A program made the translations under genes and the position numbers. A stretch of DNA of 64,000 nucleotides, from contig CM119374.1 in assembly GCA_051294905.1 (NCBI GenBank), positions 22,382,001 to 22,446,000 of the forward strand, read 5' to 3'. This DNA is from Botryllus schlosseri (lineage: Eukaryota). Positions 1 through 64,000 of this stretch are shown here, in pieces; positions within the stretch are counted from its first letter, which is position 1, and each line of letters opens with the position of its first letter. The notes below the pieces were generated by a model, which had not been told where the DNA came from, ran no database searches, and saw only the letters and a list, made by a program, of their open reading frames with translations.

Positions 1-343
1 CTGTGCAAAGTTTTCTGTCGTTACCAGTCGTCGGTATTTTAGGATCTGTTGTCTGTACGTTGGTCGACGAATTTGTCAAGTTCTTTGAGTTCAAAGTCTT
101 TTGGGTTGCGAGGACTGCGGTTGCGATTCTGGCAGGGTCACCCGCTAACGTTACTATGAACCGATTTACATCTTGCACAGGGTTTGGTGTTGACGCATTT
201 CTAGTGCTCGTATTCGATTTACAAACTTTGATGTGTGAAAGTATAATCAGCGTGAGCGCTATGATCTGGTGAAACTTTGATATCGACCTTCTATGTCTTC
301 TTATGTCTTCTTCCTTCCCGCATCTGTCGTTTTGTCGGTACAT
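1..343 (-). CDS. Orphan GPCR copy 1, 5' part of the ectodomain exon (runs off the left edge of the window)
   Basis: ATG at 343. The frame is open to base 1 and reads MYRQNDRCGKEEDIRRHRRSISKFHQIIALTLIILSHIKVCKSN...DPKIPTTGNDRKLCT, collinear with the first 114 aa of the 9989-10867 ORF. It is absent from the ORF track because its stop lies outside the window. Confidence 0.85.
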   Translation of the reverse strand, partial: MYRQNDRCGKEEDIRRHRRSISKFHQIIALTLIILSHIKVCKSNTSTRNASTPNPVQDVNRFIVTLAGDPARIATAVLATQKTLNSKNLTNSSTNVQTTDPKIPTTGNDRKLCT

Positions 344-1427
344 GTTGTTATATATCAGAGCAGCAATGTATGCGGTATCAAATAGTAGTTTATTACTCTG
401 CAACGCAACAGAAAACTAACATAATTTTAGATATCTTTGTAATAAGAAGGGTAAAAGCCAACAGAATATTTTCAAAACTGAAAGAGGGCCACGACCTGAA
501 ACGAGATTAAGATCTGCCACCACAGCGTATTGGTTATTGAGTCTAACTAAAAGATTTGTCTTCTCAAGATTAGAGAAGACGTGCAGTAACTAACTACCGA
601 CAAAAATTACGGTAGAAACCCACGTATCAAATACCAAGTAATTCAAGTTACCTCCTTAATACCAAGGCATTCAAAGCTGTTTCTGTAATCTCCCTTCCAT
701 AGGGCAATTAGCAACTTTCGGGTGATTCAAAATATTGTGGTATGTAACATCATATAAAGAGATTTATGTAGACGGCGACAGTCGACCATCTTGTAGCGAT
801 GATTCATTGCACTCCGAAACAGTCCAAAATACATAGTGTACGTCTGTTAGGAAGATGCGTATTATGTATATAAGCGTGGAGATAATAAAATACATGCATG
901 CCTATCATACCATAATCACAAGTGCTGGTGAATACTAACACGATACTGCCGCTACATGATAGAACCAATCATCCATTCGACACGTTGATGAATTTGCAGC
1001 GTGAGGATACTAACGACTTTTGGAGCTAAAATTTTAGGTTGCAATCATACCATCTCAGGCAGAATTGCAATGACTTTAAAACGAAACTGACTACAGCAAG
1101 GCTTCTTGATTGCTGTTGGGTGGGGCTATTCTTACTATACTTCGTTGGGTAACTCGAGGCAAAGTTTTCGTGTTTGGTTTCGTATTGACGTTTCAAGTTA
1201 CTGTTCTATTTTCCTGTTCATACATTCTCTTCTTGCAATTATTGCTAGCCTTTGCAATACAAATGGAAGAGCCGTATTCACTATTGCTAGCCCGGGAATG
1301 ATTCTGACATGGGCTGGCGTGATAATTTATCAAGTTCATTGTTGAACAAACTAATTTTTCATTGCTTGATGATCAGGCACCATTGTTGCGCGACAGAAGT
1401 TTATGTGAATTCGATTCGACAGTTTAA

Positions 1428-2100
1428 CAGAGGTGTTCAGTATCAAAGTACTTCTACTTTTTTGAAAAACTCAAGTAGTTTTCCGCTACTTGGGTACTTA
1501 CTCAAGTAGATTTAATGTCCCGCTATGTCTACTCCATTTCGTAATATTTTGTGATCTACTTGCTGACTTTTCGCTATTTCTAGTTTGTCAAGTAGAAGTA
1601 GTTTAATCCTCCAATCTGAAAGTTAGCCTGAGGAATTTCGGGACTGTTTTCATGAAGTATCAACATTTAATTATCAGAAAAGTTGAGTGAAGCCCAGAAT
1701 TTTCGTCGCGCCTCGCGCACAGTACACTAATAGCATTTCACGAACGTATTGGTGAATATAATTTAGGTAGCGGGTTGCATGGTTCCGTTCATACCGCATT
1801 GTCGCCCATATGAAATATTTCATCACAGCAAAAATGGCCCATCATAGCGTTTGAAACTACCACTTCGCAATCTAGCATATCACAGTCTAGCAGCCGATGG
1901 CTTGTCCTAATTTGGAAAAAAAGTTGACTCTGAATTTTTATAGCTTTACACCTATTTTATCAGACCACGCTGTTGAAACTTTCTGGACAAAAGATGTGGA
2001 ATATATTTTCCACCGTTTAGAAGTAGTATTTATATTTCTCTTTCAATTCTCAGTATCATATTCTGAGTTCTAATTAGTTTCGTTTTTTTGTCTGGAGGAC
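1428..2100. mobile_element. Fragment of a CAGAGG-terminus hAT-type non-autonomous element
   Basis: Starts cagaggtgttcagtatcaaagtacttctact, like the elements at 41255 and 55153. Bases ~1620-2100 match ~55200-55680. No right end or TSD found. Confidence 0.5.
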
Positions 2101-2912
2101 ATACATGTTGAAGTATAAAAGCAAGTGTAGTAACGCCTCTATTTCCCGAAAATATATCTACACTATATGGCATTCTTACGATCAGCCATATTTTATTAAC
2201 GTTCACCAATCGCTCAAAGTGTTAACAGCGTATCCGAAACCACTTCTCCGTGTTGCTCTTCGACCATACTACGGGTTTTATAATATGGAGAACGCGCCAT
2301 ACCATGATATTTTCTAAATCAGGGTAATCGAGTAAACAGAGGATTAGTATCGCATTCCCATATCAATCCTATCCTTTTCATTCAATGATGCGGACGCTTG
2401 ACTACCTTGACCACCTCTAGAGTTCAATTGCAAAGTTCGAACCCTGCAGTGCCACCGTCCCCTAAATTTTACAAGGCTTACGTAAACCATTAGGAAAGAA
2501 ACAACACGAAAACGCTACGCATAATACGCGACAGAATGCATTAATATGGAATCCGGTGAAACCTTTCTAGCAAAATCGTGAAACGCATTTTTTGCACGTC
2601 AAAATTTTGCTGAAATTGTAATTTTAGGTGACAATTTGTCAAAATTGTTTGAAAAGTCAATATAACTTTGACCTCTGCATTTCGTTTGTATCGTAGATTT
2701 TGCACTGTCGATGAACTTATCAGTTGATATTTTACAGGTTATAACCTACTCTAAAGGCCAACCGTTGTAGACGGTCCATTGTCTTCTCCTTGTGAATCAT
2801 AAACTGGTCAAGTGAAACAAATAGGTTTACATGGTCACATGGTGTTATGGTCAACGTAGAGCAATATGCTAAGTGAAGCAAGACTGCTTGGGCATTGCAT
2901 GGTTCTAATACC

Positions 2913-3838
2913 AAGAAGCGCGTGATGAAAAATTGTGATGTAGATAGCATATTCGGAATGAAGCAACACGGTGTGTCACCAGCAGTGTGCGAACGAACAG
3001 CTTCAGTGTTGTCAGCCAACAACTGCTACTGTTGAACGTTCTTTTTCCATTCTTGGCAAGATACTCAGTAAAGACAGACACTTTCTAACCGAGAATGTAC
3101 GAAAGTATCATTCGTTGTACTACAACAAATTTCAATTATTTCTGCCATAATATGTGATGTAACTACTGGAATTCTACATAAGGCCAGATTTCGTTAAAAT
3201 GCTAGTGTTTTCATGTAAAAATTTGGGTGTTTTCGAGAAAAAAACGTGTTTTCATGCCAAACTACTGCGTAAGAACAGACAGTTCCAACCAGAAATGAAG
3301 ATAAGTAGTGCAATTTTAACATTATGTGCGAAAACACCTAATTTGCATACGCGGAAGCGAGTGGCGCAGTTGGTTAAGCACTGCAGTCACGACATCGATG
3401 GTTGATGGTTCGAGCCTCGGCTCTGCCAAGTTTCTATGTGTCGGAGGCTTATCTGGGCTCCTCATCGCCTATCCCGCTGTAATACAGCGCATTGAAAAGC
3501 TCAGACGAAGAGAGAGCCGAACTCTTGAAAGGAGGCAGAGAATGAGCCGGAAAAAGACTCAAGGGCCTATTCCCATTGTTTTTTAGATTAGATTTTTTTT
3601 AAATAAATAGTAGAATAAATAAGTCAGGTGGACAAAAAGACATTATGAAATTTACTTTGCGGGCGCAAATGACCAAGTTGTTGAAAGCGCCAATGATATG
3701 TGTCAATAAAACAAACAAACCTAATTTGCATACATGAGTTCAGAATTTGGTCAAAATTCAATTTTTGTAGGTCAAAAAAGTCAAAATTTTGATATTTCAG
3801 GTCAAAATCTTCCGTTTTGAGGTAAAAAAATCGCCCTA
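2913..3838 (+). mobile_element. Decayed hAT-like transposase 3' end plus right subterminal region
   Basis: The plus frame, with one frameshift, reads KKRVMKNCDVDSIFGMKQHGVSPAVC/LQCCQPTTATVERSFSILGKILSKDRHFLTENVRKY, containing the hAT C-terminal xERxFS motif. It ends in atcgcccta (3838), the reverse complement of a TAGGG-type terminus. A SINE interrupts it. Confidence 0.65.
3351..3718 (+). mobile_element. tRNA-derived SINE
   Basis: A box TGGCGCAGTTGG (~3362) and B box GGTTCGAGCC (~3407), with an aataaaa(caaa)n tail. Flanked by a 15-bp TSD acctaatttgcatac (3336-3350 and 3719-3733). Confidence 0.85.
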
Positions 3839-3991
3839 GCAATCATTAAAGAGCCGCTATCAAAGGCTGAAAGGGCAGAATACGGCTCGATAGCCACAAT
3901 TTGCCCGCATCTGGAGGAATGATCGATGCGACATTATGAGTTAACTATAGTTTATTCACACCAGCATCAAACTACTACAGTGTCTCTTCGC

Positions 3992-5363
3992 CAGCGATTG
4001 CCAACCTTTTTACTGGGGATGGTGTGAACCTCAGAAAGGTTCAGGTTCGTGTGAACGCGAACCTTTTTGAAAGGTTCTGTGTGAACGCGAACGTGAGCTT
4101 CATGACGTCACGTGACGTCATATTGCTAATTCCAACCCTACATTTCCGTGAAATGATATATATTAATGTACACGATACCTAGCGACGACTCGGGCCACAT
4201 AATGCCACAATGCTTGAGTACATACTGACTTTTTAAACGTTGCCAAATGTATCAACTGAAGCAATCAAATACTATAATAAATCTCATAAAATCAATATCT
4301 TCCGTCGCTTTGCCAACAATTTCGACAAGGATTTGCAAGGGAATATAAGCTTGCACATTAACGGTCTAGGCCTGACCGGACAATGTATTCGGCGTCTCTA
4401 GTGTTGCTACGTTGATATTGAGCAGAGTGTAAAACGTTATACAGCAGTAGCCAACACCCCAATCGCACGGATTTGGTTTTCATGATACAATAAACATATG
4501 AAATCGAAATGGACCTTGTACGCTTGCTAGACTTTTTACATCAGACAACGATATCAATTTCATTGATTGGTTGAATAAGCATCATTCGATGACTTCAGAA
4601 AGCTGGATATTTCGAAAAAACTTTTCTAACAAAGCGGGTAAAACTTTTGAGATTTCCTAGGTGCATGCTCGATTAGTGTTGATTTTATATGCTGCCCGCG
4701 ACATACATAGAGTGGCCCGCAGTTGAAATGCCATGAAGTTCAACCAAAGGTGTTATAATGTCGTGCAAATTGTAATATATGAAGAAGGTTCACAGTGCAG
4801 AACCTACCAAGGTTCGTTTGTGAACGTGAACCTCTAAATTTCCTAGGTTCACACACAGAACGCTAACGTGAACGTCACGTTCACACCATCCCTACTTATT
4901 ACTATTCACGGTCGCATTTCGAATACTTATATAGCCTACGGCCGCATTTTAGTGCATAGCCGTAATGAACTAACTGGACGCCAAATATCCATGTTAGCCT
5001 GTCCCTGTCCATTTCCATTGAGCTCCGGACTCGTCTATTCATTCATATCGGCTTACTATACGCACCGAAATGAAGAATCGTCCTGTTATGAATAGTTACT
5101 GGGATTCGTTTTCTGGTTGATCAAGGCGCGAATTTTTTTTCAAATTCATGAATGCATTTCGTAGTTAATGTTGTCTTCGTCATTATCGGCGAGAAATGGC
5201 TTTGAAGGGGCATTGCTGTCGTTAAAATACATTCATTAAATACGATTTATTCCGAGTATATGTGTATAAATAGGCGAATATTGTATAGATTCAGCAATCC
5301 GGCCCGCCCAGTACTTAATTTTCCTGTATCCGGCCCGCAGACTGGAGAAGTTGCCCGCCCCTG
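3992..5363. mobile_element. hAT (Buster/Charlie-like) MITE sequence hosting a nested element
   Basis: Left end cagcgattgccaacctttt resembles the element at 26096. Right end is agttgcccgcccctg. There is no matching TSD, so this may be two partial elements. Confidence 0.5.
4014..4894. mobile_element. hAT-type MITE nested in another MITE
   Basis: TIRs tggggatggtgtgaac / gttcacaccatcccta. The 8-bp TSD ctttttac / cttattac matches at 7 of 8 positions. Confidence 0.85.
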
Positions 5364-5386
5364 TTCTAGTTGGTGGCCGTGGTCGG

Positions 5387-6638
5387 TCATACTTGCGAAT
5401 GCACATTGTCATCAGAAGTCATTTCGCCGACCGAATTGACTCGGGGCCCGTCAAAGTGCGACTCTTTCATCACGATGCCGTCACTGTACGGCTCAGGCGA
5501 GGGGACTTGGGAGTTAGCTGCGTTTTCCGAACACCCCACGTCAATAGCAATCACCCGGTGAGCTTCCTGCCTTTTACTGGAATCGTTTGAAACACCGCAG
5601 TGCAGTACGAAGGGTCTGAACCTCTCTCGAAACATTCGAAGTGCAGCTTTCCGAAATTCCTGCACCCGCAAATTGTAGATGACGAAATTCCATAAACTGT
5701 TACTTGTTAACATGATAACTGCCAAATATTCAGTGGTAGTGAACGCCGATGCGCTTTCTATACTTAAAGTCCGCGGCTGCTCCCAATTTGTAGCAGAATG
5801 CATAAACCGCACGACGGAAGTACAAATCACCGGCACCACCGATACCGAAAATGCCAGCACCATCATCGCTAGCGTGCTAGCTAGTCTCCTTTCCAAATCT
5901 CTACGTGAATCGGATGGATATGTAATAATTTTTCTTCGGGCGAGGGCGTGTTTCCGATACGCGTAATATGTCATCCCAGTAAGTATCCACATCACTACAA
6001 GCGGGATAAAGACAGTCCCAGCCGATACTATGTATGCAGGCTTTCCGTCGGCGAATATGTAATTAGAGCTCATGACTTTATACAAGAATCCAGGAGTGAA
6101 AACGGGGAGTAGACATATCACTGTGCACACGAACCATAGCAATCCGTTTAGTCTGACAGCGCGACGTTTGGCAACGTATGGGTTGTACGTGAGCGGTCTA
6201 TACACTGCCCAAAATCTATCTACGCCCGCGAACAAAAGTATGTATATTGACAATATAAGGACCAGCAGAGAGAAAAATCCCATTGTGACCACAAATTTGT
6301 TTTCGAAAATGTCTCCAAATTCACCACCGCCGTCGTGATAAATCAGATCTGCATTGTCGTAAGGGGTCATATTGGCAGTCTTTCCATACGGCTGCTTTAT
6401 TACTGCTCCCATGTGTCTAGGCTTGAAGAACGTGAGATATTGTAAAATTATCATGTTCGGCCACACCACGACTCCAATCACTAGATCGGCGAGAGCGAGG
6501 GAGATTTTGTAAATGCCTTGAGTGTCTCGCAGTTTAGCTGTAGTCCCGAATACGCACAGAATGATTATGTTACCGGAGATCGTTGTGATGCATGCTGCTA
6601 CCATGAACGCTATGCAAATTATGATGCTGTTTCGGCAC
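5387..6638 (-). CDS. Copy 2, exon 2: rhodopsin-family 7TM domain and C-terminal tail
   Basis: TM1 GN, TM2 SLALADL, TM3 VDRF, TM4 W, TM5 FIP, TM7 NSLWNFVIY, helix 8 EFRKA. Confidence 0.92.
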
Positions 6639-9600
6639 CTAGAACAGATTGATATTAGGAAAATTCAATCCGTGACAACCATACATTACTCAATACATCG
6701 TAGGCTAATTCATTCGTGGTGTAGCAGCGCTGACGAATAGTGACTGGGTTGAAATCGAAAGTACAGATTTCACGTTGCTAATGAGCGCAATATGCGTCAC
6801 GACCAGTTCAAATTTACTATGAGATGATACTTGGTACAGTCTTAGCGAAAAACGCAAAAGTGTCACACGAAAACAGAACCTACAACAGCATTAGACCGCG
6901 GTATAAATACTTCGACATTATTTAACTGCCACATGTATTTTTTTAACTTTTAGAACTTAAAATTCGCTACGAAATTACTTCAGAAATCTGAAACAACTCA
7001 TCATATTTCAACGAACAACACATTCGCATTCGCAATTTATTCACTCTAAGCTTTCCAACTGACCCTCGTCGGGAGTTGCCGTCAGTAAATACGGAGATTG
7101 CAGACTGAGAGTATCATGTACTGAATTTGCAAGTTAGCCTGTGTTAGTGATGTAATTTGTTGTCACGTGGTGCGAAAGACCACGCTGTTATAAGCACCAT
7201 AACATGCTTTTATTAATAATTAATAATAATAATAATAACGGAGATTGCAATTCGAAATTGAAAGATGAAATAGGTAGAGTGACGAAAGAATGGTATAGTA
7301 ACAACTTCGAGAGAATTCACAAAACAAGAGCGTTAAGCAATAAAGCAATAGTACAATCATAGTGTCCTATATGGTGTCGACACAAGCAAATCTCACGGCT
7401 CAGTGAAATTGTATCACGTCACAATTTATATTTGGCTACAGGCAATTTGACGGTCATTTTTGACCGGCTTGCCGAGCATTAAATTTGGTAAAACGGGTAT
7501 CAATCGAAAGCTGACTCTGCACAGATTACGAAAATATAAATTTTATTCCGCCCGCGGCCCTGGAACCCCCACAATCAGCCTCGAATTTTTCATTGTTATG
7601 GAGATTGGCATTGGACGCAACAACAGCTTTCGATTGATACCCGTTTTACCAAATTTAATGCTCGGCAAGCCGGTCAAAAATGACCGTCAAATTGCCTGTA
7701 GCCAAATGGAAATTGTGACGTGATACAATTTCACTGAGCCGTGAGATTTGCTTGTGTCGACACCATATAGGACATTATGGTGCAATACAAATTGGCTATA
7801 ATATATAGCCAGAGACGCAACACTTACGAAATACACGGAGAGAATAGAGCCGGTCTTTTTGCCGACAAAGAATCTGCTGCTCGGGTTTTATTATAGTCGA
7901 TTCGAGAACCTTTAAATGGAACAGAGTACGTCCGCGAGCAAGAACTGTAAATCTGTTATCGTTATACGATTTTGCACAATCTGGATGCGTAAGAAGGTGC
8001 TGACCTATTGCATAGTTACATGGCATGGCCTGGTCATAGTCTCGCAGGAAAGGGTTACTTGTCTGCGATTGACTGTCTGAAATAGCATTGACGTCAGGTG
8101 TTCTAATCTGCTTGGGCACATGTTGGTTAATTCTTTGTTGCAGACGAACTGAAGTACGACCCACATAACGACTGTCGCGGCGGCACGTATAATTGTAAGT
8201 AACACTACGCTGTTTATTTGGCAGATAGTATATCCTTCTGTGTTCCGGGAAAGCGAGATTTTGTGGTGAAAACAATCCTAGGTTGTACCCACATGAAACA
8301 TTGACTAATAGGGGACATGATTTGCTTCCCACATCTACCAGAAACTTTACAAATTTATGGTAAATGTAAATATACTGGACATTTGCTTGGTCCAATAAAT
8401 TTAATGGCTCTGACGTCAATTAGTTTTTTGTCAGTGCTGGACTTTACAATGTGATCTGGATAACGTTAGACTGGACGATTTTCCGTATGAAATCTAATTC
8501 AGATTCAAGTTCCGACCAGAGCCCTGTGAACAAGCGTTCGTATCAGATTAGCTTTGCATCTTTGTCGGACAAGATGAATTCCAAGCGATATATTGGCCGA
8601 AATACCATCACGTCACTTTGAGAAGTTACCATGCGAGAAAAATCAGCTATTACGTCATATGACCTTTTGGGATGGTAAAACAAGGCCCGTTGATGATTCG
8701 TGACCGGAAATTGTGATTTGGACTTGGGCGTGACCTTGTGTAGAATTACTCGAGCTCGGACTTTAGTCGGGTAAAATTCTAGAATCATAGATGGGCTTGT
8801 GACTCAGAACGCAGTGCCTTGGTACAACCACGGACGCAAAAAACTATCAGAATGTTATGGGAAATAATAATATATCAATAGGCCGTATAGTCGGCATTGC
8901 GAAGCGTAGCGTATTTAGCCATCAAATGACAATGTCAATCATATTGGCATTATCTCGCTCCTTGATGTATAGTTAGTTACTCAAGCGCCATCTTGGGTCT
9001 GTTTATCTATTCTGTTATCGCGTATTAGAAGTGGCGAGAGAGGTAGAGGCACGCTCCACCACTTTAACAGTAATGGATTTCACCGTGATTGGACTTTATT
9101 ATTACTATGACGCATAAATCATTATATTCACGTTGTTATTGATCAGTTCCGATATTCGAAGGCAAATCTAACTCCGATGCATGCACGTCATGATGCATTT
9201 GTACACTAGCATGATGTCTTACTGTCTGTAACTAATTATTTGGACAAACTATGCCAAGTACAACAGAAAATTTATTCAAATATCTAAAAATATGATATTA
9301 TCGTGTGAGGCGTGAATTCACAATATTGTATCAATTTGTTTGCGAATTTTGTTGAATACCAGTCTTCAAGGTCCCGTCCAATAAGGCCTACTTGGAAATA
9401 CATTGAATAAAACCTGTTATTGGTGCTGCGGCCCGCGAAGTCATCAAAAACGAGGAAGCTGGCCCGTGGGCATATTTGAGCTTGAGACCCCTGATTTATT
9501 ACAGTGATTTACACCATGAAATAATCGGAACCGTATCTAACTAACCAGACAAAGTAAACCAGCGATTGCTAATATACGGCAATTTATACCATGATGATTG

Positions 9601-10867
9601 GCTCAAGCCGTGCAATAATTAAATTGTAACAGACAAATAAATGAAAGCTATTCACTCGCCTACAAGCGGGGTGAAACATTCGATCGACACCCCGTAGGTT
9701 CAGTTTTCGTGTTACACATTTTGGGTGTGAATGCACGCACACTCTTTGCGCTAAGGATTCGCTGTAGACGAACATCTCGTATTCTATAGCTTTCTACCAT
9801 ATCGCACCGGTGCAAAATATCTAAAGGGCGAGACACAGAATATGATCACGTTAAATATCTTTTGTGGTGGTAATACGCTCCTTTTTCACGATCACTATGG
9901 GTCGTGCATTGTCGTAGTAGGAAAAAAGTCATATTTGATAGCTGAACACAGCCTACGTGGTGCATCCATTTGATAATGTACTATATGCTTACCACGAGGG
10001 CATCCCGGTCCATGGCGACACTCCGCGATATTGCGCTGTGTAAAAATCATACCCGTGCCACTGTAAACCGCAAAATGGTGCGTACGGCTCGATAATCTCG
10101 TGGAACCGTCCCACTCCGCCATCGCTTCGGTCGAATAAGGCGGCTTGTACGCATGATTTCACCAAGTCCTGAAGTTCCATCGTGCTCGAGTCTAGCTTTT
10201 CAATCAAGTCCTTCCAACTCACCACACCCAGAAAGAAAGACTCGTTCACAAACTGATACTGCCTAGCAACTTGCGCAATATCGGCGTGGCAAGCCGTTTC
10301 AACTTTACTTCTGTTGCAAAACAGATCGTACATACGCCTGGTGTATTCGGTAAGAGGATAAGTCGGGCGTTTGCATTCATCATTAAATTCATTGCATCGC
10401 CATCTCTGCAAGCGTTCCAACATGACAACGAGATAGCGAGCTCCATTGATCCAAACCTTTGCGTAAGTCTGGTAAAGGCGTCGACAGCACATTTCTTTGT
10501 ATTCAATACTCGGCATTGGAAAGTCTGTGCAAACTTTCCCGTCGTTACCAGTCGTTGGTATTCGTGGATCCGTTGTGTGTTCTTTGGTTGACGAATTTGT
10601 CATGCTCTTTGAGTTCAAACTCTGATTGGCTGAGTGGACTTCAGTTGTGATTCTGACATGGTTACCTGCTAACGATAATATGGACCGATTTACGCCTTCC
10701 ATTGGTTTTGATGTTGACACATATCCAGTGTTAATATTCGATTTACAAACATTGATGCGTGAAAGTAAAATCAGCGTAAACGCTATGATCTGGTGAAACT
10801 TAGTCATCGACCTTCCGTCTTTTCTCGTGTCTTCTTCCACCACGCCCATGTGGCTTCGTCGGATCAT
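5387..10867 (-). CDS. Orphan class A GPCR with a large Cys-rich ectodomain, copy 2, intact two-exon model of 708 aa
   Basis: join(10867..9993, 6638..5387). Donor TG|GTAAGC at 9992 and acceptor aatctgttctag|G at 6639 join in phase 2 to give ...GMPSW-CRNSIIICIAFMVAAC... The CDS is 2127 nt (709 codons). Confidence 0.85.
7214..7238. repeat. (TAA)n microsatellite
   Basis: Directly visible: taataattaataataataataataa. Confidence 0.8.
7358..7779. mobile_element. Long-TIR (foldback/MITE-like) inverted repeat
   Basis: Near-perfect ~155-bp arms (~7358-7514 and ~7624-7779) around a ~110-bp spacer. No clear TSD. Confidence 0.8.
7800..8610 (-). mobile_element. Decayed Penelope-like retroelement (RT C-terminus plus GIY-YIG endonuclease), inside the copy 2 intron
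   Basis: Broken frames read GQYIAWNS..ANLIRTLVHRAL..FIGPSKCPVYLHLP* and YNYTCRRDSRYVGRTSVRLQQRINQHVP..AIGQHL..FHLKVLES..LCRQK, typical of Penelope-like element (PLE) RT-thumb and GIY-YIG regions. Stops and frameshifts are present. Confidence 0.85.
9993..10867 (-). CDS. Copy 2, exon 1: signal peptide, Ser/Thr stalk and Cys-rich ectodomain
   Basis: Hydrophobic segment IIAFTLILLS, several NxS/T sequons and 9 Cys after the stalk. The apparent stop TAA lies inside the GTAAGC donor. Confidence 0.88.
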
Positions 10868-12149
10868 GTTGCTTTAAATTAGATCACGGCGGTTATAACT
10901 AAATATTTCATAGATCTGCAACGCAACAGATAAAAAAAATAATCTGAGACACTTTACAGCAAGTAGCGTTAAAAATCCAGCAGGATACTCTCAAATGGGA
11001 AAGTGGGCCAGGACTGGAAACAAGCTTAAGATCTACCACTATATTTAGCCATTCATTATGCAATTCAAAAGAATTAAGAATGCCGATATATGTTAGAGGT
11101 AGGATATGATAACATTCTGCAGTCGTTGATGAGTCTATAATTTGAAGATTCGTTTTCTCAATATTATAAAAGACGTATAGTAATTTACTACAAAACATGG
11201 CAGAACTGTAGTAATTCAGCGCCTATACGCTCACAATACACTTATTCAGTACTAAGCCTTTCTAGGCTGTTTCAGTAATGTCCCTTCCATTTGGCAATTA
11301 CCAACTTTCGCGTAATTCAATAAATTATTGCGTTCCGTATAGCATCATATAAGTGACTTGTATAAAGTCGACCATCTTGTATAGCGATGATTCATTGCAC
11401 TCAAAAACTGTCAAGACACATTGTGTACGACGGTAGATCGGAAGATGCGTATTATGTAGAAAAGCGTGCAGATAATAAATTTCAGTTATCATACCATAGT
11501 CCCAAGTCCTGATGAATACTGACACGATAGTGCCGCTACATCTGAGAGCCGGCCATCCATTCGACCTGGAAGCGAATTTGCAGCTTGAGGATACAAACGA
11601 TTGCTTTGAAGTTGCGTCAAACTCGCTTAAGTAAATGCATCAACTCCGGTGGACTAGTAATGACTTTGAAGCGAAACTGACAACAAAAACTTCGTGGTTT
11701 CTGTGAATTAAAGACTAAAAAAATCACTAGTATATTATAAAGAGAGACAGATAGAGATAGGGGAATACTCTCACATTTTTATCCAGCCGAACTCCTTCAC
11801 AATCATACAGCAACGATAATAACACAGAAGAATACAAACACACTACCCGGTATCGGATATAGGAATGATTGGTATGAAATTATTAGTCAACTTAATCAGT
11901 TCACATTGAATTAAGCATTGCATCCAGTTATGATCTTTGACATGAATATATTCCAAACAAAGCAGCCCATATTATTTAGCGTTTATGTAACGTTGTGGTT
12001 CACAGCACTAAACAGCATCATCCTTTATGATACGATGAATGAATGTTCGGAATATTTAATTTTGTCGCTATCGAATACAAGTGTATTTAGTTCATCAATT
12101 TTGCCAAAAATCTTCAAAACTTATTCAAAGCTCACCCTTGACTGATCCG

Positions 12150-12365
12150 CTCAAGATTGGTGCGGAGCAATCAAAGGCCATAATCTCCGCAGTTGGCGAA
12201 CATTTGTCGGGTGATCTCGCTTTTGAGAATAATTATCGAGACGACAGATTTTGTGTCGTTGGGAGGGGCCGTTCACACTTTCATTTGTGTGCCTTGGAGT
12301 CGTTTTATCAAAATACACCAGCCAAAAGGCTGTGTTAACAAAAAGAGTTCGTGTACCATCTAAGA
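12150..12365 (+). mobile_element. Penelope-like GIY-YIG C-terminal fragment
   Basis: Reads SAVGEHLSGDLAFENNYRDDRFCVVGRGRSHFHLCALES...LC*QKEFVYHL, homologous to the end of the 7800-8610 element. Confidence 0.7.
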
Positions 12366-14127
12366 ATAGTTCATTGAACGCTCTCGTATTCTAATTTCAT
12401 GCTGCTGACCTCATATTTTGTGATACGATTGTTGATGTACGATGTTCAATTGATATGGTTGCATTTATAACGTGTTTTAAACAGTGTTTTAAACGAAGGT
12501 CTTTTTTTAAGTGTTTTTTCAAGTTGTAAAATTATGTCATAATTGTGTAAATGCTTTCAAAAAACATGTTGTATGATCCAAAGGACAATTACGATATTGC
12601 CGACGTATATGAATATGGGATGGTTACAACCTAAAAATAGTCGGCCCAACAGCAATATAGTACAGATATTTCGTCGAAGGAGTTACATCCACTATGACGG
12701 CACAATTGAATATTCGTGGCGTAATGACAATAAAAAACATTTTTTAAACAAGGGCCTTGTCTTAAACACGTTTGTTTTAAATTGATTACTGTTTTAAATG
12801 CAGCCCTACGTATTTAATACTCTACTAGTTGCTGACGATTCCCCCTGTCGAGTGTCCGCCGAAACTATTCGGGTTCACTTCAATATGAATATACTATTCA
12901 ATTATAGATGGAATTTCAGTACCTCCGAGAAGCTGTTCAAAACTTACTTAATGTACAAAGGGCTCTCACTCTCGAAACTGGTGTAGTGCCTCACTCTCCG
13001 CTCTACCTTGCGGGATACAATACTTAGTTCGGAACATTTGTTGGAAAACCCAGGCTAGCATGATGGAAGTGTTTTAGCGGGAAATTTCGTGACAACAATG
13101 TTGCAAGTATTGTGGGAGCTCATTTCGCGCAGAGCGCGACTTAATATTGAAAGATTTGACAGATTTTGTCGAATGTTAATTTGCAATGTGAACTCAGGGA
13201 TACAGAGAACCATTATTCTACGATATAATCATATGCTCCTACTACATCATCTACTGCTGGCGAGATAGCGTAGTAGTATAATCCACAGCTACAGCACCAA
13301 TGAATTGTGGTTTCGAGTACGACTCCAAATTTCCTACTTGAGTGCTAATCGTGCTGCAAGTCGGCAGTTAAGGAATCAAAAAGAAGGAATATCGGCCTGC
13401 TGTATATTACCATCGTAGTCGACAGACACTATGAATAGGCCTACCACAAACAGCAACAATATCATCTATTGCGATGCCATTTCTCTTCAGTGCAGGAGGC
13501 AACAGGCAAAAAAACAATTTCAATTACTATACTTTTATCAAAATTGCAGAATAAAACACGGGATATTGAAAATCATTAACATGGATCCGGGCTAGTTTCT
13601 ACAAGCAGGTTCAAGAATGTAAAATCTAGCAATCATATACAGAGTACAGAGTTATTTACGAACATTTGTACTTACACGATCGTGGTTACCGGAAGTTAAA
13701 GGATCCGGGGTCACTATCCATATTTTTTCATCATATTTTCGAACGGTGTTATTACAATTTGATGATAATGCATTTTGGAAATCTACTTTATACCTCAGCA
13801 TCGTACGGTGTAGTTAGTGTTCACAGTGAACTTTTCATTGAAGCTCGTTTTCAAACCAAACGTTCCCTTCCGGTCGTTTGCACCGTCCGGAACGTGCTGC
13901 ATTCTACTTTACAGATACTTGTAAATCGAGCGATCTCAATAACCGGACTTTCTGTGAAAATCCAATGTTGATGGGCTAACATATCCAAACAGTAATCACC
14001 GCACGCTTGACTCGATGATGTGTTCTTTATGGGCCTCATCGTTTTGAGAGAGTACAAACAAATGAAGAATTGGATATGCCATGAAAATTTAGTATATGCA
14101 CTTTGTAGTTTTATGACTTCATGTGGG

Positions 14128-14400
14128 CTTTTACACTGTTACACTTTTACACTTTTACACTTGCTGTACCGGTGTCCAGGCGTGCCTATAGAGCTGAACA
14201 GATATCAGTTGATACTGATGCTCAGGTGAGCTCGGGGGATTCGCAGTTTATATTTTTAGCATCCCTGCGATCAAGATCACAGATGAGTTTCAGTAACTTC
14301 CCTGTCCTGGACATAGATCTTGGATTGTTAGAGATCCTACTGTCCTCGCCACGAGACAATCCAAGGTCCTGAGTCTTGTCGTTTCTCGTTTGCATCCGAG
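14128..14400 (-). mobile_element. Probable 5'-truncated non-LTR retrotransposon 3' end
   Basis: GC-richer block with a short minus-strand frame (DLGLSRGEDSRISNNPRSMSRTGKLLKLICDLDRRD) followed by an (AAAAGTGT)n tail. No TSD seen and the clade is not identified. Confidence 0.35.
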
Positions 14401-14515
14401 AGTTATAAAGTGCAACGGTTTTCGAGTATATGTAGTAATCGGAGATTTACAGCACAAACCAACTTGGCTTACGTTTTGGCCTCCGTTCCCATCAGACTGG
14501 GACACGGCACATGAC

Positions 14516-15015
14516 TAGGGCTGGACACAATGATTCGGGTACTCGAATCTGATTCGAGTATTAATTGTGACGATTCGAGTCGAGCAGTAAAACACGATTT
14601 TTCGAGTACAGAAATTATGCACTCCTCGGCACTGGAAGTTATAATTTATCAACGAAAATAATAATCTCGACAGTAATTTTGACTGTTGAAGCCTTAAAAC
14701 CTTGATTGACCGTATCGTGGCATACGAAACATATAGTACAAAGCTACGAACTTTACTGGAACTAGCACATTTCCGAAGTCATGGTCATTCCCAAACACTG
14801 TAACCAAGTGCAGTAAAATCGCTACGGTCGAAAACTTACAAAGGTATCTTTAATGTGATGGTTAAATAGGCATTATATTATCTGGGGTGGCATTAAAGGT
14901 AAATGTTTGAGCTTTTACATATTACGTTATGGTATGACGTCATATTGACGATACTCGATTACTCGACCCGACTTGAAGCATATTACGTGATTCAGAATCG
15001 AATCACCCAGCCCTA
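14516..15015. mobile_element. hAT-type MITE (500 bp)
   Basis: TIRs tagggctgg / ccagcccta and a perfect 8-bp TSD cacatgac. Confidence 0.9.
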
Positions 15016-15162
15016 CACATGACCTCAGTCACCACATTCCCGGTAAGGGAGACCAAAGTATCATTGAATATAGGTGACTGGCGGTAAGAGCCTTGATTAT
15101 TATATTTTCAAGACTAAATTCATTCCAGCATAATTTATAAAATTGAATGGCTGTTCTACCGG

Positions 15163-16034
15163 CAATGTTGGGATCAAGTCACTACCTTCGAGTCACGAGT
15201 CATTTCGAGTCATTGCACATTTTGACTCAAGTCAAGTCAGTCAATCGGTTTTCAAAGTTGACTCGAGTCAAGTCAAGTCACTCGATTTTTGGAGGTGACT
15301 CGAGTCAAGTCGAGTCAAGTCAAGTCAAGTCACGAGTCAAGTCAAAATTCAAGTCAAGTTGCTATTTCGTAGTATGGGGCATGATTACGTCATTACATTT
15401 TGCTAGCTGTCTGAAATACAGGTTGATTGGTCATTGATTTTGCACCGATGAACGAATATAGAGTTGAATATACACTCAAGAAGGCGCTGGATCGCGAATT
15501 GATAAGATGAATTGATAAGATGCAATGCATTACCCTTTACCCATTTACATGTTGATATGAGGCAATTCGAGCCTGCGCCAATGGTTGAGGAGTATATAAA
15601 CTATATTCGAATTCAAAATCAATAAAAGAAGAGGTTTGGTTTCTATTGTATTACTTTACTACTAGTTTACTATAACGTAGGCTGTAAGCTTCGATCACTT
15701 CGTTGGTGGTCAATTTATTTGAGAGAGAACAATGGAGGCCCCGTAAAATGTAAGATCATTGAATGATTGGTCGCTCTCACGGGTTACACCAGCGTTTCGC
15801 GAACAATCTGAACATATGCAAGATAGGGTGATTTTTATCGACACCAATTAATTGATGACTTGAAATTGACTTGTGAATTTTGCTCCGAGTCAAGAGTCAA
15901 CCCACCTTTCCGAATCACCGAGTCAAGTCAAGTCAAGTCATCTTGGCAAAGTGACTCGAGTCAAGTCAAGTCATCGAGAAAGGTGACTCGAGTCTGACTC
16001 GAATCAAGTCATGACTCGAGTCATCCCAACACTG
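15163..16034. mobile_element. hAT-type MITE with gactcgagtc/gacttgac subterminal repeats
   Basis: TIRs caatgttgggat / atcccaacactg and TSD tctaccgg / gctaccgg. The paralogous site at ~29965 is empty. A second copy lies inverted at 27667-28628. Confidence 0.92.
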
Positions 16035-16103
16035 GCTACCGGTACAGATGACTTCGTTTACGGCAGTAGTTCCTAACTGCTTGCGGTGTCTGAGCATTTA
16101 GAG

Positions 16104-17753
16104 CAGTGGTTCTTAACCTTTTTTCCTCCAGCGCCCCCTTTCAAAAATTATCGTTCTCCAGCGCCCCCCAACCTCATATTGTAAGGAATGTAATAAAGAC
16201 AATGAGTTAGAGGGAAGGCCGTAACAGCAATTCGTCAACCCCCCTAAAAAGGATTGCCTTGCGCACCCATAGCGTGATAAACCAAACTTCTGGAGGCTTT
16301 GCCTCCAAAAAACCCGCAGCGTGATTTCGATGGTCAGCAAAGTTTGTGTGGCCTGGTCGCCCTAGGTTTAAAAATTTTCTATAATGCATGAATGAATAGG
16401 TGGTAATTACATATATAAGTCGCTATAAACTTTTTATCCTCTCAGCCCACATAATCAGATTTACCAGTAGCGCTGAGTGAGCTGTTGAATGGGAAAATAA
16501 AGGGCACGTAATTAATAATTAAACATATTTGGGCGTGCCCGTAGGTACAATTAATTCGTTACCAGGTCCGTAACAGCACTTCGTCAGCCCCCACCCTCCT
16601 AAAAAAACCGTTGGTCTTGCCCCCCCCCCCATCGGGTGATAAACCAAAGTTCCGGGGGGCTTCGCCCCCAGACCCCCTTCGGCTATCCGCTATTTGCTGA
16701 AACTAGTCATCTACATTGGGTGTCCATTTAATGAGGCAGCTATTCTCGCCTAGACGCGCGTGGCGCGAAAAGAATCACTAATTAATGATTGAATTGGTCG
16801 ATATGATCGGGAAATGCATGTATCTTGAGATCAATTTTTATCCTCTCTCTGCTCGCGTAAACAGATTTACCGGTAAAGCTGAGTGATGTGTGATTGAAAA
16901 GGTAGGACCCCTCAATAATTATTATACATCTTCGGGCGTATACGCGTTGGCAGGAACGAAACGGCACTTCGTCAGGCTCCCCGAAAAAAATTGGGTCTTG
17001 GGATCCCATAGGGTGATAAAGCGACCGCCCCCCATCACGTCGTTCGCTTTTGCCAGGAATCAGCTGTACTGTTTAGCGAGCCAGTGCGAAGCGCGAAAAC
17101 TTTCGATATTTCATAATAAAATCGGTCAGTAAGATCGGGAATTCCATATATATTGCTATCAATTTCTTGTCCTCTCTGCTCACGTTACCAGATTTACCGG
17201 TAGAGCTGAGTGAGGTGCAATGTTCCCTCTAAGCTGCGCCCGTGCGCAGTGCTTACACGGTCTCTGCGCACAGAAAATCTACGTTGCGCACAACAAATCC
17301 GAAGTTATGACCTTTTTTTAGTCGTTACGCACTGTTGTCCAAGGGTCAGCGCAGTGAGTTGTTGTCGTACTAAACTAAAAGACGCACACGATTTCAGAGT
17401 GGTATTTCTTGACTTGCATATAATTTTTCCCTGCTAGATCGTATTCGTCTTCTGGGGTTCAGATTGCCAAGACAGGAACATTCGGTGCCAGTCATTTAGG
17501 CGCCCATGGACAATTAAACCTATATGTCTTTTGTAGGCTACATATAACGAAGTTTTCGGTGTTAATTTACTCTGAATACTCATTAGGGATATGTCCTACC
17601 ACCACATCATCTACTGCGAAGCCATTTTTCTCCAGCGCCCCCCATACCGACCCCTGAGCCCAGCGCCCCCCATACCGACCCCTGAGCGTTTCCTCCCCCT
17701 TAAAAATTGCCAGCGCCCCTTGGGGGCGCTGGAGGCAAGGTTAAGAACCACTG
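16104..17753. mobile_element. Buster/Charlie-like non-autonomous hAT element (1650 bp)
   Basis: TIR CAGTGGTTCTTAACC and a perfect TSD atttagag. Collinear with 24240-26068. Confidence 0.92.
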
Positions 17754-18069
17754 ATTTAGAGCCATATGAACATACTAAAGTAATTATAAAATTAATATAT
17801 TCTGTTAATAAATTGATGGATTAATTCAGCTACCATGCATTTCTTCGACTGCTTTAAGTGATCAACGTTATGATTTGCCTCTGGGCCACCGCGAGATCGG
17901 AAAAGCGGGCCCAGAATAACCTACCGACGGGGCAGTCAGTCAGACACGTTCTATCTGATACCATTCGTGTTGGGATGGTGTGGTTTAACGGAGTGTGTGC
18001 CTTGTTCCACCGCACACCGTACTAGTCACTTTCATATATACAGAACCACTTGTAGAAGACCACTTTATG

Positions 18070-18720
18070 CAGGACCGTAACTGCCGCACCACAAACCCCC
18101 CAATTGGGGGGCGCGGGCTCGAATGGGGCCCAAAATTATATCGTGAATTAGAATAAATTATATAGTATTTCTTGAACATTTATGCAACTTTTTCAAAAAA
18201 TTTCCAGCTGCCAAGTGTCTTGATTATTTGGTACTCTTCCCCAAGAAAAAACACGCAAGATTTATAAAAATGAAGGTATCGGCGTTGGCCTTTACCGCGC
18301 CAAGACGCACCAAAACATATAATGATTTAGGACATATTACATGCAACTCAAAGAAGTGTGCCCGAACGATCGGCAGCGCGAAAACCTTGGCCGAAAAGGA
18401 CTGCCCTTACGCTGACCGAAAATTTCGTTATATACAAAATACATATGGGTTTTATTGTCTATAGGTGCATAAATGACTGGCGCTGAGTGTTCCTGTCGTG
18501 GCAATCTGAACCTCAGAAGACAAATGCCATCCCGCAGGGAAAAATTATATGCCAGTGAAGAAAATGATGACGTGAGCAGAGAGGACAAGAAATTAATAGC
18601 AATATATATGCAATTCCCCATCTTATTGACCGATTGTATTATGAATTATCGCTTTATCACCCTATGGGGCCCCAAGGCCAACGTTTTGGAGGGGCCTGGC
18701 AGAGCGCTGTTACGGCCCTG
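18070..18720. mobile_element. hAT-type MITE (caggaccgtaac / gttacggccctg family)
   Basis: Matching TIRs and a TSD actttatg / aacttatg (6 of 8). Related pieces occur at ~26390, ~28740 and ~38380. Confidence 0.7.
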
Positions 18721-19996
18721 AACTTATGTATAGGTCAGCACCCAGCACTGAGCACCCACGGTCCATCAAACATACCAGCTAGGTTCAAGCTAATAGAGAT
18801 ACTATGTAGCCTATACCCACGTTGTTCACTCTGTAGAAAATTGTCAATTTACTAGCCAAAGGAGACGAGACGCATATGACTATTGTAGACAAATCCTAGT
18901 ATAGACAAACCTCCAACACTAAGGTTGCAAGTATAGCCTACGTAGTCGACATCTATCGGAATCGAACCAGCAGTTGCAGTGATGAAGTCTGTCAAGACTA
19001 GGGTATACTTTCAAATAGCAGATCTCGTAATTGTATCGGAGACTTATAGCAGGTAATAGGAGGTAGCAGTTGTAACAGGAGGTGCAGGGTGAATCACCTT
19101 CCCAACCAGTACACAATGACCCAAGACACGCTGAATAAGTGTAATCTACAATAAAAATGCTATGATAATTTCACTCTTAAAAGTAATGAAAGCATATACC
19201 AAAGCAGTTTTCTACTTTACAAAATCTAAAATAAGAAGTAACAGGATTTTCCGAAATTAAGTCGAATACACCAATTCTTATGGAGATCTGTACAAAGGCT
19301 GATTCGTAGTCAGGCGCGATGGGATCCGGCCATTACAGAGCTGTGAAGCAGCGTAGATATTTCTTAAAGAGAGTTGTCGGCTTGAATTTTTGCCAAAGGG
19401 GTCGTCCATTGACCGTGAACGAGACCAAAACATTATCGAACAAGTGGCTTATAACATGATAGAGTGCAAATCAAGATCATGATGGATAACATAATTTATA
19501 AACAGTAAAACAGTGTTTCTCAAACTGAGGGGCAACTCATTCGAGGGGCGTGAAAGTATCTGAAGGGGGCACGAAGTCGCAGTTAACTGAAAATGTTTTC
19601 GCGCTCCACGATTTACCTGCACTTCGTGGTGTTGGAGCTGTCTATTTAGTATTTGAGAATTCGCTCATCAATAGCCATAACCTAAAATGCTACCAAAATA
19701 TTTGTTGAGATGGCTAGCACATTGATTTATCTCTTCAATATTTCGTGATATGACGATGAAGGGGCGTGAAATGTTTCACCATCAAAACGGGTGACATGCT
19801 CATAAAAGTTTGTGAACCACATCATTAGGATATCGAGGGAATAAATGTTCGATCAAGTACCAACGGTTTGGCGCCAGATGAGAAGGACACAATCCTCGGT
19901 CAGATATCAGCAAAGCTATACAAGTGACTGCATGGTGCTTTCACGGTGGAAAGGTTATAAATCGCGTTTAATAATATCTGCGACTCGCATTCAAAG

Positions 19997-20965
19997 TCAT
20001 CTTGATGCCTGCGCAGGGTTTGCTCTTACTATGTATCTAGTCAAGCTGCTCATGACGGATTGATATAGGTTTGCAGTGTTCCCTATAATAGCAAATGAAC
20101 CGAGCACGGATCTGTGTCGGTCGCGTAGCTCCGCTGCGCTAATCACAGTAGGTGAATGGGGCCGTCTTGTATTCGATGCTTTTGGCGGCCGCGGTTGGTC
20201 GTTCATTGAATGCGCATTGTCATTATGAGTTATATCTCCGACCGAATTGACTGTGGTACTGAGTCGTTCGTTGTCTGTGTGAGTGCGGCTGTTTCAACCC
20301 CAAGCCGTCACTATACGGCTTAGGCGAGGGGATTTGGGGGTTAGTTGTGTTGTTCAAACATCCCATGTCAACAGCAGTCTTCCGGCGCTGATCCTGCGTG
20401 TTACTAGAGACCTTCGCAACACCTCAGTTCACTATCCACCGTCCAAACATCTCCCGGAACATCTCAAGTGCAGCCTTCCGAAATTCCTGCACCCGCCAAT
20501 TGTAGATGAAGATATTCCATAAACTGTTACTTGTTAACAAGATCACCACCAAGTATTCACTTGTAGTGAACGCTGCCAAGCTGTTTATACTTAGCGTCCG
20601 CGGTCGTTGCTAATTAGTGACAGAAGACGTAACCCTCACGACATTAGTACAAAGCACCGGCACCACCAATACCGAAAATGCCACTACCATCATCGCTAAC
20701 GTGCCGACAACTGCCTTCTCCAAATCCCGCCGTGAAGAAGACGGAGATGTAACTAACTTTTTCCGCGTGATCGTATGTTTCCGACACGCGTAATAGGTCA
20801 TCCCGGTAAGGACCCACATCATCACAAGCGGATGAAGAGACCTCCCGGCATTGCCGATGCTGTGTCTCCTCCAGGGAATATAAAATTAGAGCTCGTGACT
20901 ATATACGGGACTCCAGGGGTGAAAACGGGGAGTAGACATATCACTATGCACAAGAACCGTAAAGG
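19997..20965 (-). pseudogene. Orphan GPCR copy 3, remnant of the 7TM exon (TM4 to C-terminus only)
   Basis: Aligns to ~5370-6140. It has a premature TAG at 20610-20612 where copy 2 has TGG. Homology stops at ~20965, so the acceptor and TM1-TM3 are missing. Confidence 0.85.
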
Positions 20966-21071
20966 AGTGATTTAAAAATATGCTATAAACTATGTCTATA
21001 GTATGGTTCTATTCTCTTAGATTTGCATAACAAAGAGTTATTATTAGGATGGGTTAGCTGCATCTCACTGT

Positions 21072-21418
21072 GTTATGTATGACACAATGGCTTGCAAGCA
21101 AGAATTTCAACTATACCCCTGCCAAAGACGACCGTGTCCGAACAATATGTAAATAGATCACTTTAGTAATTCTGTCGTTTGAATATCAGATATAGTTCCC
21201 CATTTCACGAACGCCGAGGCGAGACGGCCGAATAAGGTGACCCAGTGAAAATATGAATTTCGGCCGTCTCGCCTCGGCGTCCGTGAAATGGGGAACTATC
21301 TGATATTCAAAACGACAGAATTACTAAAGTGATCTATTTACATATTGTTCGGGCACGGTCGTCTTTGGCAGGGGTATAGTTGAAATTCTTGCTTGGAAGC
21401 CATTGTGTCATACATAAC
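21072..21418. repeat. Near-perfect palindrome (~160-bp arms), MITE-like
   Basis: gttatgtatgacacaatgg...cggccgaa is mirrored after a ~25-bp spacer. Confidence 0.9.
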
Positions 21419-22301
21419 GGTTCCATACTATTACCGAGAATGCTATTACCGAGATGGACATTATCGAGAATGCTATTACCGAGAATGGACATTACCGAGA
21501 ACGGACACTTTTTGACAATTTTTTGACTTACAATACTCGAGTAAAATCCGGAAAATGGGTGAATTTACCACGAAATTGTGGTTGGTCGACTAAGAAAAAA
21601 TGGTCAACTTTCAGGCTCAAATCCCGAAATACAGATTTTATTCTAGATTGTCCGTGGATGGCTAGAAATGAAAGTTCTTCGCTTACGTTCGAACCACGAT
21701 TTCCTGTTTAGCATCATTTATGTCCATTATCACTCGAAACTATCCACCATCTTATCTCTAAAAGCTATAAAATAGGACGAATTGCCAAAAATGAGGACAT
21801 TTAGGCGTCCTCGGAGGACATTCTCAAAAACCTAAAAGGAGGACAATATGAGGGTGGGCGGCGCTAGAGCACGATGATTTTTGAAAGGGTGCGCTGTAGG
21901 AAAAAAGGTTAAGAACCACTGGCTTAGCGCGTGAACTCGGAATCTCACATTCGCTTACAAGCCCTCGTCGAAATTGTTGGCAAAGAGACGGAAGATATTG
22001 ATGTTATGGAAGTATTATAGTATTTGACTGTTTCTGTCAGCATGTAGGCCCTACTTCAACATAGGTCTGAGTCGTCAGAAATGTAGAGTGGAAATTTGCA
22101 ATATGACGTAACATGACGTCATATGTCTTTCACGGGCTCGCACCATCTCTGGCGATTACCTTGATGAACTTTGGGAAAAAACGAAAAGTAATATTCATAC
22201 TTATATACATTGTCGTAGTAGGAACTAGTCATGTTGCTAAACACTAATAGCTAAACACGGCATACGTGGTGGATGCATTCGAGTAAAATCTCTATGCTCA
22301 C

Positions 22302-23170
22302 CACGACGGCATCCCGGTCCATGGCGACACTCCACGGGATTGCGCTGTGTGGAACTCATATCCGTGCCACTGTAAACCGCAAAATGGTGCCTGCTGCTCG
22401 ATAATCTCGTGGAACTGTCCCACTCCGCCGTCGCTTCGGTCGAATAAGGCGGCTTGTCCGCATGATTTCACCAAGTCCTCAAATTCCATCGCGCTCGAGT
22501 CTAGCTTCTCAATCAAATCCTTCCAATTCATCACACCCGGAGAGAGAGACGCGTTCACAAATAGATATCCCTAGCAACTTGCAGAATGTCGGCGTGACAT
22601 GCCGTTTCAACTTTACTTCTGTTGCAAAACAGATCGTACATACGCCTGGTGTAATCGCTGAAAGCCCAAGTCGGGCATTTGCATTCATCATCAAATTCCT
22701 TGCATCGCCATCTCTGCATGCGTTCCAACATGACAACTAGATAACGTGCTGCGTTGATCCAAACGTTTGCGTAACTCTTGTAAAGGCGTCGACAGCACAT
22801 TTCTTTGTATTCAATACTCGGCATTGGAAAGTCAGTGCAAACTTTTCTGTCGTTAACAGTCGTTGGTATATGTGGATCTGTTGTCTGTTCTTTGGTCGAC
22901 CCATTTGTCAAATTCTTTGAGTTCAAACTCTGCTTGGTTGGGATGGATTGCAGTTGTGATTTTGGCATGGTTACCTGCTAACGTCACTATTAACTGATTT
23001 ATGTCTTGCGTTGGCTTTGGTCGGGACACATTTCTAGTGTTAATATTCGATTTACAAACATTGATGTGTGAAAGTAAAATCAGAGTGAGCAAAATGATCT
23101 GGTGAAGCCTTGACATCGACCTTCCGTGTTTTCTTATGTCTTCTTCCTCCGCGTCCCTGTGTCGGATCAT
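22302..23170 (-). pseudogene. Orphan GPCR copy 3, ectodomain exon with two frameshifts
   Basis: The three track ORFs (22853-23170, 22555-22968, 22298-22558) tile the copy 2 exon 1 protein. There is a +1 base at ggg 22940-22942 and a -1 base at ~22569. The donor TG|GTGAGC is kept at 22301. Confidence 0.88.
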
Positions 23171-24239
23171 GCTGTATATATTATAGCGTTGCGGTATTAA
23201 ATATTAATTTATAGCTCTGCAACGCAACAGAAAAGTAATAAAATTGAAGACACATTTACAGCAAGGAGCGTAAAAGCCATCATGGTATTTTCTAAAGGGG
23301 AAGTGCTGGGCCACGACTGGAAACGAGGTTAAGAACTACGGCTACATTTGGTCATTCATTATGCCATTCAAAGCATCAAGAATGCCGATATTTGCAGGAA
23401 TATGATAACATTCTGCATTGGTTATTGAGCCTATAATTTAAAGATTCGTTTTCTTAAGATTATGAAAGACGTATTGTAATTTCTTACAAAAAAGACGGTA
23501 GAACTTCAGTAATTCACCACGAATATATTCAATACACTTATTCAATACCAAGGCTTTCCAATCTGTTTCAGTAATCTCCCTTCCAATTGGCGATTACCAA
23601 CTTTCGTGTGATTCAATAAAATCTTGTGTTATGTAGCATCATAAAAGAGAGTTGCATAAAGTCGAAAATCTTGTAGCGATGATTCATTGCACTTAAAACT
23701 GTCAAGACACATAGTGTATGTATGTTGGAAGATGCGTATTATGTAAAAAAAAAAAAGCGTGCAGATAATTAATTATATGTATCATACCATAATCCTAAGT
23801 CCTGATGAATACTGACACGATAGTGTCGCTACATGTTAGAGCCGACCATCCATTCGAGCTGTAAACGAATTTGCAGCTTGAGAATAGGATAGGAACGACT
23901 GCTTTAAAGTTGCGTGGGTCAAACTCGCTTCCGATCATATATCGTCTCTGGTATAAGACTTGCAATGACTTTAAAGCGAATCTGACAGCAAAAAACTTTG
24001 TGGTTCCTGTGAGATGAAACTTGAATCGTCACTACTGCATGAGAAAAAGAGAAGTAGAAAAAGAGAGAGGTGGGTGAGACTTTTACTTTTTTATTCAGCC
24101 GAAATACACTACCGGCAAACAGCAACGATAATAATACAGAAAAACACACAACCCACTACCCGGTATTGGATATAGGAATGATTGTTGTGGAATTATGAGA
24201 TAACTATAATCAATTCACACCCGCATCAAACAACTACAT

Positions 24240-26068
24240 CAGTGGTTCTTAACCTTTTTTCCTCCAGCGCCCCCTTTCAAAAGTTTTCCTGTGCCAGCGC
24301 CCACCACCGCATATTGTAAGGAATGTAATAAAGACAATGAGCAAGAGGGAGGGCCGTAACAGCACTTCGTCAACCCCCCTAAAAACAATTGCCTTGCGCA
24401 CCCATAGCATGATAAACCAAACTTCTGAGGGCTTCGACCCAAAGAACCCCGTAGCGTGATTTCGATGGTCAGCAAAGTTTGTGTGGCCTGGTCGCATGCA
24501 TGAATAGGTGGTAATTACATATATAAGTCGCTATAAACTTTTTATCTTCTCGGCCCACGTAGTCGATTTACCAGTAGCGCTGAGTGAGCTGTCGTATGGG
24601 GAGATAAAGGCACGTAATTAATAATTATACATATTCGGGCGTGCCCGTAGGTACAATTAATTCGTTACCAGGGCCGTAACAGCGCTTCGTCAGTCCCCCC
24701 CCCCAAAAAATGTTGGTCTTAGCCCCCCCCCCCCCCATCGGGTGATAAACCAAACTTCCAAGGGGCGTCGCCCCCAGACCCCCCTTCGGCTATCCGCTAT
24801 TTGCTGTTACTAGTCATCTACATCGGGTGTCCATTTACGTAGCCAGCTATTCTCGCCCAGACGCGCGAAGCGCGAAAAATTTCAATAATTATTGATTGAA
24901 TTGGTCAATATCATCGGGAATTGCATGTATATTGATATCAATTTTTATCCTCTCTCTGCTCACGTAAACAAATTTACTGATAGAGCTGCGTGATGTGTGA
25001 TTGAAAAGGTAGGACCCCTCAATAATAATTATACATCTTCAGTCGTATACCCGTTGGCAGGAACGAAACGGCACTTCGTCAGGCCGCCCGAAAAAACTTA
25101 GGTCTTGGGCTCCCATAGGGTGATAAACCGACCGCCCCCCATCACGTTGTTCGTTTTGCCACGAAATCAGTTGTACTGTTTAGCGAGCCAGTGCGAAGCG
25201 CGAAAACTTTCGATAATTCATAATAAAATCGGTCAGTAAGATCGGGAATTGCATATATATTGCTATCAATTTCTTGTCCTCTCTGCTCACGTTACCAGAT
25301 TTACCGGTAGAGCTGAGTGAGGTGCAATGTTCCGTCTAAGCTGCTCACGTGCGCAGTGCTGACACGGTCTCTGCGAACAGAAAATCTACGTCGCGCACAA
25401 CAAATCCGAAGTTATGACCTTTTTTTAGTCCTTACGCACTGTTGTCCAAGGGTCTGCGCAGTGAGGTTATTGAGCATGCGCAGACTCATCGAAACGAACA
25501 ATGTGAGGTGTCTTCGAAACTGTAGGGCCCGTCACCAATAATTAAACATATTCGGGCGGGCGAACCCGTTGGTGTGACTTCGTTGCATGATGTTATTTCG
25601 TGACCTCCTGTCTGCATATCAAAAAATATAGAATCACCCAACAGGAATATCTAGTTTTAGATATCCCTGTCGCCCAATCGTACTAAACTAAACGACGCAC
25701 ACGATTTCAAATTGGTATTTCTTCACTGGCATATGATTTTTCCCTGCCAGATGGAATTCGTCTTCTGGGGTTCAGATTGCCAAGACAGGAACATTCGGTG
25801 CCAGTCATTTAGGCGCCCATGGACAATTAAACCGATATGTCTTTTGTAGGCTATATATAACGATGTTTTCGGTGTTACTTTTCTCTAAATACTCATTAAG
25901 GATATGTCCTACCACCACATCATCTACTGCGAAGCCATTTTTCTCCAGCGCCCCCCTTACCGCCCCCCTGAGCCCAGCGCCCCCCATATCGCCCCCTGAG
26001 CGTTTCCGCCCCCTTCAAAATCGCCAGCGCCCCTTAGGGGGCGCTGGAGGCAAGGTTAAGAACCACTG
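24240..26068. mobile_element. Buster/Charlie-like non-autonomous hAT element (1829 bp), same family as 16104-17753
   Basis: TIR CAGTGGTTCTTAACC and a perfect TSD aactacat. Confidence 0.92.
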
Positions 26069-27666
26069 AACTACATTGTCTCTGTAGGCCTACATCAGGG
26101 GTGGTCAGCCTTTTCACTATTCACGGCCGCATTTCGATTACTTAGATCGCCTATATGCGGTGGTATTCCAGTGAATAGTCGTAATGGGCGCGTAACTGGG
26201 CGCAATTTCGTATTGAAAAAAAAAGATTAATTAAATTTGACCAAAATTTCGGAGTCAATTCGTAAATTTTATTTGCATGTTGACGGCCGCCAACACATAC
26301 TCATTAAATTACGTGTGAACGGCCGCATAATTTTCTTTCTACGACCGCAGCTTGGTCACCCCGCATGCTCTGCATAATCTATATCCTATGCAGGGCGGTA
26401 ACTGCCCCACCCAAAACCCCTTAATTAGGGCGGCGCGAGCTCGAATGGAGCCCAAAATTATTTCGCAAATCAACATAAAAGATCGAGTATCTTGTGTGAG
26501 ATTACGTACAACTGCAAAATTTTGTTCACCCTTAGCGTGATTTAGAGCAGGGGTGTCGAACATACGGCCCGCGGGCCGCACCCGACCCGTCAGGCGATTT
26601 TATCAGGCCCACGAAGCAATTCTGGGTAGATTGAAACAGTTATTGGTATTGCTCGTGCGAATTCGGGCGGTTCCAGTGTCCTGATCATATTTTATTTTCT
26701 ATTTTCGGAATCAGTACGGTGGTAGCTTTCGATCAAGACCAGTTTGAAGAACTTATGCGTCCTGCTCGATAGCTTTCGGATTGTCAGAGATGCTACAGTA
26801 GCTGCCGCAAAACAATCCAGAATACATCCTTAGCAAAGCAGAACGAAGACGAAAAATCGGTCGTTGCCATTCCGTGTTTAAATTCGATAGTTATACAGTG
26901 GCAACGGTTTTGAAGTATATGTCGAAATCGCAGAGTTACAACACAAACCATTGTTACTTCAGACTAAGGTTACCATATTTTGGAAATCTAAAAAGTGGAC
27001 ACTTTTTCAGAATTTTAAGACTTGCAAAACCGGAGGAGAATTCTCAAAAAATTTTGTATTCGACCCACTCTATGGTCGGTTGACTAAAAAATAAATAAAA
27101 AAAAAGGTCATCTTTCACGCTTGGTGCCCAAAATACATTTTTCCCCTCAGATTGTCGGGTGGTTGACTAAAAAAAGGTCAACTTTCCGCTCAGCTCCCGA
27201 AATACTCGCCAAAGCGTCACTTCGGTGCTGATTTATGGATCTCGGTCGGATCTTGCTGTATATATGACCAAAATTCTCAAAAAAGAGTACAAAATCTGAA
27301 AAAAAAGAGGACAAATCCCCTTTAAAAAGGACGTATGGTAACCATATTTCAGACAGGTCTAGAATTATGGGCAAAATTTCAAACAGCAACTTGACTTACG
27401 TTTTGGCCACCATTCTCATTAGACTGTGCCCTAGAACAGTGGTTCTCAATCGCCGGTCCGCGGACTGGTGCCGGTCCGCGACGACATTTCTGCCGGTCCG
27501 CCAGAGATATTACAATTATATACTCTAATTTCAAGATGCAAAGTTGAAGGCTTGTCCATTGATAAAAATATATACAACATCAAATTTTATACTGATTCAT
27601 TACTTCGTGAGGTAACATGAGAGCTGGAACATGTTCGATTTGACTTAAAGTTCACGACGTGTCATT

Positions 27667-28628
27667 CAGTGTTGGGATGACTCGAGTCATGACTTGACTC
27701 GAGTCAGACTCGAGTCACCTTTTTCGCATGACTTGACTTGACTCGAGTCACTTTGCAAAAATGACTCGACTTGACTTGACTCGATGTATCAGAAATGTGG
27801 ATTGACTCGTGACTCGGAGCAAAATTCACGAGTCAATTTCAAGTCATCAACTAATCGGTGTCGTTAAAAATCACTGTATCTTGCATATGTTCGGATTGTT
27901 CGCAAAACGCTGGTGTAACCCGTGAGAGCGACCAATGATCGTGCGTTTCACTGAACCTCGATTGTTCTCTCACAAATAAATTGACCGCAAACGAAGTGAT
28001 TGAAGCTTACAGCTTACGTTGCTGTAATTCTAGTAGTAAAGTAATAAAATGGTAAAATTTATATTTCCATTTTCTGTTCTTACCTTAACGAAACTTATTG
28101 TTTTATAGAAATTGACTTCGAATATAGTTTAGTCCTCAGCCATTGGCGCAGGCTCGAATTGTATCATATCTATTTCTAAATGGGTAATGTATTGAATGTT
28201 ATCAATTCGTTTCTCCATTCTCTATTCCGGCTGGTAACTATAAACTATGGCTATGCAATTACGTAGTTTAACAGTTCTACGTATATGTGAGTGGTGCAGC
28301 GCCTTCTTGTGTGTATATTTTACTCTATATCCGGTCATCCGTTTGGAATCAATAAACACTTAAACTGTATTTCAGACAGCTAGCAAATTGCAATGACGTA
28401 ATCATGCTTCATACATACTTCGAAAAGGCAACTTGACTTGAAACGTGACTTGACTCGTGCCTTGACTTGACTTGACTCGACTTGACTCGAGTCACCTCCA
28501 AAAATCGAATGACTTGACTTGACTCGAGTCACCTTTGAAAATCGATTGACTTGACTTGACTCGAGTCAAAATGTGCAATGACTCGAAATGACTCGTGACT
28601 CGAAGGTAGTGACTTGATCCCAACACTG
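27667..28628. mobile_element. hAT-type MITE (gactcgagtc family) nested in 27437-29801
   Basis: TIR cagtgttgggat and a perfect TSD gtgtcatt. Confidence 0.92.
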
Positions 28629-29369
28629 GTGTCATTTGTCGACATGCTAGCGACAAGTACAGAACAGATACGAGCGGACTTATCGCTAATCTGCGCACTT
28701 TGCGCGATCATTCGTTTTCGATTCATTCATTTTTTGCAAGACCGTAACTGGGGCACCCCAAACCACCAAATTGGAGAGGGGCCGAGCTTGAAAGGCGCCC
28801 AAAATTATTTTGCAACAGAACATAAATCATAGCGTATTTTTTAAAAACTTTTCCAACATTTTTCAATTTTTTTCACGCTTTGTGCGATTCAGTGTCACTA
28901 AATGTCTTGGTTATTCGGGGCCCTTCTCTGAGAAATACGCATGATTTATAGAAATAGGCTATTCTGCGTCAGCTATTACCGCGCCACAACGTATACCAAC
29001 ACAAAATGAATTTTAGGCCAATATGAGAATCCGAAAGGTGTGCCAATAATTCGGCAGCGCGAAACCGATTCAGTGAATGATGAATGATCGAAAATTTCCG
29101 CTATTCCGCGATTAAACTGCATAAACTCTCTGCTTAGACTGAGTAGAATAAATGTGCTCACTAGTACATGTGAAAACATCCTCACAACAGTAGGGTCTGG
29201 GGACGAAGCCCCCGGAAGTTTGACTTTTCGCCATGTGGGGTCCAAAATCAACGTTTTTGGGGATGGGCTGACGAAGTGCTTTTTTTCAGTTTAGATTTGC
29301 GAATGGCCCGTATATCGGCTGTAAGGTGTTTTCTTGCGGCACGCATTGTATTCGTAGTTGCCAGAGCAG

Positions 29370-29630
29370 CCTGCGCCTGGTGACAGGGGGTAATGAGCAA
29401 GGTAGCACCCCAAGGTGCCTGGTTCGATTCCGCAATGCTTCTTCTCTCGATCTTGCCAAAGAGAAGAATATTATTTGAGTTGGCGTGGTCGGTTAAACCC
29501 ACGGCCTTCGGCGCGAAAGACTGTGGGCTAAACGACGGTCGGTGGTATCACGTTTATCTGGACAAGCCAATTTAACCTCGACTCATCACACTCACTATAG
29601 TCACTACCATAAACTCATATGAAGATATAA
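29370..29630 (+). mobile_element. Possible degenerate tRNA-derived SINE
   Basis: B-box-like GGTTCGATTCC at ~29420, a GC-rich structured body and a low-complexity tail. The A box and TSD are not clear. Confidence 0.35.
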
Positions 29631-30922
29631 TCAATTACGACCAAAACCCATTAAATATCACTCTCTGGCACAATATAATTGCAAAAAATGGTTGTTTACT
29701 TCACATTTTGGCTTCATTTCAATTTTGAAAGTTCACCGGTCCGCCAGACATTTTTTTGTAATTTTACCGGTCCGCGAGGTGAAAAAGGTTGAGAACCACT
29801 GCCCTAGAACATACCGCCATAGTCACCCCATACCCGGTCAGCGTCAATTCCAAATCGATCTGAGACCGAAATATCATTGAACAGGTGACTGGCGGTTACA
29901 TCTTGAACATTGCTTTCATGACTAAATTCATTCCAGCATAATTTAATAAACTCATAGGCTGTGCTACCGGTACAGCTGACTTCGTTTACAGCAGTGGTTC
30001 CCATCTTTTTGAGGTGTCTGGGCCGAATTTCAAAGTACGTATGGATCCTGATGATAATACTGAAGAACTTATCCAATTATTACATTCTGTTGATAAAGTC
30101 ACAGATCAATTCAGCTAGCATATAGTCGGCCTACATTGCTTCTACTGCTGTATGATCTGCCTCTGGGCTACCACCGATCGGCAAAATGGAGTCAAAATAA
30201 ACTTCGTACGAGCAGCGAGCAGTCAGTCAGACACGATCTATCTCTATTACCAATGGTATTGTGATGGTGTGGTTTACCTGACTGTCTGTCGCGTTCTATC
30301 GCACACCGCGCTAATTAGTTTTACATGGATAAGAACTTGTAGAAGACCACCGTATGTAGATGAGCGTCGAGGGTATCTGGTGCAGAGACTTTGTTTTGCG
30401 TCCGACCATAGAAGCACCCAGATATCAAAAGAGAGTGTGAGACCAAAAGGTATCGCTACTATAACTGTCAAAGGGGGCAGTGTAGACCATGATTGCTAGT
30501 TGCTACACCCCTGACCTTTATGCTTTGGCTTAACCGTGGTTACTGATTTTCCTTAGTGCGGTCCGCCAACAGATCACGATTCAAAAAATGTCCCTCGCCT
30601 GAAAAAGTCTATCCGCATCTTCTTTAGTAGTTACGAATCTCAAACTCTTTGATGCCGACCACGTATACTAATTCATGTATTCATCACAATGGAAGCATCG
30701 AATCGTTTTTGACTTATGGTTTTTCTCTGCCATCTCTCTTTGCTTGGCTGTGACACTTCGTATTCTCGTCATTATTGATTGCAACAGATTTGTAGTGGTG
30801 CATTCGTCACTCCCACCAGCGGTCAGATGTAGCCTACTACAAGAGGAATTTTAGTGATATTCCAAAGTTAGACCATGATGATTGTCATGAAATCAGAAAA
30901 TAAGTAACTTGTATTTATAGAC

Positions 30923-31289
30923 CAGTGGTTCCCAACCTTTTTCGAACCATCGCCCCCTTTTCAAGCTTAACACCGATCATCGCCCCCCAGATTTTGTGTA
31001 CCGAAAAATGGGAATTCAAACTGTAATCACCGGCGGGTTGACTAAAAAAAAAAAGGTCTTCTTTCTCCGCTCATAGCTCAAAATAACGCATTGTTAGGTG
31101 GATGACTAAAAAAAAAAGGTCAGCCGTTTTGGCGCGTCATCGCCCCCCTATCGCCCCCTTGGCTAATTTCGCCCCCTGTCGCCCCCTTTGTCCATTTTCG
31201 CCCCCCTATCGCCCGCTTCATCATTTTCGCCCCCCTGGATCGCCAAATCGCCCCCTTGGGGGCGATATCGCCCACGTTGGGAACCACTG
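30923..31289. mobile_element. Buster/Charlie-like MITE with atcgcccc repeats
   Basis: TIRs cagtggttccca / tgggaaccactg and a perfect TSD ttatagac. Confidence 0.9.
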
Positions 31290-32024
31290 TTATAGACGTA
31301 GTAGCGATGACATGAAACTTGAGAACTGACTCCCCAGACAAGCGAATATTTCGAAAGAATCGGTGTCTATCATTCATTGTACGATATTTGCATCATGTCT
31401 TATATATAGTTTGCTGTACACATAAGAAAATAGCGTCAAATGATATTCACATATATCAAGCATAATTCAAGAAAACGGTACAAGAAATAGTGTTGTATTC
31501 TACCGCGGACTCGGCAATAAACTTTGAATGTATAGGGAGACGTTGCCACAAGTACCCAAAGATCTCAGCGAACCTCACGATTATAGTCGTTCCGTTGCTC
31601 GTTATATGTTGTTATTTTCGCAACATTGTGTGGAGGCATCAACGGTGGTCGTCATTGGTCATTTACACTGGACTGGACATTTACGTTGATACCGGGGCTT
31701 TTTTACCCAGTCATGGTGTCATTCGTAATAGTGACGCAAACATAACCTAAAACCCTTTCATAATTTACAAAATCAATATAGTTTAAAGTATATAGATTAT
31801 CCGAGAAAATACCCGTTGTACAGAAGTGGAAGTTGTCCAAAAATATATCGACCTGCGTATTCAGAAAAAGTAGTAATGGTGAGTGACTATACCTCTAATA
31901 ATATGCTTAAATTTTGTTGCAACCAAGTTTTAGGAAAAGGAAGATGAATTAACAGTGCAACGATACTCGAGACATAGATCAACGTTTTGCTTCCGCGATT
32001 TGAAGATATCTTCTTAATACAACG

Positions 32025-32358
32025 CTACAAGCCCGAAGACTTGTATTCTCCGCCATTACCATGGAGGAGACTCTGCCCTGGATCAGTGTCGTTGGCGTTA
32101 ATATCTTCCCGTGGCAAATTGTCAAAATTCGCTGGCGGCTGATCTCGGATGTTCGCGTCTGGCTCGTCATCCGGACAGGTGGAATGCATTCGCTTGCGTC
32201 TCGTCCCGTTGGCGCTGGACTGAGACGAGCGTTGTCCGGACGGTGGAGATACGTGCGAAGTGGATTCGAGCTTTGAAATCACAGTGCCCCGATTCCTTCG
32301 AATTTGTCTGGGTTCTTCGCTCTGAAGGTTCACTAAGTTACGACGATGGCTTAAGTAA
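32025..32358 (-). CDS. AT1/APJ-like GPCR, probable terminal exon (Ser-rich tail)
   Basis: Strong acceptor cgtttttcgtatacag with a phase-2 start. Reads YLSHRRNLVNLQ...YKSSGL*. Confidence 0.6.
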
Positions 32359-35300
32359 CTGTATACGAAAAACGTGAAGTGGGTGTGAATACAGTCTTCA
32401 TTTAACACCGATTCAACCAGTTAAATAGCAGGTTCGTGGTACAGAACTTGAAGATTGCTTTCTTCGTAACATTGACAGCAATAGTGCATGTATTCAAACT
32501 GGAAGACTAGTGCTCGAAGATGTACTATTACGATAGATGTTGTGCAGAAATCAATATCAGCAGATTGTAGAACGAGCTAAATACATCCTTACTTATTTTG
32601 CTATATTCCTGGGGTAAGGTGGGTTATGTGCTTATGCGCACCACCCTGGCAATTAGAGGTGATCAGAAAGAAAGTATTTCTAATTAATCGGAGCACTCAA
32701 GTAGATTTTTCCTACTCGTACTACTTACTCAAGCGGTTATCTTTATACTTCCACTTCTATTTTACAGTTTTCCAAGCAGAACTACTTACTTTCAACAATC
32801 TACCTTTTCAATGTCGTAACGTAGATAGGCCTGATAGTTTTGAGAATAAGCATCAATGTTTTATTGCAATTGTCGTAGCAGCCGAGGGAAATGACCCCTG
32901 GATCACAGTAACTGAATGTATTTTCGAAAATTAAACTCAATGGAGGCGTTATTAATTATTTTGTTAGTCGCAAATATGCATATCTCATGATCATCATCAT
33001 TGGTTTAATAGCGATTTTTATCAGTTCAATTCACCACAAAAATGCGATACAATGAAAAGATAAGAAAGTGTCGAAGCGACTTGGAGTAGTCTATGGAATC
33101 AGACACCCACCTTGGCCTATGCGATGTAAAGAGGAGGCATGGACACTGAATATAAAGTAAAAGAAGATGGTATGGAAAAAGCAAGCGACAAAAAATGATG
33201 TGACATGTCATGGAAGGCGAGATCGATAGGTCAGGTCGTGGTCTGGTAATCTTGAGGATGGACTAGTAATTATTTAGTAGTAATTGCTTGTATTTCGACT
33301 TGAATGCGGACATGCTCGTCGACTGCCGGGTGGCCGGTGCGATACTGTACGACACGTTAGGTCCGGCATATTTGATAGAACGATGATCTTTTCGGCCGAT
33401 CATATGATATTTAGACGACGTGGAGGCGCGTGTGTTGTACTTCTGCGCTTTTGATTCCGAGGTTGCGAATGTAGCCATGAGACCCTGACCATTTTCCACG
33501 TCCAGTTAGCGACATTAACACTTTACTATTCGACTACTACTCCACAATGTACCTGTTGGGTCATGATATTTCTAACAAGTCTTTGACTATGGAATGGCAA
33601 CGACCGATTTCCCAGCTTCGTTCCGCTTCGCTGAGGCGGGATTCAGAATTGTTTTGCGGCAGCGACTGTAGGATTTCTGTCAATTCAAAAGATGTCTTCC
33701 GGAGCGCATAATTTACTGAATCTGGTTTGGATCGAAAGCTATTGTCGTAATGATTCCGAAAATATAAATTACAATATGATCAGGCTCTGAACTACCCGAA
33801 ATTCCCCTCCAAGTCTGAAATATCGGCATTGTCCAAACAATTGGAGAGCCGGAACGGGTCATTGTTATGGTCATTGTTTTCTGGTCACCGATTGTTCTGA
33901 ACAGTGCCGATTTCAGATGTTGAGGTTGATTTTTCGTCAAAGTCAGGCGTCTGACCCTATTTCAATTTATATGTATATATATATATATATATGGAATTAG
34001 GGCGACACTAGCTTTTGATCAAGACCAGATTCAGTAAATTCTGCGCTCTGGAAGATAACTTTTGGACTGCCAGAAATCCTACAGTCGCTGCCGCAAAACA
34101 ATTCTCCACTCCAGCCTCGGCGAAGCGGAACGAAGCTGCAAAATCGGTCGTTGCCATTCCATGTTTTCATTCGACACTTTGACCCGTCATATTTTCATCT
34201 TGCCATACCTATGCTTGAAAGTAATCTGTATTGAAAATATAATTACATTTCCCAATGATGTAAGAAGTAATAATACCTGAGGGTCATCGCTTCGCGAAAT
34301 TCTTGAGTTCGACCGGGGAATCATTCCAAAGATTTTCACGCAACAGTGGACTTTTGAACACAGTGCCTACAATCAAAACATCTGGTTCCGTTCACCTTTC
34401 GTAGGTCGCGTGACCTTGGATTTTTAACATACCTTAATTCTTGCTCTGTGCGTTGGACTCGCCGAATAAATAATCGGGTTAACCACGCTGTTGCAAAAAC
34501 TGAGTGCCGCGAATAGTAAATGCAGCATATACTGCATCTCCAGCAGTTTCCCTGTGGCCTTTGGAATCACGCTTGATGGTAAGGAAATAGTCCGTTAGGA
34601 TGGTCTGCTATGACGACGTGAAATCGAATCGGTACTATACTATAGGCCAGTGCTTCTTAACCTTGTCGCCAGGGCACGAGAAGCGTTTCAGATTTTGAAG
34701 GAGTGCAAACGCTCAGGGGGTGATGTGGGTGGCGCTGGGCTCCGTGGGCGGTATGGGGGCAGGGTTGTAATGACTCGAGTCATGACTCGACTCGAGTCCG
34801 ACTCGAGTCACGATTTTCTGATGACTCGACTTGACTCGAGTCATTTATTCAAAATACGGAAATGACTCGACTCGACTCGAGTCATTCTGTGTATTGACTC
34901 GACTTGGACTCGAGTCATTGCGCATGACTCGAACCAAGTCATTGACTCGAGACTCAGACGGCCAAGACCGACATTTCATTGTAATTCCGAAGCCAACACA
35001 CTATTGGGATTTCGTCTGTTGGTACCGGTACTTGAAAATGCGACCATAAACTGCTAAAAGTGAGGGAAATTGGTATATTCTAAATGCGAACCATTCGATA
35101 TCACCAAACAGAGTTATAAAAAGTGGGTTTACCAATACTTCTACTGGAAACTGAGCAGTCAACACAATGACTTGGACTCGATCTCGAGTCATAATTCCAT
35201 GACTCGGACTCGGCACTCTGCTCGCTGACTTGGACTCGGACTTGACTCGGTGGTGAATTGAAATGACTCGACTTGACTCGAGTCAAAACTATAAAAGTGA

Positions 35301-38300
35301 GATTGACTTGTGACTCGGAGCCTTGTGACTTGGTTACAACCCTGTATGGGGGTGCTAGAGAAAAATGCCGTCGCAGTAGGGGGTGCAGTAGGGTCATAGC
35401 AAAACAACAGTTCTATATATCCCTGAGTTCTCATTGTAAATATACATTCGGCAAAATCTGTCAAATCTCGAAATTTTTCTTCGCGCTAGGCGCGGAATTT
35501 ATGCCGGCCATGCTTGCAACATATTTCCATGCATGCAGTGTTTTATAACAATTCACGTAAAATGAATTGTGCGCGTACTTTTAGATCGCCATCACGCTAC
35601 CTCGAGTTATTTTCCACAACATGTTTCCAACTAGGTATTTTGTACGGCAGCGACCAGCGTGTCGAAATCGAAGAAAGAGACACTGTACCGCTTTTAAGAG
35701 TGACAGTGAGAGTGAGAGGCCTTTGTACATTGAAGATGCTTTGAATCTTTTTGGTTAAAATGATTAACTAAATATATTTGTATTTGAGAGCTAAAAAATT
35801 AAATCTTCAGAATATTTCTTCATCGTATTATAAAGGATGATATTGTTTAGTGTTGTGCCCCGCAACTTTAAATGAACGTTATATAATACGGACTGCTTTG
35901 TTTGGAATACATTCATGTAAAAGTAAATCGACCAGATGATATGAGGTCGTACCGGATGATTGTTATGACAACCTTGATTCGATCCGAATATAGCACATAC
36001 AATTATCACTGGTTAACAAAATGAAGAAAAAAAATTAGGCAGTACATCTGAGAGCCGTTTCTGGGGTTTTTGAGGTTGCTGATTACGAATATAAAATTAG
36101 TTTTGTCAAAATGGCTCTTTGTCAGCTCAAAGCTCAAAATTACTGTATTTACCCTTAAATATTTCTCTTGGTAGGAAGAAAATCGTAGTTTTTTCTGATT
36201 TTATACTGCGCATAAATAGTAGAAGCGGAGTTTTTCGAGTTTTTCGTTGATAATTCTCGGATAATCCCTGATCCGGGGATTATCAACGAAAAACTCATAT
36301 AACTCCGCTTCTACTGGTCGGAATTGACTCAAATTTGTTTTGCATCGTCTTTGAAGACAGCTCAACAATTTCATGAGGTTGACAAAAAAATTTGAGAATT
36401 TTTATTTTTTTATTTTTAATAATAATTTAAAAATTTCAATTCAAGATTGCACGGCCTTTACTGGTTGGAATCGAGTCAAATTTGGTGTGCATCGTTTTCT
36501 TGGACAACCTGACGATTTAGTCACTAGACGAGTGAGATTTGGAAAAAAAAGTTTTTTTTGAACAACCCTAATGTGCAGTGTGCACACTATTCCATCGCTG
36601 GCCTGCACAATCGCATCTTCATTGGCTTGGTGCTCACGATATTATCGTTGACCTACACAATCGCATCTGCAATAGGCCTACGAACGATATAATCGCTGGC
36701 CTAACCATCTCGGACCCAGCATGCGTTGGCTCCTATCTCTCGATGGCTTGTTGACGATATGCCGTTATGTGTATTCTAATTAGTGATTCTGAGAGTGACA
36801 CCGCGAAACTGAATGACATCGAATGTTCGCAAAAATGTGCGTGCGTGCAAGCGTAATTGATTTCCGCTGATAATTAATTCGAAAAAAATCGAAACCCCCT
36901 GATTTTATTTCAATCCCCCTACATTTTCGGCTGGCTGCGTGCCTGATCACGAGAATTAGAGCGAGGTATCATGTCGGCATCAATTCCAGTATCAGCTAGT
37001 CGTCCTTCTAGTACTCCAAACCTAAACATAAGGATGGTCAAAAGGATGTGAAGCCGTTGAAGTTCCCGACATACGACCTGCCAACCTTTTGACTCTCTAC
37101 GAAGCGCTGCTACTATTCAGCCCACTTCTGTGGAAGCTGAAAAAGCATTCAATGAACGTGGACTCTTTGTTACATAATTCCGGTCCCAGCTACAGGATGC
37201 CACAATTGATGCATCTGTGCTTTATAAAGAGGGCATTGCAGAAGCAGTGAACATTAAATGTGCGTGGTTTTTCTCGTATTCGCTCATTCTGCGCGTGTAG
37301 GTAGGTACTCTACAATAACACTGTGTAATGATTTTGCGATCCGTTTTACATGCAGACCTAATGAAATCGATTGTCTCACTTAGCAGTTATTATCCGGTTA
37401 ACCGGTAAGATAAATTCCAAAATATCCGGATATATCCGTTATCCGGATAGTGAAAATTATTGATATCCGAACTAACCCTAGTTCTGCTGTTGTATTTTGA
37501 TTAAAAGAGTCTTATGTGTGTAAAAATAAGAAGTAGATTGAATTTCTAAACTTTATAGTACCCCTGAGCCGATAGTCATTACCGCGAAAATGGGATATTT
37601 TGGTCAAAATAGCCTCATGGGTTATCTCCACAACAGGAGCCAATTTGAAAAAAAACTATGGCCATATTCAGAATCAGTGCCCTTCAGAACCCCCGAACCA
37701 CTCTTACTTTGTCTCCCTAAAAATATCTGTTGACCAGTGTTATCATAGCGTTAATTAGTTGAGTGGTCCGCGGGCGCGATTCAAGCTATTTCCAATAGTG
37801 AAATCCCAAGCCGAAAAGACCGACCGGACTTCGAAATCTTACCCCCTTTCTTCCACTACCGTCTCTAAATTAGTGGGGCGTCAGACCTAGGCAATTATTG
37901 AACGGGGCGCAGCGAGAAAAAGATTAAGAACCACTGCATACAGGCGATCAATCTGCGGGCTCAAAATGAACCTTGCCCGTTTTATCAAGATTACAGTGGA
38001 TATTCAGACACAGGTCTTAAGCAGAGAGCAGAAGCTTTAGGAACAGTCGGAAAATCCCTGGCAAATTTATGTTACGAACGGGTAATGTCAGGCTTGATTA
38101 AATATAGTCGTTATTACGCATACATAGCTCTATCAATGATATTCGGTCGATTTAAATAAAATGCTTACGTGGTACCCGCGAATATAGGTCAGCATGTACG
38201 GCTATTGCAACTGACTTGATGCTCTATCATTGATTATAATATATAGGCATCGGCACCCATGCAATGCTATGCCGATGACATGACAATGAAAACAGTCTAT

Positions 38301-41300
38301 ATAACCCTGTCAGTAGCCCTGGGTGTTTTGTGCCACGGTGTGAGCTTTATGTAGAACAGATTAGTATCAGTTTACGTAGGACCGCAACAGCCGCACCACA
38401 AACCCCCAATGGGAGGGGTCCAAGCTGCGAAGGGGGCCCAAAACTTCACAAATAAACTTAAAGTAGAATATGTTCGTGTGTTTATGTCACGGATGTTGTA
38501 CATGGTATGTACAGAGGTATTGACGAAATGATACACGTAGAAGGCAGGGTGGTTTAGGGCGACAAAGCGCCCAGACATTTCGTTTAATACCCTATGGGGG
38601 CCCCAGATCAGCGTTTTGGAGGGGGCTAAAAAAGTACTTTTCCTGTGCTGAGTATATACGATATTGCTCTTTAGAACACTTATCTGCAAATGAAAGGTTT
38701 GTACTCACTCAAAATGGACAAGATTCGAGATAAAATTCGACGTTTGATTCGGTAACCAGCACACAGTGAAGGCGAGAATAATTGTTGTCACAGTTTTCGT
38801 AATGCGGCGGACCTAAACATAAATATAAGGATGAACAGCGGCCCTGATTGAAGATGTGTTCAATATAACACTTAATAGGATGCATCAATGAATAGCACAG
38901 TGCATTCTATTAATCCACGCAGTTCAATGTGTTCGGCTATAGCATGGATTCTCTAGTTTTTGTTGGCCGTGGCCCATTGAGGCCGAACTCTTGTCCTAAA
39001 GTATACAACAGGGGTTCTCAACCCGCGGCCTGCAGACGCTTATTCTGCGGCCCGTGAGATCTTTCAATATGATCGCAATTACTACCGGCACAGTATTGTT
39101 ACATATTAATTTAGCTACTTAAGCTCTCTTATCACACCGTCTCTGTTCCGTTTCATTGATTCTCATTCTTCAATGTGTTCTGGTTTCTTGATACATGATC
39201 GAGTTTAGATTCTTATTGTTTTGAATAGGTCTTCGGACAGTTCCATCTGGAGCTATACATATCACCTGATCTTAGAAAAAAGCGTTACTAGCTAGGTCTC
39301 AGGCCTAGCAATCCATATTTTGAGGCATTGTTGAGCATCAGCCATGGAAGGAAAGATTAAGGGTTGATTCGTTTGCTCAGAAATTACCCCGAACATGAGA
39401 CTTCTTCTCATATCACTGAGAGCTCAAAGTGACAATGGCCTCTGTAACGAAAAAGTTACCGCAATTTTGTACTTGCTCTCTCACGCATTGAAACAGAGAG
39501 TTCAGTTCTCTGGTGCAAGGGTTTGAAGGTGCACATTATGGCTCTTCAAAAATTACTTTTTTTCTCAAATCGTACTGGCTACTTGATAAAATTGTTAGGT
39601 TACCTAATTTAAGCCTACACACAAAATTTGGTTCAATTCCAGCCAGTAACCGCTTTGCTACAGAAGAAGAAAATTTCCATTTATTATATAAAAATAAATA
39701 ATAAAAAATTTGAAAATTTTCTGTTCACCCCATGAAAGTGTTAGGCTGTCTATAGAAACGATCCTCACCAAATTTGGTTCAATTCCAACCAGTGGAAGCG
39801 GAGTCATTGCCGTCGAAAAATTTGGATTTGAATAAAATAGTATATACGGTGAGCACAATTATAATAAATAAACAAAGAATCGGTCACCGTAAATACTATT
39901 TTATTCAAATCCAAATTTTTCGACGGCAATAACTCCGCTTCCACTGGCTGGAATTGAACCAAATTTGGTGAGCAGCGTTTCTATAGACAGCCTAACACTT
40001 TCATGGGGTGAACAGAAAATTTTCAAATTTGTTATTATTTATTTTTATATGATAAATAGAAACTTTCTTCTCCTGTAGCAAAGCGGTTACTGGCTGGAAT
40101 TGAACCAAATTTTGTGTGTAGGCTTAAATTAGGTAACCTACCAATTTTATCAAGAAGACAAAAAAGTCATTTTTGAAGAGCCCTAGTGCACATACCGACT
40201 TCAGAACGAATGCAATGCACGCTTCATGAAAGGATTTTGCTTGTTCCGTCGGAAGATAACATAATCTCACTAGAAACAGCAACTGGAAGCTTACGAACGC
40301 TGTCCATTGATGCTGTAGAATGCATACAAATGTACCAAATGCCTATTGCCCATGTACGACTGGTAAATAGGCTATATTAGCCTAAATATAATAGTAGTCC
40401 ACAAATATACCGTAATAATGTTTTGCGGCCCGCAGCGGTTTTTTGCTGTTAAGATGCGGCCCGTTATGCAAGGAAAGTGGAGAACCTCTGGTATACAATA
40501 TACACTGTAAAGTAAATAGAATAAGTTGAATAGATGAGTTGCCTGTTTTCATCGTGACGCGAGTGCAGATCGTATCAGCGGCATTTTCTGTTACGTAATA
40601 CGACCTTTAAACCGATACCTGGGTTAAGTAGGTTTTACATGCAGTGATAATCGCATCTTAGTGTTTTATTTCAGTATAGACGCTAACTTTTCTCGTACTC
40701 GAGGACCCACAATTACTACTCTGACCTCCTCTAATATTTTATAAATTGCGCTTACGTGGATCGATACATGCCTGTGGTTATATAAAACTGGACTCCCGGT
40801 TACCTGACCATCTCTAGCTTCGCTGCTTGTCGAGGAAGCCCTGACAAGTCTACCGCCTTCTTTACTTTTTTCACGCCCTCGCACATACGATACGAGTACG
40901 AGGTAGCATCGGCAGATTATTATCAGCGGGATTACGAAGCCGATCACGTTGCGCTCCACCATATGAACTACCCACCACACATCAGTTTGATTTTCCGGGT
41001 ATTTCCAACTGAGAATACAATTCCCCGCATTACACAGGCTAAAGAACATGATAATATATTTGAAAATCGTCAAAAATATCTTCACTTTCTTAGATTTATC
41101 ATGGTAAATATACAGTTTGAGAAGTTCCACTTGACGAGGCTACATGAATGTTGAGCCGATAGACCAGATTTCAATACTTCTTGGATCAGCAATGCGTGCA
41201 ATATATAATACTAATTTTTAATGATCTGAAATTATCATGCAATCGTGTAACGACCAGAGATGGTCAGTATCGAAGTACTTCTACTTTTTGAAGTACTCGA

Positions 41301-44300
41301 AGTAGATTTTTCCCACTCACACTACTTTTCAAGTGGTTATGATTTTAGACTTCTTCTACTTCTACTAAACAGTATTCAGTTTTGTAGGCAAAATAAGCCT
41401 AGAATACCTACTCACTTACTGACTTGGGAACCACTTCTCCTACTTCTACTCGAGTAGAAATTCCGGAGTTACTTGTACTTCTACTTGAGAAGCGGCGGTG
41501 ACTACTTTGACCACCTCTGGTAACGACTCATACATGAAGATGATCCTGGACATGACACTGAAAATAGCCTTCTGCATACCTGCAATATGTCTTATTCCTG
41601 GAAACGTGTTCCCCCCGAAACACGGCCGATGGCACTGCGAGTAAAATGCTAAAACCCCATACGATTGCACACAAACACCAGCATCTTGCCGCTGTTCGTA
41701 AACTTTTGGTCTGCACTTGTATACCTGGGAAAATAGGAATAAATAAATGGACTAAATCTTCGAGGAGGGTTGGTTCGATTATGTTCACAATAAGAGCAAT
41801 TCTGTTCACAATAAGAGCAGTCTCATGTTCACAATAAGAGCAGTCACGTTCACAATAGGAGCAGTCTCATGTTCACAATAAGAGCAGTCTCATGTTCACA
41901 ATAAGAGCAGTCTCATGTTCACAATAAGAGCAGTCATGTTCACAATAGGAGCAGTCTCATGTTCACAATAAGAGCAGTCGTTGTATTCACAATAACATCA
42001 GTCGCAGCACCACCATATCCCCCGGACACGATGTCCGAGTGGCAACATAGTCCGAACACAACCCAGACATGATGTCCGAACACCCCCAGACACGATGTCC
42101 GAACGCCCCCCCCCCCCCAGACACACCCCAGACATAATGTCCGAACGCCCCCCACCTCCAGACACGATGTCCGAGTGTCAACGCAGTCCGAACACACTCC
42201 TGACATGATGTCCGAACACCTCCAGACACGATGTCCGAGTGTCAACGCAGTTCGAACACACTCCTGACATGATGTCCGAACACCCCCAGACACGATGTCC
42301 GAGTGTCAACGCAGTCCGAACACACTCCTGACATGATGTCCGAACACCCCCAGACACGATGTCCGAGTGTCAACGCAGTCCGAACACACCCCAGACATGA
42401 TGCCCGAACACCCCCAGACACGATGTCCGAGTGTCAACGCAGTCCGAACACACTCCTGACATGATGTCCGAACATCCCCAGACACGATGTCCGAGTGTCA
42501 ACGCAGTCGCAGTTCGCGAAACGATGGTGTCACCCGTGAGAGCGACCAATCATTCAATGATCGCGTGCGTTTTACTGAGCCTCCATTGTTCTCTCACAAA
42601 TAAATCGACCGCAAACGAAGTGATCGAAGCTTGCAGCTTACGCTGTAGTAAACTAGTATTGCGAAGTAATTTAGTAGCAAAATGTCTATTTCTGTTCTCT
42701 ATTCTTACCTTAACCAAACCTCTTATCTTATTGAAATTGAATTCGAAAATCGAGTGCCTTGACTTGACTCGAGTCACCTTCGAAAATAGATTGACTTGAC
42801 TTAACTCGATGAGTCTAAATGTGCAATAACTCGAAATGACTCGTGACTCGAAGGTAGTGACTTGATCCCAACACTACGTTGCACTACGAAAATTTTGAAT
42901 TATTTCTACCATGATGCGTGATGTAACCTCCGGAATTCCTCATCCTGCCAGATTTCGTTAAAATATAGTTCTTTCATGTAAAAATTTGTCAGTTTTTGGT
43001 CATCATGTCTGGGTGTGTTCGGAGTTTCGGACAGCGTTGACTCTCGGACATCGTGTCTTATTCGGACACACCATGGCTGGTATGTATTGTGAATATTATT
43101 GTGAACATGACTGTTCTTATTGTGAACATGAGACTGTTCTTATTGTGAACATGAGACTGTTCTTATTGTGAACCTGAGACTGCTCCTATTGTGAACATGA
43201 CTGCTCTTATTGTGAACACGAGACTGTTCTTATTGTGAACATGACTGCTCTTATTGTGAACACGAGACTGTTCTTATTGTGAACATGACTGCTCTTATTG
43301 TGAACATGAGACTGTTCTTATTGTGAACAGAGAGAGAGAGAGAGAGATATGATATTCTTTCTCGCCTGCACCATCGAGATGCTTTGGCGACGGAGTTGCG
43401 ATACGGCCCCATGAGGTCATCTAGTCTGCGCCCCCGTTTTTTTTTCTCCTCCATGCTATCCGTGATTGCTGAGCGCCTAGCAGGATAGCTGCGGATACCA
43501 TTTTTCGAGTCTTTGGTATGACCCGGCCGGGGATCGAACCCACGACCTACCGCTCGAGAAGCCGGACGCATAACCATTACACTATCTCGCTCTTATTGTG
43601 AACCTGAGACTGCTCCTATTGTGAACATGACTGCTCTTATTGTGAACACGAGACTGTTCTTATTGTGAACATGACTGCTCTTATTGTGAACATGAGACTG
43701 TTCTTATTGTGAACATGACTGCTCTTATTGTGAACACGAGACTGTTCTTATTGTGAACATGACTGCTCTTATTGTGAACATGAGACTGTTCTTATTGTGA
43801 ACATGACTGCTCTTATTGTGAACATGAGACTGCTCTTATTGTGAACATGGCTGTTCTTATTGTATTATCATGTCTGGGGTATCTTCGGACTGCATTGACA
43901 CTCTGAACATCATGTCTGGGGGTGTTTGGATATCATGTCTGAGGTGTGTCCGCACTGCGTTGCCAATCGGAAATCGTGTTCGGACATCATGCCCCGGCCT
44001 GTGTTCAAATATCAAGTCTAGGGTGTGTTCATAAAATCATGTTTGGGGTGTCTCCGGACTGCGTTGACACTCGGACATCATGTCTGGGGCGTGGCGAGTT
44101 CGGACGTCGTGTCTGGAGGATGTCTGGGGGGTATTCGGACATCATGTCTGGGGTGTGTCTGGGGAAGGGGCGTTCGGACATCGTGTCTGGGGTGTGTTCG
44201 GGCTGCGTGTACACTCGGACATCGTGTCTGGGGGGGTTCGGACATCGTGTCTGGGGTGTGTTCGGACTGCGTTGACAGTCGGACATCATGTCTGGGGCGT

Positions 44301-47300
44301 GGTGACTTCGGACATCGTGAATGGAGGATGTCTGGGGGGTGTTCGGACATTATGTCTGGGGTGTGTCTGGGGGGGGCGTTCGGACATCGTGTCTGGGGTG
44401 TGTTCGGACTGCGTTGACACTCGGACATCATGTCCGGGGCGTGGTGAGTTCGGACATCGTGTATGGAGGATGTCTGGGGGGTGTTCGGACTTATGTCTGG
44501 GGGGGGGGCGTTCGGACATCGTGTCTGGGGTGTGTTCGGACTGCGTTGACACTCGGACATCTTGTCTGGGGCGTGGTGAGTTCGGACATCGTGTATGGAG
44601 GATGTCTGGGGGGTGTTCGGACATTATGTCGGGGGTGTGTCTGGGGGGGGGGGCGTTCGGACATCGTGTATGGGGGTGTTCGGACATCATGTCTGGGTTG
44701 TGTTCGGACTATGTTGCCACTCGGACATCGTGTCCGGGGGATATGGTGGTGCTGCGACTGATGTTATTGTGAATACAACGACTGCTCTTATTGTGAACAT
44801 GAGACTGCTCTTATTGTGAACATGACTGCTCTTATTGTGAACATGAGACTGCTCTTATTGTGAACAGAATTGCTCTTGTTGTGAACATAATCGAACCAAC
44901 CCTGTAGAAATCTTCCGTGACTATACAGAAAGGGCTGCTTTGAAATGTACATCTTTCTCGTCTGTTGTGAGATCAAAACGCCAATCCCGCGGCCGACACG
45001 GCTTCTAGGAAGTCATAGAGTTCTAGAGTTCTAATTGTCAAGTGAGCAGCGAGAATAAATGAAGAGTGAAGAGTAGTCCATTAAAGTGGTCCATGAAACC
45101 ATACCCATAAAAGACATTGAACTCTATCAAAATGCATTATCCTAGGCCACTAATCCTAATCAGGCAATATGCGACACTGTCGTTGTATAGTGTAATTATT
45201 ACAATAGTAAATACGTCATTGAAAGTGAAATAATAATTTGTATATACCTTTCACTACAACGTTGTATCTGTCGATTGCCATAACCGTAATTAAGAAGACG
45301 CTGGCGTACATGTTGACATTCGTGAGCATTGACGCCGCTTTGCATCTGAAAAGCGACGTAGCATGAATGATTGAATGAGAAACGAATCTGTCGCGGAAAA
45401 ACGATTACCATTCATCATTCTATATATTTAAATATATGAGTAAAGTAGAAAAGTGTCCTTGGCATAACGAGTTGATTGAGATGCAACATCAGTTAGTAAG
45501 CGTGGGATTTGGGAAAGTCACTTTACCGGAACGTCATTATATCCACTGATGTCGATATATTTGAATGCGATGTTTTTCTGTGGAGATTTCAGCCGGCCAA
45601 ATGAGCTGCGTGTAGAGACAAGCATTATATAACATTTTTGAGCCACTTTTTATCAAGTCGGCCCGTTTTTACGATAAAACCAGACCGAGATCCTCATATA
45701 CCATTCATCCAACATACCCAAGTGATTTTTTTCGGATTGCGAGACAGAACGAAGGGAACAACTAACATTTTTTCGCCTAGGATTTACTTACACGATATTC
45801 CCAAATATCCAATGCCCTTGAATATGAGTCACAGCCCATACTGGCAAGGTCGCTATCAAGGATAGATCTGCAATTGCAAGGTTTCCGACGAATATGTCCA
45901 CCTGGGTTAAAAGAGGCGATTAGGACTGACTGCTCAATTTACTATATTGTCATCGTTCATCACGGTAAATGTCTGCAGATCAGTCCAACAATTCATATAA
46001 TAGTGTCTATTGAGTTGTTACTACAAAATAGATAGACCTAGCCACGTCAAAAATAATCGAAGTAGGAGTAGAAAATAAAGGTTAAAAATTAATCAACTAA
46101 ATAGTTTGAAAACATTAATTGAGGCGAGTCGTCGCAGACATTCTGTTAGTCGAAAAACAGGTCAGTGTTCAAAATAGCAAGATAGATCTTCATGGCAAAC
46201 TCAGAATAACTTATAGTACTACAAATACAATTTGCTAATTTTTATATAGTCTGTTACGGTCAATTGGAGGCCATATCAATCAGTTTTTCAGATAATTTCG
46301 GTTATACAGTTTCTCAAAACTATTCTAAACTGTTTCTACTAGATAGTGTCTATTATGTTAAAGCTAAGTGGTCTCAAATCAATAACTGGTCCATTTGTTA
46401 AACATGTCAATCGCACTGTAATAAATTCCTAGGACCAAAATTTGCATTCCACACAGGAGACAGATTGACGAAAGCTTGACGCCAGGCATAATCTTCAATG
46501 CTTGGTTAAACCGCACGCCAAATATCAATATTTATACTTACAATTATAGACAGCTTCTGGACGTATAATCCCGATAATGAGCGACAAGTCGCTTTATGGA
46601 TACTTGTTACCGAAGTGGGAATATGGCAAAATATCATTTACATATGTCAATTAGATTTGCGGATAGTGCCATATATAATTGTCACTGCGGTGAAAAGCCG
46701 CTGCAAAACACACACCCGAATTAATCTGAATGACCCGTTGTCGATATATCCCTCGGCCATTAAAAAGGCATGAGAGATTATTCCATGTCCTATGATTAGC
46801 TCCTATTAGTGGCCTTGAGCGCATTGTACACACGAATTGTGGATTCTATCAGGCGTACATATTAGTGGCGTTTGCCGAGATCAATATTTCAAATGTAACG
46901 ATATTCCAACACATTGGCATAGCCAGGAGGCTAAATGGACCATGCCCCTGCCCCCCCCCCCCCCCCCCTTGCATCTGCTGCACAATATAAAAGGGAATGA
47001 TGAAATTGCCCATTGAATGGTTGCCGTATCTCGAAGATTTTCCTGGGGGAGTTCCATTAAACTCATACATATTTGCGAATATGCGACGCCTCGACCAAGG
47101 CTAGTTTTTGAGACTACTTGCTTAAACACGTTGCTAACATTTCAACTTGAAGTATTTCCATTATCTCGGAATTTTCTCTTTTAATTTGCGGAAGGGCAGG
47201 AATTCACGACATTACGTATAATTCAATGGCAATGCTGATCACGTCGATCACATCTGGCTATACTCTACACAAAATAAGAACAGGAAAGTTGAGAAGACAG

Positions 47301-49872
47301 GTTCTAGACATATAATTGGACAGTGTCTTACTGCCGTTGCAAACCGTAAGTTCTACGAAATGCAAATTAATCAGCTAGTTCTCCACAGGACATATCGTCT
47401 CACACATATTTCTTATATACTATATACTATATTTCATTCTTTGATAGGGATTGCTATCGCGCTGAAAAATGTCAATCGAACGATTCTCTACTCACTGCGA
47501 CCGTTTTCGGACTTTTAGACAGAGTAGACACGTAGAACACCACGGAGTTCGCCACTATTCCGACAGCAAACAGTATGAAGTACCATATAGGGATGATGAC
47601 TCCATTCACAAATCCGTATGCTGCGACAAACTGACTGGAAAGTCACGAAATAAAGGAGATGAGACGGTGTGATGTAAACTGGACGTCATGAGTGTTAATA
47701 ATGGCGTAAAGTCAATGGGGGATATAAAGGGAGTTTGCAAATATATCATGAAACAATTTTGGCTGAAGGTACCTTGATGCAGAAATTTGGTCTATTTGGT
47801 CACTGGTCAACCAATCGCACGTCTAAAATATTTATGAAAATGGATTTTCAATGGACATGTGTGTCACGTTCAATTAAATGAATCGCATATACACCGAAAC
47901 GAAAATAAACTCTTGAGGGACACACGATTTGAAACATTGAATAATTGACACGTGATTGAAGAGATATGGGGTTGCAACCTGTTCATGTCAAATCCACGAT
48001 CTGTACTCTGCCTAGTTGAAAATAGTTCACAAATTGCGAGGGAAAGCTTGGAGTGACATCATTCAAAATTTTATATTCTTAAAGAAGCAGTCAAAATCTG
48101 TGAAGATATATGGGCATCTAGTATTTTCAGACATAATCGATGTAACACTGTGGAGTATAGACGAATTTGAAACCGTCAGTCACGCAACCGGATAGTAGTC
48201 ATAAGCCCTCATCTATCTAAATCGCGACAATTTCTCATTATCGGTCAAGCGGACTTTATCAAAGCTGCAATGGCCATGTTATGACATTAGTCAGCGGAGA
48301 ATGTCATATCTAATACCCAATCTCATTGCTGAATACATTACATGCACGCCTAAACTTTAACATGCGAAAATGCCGCGCTCGCTCTAGAACAGCGGTTCTC
48401 AACCGGGGGTCCGCGGACCCCTAGGGGTCCGCGAAGCAATTTCAGGGGGTCCGCGAGACCTTTAAATTTTCAAAAAGGTTGATAACCTAATTTTTATTAT
48501 ATTTTTTAATTTGAGAAAGCAAGAGGCAGTTTCGCACTACAGCTGATAAAACCTCATGACTCATATCATCATAATAATCGTCTGGCATGGACTATCGTAG
48601 TGTGGAAATTCATTTTCATTGCCAGTTTTCCAATAACCTGCTGATACAAACATATTGCTGTTTATAGACGTTTTATTGGGGTTTGTGGAAAAAATTAAGA
48701 TATGGGAATAGTAACATCAATCAGGGTGACTTCGTAATGTCTGCGAAACCTTCCCGATTTGAAGTTGACAGTCTCATCAAATTAGTGAACGAACAGTCGT
48801 TTGAAATAAAAATTTCCGAAGTATTTCCATAATTTGTCCCAATGCAGGGAACAGCTTCTTGGGGGTACAGAACTTTATTATACAATTGAATAGTTTATTC
48901 ATATTGAAATGAACCCGAATATTTTCGGCTGACACTCGTCATAAATCGGACAATGATATACCTGCTCTTAAAGCTCGGCTATCAGATTTTGCGCATTCTT
49001 ATTGCGGATGCCCTATCGACAAGGCTGATTTTTTGATGAACAAGGAGTGTTTCGTTGCTATCAAGGCATTACGCTCCAACCCTGAAATTCATATCACCAG
49101 TTATATTGATATGCAGCCTTGTCTTGTTAATGTTCCATTGTTCATGGTCGAAAATGTTTGCTCGTAAATATATATGTAAACCAGAACAGAACAAGTCGTT
49201 TCATGACAGTCTTTCTCAAGTTGGAAAACTTGGATGCGTTCTTTGGAGCATAAAATTTGTCTATTCTTTTAGATTAGGATTTCACTTTGACGGTAGAAAC
49301 CTCTGCGGGCCGATCAAAATTCCGTCGCGGGCCGAATCCAGCCAGCGGTTCGTATGTTGCCCGTCCCTGCGGTAGATGCTGGATGTGATATGTTCATAAA
49401 ATATGTGTTTCTTCATTTTGGTGCCATAAATGTTGCGATCACACCAAAAGTATCGTCGAAAGCGTTATGTGTTAATATTGCATTAGCCTCCACCTATCTT
49501 TGCTGAAATGGTTTTCTGCACTCCTCGTTCGGATTTTCAAGACACGACCCCGTACTTCAATAAATACAGTAGGAAAATTAGCTTTGAAATAATAAAAGTC
49601 CACCAATTTCTACATAAATAGTATGATATTATCTTCAATAAAAATCATTATTTTGCTGTTTATCACAAGCCTACAGTTCATATTTGCACAAGACAGATGA
49701 AGGTTGCACCATATTAGAGCTAAAATTGAAATAAAACTTGAGGGGGTCCGCGAAGCCAAAAAGGTTGAGAACCACTGCTCTAGAACAAAAAACTCAGCCA
49801 ATGTAATCTATACCTATCGGTGTGATGCACAGAACGGTTCGGTGGTGAAGTTGTAAAGGCCAAAGATTCCAT
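32025..49872 (-). CDS. Multi-exon class A peptide GPCR, angiotensin II / apelin / chemokine receptor-like (~479 aa model)
   Basis: Exons 49872-49814 (tentative), 47634-47496, 45901-45792, 45345-45248, 41724-41580, 41008-40804, 38812-38709, 34571-34433, 34366-34277, 34225-34209, 32358-32025. All junctions are GT-AG and phase-compatible, totalling 1440 nt. Motifs: GIVANSVV, NLAIADL, TLPVW, WIFG..CK, NMYASVFLITVMAIDRY, GFVIP, CWLP, NSVVNPIIY. Confidence 0.85.
33591..34160. repeat. Inverted pair of a ~160-bp dispersed repeat
   Basis: 33591-33750 is the diverged reverse complement of 34009-34160. A third copy lies at ~26690-26872. A (TA)n tract sits in the spacer at ~33970-33991. Confidence 0.75.
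34209..34225 (-). CDS. AT1/APJ-like GPCR, predicted 17-nt micro-exon
   Basis: Acceptor ttatattttcaatacag, exon ATTACTTTCAAGCATAG, donor GTATGG. It bridges the phase-0 end at 34277 to the phase-2 start at 32358. Confidence 0.55.
34277..34366 (-). CDS. AT1/APJ-like GPCR exon: helix 8 and Cys cluster
   Basis: tgttttgattgtag|ALCSKVHCCVKIFGMIPRSNSRISRSDDPQ|gtatta. The upstream intron is 66 nt. Confidence 0.75.
34433..34571 (-). CDS. AT1/APJ-like GPCR exon: TM7
   Basis: Reads MQYMLHLLFAALSFCNSVVNPIIYSASPTHRARIK|gtatgt. The 5' boundary is inferred at an AAG acceptor. Confidence 0.85.
34760..35344. mobile_element. hAT-type MITE (relative of the gactcgagtc family), inserted in another MITE end
   Basis: TIRs cagggttgtaa / ttacaaccctg and a perfect TSD tatggggg. 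Confidence 0.9.
36007..37739. mobile_element. CAC...GTG-terminus DNA transposon derivative (Chapaev/CMC- or Transib-like) with nested material
   Basis: Termini cactggttaaca / tgttgaccagtg with a 4-bp flanking duplication ttat. The superfamily assignment is inferred from the termini only. Confidence 0.55.
37060..37480 (+). mobile_element. Decayed hAT transposase C-terminus plus right end
   Basis: Reads TIQPTSVEAEKAFNERGLFVT*FRSQLQDATID (hAT dimerisation motif). It is followed by tatccgg subterminal repeats and the terminus aactaacccta at 37480. Confidence 0.7.
38709..38812 (-). CDS. AT1/APJ-like GPCR exon: TM6
   Basis: atgtttag|VRRITKTVTTIILAFTVCWLPNQTSNFISNLVHF|gtgagt. Confidence 0.9.
39009..40490. 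mobile_element. Buster/Charlie-like MITE carrying a nested palindrome
   Basis: TIRs caggggttctc / gagaacctctg and a perfect TSD gtatacaa. Confidence 0.88.
39540..40183. mobile_element. Long palindromic (foldback/MITE) element with ~300-bp arms
   Basis: ggctcttcaaaaat...gaataaaatagtat is mirrored after a ~50-bp spacer. Related sequence occurs at ~36400-36570. Confidence 0.88.
40804..41008 (-). CDS. AT1/APJ-like GPCR exon: ECL2, TM5 and ICL3
   Basis: gtattctcag|T-WKYPENQTDVWWVVHMVERNVIGFVIPLIIICRCY...RDGQ|gtaacc. An alternative in-frame donor lies at 40755. Confidence 0.88.
41255..41519. mobile_element. hAT-type MITE (265 bp)
   Basis: TIRs cagagatggtca / tgaccacctctg and a perfect TSD gtaacgac. 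Confidence 0.9.
41580..41724 (-). CDS. AT1/APJ-like GPCR exon: TM4 and ECL2 Cys
   Basis: cctattttcccag|IQVQTKSLRTAARCWCLCAIVWGFSILLAVPSAVFR...KTYC|gtatgc. Confidence 0.9.
41762..44907. mobile_element. Foldback-like element with modular tandem-repeat arms (~3.1 kb)
   Basis: Ends agggttggttcgattatgttcacaa / ttgtgaacataatcgaaccaaccct. The outer arrays use a 21/23-mer (ttcacaataagagcagtctcatg) and the inner arrays a GC-rich ~20/60-mer, both inverted between the arms. An 8-bp direct repeat aaatcttc lies at 41754-41761 and 44908-44915. Confidence 0.85.
43329..43590 (-). mobile_element. tRNA-derived SINE inserted in the foldback arm
   Basis: On the minus strand: A box TAGTGTAATGG, B box GGTTCGATCCC and a (TC)n tail. 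Flanked by the 13-bp duplication tcttattgtgaac. Confidence 0.88.
45248..45345 (-). CDS. AT1/APJ-like GPCR exon: TM3 with DRY
   Basis: cgcttttcag|A-CKAASMLTNVNMYASVFLITVMAIDRYNVVVK-G|gtatat. Confidence 0.93.
45792..45901 (-). CDS. AT1/APJ-like GPCR exon: TM2 and ECL1
   Basis: ctcttttaacccag|VDIFVGNLAIADLSLIATLPVWAVTHIQGHWIFGNI|gtaagt. Confidence 0.93.
47496..47634 (-). CDS. AT1/APJ-like GPCR exon: TM1
   Basis: gtgactttccag|T-QFVAAYGFVNGVIIPIWYFILFAVGIVANSVVFYVSTLSKSPKTVA|gtgagt. Confidence 0.9.
47773..47822 (-). CDS. Possible additional N-terminal exon of the AT1/APJ-like GPCR
   Basis: aaatattttag|TCDWLTSDQIDQISAS|gtacct ends in phase 2, compatible with 47634. It starts in phase 0 and I could not identify its upstream partner. 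Confidence 0.4.
48390..49777. mobile_element. Buster/Charlie-like MITE with internal cargo
   Basis: TIRs cagcggttctcaacc / ggttgagaaccactg and a perfect TSD ctctagaa. Confidence 0.9.
48930..49098 (+). mobile_element. Penelope-like RT N-terminal fragment inside the MITE
   Basis: Reads KARLSDFAHSYCGCPIDKADFLMNKECFVAIKALRSNPEIHIT. This resembles the segment just before the (K/R)xDKG motif of PLE reverse transcriptases (recognised from family knowledge). Confidence 0.6.
49814..49872 (-). CDS. Candidate first coding exon of the AT1/APJ-like GPCR
   Basis: An in-frame TGA lies upstream, then MESLAFTTSPPNRSVHHTD (NRS sequon) and AG|GTATAG in phase 2, compatible with 47634. Confidence 0.45.
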
Positions 49873-50259
49873 CACGGCCTCGTTATAGTTGAGTCACCGC
49901 CACTGGTATATCTGGGACAGTACGTCCTTTGCTTAGCGGCGGGGATCCAGACTTGATTCAGGCAATGAGTATAGCAGGTTAATGTTTGTTAGTAATATTT
50001 TCTGTAATGTGTATGTAAAACTTATTTCAATCATATCGGCCTAACACATGTGATATGCACACATATACTGCGTTTGTCATGTTCATATCCACAAAACAGA
50101 TATATGGTGCAACTGCATAAACGATATTCCACAAAATTTTTTATGTAATTTGCCGGGTAAGCATAAAGTGAAGCTCCGTTGGCAATCCACGCAATATAAA
50201 ATTACCGTACTGGATATGTTGAGAAATCACCAAACAGTTCGGGCATCGTGATGTCATAG

Positions 50260-50742
50260 CGGTGATGAGCATCGGACGGACTCGAACCTGACATTGCACA
50301 ATTTTGGGCAGTCGGATCGGATTCGAATTCTATTGCAGATTTTGTTTCGGATATTTTAGAATAGTTCTAACCAAACGTGACTTTTGGTTTCAATTCAAAA
50401 GAAAAAATAGTGCGTTCGACAACCAAACACGGACAGTAGCCTATAAACACGTTTTGATAGGACCTTACTGGTAGCATTATAAAGTTGTTCAGTCAAAGGT
50501 CGAAGCAAATATAAATCTGCTAACGTTAACCTTGGCCTTTATAAATACCATTCTGTTCGTATGTATAATTGGGATTCTTTGGAAAGGTTATTCGATCCGG
50601 ATTTTTCGGATTCTCGACTGCATTATTCGCATTCGCGAAGATATTTGCTTGAGATTGTTCGGATTCGTACGAATAGTTCCTCATATAGAGTCGAGCTGTG
50701 GGACGATTCGGATTGTCAGAAATTAATATCCGCTCATCGCTG
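50260..50742. mobile_element. hAT-type MITE in the intergenic/promoter region
   Basis: TIRs cggtgatgagc / gctcatcgctg, ggattcg subterminal repeats, and TSD tgtcatag / tgtcatac (7 of 8). Confidence 0.8.
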
Positions 50743-51143
50743 TGTCATACTCGGACGTGAGCACGTAAGCTTGGAAATTTATCACTGAATATTTGAAACC
50801 CAATAGTTGGCTGATAGGTCGTTGATCCATAAAAGGTGTATGATTTTCACAAGTTCGAAAATGTGTAGGTAATGCACTCCTCATACTTCTCCCGCTGGAT
50901 CTGTGCCGTCTATGATTACAACATGACATAAGATAACGCGTCACACCACACGGCACAACAGTATATGAACTACATATTTCACTGCATAATTCCCGAATAC
51001 GTTCACTCAAGGCGGAAACTGCAATGCATACAGCGGCGAAACCTGGCGGTCACTGTTACGTCACAATCGTACTCGATTGTAATATTGCTTGGAAAGGTAA
51101 CCCTATCTCCGCGGGTCTTATTGATAGGTAGAGATGAGCAATA

Positions 51144-51236
51144 ATGAACCCCTCTGGCGTTGAAGGCCAATCCTGGCCAAGCGATGGCCTTGATTTAGTG
51201 GAGAGACTGAAGATCATGCAATCGGAGTATACAAGA
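51144..51236 (+). CDS. SAXO-like exon 1
   Basis: In-frame TGA upstream, then MNPSGVEGQSWPSDGLDLVERLKIMQSEYTR|gtgagt. Confidence 0.65.
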
Positions 51237-54200
51237 GTGAGTGCCCTTTCAAACGTTACCCAAAGTGTTTGCTGTGATAATATTAAGCTGCATTAAGGTA
51301 TTCTCTTTATGGTATCAGTGACTTTGAGCATTGCCCCTATATGCATGTGGGGCGAGCAACAGCGATAACTGTATGTATATGCTACCAGGCGTAATAGGTT
51401 AGACCCGTCACGGTTAGACTACTGTGTTGTATCTGAGTCATGACTACAAGTTACAACGACATTCTAAGCTCATAATATAGTATTTCGCAATTCAATTCAA
51501 ATACCGGAAACGACGTTCTTGGATTGAAACACGTTATTTCGATTTTTCCCACCTGGGTGAATTGAAATCCACGCAAGCGAATGACTGTAGTGTTATTGTT
51601 AAGCCATCAATGTGACTATATCCCAGTTTTTCTCAGCCTTTGTGGCGCTTTTACCCCTTGAGCTTTCAGGAAAAATAGGCTTGCCTGTTCAACAACATTT
51701 ATAGCACACGACGAATAACTCAGTTAATTTACTGGTGGCTTTTGTAGCTGTGACTGCAACCAAAAAGAAAATGTCGCTAGTTCTACACCTCATTAAAGAT
51801 AGTTTCGTATTTTTTCGGCCTTTACCATTTCCATTCTCTTATGGCAACGCCGTGCAAATGTGCATGATGGGTTGATCACGTACGTGCGTGGATTTGTGGC
51901 CTAATACAAATTTTGGATGCTATTATATAAATTCAATACTTCTGGGATGGGGAAAAAGTATCGAAACCATAATGTACCTAGCCATAACACAGCTACTTGT
52001 TAAAGCATTCTTCACAAATACGCATACACGGCGCACAATTTGACACTGCGTCTTCGATTTTGTTGAAGTCGCCAAGAGTGAGTTTTTTTGGAATGCCTTG
52101 GATCAAGTTTGCAGACCCAGGGGGTTTGGGGTGTGTTATTTGACTCGTTTTATGGACATGGGGTTGTCGCTACGCTATGTGGCTTTTTGAGGGGGAGATT
52201 ATTCTCGCATTGCCTGATTTTGTTGCTGTGTACCAAGTAAAATGTAATTTTTGCGGTCTCCCCAGACCGTCCGTGAAATGGCAAAGTATCAAGTTTGACA
52301 GCTCTGCAGGAACTAGGTGATACAACGGAACCTCTTAAGTATCTCATACCTTGATAATCCAACAAAAATTATAAATGCAACTTTTTAACACAACATTTGC
52401 TGAAATTAAGTGCAACTTTCCCGCGATTTTGGTGCAACAAAAACTTGCCCTAGTTATCACACGTTTTGCAAAATTGGAGGTTTCACGGACCCCTGAAATT
52501 TCTACGTGGACCGCGGTCGGGACCCACTGCATTGAGACGTCGTAACTGTATGGTCGACGTGTAAAGTTCAAATATACAAGTTCCACGCGACCACAAAGCT
52601 CTACATCACATTAAAGATAATTTGATATATATCGACTGCAACTATTCCATATTGAACTTTGTGACAATGGTGTCGGTTGGTCGCGACTCCACAGATATGT
52701 CCGCTTCACAAACGTGCGTGGCTTTGTGCTACATGCATGTATGCTGCGATACGTCCAATCGAGCTTTCAAGGACTTCCACAGTGGAAATAGTATCGAGAC
52801 TATGATTCTCGTTGATAAAGTAGAGGGCCCGAATGATTGTGACAAGCGTTCTCTAAATATGGACACAAACTAGTCTACCCGCATTTTAAGTACTTGACTT
52901 CGACAACTGACAATTCCCGGTCTCGTGGGGCTAAATAGAAAAATGTCAAGAGAGCGATGGATTGTAAACCGTTCACTCAAATGTGATATGTGTCATTAAT
53001 CATAGATTTATGCTTGTACCCCCGTCAAGGCTCATACGCGTGTTGGGGATCTAACTGTTATGAAACCCGGTCGAGATACATTATCGATCCCACCGAATAT
53101 CTGTCTTAGTAGTGAAACTTTGTTATATTTACCACCGATCAACTATAATATTACTCAATTTATAATTGCAGTTCAACAGAATGTCACATGCAGTGGTTCC
53201 CTGTCTTGGGCGGCTGCTTTCGAAATTGTGTCTCCGATACTAACGTAAAATTTCCAATGACACTATAAATAGTACGTTGTAGTATTTAAAAATATATTGA
53301 GATCTCGTGATACCAGTGGTGGCCGTACGATTGGGGGGGCGAGACTTCCAGGGGGCTATAAGTATGTAATCGTAGACCCCCTTTCGCATCTATTATTACT
53401 AAATTAATGCTAGTGCGCCATATGGAAGGGAATTATGTGATGTGTATATGACAATATAACACGGCTTTAAAGCAGGCTTGAATGTTGAATTGCTCTAGCT
53501 CCTGGGCCTTTATCATACATTGTAAAATTATAAAAGAAGTGACCCCGTTTAGCATAGCTCATTGTCTTCATGTGCAAGATGTATGGTATGTAGCGTGAAA
53601 TAATAGTTTAGCGATCCAACTGCTGCAGGCTAAATAGACAACACTAATCTGGAAAGCTATCGGCTGACATTAGTAATATGCCAGCACACTACATCAAGGT
53701 TTCAGCCAGGCGCTGGATTAGGCTATATATATTATTGCGTGGTTGCAAAGGATAGACTACATTAAATCCAAGCAGACTACCTCTACCGCATGTAGAGACT
53801 TGATGATCATCGGGATGGAATTTTTCTAGCGAATGCAAATATTCGATGATTGATCCATCTGCACGGAATCATCTTCTTGATTGGTACACGGATTTCCACG
53901 TTTATTCGCCATAATCCTTGAAAAAAGCGCTTAAACCAAAGAGGGGGCCTTCGACTAGGGGGGCCCTGGGTCCACCCCAAAAGGCACCACTGCGTGATAC
54001 AAAGGCTCTTACTCGCGATTCTGACGACACTTTTAGTCATAAAAGTTATCCCCAAACAGCTTTCTACTTTTCAAAATCAACATAGTGAAAAGTCTACTAA
54101 TAATGTTCAAGTATATGTGGAAATATAGCAGTATAATAACGGTCAAAGCCTGATAGCGTACTCCGTAAAAATTGAAGTACATCGTTACTGATCACCTAAA

Positions 54201-57200
54201 GAGTGACCAGCTCTCACTAAACGATGCAACACCGAGGACTCAATGTCGGCAATTCTATACGCTACTGAATCGGTGCAGCCGCTTAGCATCCAATTAAAAC
54301 TATTACGCTGCAAAGGATTTGTGGAACATGATACCCCATACACGCCAAACTATATATCCTTGATACTGTTACCACTTAAATAATTTATTGAAATACCCTT
54401 CTCCAGCAAAGCACAAGTCTTGAAAAAAAAAACTGGATCAAGTGTTCTATACGTGTCTGGCCTTCTCAGGAAATCGTATAGTATAGTGTTGTTTCCGAAA
54501 GGCGAAGTTGGTAGCTAATGCATTAAACATCTCGGCCCCGGGCACCTACGCGTGAATGAAATCGCATTTCTATATTGTGTGTACTTTTAATGCATTGTAT
54601 TGGAACCGCGTCCGATCAAGCCTTAACTGTAGCTAATGCACCTTGGTAGAGTATAAGCCAGGAGTGGGCAAACTACGACCTGTAACATCGTTTTGTGCGT
54701 TTTGAGCGTCAAGAGACGTTGAAAAAATATTGATAAACTGGGTGAAAAAATAAATTACTGTGGGTACTTCATTAAACATTTTCGTAATATGTTTCAATAT
54801 GATAATGATATGTTATATTCTTACCATGATATTTTTATTTCATTGATGGTGCGATGGCCCGATCTATAGAGGCCCATGCATTTTGAAAGGTTTTATTTGC
54901 TAAACATCAGGAAAGTCGACTTTCATCCCTGATTTTGACAATGAGGATGACAAGCTTCTTAATTCTCGTTAATGAAATTTCAATATCATAAAGGGGCCGT
55001 GTCTGAAAAAGTTAGACAACCACTTCCATATAATCAAATAAAAATATTGAATTTTGGCTTACTATCCCAATTTTACATAGTACGGCCCGCGAATGTATTC
55101 AAATGTTGAATGCGGCAAGCGAGCTCAAAAGTTTGCCTACCCCTGGTATAGGCAGAGGTGGTCAGTATCGAAGTACTTGCAGTAGGCTATTTACTCAAAT
55201 AAACCTGTCTGAGGAATTTCGGGGGTGATTGCACCGAGTATCAACTAGAATTTAATTTTCACAAAAGTTAAGTAAAGCGCAGAAGTTTCGTCGCGCTTCG
55301 CGTAAAGTAGATCTGCAGTAACGTTTTCACTTAATTATAAATGAATATAATATAGGTCGCGGGTTGCGGGGTTCGGTTGAATACCGCATTGTCGCCCGTA
55401 TGACATGTTTCATTACAATGAATATGACATATAAAAACGTATCTATCTATCGTGTCGTAATCTAGCAGCACATGGCGTGTCCTAATCTGAAAAAGTCGTT
55501 GTCTCTGACTTTTGTGAGCGTTAAATCCGTTTTAGCAGACCACCGCTGAAGCTTTCTTGACAAAAGACATGAATATATTTTCCCCTTTTTTAGGAATAGT
55601 ATTTGTATTTGTTTTTTAATTCGCAGCATCATTACTTTTAGTTCTTCTAATTTATTTCAGTTCTTTTGTTTGAAAAACATACATGTCGAAGTTGAAGGTG
55701 TCCGGTCAATACCGAGAAAACCATTACCGAGAATGGACATCACCGAGAATGCAATGTAGGCTATGCAATGCAGGCCTGTTATGCTTGTGTACAGGTCGTG
55801 TACATGTGCTATTATGCAATCGTGCAATGTGCATCACGACTTTGCCACATTCGGTGTCGATTCTCAGTTATAAATTTCTCGACAACGCCGTCTCAGTAAA
55901 TTAGATTCTTGGCATTTGGCCATTCTCGGTAATGTCCATTCTCGGTGGTGTCCATTCTCGGTAATGGTTTTCTCGGTATAGGTATCGAAACGTACCCGTC
56001 ACCGTATTATAAGGCCTGTAGTTTCGGCGAAGAGAAATACGGAGAATTTGTATTGGATACGGTGTTAAAACTTTGCGCGATTAGAAATATGCCGGATTGT
56101 AAAAATGCCAGATAATGTAATTTTATTTCCGGAAAATAGAATCAATACCGAAGAACCGAAGTTTAAAGCCAAGTGTAGTATTGATGCTATTTTCCGGAAA
56201 TAAAATTACATTATCTGGCATTTTTACAATCCGGCATAGTTCTAATCGCGCAAAGTTTCAACAGCGTATTCGATACAAGTTCTCCGTATTTCTCTTCGCC
56301 GAAACTACAGGCCTTATAATACGGTGACGGGTACGATGTCATGACATTTTCTGTTCGGGTAAACAAAAGATCAGAATCGCTTTTCCATAGCAAAACTGTC
56401 ATTTGCAACCCATTATGCAGTCGAATGTTTATTGCTGTCGAAAATGTTTGCCTCCTGGGATGTTTCAATATGAATAAAGCTCTCTTCACCTTCCGTATGG
56501 CTCAACTCACAGCGTTTGAGAGTCCATGCGAATGTATTATTACTGTGTTCACAATTACTTAGTGGAGTAGATTTAAAGCCAACCAATTCTACTTATACTT
56601 GGGGTAGTTTTAGTTTTATTTTAAAAGTACTACTTCTACTTGAGTAGTTTTCTTGACTACATTGACCATCTGTGGATATATACCGCCCGAATTACGAATA
56701 GAAAATGTGGATCACTGTTCCGCTGCTGAAAATCCTGTCCGGGGAAGGACGAATGAACAAAGAATTTCAGTATCTCTTCCCATACTCAAATTTAATTATT
56801 AATGCAAACGAGTTTGCAGCAAACTATATACTTGGATGGGAAATTTAGATTTGAATACCGGCGAAAACGTTTAAGTGATAAACGTACGCAAAGCCACGTC
56901 CAAATCTACTTTTGAAGCTACCTTGTTTGTTTTGGGGTATTCATGGTGTTACTCGACTACTATGGTCATTTACACCAGGCCGATAATTCTTTTGTATTTT
57001 CCGTAACTGCCGACTTATAGCACGGCCCACCTCTAGACTTTTGTAAGACACCGCTGACGCGGATGAGGTGGCGAGGAGGTTGAAGCTACCTATTTGAATA
57101 CTTTTAAGGCCAGGCGTGGCCAACCTTTTTAGCCAAAAGACCACATGACATTTACGAACCTTTGCGCGGGCCACTTGGATGTTGATGATTTTTTTTTTTA

Positions 57201-60200
57201 GTCTTACGATAGGAGCGAACCGGATTACGTAACGGTGAAAACGATACTTATTATATTAATACGCATTAAAATCACCAACAATTATGACATGAGTAGCAAC
57301 GCCCACTATTTTACAGTTTTACCGGTCAGTAACCAAAACCTTATATAAACTCCTCTTCGGTATCTCTTAAACTCCATATTTTAAGCATTACTACAGCGGA
57401 TATACTTGAACTAGCTCCATATCTTCTTTCCGAAATCACTCTGTTGTAGGCAATCCTTGCTTAGATTTTACAGCACCTTATTTCCATCACTTGTATGTAC
57501 AATTCTTACACATATATTTGCTATAGTGACCGCCCCTGCTGCAGCCACCATCAATACTCTCGGCATATGATAAACCTATCCACCTATACTCCCCTGTGTT
57601 ATCCGCTATACGAGATGCGAATTCGTACGTCACGAGGAAAAAATAAACGCACAATTTAATAAGGTCTCCATCACGAATAACGATGACTGACTTATAGCCT
57701 GTCAACCCCGCCACAGTGCGCAATGCGCGATATCTTCAGAGATATCCAATCTGACATCACAACAAGTCTATATAACACGCGTGCCATACCTGATTAGTGA
57801 AGATGTGCAAAATCGATTACAGAAATACCAGGATTGGCCGCCTCAGTTTCAACAGTCCATACGACCTACATCAAACAATAGGATTGGAAATGACACTCTG
57901 GCTGAGATGGACTTGACAACCATATACGACGATACGTACAAGGAACACCCAGAACATGTCAGAACAAAGTAAGATTGTAGACATGTCGTGATTCCGATGC
58001 TTATAAATAGCAGGGGGGTTGGTAGTTGACCTTGGAAATGAGCTTGTTTATGATGATACATGATATGCACGCTTACGACATTGCGTGTCCGCGCATAAGT
58101 GGAAAGCTTCAGCACGCTTGCAAGTTCCAAAACTTACATGGTCTTAGCCGGAGTTTAACTAGACCAGAATGGGCCAGCAAAAAGCATCCGCAAAATATTA
58201 ACCAACGAATGCTCATCAATATTGATGCAGATCCAATGGTAATCTGACACTATTAGGCCTATACATCGATTGACCAAATCAGTTAATTCTTCTTTTGTCG
58301 TATAATACAAGGTATCTTTCTGGCGCTAATGGTAATTCGTCGTCCCTTATTCTACATAATTTATAATTTATGCCCATTTTATTGAATATTCGTTGGCGCG
58401 CTGGTCGTGGCGACAGCGACATTCACGAGCTCTATGCAAACGCTGTATAACACGAATAATAAAATTGTAACGAAGATTCGGTGGACACAGAAGCATTGCG
58501 TTGCTGCAAAACTCGCATCAATCTCCTGCGTTTTCGACAGACTCACATTTTGATACGACATTGATTGCCGCGATAAGTTAATAGAGACGGTTGCTTCTTT
58601 AAAAAGCTTCGTTCGGGGTTAGCAGTCTTGATTTGGGCGATAGAGCTAAAAGAACCGACCTGCGACAGTTGAAGCCAACCAATCACCATGAATCTAAAGA
58701 CAAATCAGCGAATAGACAACATTAAAACAACTATGTGCACCATCTAATGTTGATAGTTTCTTAGGAAAATGTAGTGTCTATTCTTGCTAATTACAGAGTC
58801 CATAGCTATTCATCACGATCACTTGTCTTCCGTACAGGTGTTGGTATAATTCAGCGTCTAAACAAGACTTAATCGTTTCTCAACCTCCATCATTGCCATC
58901 TGCGTGATATACCAACGAAATTCGACCCATTCGCTTAACGCTGTAATCTAATATGGGATAGCTCACGCTACACGAGAGGCATTAATGAACTCATGGCATT
59001 GCTCTTTTTTTCGTCATAATGCAATTTGGCTTCCAATTTCGCGGCGATATCACATGTAAAAGGGTACACGAGTAGCTCTTAACGGATGTATCATGGCGTA
59101 TAGATCTATTTAGGCAAAGCCACATTTTTAAAAGGTCGCCACTATATACACTAAATATACTCGGCTACATACAACAAACAGCTTTCATACACTATCCCAC
59201 TGGTAATTATTCTTGAGGCGACAAAATATTGAATCAGATGTCGCAAGAGATTGGATCGATAAACAAGCAGAACCAATACTATAATAGTGGTCGGGCAGAC
59301 AAATTATAGAAAATTACGTGACCCATGCGTGTAATGTAGTTTCCTTGTATATATGATCTGATATAGACACCAGATTTTTGATATCTATATGTGTAATCAA
59401 GATGACGTATCTTACAAGTATCGTCTGAACGGAATGCCGTGTTGAGATGTCATTAAAATTGACGTTTGCGGCATTGATATTGATGGGTAACGCGTTTACT
59501 GGGAGGATTTCGTGTCTTTGATTCTGCGGATTTGAATAAAGGTAATTACGATACCGTAATTTATAATGGTTTCTGTTGAATGTTGAATGTTCACTGATTA
59601 CATATGTGCGAGTGTCGCATATGCAATATTGATGATCCAACCTCAAATCCTTCTTATACCTTATGACATAATTGCCCCACAATCCATTATGAATATTATG
59701 CCGGCAACCGCAAATTGATGGTCAAACATGTAATCTACAGGGCATAATTGATTGATACAAATGTATGTTGAACTGCCCTGTCATTTAGTGCAGTGGTTCT
59801 TAACCGCCGGTCAGCGTCAAATCTTCTGCCGGTTCGCCAAATACATTACATTATTACGCCACAATTACAAAATGTAAGAAGTTGGACACTTTTGCATTAA
59901 TTAGGGAAATGAAACATCAAATTTGACATTTGAAATTTGGAACGCATTTTTCTGCATCGCATCGCATAGTATAAGTATACAGTTCGTGGTCTACCTTGGA
60001 CTTAGCATACATCACATGCTCCAATGTACGAAACTATTTAGAAGTAACTTACAACTCGTTTAAGGCCAGTTACCTGTAAAAGCGAGAAAGACTTTTTATA
60101 TAGAAATCACTAAATCGACGGTACTACATTTAGCGACATTTGACTTCATAATAGAGGCTATAGCTGACAGCAAAGTTGCATTTCTTTGAAAAGAAACCGA

Positions 60201-63200
60201 GCAATTAAAATCGAGTTTGAGGACGTTGCCTTGCAGAAACTTCGATAGAACCACGAGCAACAATTCCAGTATTTGCTGTTGACTTTCATAAATTCGTCGT
60301 AATTATATTTTGGCTTATAGTTTTGATTTTTGAAGGTTCATCAGTTCACAAAATTTGTTTTGAAATTTTACCAGACCACATGAAAGTCAGAACAATCTAT
60401 TAAAACTTGTTTTTAATACAACAAAATACTCTAGTTATGGTGATCTGATCATCCATCATGCTCAGTAATGATCACCGTGTGCAAACTGCGCAAAAGCTGG
60501 ATCGGTACGAAATTTCTATAGATGGAATCGTTGGTCAGGTCAATGTGTTTTAGATGCATCAGGCCGCGTCAGCGACATATCAGCACATACCGCGACTACA
60601 TTGAGTACATATCAACTTACAAGGATAACTTTCGCAACGTCTTAACGAAGAGAAGGAAAGCTTTTCAACCGCCTGCCGATAATAGACAGCTTTTAGGATC
60701 TGTGAGTAGATTTTCATATAATCTTGAAATTGCATCGATTACGCCGTGCTGGAAACGTTGAACCAGTTAATATGAATCTGATGAAGGTAAAACATGGTTG
60801 TTGTTGTTGTATGTGGGTTTGCTACAGCTTAACTAATTATGACGTCACAACATTATGAATGATGTGTAAAGTTCAAATGCACCGTTTGTACGTTACACGC
60901 ACTCACGCAGTGGCCTACACGAAACGCTGCGCACTCATGCCATGATGTGTGTTACAGGATGACGAAGAAGAACAAGGCACCATCAACCAGCAGGCGTACC
61001 GACTGTACACGATGGACGAATTTCTCGCGGCCAAGAGAGACCCGATCGTAGCGCAACAGGAGAAGGGTGCGGTGATCCCGGATGTGGAACAGAGAATGAG
61101 CTTGTGCGCAACGGCCGAGGGCGCGTCGAGGTAGGTCATTACCACAGGTGCTCAGAGTGGTCTTTGCCGATCCTCAAATTGAAGTAGAAGTATCGCCGTA
61201 AATAGCTACTTGGTTACAAGTAGAAGTATTGATTTCTAAGTTAGTACAAAAGTAGCTATTCTAGGCCTAGTTTTTCCTAAACTCTGAAAACTGTGGACGT
61301 TGGAGTAATCTACAAACATAAACACCCGAGAAGGGGTGTGAGTGGGCAACACCTGCTTTAGTATTCTACCTACTGAGGTCGACAGTACCACAGACTCAAA
61401 CTCCGACTCTCCGAGTCCTAATATATTCTTCAAAGAACCCCGACTCCAACACTCCTGTAAATCTTCTCGGAAAATGTATAACAGAATTACACTTTTTAGA
61501 GAATCAAAACAATCAACCTATTCTTTTGAATTTAAAAAGAGTTAGTTTCTGTTGTCTGTGGTATTCATGGTGTGTGTCGGCTACAATGGTCATGTACACT
61601 AAGACGGTTTTCTTTATTTTGATGCCGTAGATGCCGACTTGTGGCACGGCCCACTTCTAGACTTTTTTACCTGCGAGTTGTAGGTAGATCTAGGCTCCTC
61701 TCGTCAGCTCATCCGTGTAAGCGGTGTATTGTAAAAGCCTAGAAGTGGGCCGTGCTACAAGTCGGCATCTACGGAATAAAAATGAAGAAACTTGACCTGG
61801 TGTAAATGACCAATGACCATAGTAGTCGACGAACACCATGGATACCACAACGACAACGACAACTTGTAGCACGGCTCACTACTAGGCTTTTTCAAAACAC
61901 CATTTACTCGGATGAGGTGGCGGGGACGAGCCTAGAAATTCCATAACTTATGCAACTGCAACTTTACCATTTCGTAGAATTTGAAAGCATTTGGTTCGAT
62001 TTTTAAAGTAGTTGGAGTCTGACTCAGAGCATTTTAATAACCATCGTCCGAGTCCAGTCAGTATCTCTTTGTTTTCTCAATTTCGACTGTCACTACAAAG
62101 GGTTATCCAAATTTCTATGCTATGACTCCAACTCCAGACTCCATAACTCTGGGTCCACGTGCCACCAATTTTGCTCCGTGTGATTGCAGGGAAGATCAAC
62201 GTAACAAGATGCTGTTTCTCACGACTAACAAGGCCGATTACGATTACAAGCGACCGTCCACGGTCCCGCTAACAGCGGCTATCATTAAAAGTCGCGGTCA
62301 ACGCAGAATATCCAGCATCGGACCGTTCTCATTTCGGTCGACTTTTCAGGTGAAACCGACAACCCAGCATAATCAGAGGTGGTCATTTGGTCAATGTAGA
62401 CAGCGTTGGTACTCTGTTAGAAGTAACGCAGTATATATTTCTACTCAATTACAAGTATAGCAATAACAATTTCCGAAACATGTCTTGAGGATGACTCGAC
62501 TCGGACTTCAGTCAACGTTTTATATGACTTAAATTGACAAGGCATTTCCGAAATGTGGATTGCCTCAGGTCACGGAGTAAAATGTACGAGTCAATTTCAA
62601 GTCATCAAGTAATCTGTGTAGATTAAATAGCTATATCCTGTATGTTCGGATTGTTCGAGATACGATGGTGTGACCTGCGATAGCAAAATAGACGTTTAAG
62701 TAGCCTAGTCCAAAAATTAAACCACATGAGTAAGATACTACAATTAGGCAAATACTTTCTACTTTACAATATTCAACTTGTCAAAAGGAAGTAGTTTTGC
62801 CTGAAAAGTAGAAGTGGAAGTCACCTAAAGCAAAACCTCTTCGGTAGATAGTGAAAGCAGGCGAAACTTCACTTTGGTGCTACGTAAGAGTTGAAGTACT
62901 TCGTTGCTGACACCTCCGGAAATGATTGCTTATTTGCGAGCAGCGATACTGAATCGCTCCTACCAATGTACAACAGGACGACTTCATCCACCACCCGTTT
63001 CAACTCCGACCAAAGCCGTTCAAACCTGTAGAGAAGTATGTGGCGCCTGATTCGCCGTTTCAGCCTCGCACTTTATACGCAGATGACTTTAAAATGTTGC
63101 CAGTCCAGGTACGCTACGGCAATCCCAACATAGACCAGCGCATACTGAAATGTGTGTTTTAGTTCCAAGGGCGTCGCAAGCCAGAACAGGTTGAAAACCA

Positions 63201-63927
63201 GTGGAGTACGCAGAGCGAGTGCGATCACTTGTTGACGACTCAGTACGATTCCCAGTTCGTGGAACCGCCGAAAGGTGGCGCCAGAAGACTACCATTGAGG
63301 CCGAAATCGAAGAGGGTAACCAACAGTCGTCATGCATGAATAGTGTTTCCTTGGGGGGCTGGTGATAGTTCTTGAATTAGGGTGATAAAGCCTTGAGGAA
63401 TCGCATCAACACCAGAGGTGGTCACCTATTGACTGTTAAAAGTATATGTAATCCCTCGGCCAAATGTTCAAAGTCACTAGAGCATATACTCAATTTCCGA
63501 TTTTCAAGAAGACTTAAGTATAAGTATAAAATGAATGGCCAGAAAAGTACTAAGCCAAGTAGTTTGGGGAAGAGGGATCAGGCGCCACTGACGCTTGCGG
63601 ATCAATCGTCAGCAAGAACTTTCAAATCGCAAGAGGAAAAAAATAAAATGACTGTTGCTTGACATAAGTCTTCGCTGTAATGTGCAGTGTAGATTGTACA
63701 ATGTACAATGTACATGCACATATATCTATTCGGAAATTCGTTTCGATGAACCTACTCACAGTCGAACAAACTCTATCGGACATGTTTTATTTCAGGGAAA
63801 CAAAGGAAAATTTTATCACGATACCTCCTACAACAACAGCTACTTAACCTACGATCTGAAGAAAATAAAACCGAGATCAAACTACAAGCAAGCGCCTAAA
63901 TATGTACCGCCTGAGATCAAATTTCAA
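51144..63927 (+). CDS. SAXO/STOP(Mn)-repeat-like microtubule inner protein, 5' part (continues past the window end)
   Basis: Exons 51144-51236, 57823-57968, 60554-60701, 60958-61130, 62190-62349, 62977-63108, 63163-63315, 63796-63927. All junctions are GT-AG and phase-compatible (379 codons). Repeated S/T-x-Y/F-x-x-D/x-Y/F motifs: SEYTRKY, TTIYDDTY, STYKDNF, TTNKADY, STFQDDF, TLYADDF, TTQYDSQF, TSYNNSY. Confidence 0.75.
53314..53992. mobile_element. hAT-type MITE
   Basis: TIRs cagtggtggcc / ggcaccactg and a perfect TSD cgtgatac. Confidence 0.85.
54659..55145. mobile_element. Buster/Charlie-like MITE
   Basis: TIRs caggagtgggcaaact / agtttgcctacccctg and TSD gtataagc / gtataggc. Confidence 0.85.
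55697..55985. mobile_element. MITE with taccgagaatg subrepeats
   Basis: Inverted arms at ~55709-55752 and ~55920-55979. The same motif array occurs at ~21425-21505. Confidence 0.7.
55991..56335. repeat. Palindrome with ~155-bp arms (MITE-like)
   Basis: cgtacccgtcaccgtatt...gaatcaatac is mirrored after a ~30-bp spacer. Confidence 0.9.
57823..57968 (+). CDS. SAXO-like exon 2
   Basis: cgattacag|KYQDWPPQFQQSIRP...MDLTTIYDDTYKEHPEHVRT-AA|gtaaga. Confidence 0.75.
60554..60701 (+). CDS. SAXO-like exon 3
   Basis: tgtgttttag|A-CIRPRQRHISTYRDYIEYISTYKDNF...LLGS|gtgagt. Confidence 0.8.
60958..61130 (+). CDS. SAXO-like exon 4
   Basis: tgtgttacag|DDEEEQGTINQQAYRLY...EGAS-AG|gtaggt. The sequence is GC-rich and coding-like. 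Confidence 0.8.
61550..61925. repeat. Cluster of three partial copies, in alternating orientation, of a SINE/LINE-tail-like repeat
   Basis: 61705-61863 (plus strand, ending in an (acaacg)n tail) is inverted relative to 61550-61675 and 61865-61925. Another copy lies at ~56935-57075. Confidence 0.65.
62190..62349 (+). CDS. SAXO-like exon 5
   Basis: gtgattgcag|G-EDQRNKMLFLTTNKADYDYK...FRSTFQ|gtgaaa. Confidence 0.8.
62977..63108 (+). CDS. SAXO-like exon 6
   Basis: tacaacag|DDFIHHPFQLRPKPFKPVEKYVAPDSPFQPRTLYADDFKMLPVQ|gtacgc. Confidence 0.85.
63163..63315 (+). CDS. SAXO-like exon 7
   Basis: Follows a 54-nt intron: gtgttttag|FQGRRKPEQ...LTTQYDSQFVEPPKGGARRLPLRPKSKR|gtaacc. Confidence 0.8.
63796..63927 (+). 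CDS. SAXO-like exon 8
   Basis: ttttatttcag|GNKGKFYHDTSYNNSYLTYD...YVPPEIKFQ|gtaagg. Confidence 0.85.
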
Positions 63928-64000
63928 GTAAGGAATTAGCGACATATACGTATGAAGGATCGGGGTAATTACTGGTTAAGCCATTTTCTAAACTCTATAA

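Follow-up and report, generated by a model that had tools for sequence, protein, structure and literature searches.

No living group is more closely related to vertebrates than the tunicates, whose LF receptors are, to our knowledge, among the few neuropeptide receptors without a counterpart outside tunicates. The receptors of Ciona intestinalis type A (Ci-LF-1-R, -2-R, -5/6-R, -7-R and -8-R) are activated by short LF peptides in the nanomolar range. They form a clade found only in urochordates and are 21-26% identical to the receptors for cannabinoids, adenosine and adrenergic ligands (Shiraishi et al. 2019, PMC6475428). This sole functional study handled the LF receptors as ordinary class A receptors, and an ectodomain was neither mentioned nor described. 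Some candidates of the family failed to express, and replacement of the N-terminal region was proposed to improve expression (PMC6475428).

We analysed a stretch of 64,000 nucleotides from Botryllus schlosseri (the window), in which positions 5387-10867 of the minus strand are, judged from the sequence, a single intact two-exon ascidian class A GPCR gene. The ORF list gives a 292-aa ORF (9989..10867, minus strand) and a 405-aa ORF (5387..6604, minus strand). In the preliminary description these were joined into one GPCR, the first ending at a GTAAGC donor and continuing in phase into the 7TM exon over 3354 nt, and both sites and the frame were verified here. The coding part of exon 1 (9993..10867, minus strand) has candidate starts at M1 (10865-10867) and M21 (10805-10807) and encodes residues 1-291 and the first two bases of the W292 codon. 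On the minus strand it ends as CCC TCG TG/GTAAGC, with 9993 as its last base. The intron (6639..9992, minus strand; 3354 nt, phase 2) runs from GTAAGC to TTCTAG. Exon 2 (5387..6638, minus strand) then begins at 6638 with G TGC CGA AAC and supplies the last base of W292 and, as its first full codon, C293 (6635-6637). The rest of exon 2 encodes the 7TM core and the C-terminal tail and closes with the stop codon at 5387-5389. The joined CDS of 2127 nt is in frame and translates to 708 aa. High-copy repeats (about 7334-7915) and the remnant of a GIY-YIG-like ORF (7796-8419) were found within the intron.

When the spliced product was aligned with 30 full-length homologues, the junction (PS-WCRN) was gapless, and loci from two other species (L001 and L003) have an identical phase-2 intron, one codon ahead of the conserved cysteine. 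Both results bear out the reading of the two ORFs as one gene, with the intron position and phase kept in three loci, and argue against two separate genes, one for a secreted Cys-rich protein and one for a truncated receptor. The 7TM ORF also lacks a start codon upstream of TM1, its first ATG lying inside TM1. Reading through past the exon 1 donor leads to an immediate stop, so an RNA left unspliced would yield a soluble ectodomain, as the two-gene explanation would have it. A silent copy or an unexpressed young duplicate would fit the adjacent paralogue being a pseudogene; however, both exons of the gene are free of stops and frameshifts across 2127 nt while this neighbour has decayed. Such a copy would also fit the absence of RNA reads from either exon, and with it of reads spanning 9993/6638, in the 6% and 13% sampled from two bulk RNA runs (X4 and X8). 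Yet in Ciona the LF receptors are mostly confined to the siphon, and this would account for the missing reads. We consider separate genes or a silent copy highly improbable, and the single gene is presumably spliced and expressed.

Contigs from two further runs (X25 and X1) look genomic, with even coverage over the intron and exons. They neither support nor refute splicing, and this includes an X1 contig (9904-10129) that crosses the donor site. A Logan contig of 3160 nt (L002) contains an uninterrupted 712-aa ORF with ectodomain and 7TM. Either a spliced transcript or an intronless copy would account for this contig, and it was left out of the RNA evidence, the library type not being given.

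Two other copies of the gene were detected in the window. One of them (copy 3), about 80% identical, has an exon-1 remnant at 22301..23170 (minus strand; tblastn and three-frame translation) with two frameshifts. The nine exon 1 cysteines and the donor position had been described as conserved in this copy, and both are present, the remnant retaining all nine cysteines and the PSW/TG end followed by GTAAGC. Its 7TM-exon remnant (20268..20962, minus strand; tblastn) extends only from TM4/5 to the tail, with TM1-4 missing, one frameshift and in-frame stops. Because of the frameshifts, the loss of TM1-4 and the in-frame stops, copy 3 is a pseudogene, a state missed in the preliminary description. 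The start of a third paralogue (2..343, minus strand; tblastn), including the signal region and the linker as far as the first cysteine of the domain, has 56-60% identity to residues 1-114, and its remainder lies beyond the window start.

The N-terminal region of the predicted protein (10739..10867, minus strand) has a signal-peptide-like core, QIIAFTLILLS (residues 26-36 in the hydropathy scan), followed by VCKS, and is conserved in both other copies within the window. A signal peptide at this position is plausible and would presumably be cleaved. It is followed by a Ser/Thr-rich linker (residues about 44-112; 10532..10738, minus strand), identified by its composition and sequon count. Residues 45-112 are 29% Ser/Thr and the three N-x-S/T sequons may be glycosylated, in line with the Ser/Thr stalk of ~70 aa recognised earlier. 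The beginning of the AF2 model has low pLDDT.

The ectodomain (residues 113-292; 9993..10531, minus strand) is Cys-rich and mostly helical, as delimited by AF2, fold searches, Pfam and a family alignment (A1). It contains nine cysteines from exon 1 (C113, C127, C128, C158, C165, C184, C193, C239 and C266) and exon 2 adds C293, giving the post-signal pattern C..CC..C..C..C..C..C..C..C. All ten positions of the previously proposed 10-cysteine domain, with the tenth from exon 2, were thereby located in the translation. The majority of the family has 12 ectodomain cysteines, a norm that the earlier reading had missed. C293, which sits two to three residues ahead of TM1, is conserved in 97% of the family alignment. 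Since none of the extracellular-loop cysteines is conserved across the family, C293 would have to pair within the ectodomain. Co-loss of cysteines among members yielded two pairs only; C113 and C127 are probably linked by a disulfide, because both are lost jointly in other members. The ten cysteines would form five disulfides, and the clade of the window gene and its Styela relatives would have lost one of six ancestral ones. The closest homologue is 48% identical in the ectodomain versus 39% in the 7TM part. The ectodomain is thus conserved at least as well as the 7TM part, and both parts are always found in full-length members of the family.

The AF2 model of the ectodomain had a pLDDT of 92.9 and a pTM of 0.87, and in a full-length Styela model the ectodomain and the 7TM part each scored about 90. 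No Pfam ectodomain family was found in the window protein and none consistently in 80 members, the PDB held no sequence match to the ectodomain outside its own family, and no structural neighbour outside tunicate receptors was recovered from AFDB (2.3 million AlphaFold clusters). Searches with Pfam, Foldseek and VIA-align gave no match to LRR, LDLa, Frizzled/Smoothened CRD, GFR-alpha/GAS1 or GAIN/GPS, and ESM Atlas feature and shape searches returned nothing informative for the ectodomain. The earlier impression of a domain with no recognisable LRR, LDLa, Frizzled-CRD or GAIN pattern is therefore shared by the Pfam, PDB and AFDB searches, and it extends to HRM. A single-sequence phmmer match to the GLP-1 receptor ECD/HRM (E 0.07, residues 147-196) was rejected. 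HRM was ruled out as an 80-sequence profile found no receptor match in the PDB, Pfam gave no HRM match and the AF2 model had no class B-like neighbour. Ten-cysteine helical domains occur in Frizzled and GFR-alpha, and helical folds are easily missed by structure-search tools. These points, and the weak GLP-1 receptor match, would favour a very divergent form of a known cysteine-rich fold (Frizzled/NPC1-type CRD, GFR-alpha/GAS1 or secretin-type HRM), which we regard as improbable. The ectodomain does look new, being outside Pfam and without a solved relative.

The 7TM core (residues about 296-618; 5660..6628, minus strand) was recognised from the translation and hydropathy as class A, though divergent, and is similar to amine, adenosine and cannabinoid receptors. 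It matched Pfam 7tm_1 with an E of 3e-21 (76.5 bits versus a cutoff of 30.5), and the hydropathy peaks fit the helices. At the D/ERY position TM3 ends in DRF (within GVDRFWAV), of which D and R are nearly invariant (D373 and R374 of family alignment A2). TM7 reads NFVIY, a variant of NPxxY, with N and Y kept (invariant N550 and Y554 in A2) and P replaced, and only the proline is kept in the TM6 CWxP variant (SVVP). ECL1 is long, about 45 aa, and conserved. The TM3-ECL2 disulfide is absent, with V at 3.25 and zero cysteines in ECL2. This does not exclude class A, since some accepted class A subfamilies also lack it. Sequence matches of the 7TM part in the PDB were beta3-AR, adenosine A1, 5-HT2C and CB1, and the AF2 model of a homologue reached a TM by target of about 0.8 with its nearest structures, adenosine A2A and beta1-AR. 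These matches agree with the receptor likenesses reported for the Ciona proteins (PMC6475428).

At E<=1e-3 the ectodomain was matched by 148 cluster representatives, of which 105 also passed E<=1e-10, and by these search statistics its match to the family is far above chance. About a quarter of the 148 are 535-730 aa long and contain both the ectodomain and the 7TM part. Every member with a named source comes from an ascidian (Styela, Clavelina, Ciona, Phallusia and Botryllus), and the lineage-specific receptor family anticipated in the preliminary description is tunicate-only by homologue search. The NCBI name of some members, 'thyrotropin receptor-like', is automatic. The link to the Ci-LF receptors was made through the UniRef name of A0A1W5BPN7, 'Ci-LF-2 receptor', and not through the KH gene IDs of the published study. 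The ectodomain of A0A1W5BPN7 (residues 39-208) aligned to A1 with an hhalign probability of 100 (E 5.9e-42). The window protein matched this ectodomain by BLASTP with 30% identity (E 8e-27) and its 7TM part with 35% identity (E 5e-54). By these comparisons the 708-aa protein is a member of a tunicate-only class A family that includes the Ci-LF receptors. The suggestion of an undescribed system is not supported, as full-length members of the family are already in the databases and the Ciona ones were deorphanised in 2019 (PMC6475428). What still appears to lack a description is the ectodomain alone. In the ML tree the window gene clustered on a long branch (1.35) with three Styela genes (support 100/98), and Ci-LF-2-R fell in another clade (99/98). 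On this topology the window gene is not orthologous to any deorphanised Ciona LF receptor. Because of this lack of orthology and the long branch, a peptide ligand for the window gene is an extrapolation.

The locus as a whole is probably an intact LF-family receptor gene, in which the ectodomain and ECL1 would aid the recognition of a short peptide. By analogy with the Ciona paralogues, the receptor would be activated by a short secreted peptide. Pairing of C293 inside the ectodomain would clamp the domain on top of TM1, beside the conserved long ECL1, and the ectodomain and ECL1 may form part of the site of peptide entry and selection, giving a two-part binding mode. The same clamp suggests a rigid, static arrangement, which would also suit a structural cap or a folding or trafficking module that shields the opening of the 7TM part or assists delivery to the surface, the peptide being bound by the helical bundle only. 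In favour of such a cap, the LF peptides of Ciona have the short length common among small class A ligands. The expression failures and the suggested N-terminal swap in PMC6475428 would fit it too. However, the ectodomain is conserved at least as well as the 7TM part across paralogues with different ligands and is never lost in full-length members, which would be costly for a passive cap, and we find this alternative rather unlikely.

A tethered-agonist module, raised in the preliminary description, found nothing in its favour. With the window clade separate from the peptide-activated Ciona clade, the ectodomain might activate the receptor itself through a tethered agonist or bind another protein, on the model of adhesion GPCRs and protease-activated receptors. 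A partner protein, cleavage or mechanical force would then take the place of a free peptide as the trigger. Against this, Pfam detected no GAIN/GPS or cleavage motif, the two to three residues between the last cysteine and TM1 leave no room for a stalk agonist, and Ciona paralogues with the same domain answer free peptides at nanomolar levels. We therefore consider this quite improbable.

If, as we propose, the ectodomain shares in peptide recognition, this would be a third independent case of ectodomain-assisted ligand capture by GPCRs, beside LRR/LDLa and the HRM of class B. We see an even chance that a new fold arose on the tunicate stem and was joined in a single fusion event to an amine/adenosine-like 7TM part, creating a new mode of recognition for short neuropeptides (a disulfide-clamped helical cap and the long ECL1), in which the 10-cysteine subfamily of the window would recognise a so far unknown ligand class. 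If true, it would be a clean example of domain birth in a chordate lineage. In practical terms, the ectodomain also accounts for gene callers breaking these genes into two and for the wide spread of their automatic names (cannabinoid, thyrotropin, histamine, adrenergic).

Among known receptors, the LGRs (glycoprotein-hormone and relaxin receptors) and the Ciona LDLa-repeat GPCRs, the latter a lineage-specific expansion (Kamesh et al. 2008, PMC2396169), likewise place a rhodopsin-type 7TM part after a disulfide-rich module. Unlike these, the window protein lacks LRR and LDLa, and its 7TM part is alpha-group-like and not LGR-like by sequence and structure. The class B1 secretin receptors are a functional analogy only, with a disulfide-stabilised ectodomain (HRM) of ~120-180 residues before a peptide-responsive 7TM part, whereas the window 7TM part is class A, the model is mostly helical and the family profile has no HRM match. 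Adenosine receptors and CB1, of the MECA cluster (cannabinoid, S1P/LPA, melanocortin and adenosine receptors), are among the nearest relatives of the 7TM part. Cannabinoid, lipid and melanocortin receptors also lack the TM3-ECL2 disulfide. However, identity to the cluster is only about 20%, without orthology in the published trees (PMC6475428), and MECA receptors have short N-termini, with neither a comparable ectodomain nor a long ECL1, while the window gene has both. The Ci-LF receptors have the architecture of the window gene and are, like it, tunicate-only, with a long ECL1 and a cannabinoid/adenosine/adrenergic-like 7TM part; the window gene differs from them in its separate clade with Styela and in having 10 rather than 12 ectodomain cysteines.

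The receptor gene lay on the minus strand, where a 292-aa ORF (9989-10867) and a 405-aa ORF (5387-6604) were present. The first ended at a splice donor (...CCC TCG TG|GTAAGC, with 9993 as the final exon base), and an acceptor (...TTCTAG) was followed, from 6638, by G TGC CGA AAC AGC... in frame with the second. Joining 9993 to 6638 took out 3354 nt and produced a 2127-nt CDS (708 aa), with W292 as the junction-split codon and C293 as the first complete codon of exon 2. Hydropathy identified a signal-like hydrophobic core at residues 26-36 and seven hydrophobic helices in the 7TM part. The linker (residues 45-112) was 29% Ser/Thr and had three N-x-S/T sequons, and nine cysteines lay within residues 113-266, in addition to C293. 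The ORFs, splice sites and joined CDS showed that the coordinates, intron length, phase and cysteine pattern in the preliminary description were all correct.

The exon join was backed by strong comparative evidence. Aligned with 30 full-length homologues (535-730 aa), the spliced product was gapless at the junction (…VSPWTGMPS-WCRNSIII…). A Logan contig from another species (L001) contained an ectodomain ORF and, about 200 nt further, a 7TM ORF, with a phase-2 GT..AG intron one codon ahead of the conserved Cys-Arg. The same phase-2 intron (AG|GTAAGC ... TTTAG|G TGC CGG) was found in the ENA contig L003, in which the two parts were 6.8 kb apart. No start codon was found ahead of TM1 in the 7TM ORF. 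Ciona paralogues have been functionally expressed from cDNA (PMC6475428), and the UniProt entry named for the Ci-LF-2 receptor (619 aa) includes both ectodomain and 7TM. An unlikely alternative is that the two ORFs are separate genes, or silent ones. Two same-species bulk RNA-seq runs, of which 6% and 13% were sampled, had no reads on either exon, and two contig-based runs resembled genomic DNA, one contig passing unspliced through the donor site. The claim that the two ORFs form one GPCR gene was supported by the gapless alignment and by the intron shared with L001 and L003. Contigs from one of the contig-based runs (X25), at 5341-6423 and 10145-10421, differed from the window at about 2-4% of exon positions (e.g. 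13/339 nt), either because polymorphism is high or because the strain is not the same one.

Across species, the large intron of the receptor family has taken up different invading elements. Summed contig word depth over a very high-copy intron repeat at 7334-7915 was 10^5 to 10^6, compared with about 40 on the exons. Loose ends of many partial RNA reads were located at 7354-7402, and contigs with inversions and skips over the repeat were found; its features resemble those of a mobile element or MITE that is both abundant and transcribed. A 207-aa ORF on the minus strand of the intron (7796-8419) weakly matched the GIY-YIG nuclease in Pfam (E 9.4e-4; 19.9 bits, under the 22.6 cutoff) and was probably left behind by a transposable element that carried GIY-YIG. 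In the homologous intron of another tunicate (L003, 12390-13476), ORFs matched ZBED5/FAM200-type and zf-C2H2-SPIN-DOC sequences. Elsewhere in the window, a 154-aa ORF (40666-41130, minus strand) resembled the TM5 region of another, distinct GPCR. At 44078-44772, both strands carried overlapping ORFs composed of a repetitive Pro/His/Thr-rich unit.

Two further copies of the receptor were present on the minus strand. The exon-1 remnant of copy 3 (22301-23170) was about 80% identical and retained all nine exon-1 cysteines as well as the TG|GTAAGC donor, as had been claimed, but it carried two frameshifts; its 7TM remnant (20268-20962) lacked TM1-4 and had in-frame stops. Copy 3 (20268-23170) is thus a paralogous receptor pseudogene. 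Only the start of a third paralogue was found (2-343, 56-60% identical over residues 1-114), as it continues past the window start. It has Ile in place of the internal Met21, suggesting that family members here begin translation at the upstream ATG.

Ectodomain residues 101-291 were queried against 1.84 billion cluster representatives in a full HMMER search, detecting 148 proteins at E<=1e-3, of which 105 reached E<=1e-10. The majority were 190-280 aa long, representing exon 1 called by itself, and about a quarter (535-730 aa) had both parts. All named matches were ascidian (Styela clava, Clavelina lepadiformis, Ciona, Phallusia mammillata and Botryllus schlosseri), including the Ciona entry H2YKB3, which may be from C. 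savignyi. The claim of a lineage-specific family was therefore upheld. Automatic names of the members disagreed (cannabinoid receptor 1A, beta-2 adrenergic-like, thyrotropin receptor-like, histamine H2, D1B dopamine-like). Extra matches from a profile search were exon-1 ORFs only, several per large ENA contig, indicating tandem clusters. A structure search with the ectodomain model matched the AFDB cluster of E4YX06 (TM 0.45), an accession which we take to be of Oikopleura type. This attribution agrees with the urochordate LF-receptor clade, which takes in Oikopleura (PMC6475428). The family distribution is tunicate-only.

No Pfam match to the window ectodomain was found, nor a consistent Pfam family across its 80 aligned members, and the family profile recovered nothing relevant among PDB sequences. 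AlphaFold2, run with the 80-sequence alignment, produced a confident model (pLDDT 92.9, pTM 0.87) with about ten helices plus a single beta hairpin. Foldseek detected no match under E 3 in PDB or Swiss-Prot models, the only matches among 2.3 million AFDB clusters were three tunicate GPCR entries, and the best TM in an ESM Atlas shape search was <= 0.33. A known fold overlooked by the searches is an improbable alternative reading. With no characterised domain family matched, the predicted fold is without described relative, within the limits of the tools used, and may be new.

Among 31 full-length sequences, C128, C158, C165, C184, C193, C239 and C266 were invariant and C293 was kept in 97%. 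C113 and C127 were jointly missing in four, indicating mutual pairing. Two extra cysteines, at the positions of H271 and G288, occurred in most members but were jointly missing from the window gene, from its three Styela relatives and from a further two members; 12 cysteines would thus be the ancestral state of the domain and 10 that of the window subfamily. Since position 3.25 is Val and the family has no conserved loop cysteines, we infer that C293 must pair inside the ectodomain, which would hold it in place only two to three residues above TM1. Conservation of the ectodomain was at the level of the 7TM (e.g. 48% vs 39% against the nearest homologue). ECL1 (45 residues) was also conserved, and the full-length model predicted beta strands for it. 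Together with ECL1, the disulfide-clamped cap would contribute to a predicted binding or selection site; less probably, the ectodomain could be a passive cap or trafficking module or, with still lower probability, a tethered agonist or partner-binding module.

Querying with a Ciona member recovered P0180 (A0A1W5BPN7), named Ci-LF-2 receptor in UniRef. Its ectodomain (residues 39-208) matched the 80-sequence profile (hhalign probability 100, E 5.9e-42) and was 30% identical to the window ectodomain (BLASTP, E 8e-27); the 7TM parts were 35% identical (E 5e-54). Shiraishi et al. (PMC6475428) reported an EC50 of 0.71 nM for Ci-LF-2 on Ci-LF-2-R, placed the LF receptors in a clade of urochordates only, sharing 21-26% identity with cannabinoid, adenosine and adrenergic receptors, and found siphons to be their main expression site. 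These statements agree with the PDB sequence matches of the window 7TM (beta3-AR at 3.5e-9, adenosine A1, 5-HT2C, CB1) and with the nearest structures to a full-length Styela model (adenosine A2A, beta1-AR). The words "extracellular" and "cysteine" are absent from the paper of Shiraishi et al., and the N-terminal domain of LF receptors is unmentioned. The observation in the preliminary description was confirmed and its interpretation supported in part: the receptor family was known before and has in part been deorphanised, through the Ciona LF receptors; the ectodomain appears undescribed.

The locus is one gene with a two-part architecture and a tunicate-only range, whose paralogues are nanomolar peptide receptors (PMC6475428). 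By analogy with them, it would be activated by a short secreted peptide. In the ML tree it grouped with three Styela genes (100/98) and Ci-LF-2-R fell in a different clade (99/98), making the window gene a paralogous orphan rather than an LF-receptor orthologue and, on its sequence, a new member of a 10-cysteine subclade. Ci-LF-2-R shares the ectodomain and 7TM architecture of the window gene but differs in clade.

Follow-up and report, generated by a model that had tools for sequence, protein, structure and literature searches.

An intact, intron-rich class A receptor gene in Botryllus schlosseri, probably a member of a tunicate-only family of peptide-type receptors

The minus strand of the window, a 64,000-nt stretch of Botryllus schlosseri contig CM119374.1 (positions 22,382,001 to 22,446,000), contains an intact protein-coding gene for a class A (rhodopsin-class) GPCR. 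Seven small exons between 47634 and 34433 are secure, each encoding a single transmembrane helix (TM), and two further exons are candidates for the ends of the coding region. The gene spreads over ~18 kb, with introns of 0.4 to 4 kb. Foldback and minisatellite repeats occupy parts of these introns. All coordinates below are positions in the window, and a slash marks an exon border.

49814..49872, minus strand: candidate first coding exon (tentative), 59 nt; ATG at 49872-49870; MESLAFTTSPPNRSVHHTD plus 2 nt
48588-48553, minus strand: rival start exon, MPDDYYDDMSHE, phase 0; joins an alternative acceptor at 47630
47496..47634, minus strand: TM1 exon (…GVIIPIWYFILFAVGIVANSVVFYVSTLSKSPKTVA); phase 2 in, phase 0 out; borders CCAG/ and /GTGAGT
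45792..45901, minus strand: TM2 and ECL1 exon (VDIFVGNLAIADLSLIATLPVWAVTHIQGHWIFGNI; D2.50 and TLP, the TxP motif); Pfam 7tm_1 positions 17-56, E=2e-8
45248..45345, minus strand: TM3 exon (CKAASMLTNVNMYASVFLITVMAIDRYNVVVK; C3.25, DRY), 98 nt; Pfam 7tm_1 positions 54-91, E=1.8e-8
41580..41724, minus strand: exon for ICL2, TM4 and the start of ECL2 up to the conserved Cys (…NKTYC), 145 nt; phase 1 in, phase 2 out; Pfam positions 91-140
40804..41008, minus strand: exon for the rest of ECL2, TM5 and ICL3 (SWKYPENQTDVWW…ARDGQ), 205 nt; Pfam positions 135-189
38709..38812, minus strand: TM6 exon (VRRITKTVTTIILAFTVCWLPNQTSNFISNLVHF; CWxP), 104 nt; Pfam positions 199-228
34433..34571, minus strand: ECL3 and TM7 exon (DVIPKATGKLLEMQYMLHLLFAALSFCNSVVNPIIYSASPTHRARIK; NPxxY, no Cys in ECL3); Pfam positions 232-260
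32025..32321, minus strand: candidate last coding exon (tentative), 98-aa Ser/Arg/Pro-rich tail; stop TAG at 32027-32025

The seven core exons lie in collinear order with canonical AG...GT borders (14 of 14 splice dinucleotides intact) and no frameshift in any of them, and when joined they give a single frame of 313 aa that is free of stops. Pfam 7tm_1 was matched at successive profile positions in six of the seven, far beyond chance. The class A hallmarks are complete (N1.50, D2.50, C3.25, DRY, W4.50, the ECL2 Cys, P5.50, CWLP and NPIIY), and TM7 reads FCNSVVNPIIY. A sequence-only reading of this DNA had proposed that a complete 7TM receptor could be assembled here with every junction in phase, which the core bears out. 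The TM1-TM3 motifs that it had quoted, including the TM2 TxP, are likewise all present (IPIWYFILFAVGIVANSVV, KTVA, LAIADL, TLPVWAV, WIFG, CK, NMYASVF and IDRY). Its count of 11-12 exons was not borne out: seven secure exons and one plausible exon at either end make nine.

Close homologues of the core were all tunicate proteins (Styela, Ciona, Phallusia, Clavelina and Oikopleura), which identifies the source genome as that of a tunicate; the proposal of an intron-rich 7TM gene in a non-vertebrate chordate is thus upheld. Judged by sequence, tree and gene structure, Styela clava XP_039249869 (P0002/P0006), a protein known from automatic annotation only, is the orthologue: the two cores agree at 49% of 317 aligned columns, and it groups with the window gene at 100/100 support. 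The Styela locus has 10 exons. Seven of them encode one helix each, and their introns lie at the same positions and in the same phases as in the window gene; four exon lengths (98, 145, 205 and 104 nt) are equal. Identity to Styela is 43% for the TM1 exon (P0002 residues 68-104), 68% for the TM2 exon (donor GT/GTAAGT, phase 2) and 49% for the TM7 exon (residues 328-374; donor AAG/GTATGT, phase 0 as in Styela), and the two proteins have in common the strings NKTYCSWKYP, CWLPNQ and FCNSV(V/I)NP. For the TM5 exon, the acceptor TTCTCAG/ at 41008 yields the exact Styela length of 205 nt and a junction, TYC/SWKYP, that matches Styela NKTYCSWKYP. Use of an alternative in-frame acceptor at 41038 would lengthen the exon by 10 residues. 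The coding regions of vertebrate RXFP3 and RXFP4 genes are intronless, and those of angiotensin and apelin receptors are intronless or nearly so.

The same contig carries, ~130 kb from the window gene, a paralogue with identical intron phases. More distant are the tunicate 'group B' receptors (Ciona intestinalis P0009-P0011, Phallusia P0012/P0015, Clavelina P0013 and Styela P0014), which form the sister group of the window gene's group within one tunicate clade. These genes, too, are rich in introns (9-12 coding exons) and carry CWLPNQ; their helices are ~30-45% identical to those of the window gene. The introns before TM6 and after TM7 roughly coincide in position with those of the window gene and agree with them in phase, whereas most of the others are displaced by several residues or differ in phase.

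Beyond the core, the gene probably begins with a short start exon and ends with a tail exon, both predicted from splice-site and phase logic. The ATG of the candidate first exon is the first after an in-frame stop, and the exon carries an NRS glycosylation site; its donor (AG/GTATAG) leaves phase 2, as the acceptor of the TM1 exon requires, and phase 2 is also found at this junction in the Styela orthologue and in the paralogue of the same genome. Within a 131-codon open frame that ends at 32025, the lower boundary given in the sequence-only reading, the acceptor of the candidate last exon (CAG/AGC) is the sole one in phase 0. No similarity was detected between these two exons and either Styela or the paralogue; the N-terminus and C-terminal tail of the Styela protein have no detectable similarity to those of the window gene. 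Styela has an additional 78-nt exon 9 following TM7, of which no counterpart was found in the window after the TM7 exon. A further small exon may still lie between 34432 and 32322; with a counterpart of Styela exon 9 the exon total would be ten. Neither AATAAA nor ATTAAA occurs within 1.2 kb past the predicted stop.

We placed the gene among receptor families by tree, by score and by structure. A limited tree of tunicate sequences with vertebrate CMKLR1, C5aR, C3aR and FPR and with CCR and CXCR6 gave a tunicate clade (94/93) apart from both the CMKLR1/C5aR/C3aR/FPR and the CCR/CXCR6 sequences. Placement relative to the angiotensin, apelin, RXFP3 and somatostatin receptors came from HMMER score ranking, structure ranking and published trees that are not linked to this exact gene. 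Against solved structures (PDB), the whole Styela orthologue scored highest with RXFP3 (146 bits), followed by AT2 (139), AT1 (133), the apelin receptor (130) and CCR4 (128), and lower down by the opioid receptors NOP/KOR (126) and SSTR (123). The ten rows of an Atlas structure search were led by AT2, apelin, AT1 and bradykinin receptors, and RXFP3 was not among them.

Exon by exon, no receptor family wins throughout. The best PDB matches for TM1 to TM6 were CX3CR1 (with SSTR3, AT2 and AT1), CCR6 (32.7 bits; AT2, 27.6), RXFP3 (27.3 bits; AT1, 24.9), C5aR1 (28.3 bits), CX3CR1 (with SSTR5 and RXFP3) and B2 bradykinin (25.3 bits; RXFP3, 24.2); the search with the TM7 exon gave no informative match. 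By these scores the nearest solved relatives are gamma-group peptide receptors. The earlier assignment to an angiotensin/apelin/chemokine type survives to that extent; the special closeness to AT1 does not, given the scores of RXFP3 and AT1 for the orthologue and an ECL3 that lacks cysteine in both the window gene and Styela.

Our preferred explanation, which we consider probable, is an intact class A gamma-group peptide-type GPCR gene of a tunicate-only family, represented in Styela by its orthologue. That family would stand beside, and not inside, the vertebrate cluster of RXFP3/4, angiotensin, apelin, bradykinin and chemokine receptors, with no one-to-one orthologue there.

It is possible, though on balance unlikely, that the receptor senses a tunicate relaxin/insulin-like peptide. 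Besides giving the top solved match of the orthologue, RXFP3 heads the list for the TM3 exon and comes second with TM6 and fourth with TM5; RXFP4 is among the matches for TM2 and TM5. Human RXFP3 and RXFP4 (relaxin-3 receptors 1 and 2; PDB 9kfi, 7yj4) have CWLPNQ and TLPxWA in common with the window gene, and the orthologue alignment likewise pairs RXFP3 with CWLPNQ in TM6 and TLP(F/V)WA in TM2; an intronless gamma-type receptor on contig C6 lacks both strings (it has CWVPLQ) and does not have RXFP3 among its top 60 matches. Relaxin-like peptides are present in Ciona, as are two rxfp3-type genes (PMC3310001), and relaxin-type receptors occur in urochordates (PMC10792014). Yet RXFP3 leads AT2 by 7 bits only and is missing from the structure ranking, AT2 recurs more consistently than RXFP3 when the exons of the window gene itself are summed, and RXFP3 carries TRY at the position of the window gene's DRY. 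AT2, AT1 and the apelin receptor, for their part, rank second to fourth for the orthologue and first as structural neighbours, AT2 is present in five of the seven per-exon lists, the human receptors have the TM1-TM3 motifs and the TM2 TxP in common with the window gene, and NCBI now lists the orthologue as 'type-1 angiotensin II receptor B-like isoform X1'. True angiotensin- or apelin-type orthology is nevertheless highly improbable: AT1, AT2 and the apelin receptor are the best match of no exon, and AT2 is matched with a still higher score (147 bits) by another receptor of this genome, intronless and unrelated, so that AT-like top matches are generic for tunicate gamma-group receptors. AT1 structures have a disulfide between the N-terminus and ECL3. 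Without a cysteine in ECL3, the window receptor cannot make this bond, the second disulfide of AT1 and chemokine receptors. NCBI names across the tunicate family are themselves inconsistent (SSTR5-like, NPBWR1-like, AT1-like), and in a published tree the clade that contains the angiotensin/apelin group is vertebrate-specific (PMC10792014).

The orthologue was earlier named 'somatostatin receptor type 5-like', SSTR and opioid receptors score only ~20 bits under the top match, and SSTR5 and SSTR2 are high for the TM5 exon. These points would suit a receptor of the somatostatin/allatostatin-C, opioid or NPBW type (SOG cluster), which would place the gene in a bilaterian family of neuropeptide receptors that is ancient and well characterised. 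We regard this as improbable, since the whole orthologue scores better with RXFP3, AT, apelin and CCR4 than with SSTR and opioid receptors, which also stand lower in the structure ranking, and the TM7 string is unlike the YANSCANPILY signature of somatostatin receptors. Most doubtful is the reading that the gene, as one of two paralogues in the region, is unexpressed or decaying and that its open exons lost constraint only recently. The unconserved terminal exons, the missing polyadenylation hexamer and the nearby paralogue would agree with decay, but the seven exons have no stops or frameshifts and intact splice dinucleotides, every functional motif is kept, and identity to the orthologue of the other species is concentrated in the helices (43-68%), the pattern expected under purifying selection.

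Nor is the receptor, called hidden in the sequence-only reading, hidden in the sense of unrecorded: the Styela orthologue is annotated, and tunicate relatives are published (PMC2396169, PMC3310001, PMC10792014) as distant kin of vertebrate angiotensin, apelin, relaxin-3 and chemokine receptors. Ciona has two 'chemokine cluster' and 12 'unclassified chemokine receptor cluster-like' receptors (Kamesh 2008, PMC2396169), along with the rxfp3-type genes, described as divergent (Yegorov & Good 2012, PMC3310001), and urochordate orphans form the sister of the vertebrate chemokine/angiotensin/apelin clade in a paper that also records relaxin-3-type receptors from urochordates (Aleotti 2024, PMC10792014). 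The orphans, the relaxin-type receptors and the Ciona cluster-like receptors are the same kind of gene as the window gene; such tunicate class A receptors BLAST to the chemokine/angiotensin cluster and fall outside every vertebrate family. Neither the window gene nor a Ciona orthologue of its subgroup was matched to a named sequence in PMC10792014 or PMC2396169, and the window's species is apparently absent from their data. The gene is sound and largely ordinary, and of modest interest.

By analogy with its relatives, the receptor would probably bind a peptide ligand, in a pocket made by the helices and an ECL2 held by the C3.25-ECL2 disulfide. Activation would be relayed by CWxP, DRY and NPxxY, and the heterotrimeric G protein that receives it would most likely be Gi/o, the type used by most of the nearest relatives; the Ser/Thr-rich tail would serve desensitisation.

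The window has a G+C content of about 41%, and seven short open segments on its minus strand, within 47634-34433, splice into a single reading frame:

47634-47496, minus strand, TM1 exon, 139 nt
45901-45792, minus strand, TM2 exon, 110 nt
45345-45248, minus strand, TM3 exon, 98 nt
41724-41580, minus strand, TM4 exon, 145 nt
41008-40804, minus strand, TM5 exon, 205 nt
38812-38709, minus strand, TM6 exon, 104 nt
34571-34433, minus strand, TM7 exon, 139 nt

All 14 flanking dinucleotides of these exons are AG or GT, and the exon phases from TM1 to TM7 run 2|0, 0|2, 2|1, 1|2, 2|0, 0|2 and 2|0. The spliced core is stop-free over 313 residues. Each of the seven exons carries a single transmembrane helix (TM), with the introns located in ICL1, ECL1, ICL2, ECL2, ICL3 and ECL3 (intracellular and extracellular loops) and directly after TM7. 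In single-exon scans, six of the seven exons matched the Pfam profile 7tm_1 (PF00001) collinearly (17-56, 54-91, 91-140, 135-189, 199-228 and 232-260); two exons reached the gathering score alone, and the other matching exons fell slightly under it. The TM1 exon, which had no 7tm_1 match, resembles TM1 of the solved CX3CR1, AT2 and SSTR3 structures. Class A motifs run through the core: GIVANS (N1.50), LAIADL (D2.50), CK (C3.25) with TYC supplying the ECL2 cysteine, DRY, IVWGF (W4.50), FVIPL (P5.50), CWLP (CWxP) and NPIIY (NPxxY). By both profile order and activation and fold motifs, the gene encodes a Rhodopsin-class GPCR.

An earlier sequence-only reading had proposed that a complete seven-helix receptor could be assembled in phase from small exons, and the seven AG/GT-bordered exons, the open core and the collinear profile bear this out beyond chance. 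Every motif quoted in that reading was found in the spliced core, to which W4.50, P5.50, CWLP, NPIIY and the C3.25/ECL2 cysteine pair can be added. The receptor had also been called hidden. It is indeed absent from a list of ORFs, but only because exons of 100-200 nt escape such a list; the family itself is annotated in five tunicate genera. We conclude that the gene is real and apparently intact.

A HMMER search of the full library, with the TM5 exon as query, identified a 517-aa protein of Styela clava (P0002, XP_039249869), which also contains PF00001. Its NCBI and UniRef names include "somatostatin receptor type 5-like" and "type-2 angiotensin II receptor-like", and it is currently called "type-1 angiotensin II receptor B-like". 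All seven core exons aligned to this protein in order, with 43-68% identity. Mapped on its own locus (L001), P0002 comprises ten coding exons of 143/172/113/98/145/205/104/142/78/351 nt. Comparison of the two exon structures gave a close match: all intron phases equal those of the window gene, the TM3, TM4, TM5 and TM6 exons are identical in length to the nucleotide, and the TM2 and TM7 exons differ by 3 nt. The window gene and this annotated Styela gene are orthologues, and the window gene is the second stolidobranch member, its exon structure exactly conserved, of a tunicate orphan receptor lineage. Two TM5 acceptors, at 41008 (205 nt) and 41038 (235 nt), are both in frame; we dropped 41038 and chose 41008 because the exon length (205 nt) and the junction ...NKTYC|SWKYP... 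then match Styela (...YCSWKYP), and because a Logan fragment reads SSWKYP.

The close homologues of the window gene were all tunicate, from Styela, Ciona, Phallusia, Clavelina and Oikopleura. These, and a 100/100 pairing with the Styela protein in a maximum-likelihood tree, agree with the expectation of a non-vertebrate chordate genome, here a tunicate. Homologue searches with the P0002 core and with its TM2-TM4 region gave no protein besides P0002. A search from P0005, a Ciona savignyi relative, recovered only a second tunicate receptor subgroup, hereafter group B (Ciona P0009-P0011, Phallusia, Clavelina and Styela P0014), and vertebrate CMKLR1, C5aR, C3aR and FPR, families that mirror shared 5-residue words rather than closeness. 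Group B proteins carry the NCBI names NPBWR1-like, SSTR5-like or AT1-like. The vertebrate rows of the tree were CMKLR1, C5aR, C3aR, FPR, CCR and CXCR6, with no angiotensin, apelin, RXFP3, somatostatin or opioid rows, so that the place of the tunicate clade relative to angiotensin, apelin, RXFP3 and somatostatin receptors cannot be read from it. Oikopleura joined the window gene and P0002 with support of 93/81, and group B completed a tunicate clade (94/93), which stood apart from the CMKLR1/C5aR/C3aR/FPR rows (100/100) and from the CCR5-like/CXCR6 rows (99/98). Within these limited vertebrate rows, the tree set the gene in a tunicate clade and did not recover monophyly with the canonical chemokine receptors (CCR/CXCR).

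Group B genes are also intron-rich, with 12 coding exons in Ciona and nine in Styela. At about the same column and in the same phase, they share just two introns with the window gene, the one preceding TM6 and the one following TM7; the remaining ones are shifted by several residues or are in another phase. Since GPCR genes of this ascidian family are commonly intron-split, the one-helix-per-exon layout, and the exactness with which two ascidians conserve it, are neat rather than surprising. One annotated group B protein, Ciona P0011 (locus L018, Ciona intestinalis; L019 is from Styela clava), is missing most of TM3 when aligned and has exons of 41 nt and 55 nt in place of the NxYASVF...DRY region; its gene model looks partly wrong.

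The source genome also contains a multi-exon paralogue on the contig of the window, which itself spans C4:22382001-22446000; the paralogue lies about 130 kb from the window gene and on the opposite strand (G000:C4, about 22285620-22294940, plus strand; loci L013/L015). Its first four junctions have the intron phases of the window gene, and its TM5 and TM6 are in one open stretch, the TM5|TM6 intron apparently having been lost. The paralogue has NRY in place of DRY, retains CWLPNQ, and is closer to Styela P0002 than it is to group B.

Outside the seven core exons, we considered the following terminal segments:

49872-49814, minus strand, candidate start exon, encoding MESLAFTTSPPNRSVHHTD; donor AG|GTATAG, phase 2
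48588-48553, minus strand, alternative start segment, ATG-initiated, encoding MPDDYYDDMSHE, with a GT donor next to it; needs phase 0 and acceptor 47630
32321-32025, minus strand, candidate last exon, with CAG|AGC at 32321 as the sole phase-0 acceptor in a long open frame ending at 32025

In each of the three related genes (window gene, Styela orthologue and same-contig paralogue), the exon preceding TM1 has to end in phase 2. The candidate start exon begins at the upper coordinate of the sequence-only reading; local comparisons, run on either side of 49754-49792 in the predicted first intron, revealed no similarity between it and either Styela or the paralogue. The segment at 48588-48553 was rejected as the start exon because it requires phase 0, against the phase-2 TM1 acceptor of the three genes; with acceptor 47630, it might still serve as an alternative first exon. 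The encoded MPDDYYDDMSHE is acidic and tyrosine-rich, and such stretches in the N-termini of chemokine-type receptors are sulfated. A start from 47986 onward (MNRLQPH...) was discarded for its weak donors. At the other end of the gene, no convincing equivalent of the 78-nt exon 9 of Styela was found among phase-0 AG...GT segments in 34432-32000 scored against the Styela peptide, in tblastx comparisons with the paralogue and with Styela, or by splice-strength ranking. The peptide ALFRTIGDQK, near 33900, was rejected as a post-TM7 exon, as it is without an acceptor in a usable phase. The 35-nt segment 33145-33111 (CPCLLFTSHRP) is a possible extra exon, to be followed by a stronger acceptor, TACAG|, near 32358. 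With the candidate start and last exons, the model would encode a 431-aa protein with a 98-residue Ser/Arg/Pro-rich tail. The 11-12 exons of the sequence-only reading were not recovered, and its outer coordinates (32025-49872) are those of the two candidate exons; the recovered model has nine exons, seven in the core and one candidate at either end.

We then compared the receptor with characterized families. The core of the Styela orthologue scored 146 bits against solved RXFP3, followed by AT2 (139 bits), AT1 (133 bits), the apelin receptor (130 bits), CCR4 (128 bits), the nociceptin and kappa-opioid receptors (NOP/KOR, 126 bits) and SSTR3/5 (123 bits). Its best 21 PDB rows were RXFP3, AT2, AT1, apelin and CCR4, and the lead of the gamma-group 'chemokine cluster' over opioid and SSTR receptors was only about 20 bits. 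In an ESM Atlas structure search, the leading places went to the AT2, apelin, AT1 and bradykinin receptors, and those for SSTR and galanin came further down; RXFP3 was absent from the ten rows of this ranking. For individual window exons, the best PDB matches were CX3CR1 (TM1), CCR6 (TM2), RXFP3 (TM3), C5aR1 (TM4), CX3CR1 (TM5) and B2 bradykinin (TM6), with nothing informative for TM7; AT2 was the most recurrent receptor, appearing in five of the seven match lists. A TxP motif in TM2 typifies the gamma-group 'chemokine cluster', and the one noted in the sequence-only reading is present in the TM2 exon as ATLPVWAV. In the broad sense, therefore, the proposed angiotensin/apelin/chemokine neighbourhood stands, with the nearest solved relatives and the per-exon mosaic drawn from the same group. 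The particular parallel with AT1 does not: neither AT1 nor AT2 was the best match for any exon, and for the whole orthologue AT2 came second to RXFP3.

AT1 and chemokine receptors carry a disulfide between the N-terminus and ECL3. There is no cysteine in ECL3 of the window gene (HFDVIPKATGKLLEMQ) or of Styela (HFRVIPRPSTMRGNQ), and so this disulfide cannot form in either. An intronless gamma-group receptor ORF of 483 aa elsewhere in the source genome (G000:C6:6839721-6841169, minus strand; locus L017:1718-3169) has 29% identity with the window gene; its best solved matches were AT2 (147 bits) and SSTR1 (139 bits). Because this unrelated receptor outscores the window-gene orthologue against AT2, AT-like best matches are generic for tunicate gamma-group receptors. 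The cysteine-free ECL3 and the generic AT2 matches both count against placing the gene within the angiotensin or chemokine families themselves. RXFP3 was not among the best 60 solved matches of the C6 receptor, which also lacks the CWLPNQ of TM6 that RXFP3 and the window gene have in common, along with TLPxWA. RXFP3 has TRY, however, where the window gene has DRY, and it is 7 bits ahead of the next receptor for the Styela orthologue in what is a match ranking, not a tree. CWLPNQ leaves a relaxin-3-type affinity standing as a minority reading. The best rows of the somatostatin/opioid/galanin receptors (NOP/KOR and SSTR3/5) lay under RXFP3, AT, apelin and CCR4, although the gap is small; these receptors are not the closest family by sequence, but may be distant relations.

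No living group is closer to vertebrates than the tunicates, and the window gene bears on a debated question, how vertebrates came by their large cluster of receptors for angiotensin, apelin, bradykinin, relaxin-3, chemokines and chemoattractants. It shows its tunicate lineage to be intron-rich, with every helix in its own exon, and provides a concrete receptor for deorphanisation. In Ciona, Kamesh et al. 2008 described two "chemokine cluster" and 12 "unclassified chemokine receptor cluster-like" receptors, and found no classical chemokine receptors (PMC2396169); published work reports none outside vertebrates (PMC2396169, PMC10792014). Ciona has two rxfp3-type genes, both very divergent, according to Yegorov & Good 2012, who report the type from neither amphioxus nor sea urchin (PMC3310001). 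In Aleotti et al. 2024, the clade of vertebrate chemokine, chemokine-like, angiotensin, apelin and bradykinin receptors has a few orphan receptors of urochordates as its sister, and the relaxin-3-type receptors of urochordates and vertebrates come next to these; the authors left the function of the orphans as future work (PMC10792014). The main text of Shiraishi et al. 2019 describes the deorphanised Ciona receptors as unrelated to known peptide receptors, and does not mention a relation to angiotensin, somatostatin, chemokine or relaxin receptors (PMC6475428).

The window gene is a new member of this published tunicate receptor lineage, and leaves the overall picture unchanged, the family being already annotated in all five genera with close homologues. 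In a reading that we regard as rather unlikely, the window gene and the Styela orthologue would be an unduplicated tunicate equivalent of vertebrate RXFP3/RXFP4, retaining an ancestral intron-rich, one-helix-per-exon structure lost in vertebrates and pairing with tunicate relaxin/insulin-like peptides. If this were true, relaxin-3-type GPCR signalling would predate the vertebrate genome duplications, and its origin would be testable in a sea squirt; the significance of the gene would grow only if a tree and a ligand tied the lineage to relaxin-3-type signalling. Judging from its motifs and relatives, a peptide agonist would bind among the helices beneath ECL2, which would be fixed by the disulfide to C3.25, and activation would proceed via CWxP, DRY and NPxxY to a G protein. 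Gi/o would be the most probable partner, by analogy with RXFP3/4, AT2, chemokine and somatostatin receptors, and the Ser/Thr-rich tail from the candidate last exon would recruit kinases and arrestin.

Another GPCR gene, at 5387-10867, is unrelated to the window gene, although both are of the peptide type and lie less than 40 kb apart; tblastn with P0002 returned nothing at 5387-10867. Two of the window gene's introns carry repeats. The 3.5-kb TM3-TM4 intron is nearly filled by a foldback element with minisatellite arms (41762-44907), which has, on both strands, mirrored long open frames with abundant HRVW/SDIMSG repeats, and a G+C content of up to 47%. A second inverted-repeat element is found in the TM5|TM6 intron at about 39520-40110, with near-identical ORFs on opposite strands at 39628-39735 (plus) and 40001-40108 (minus), and at 39774-39932 (plus) and 39804-39962 (minus).
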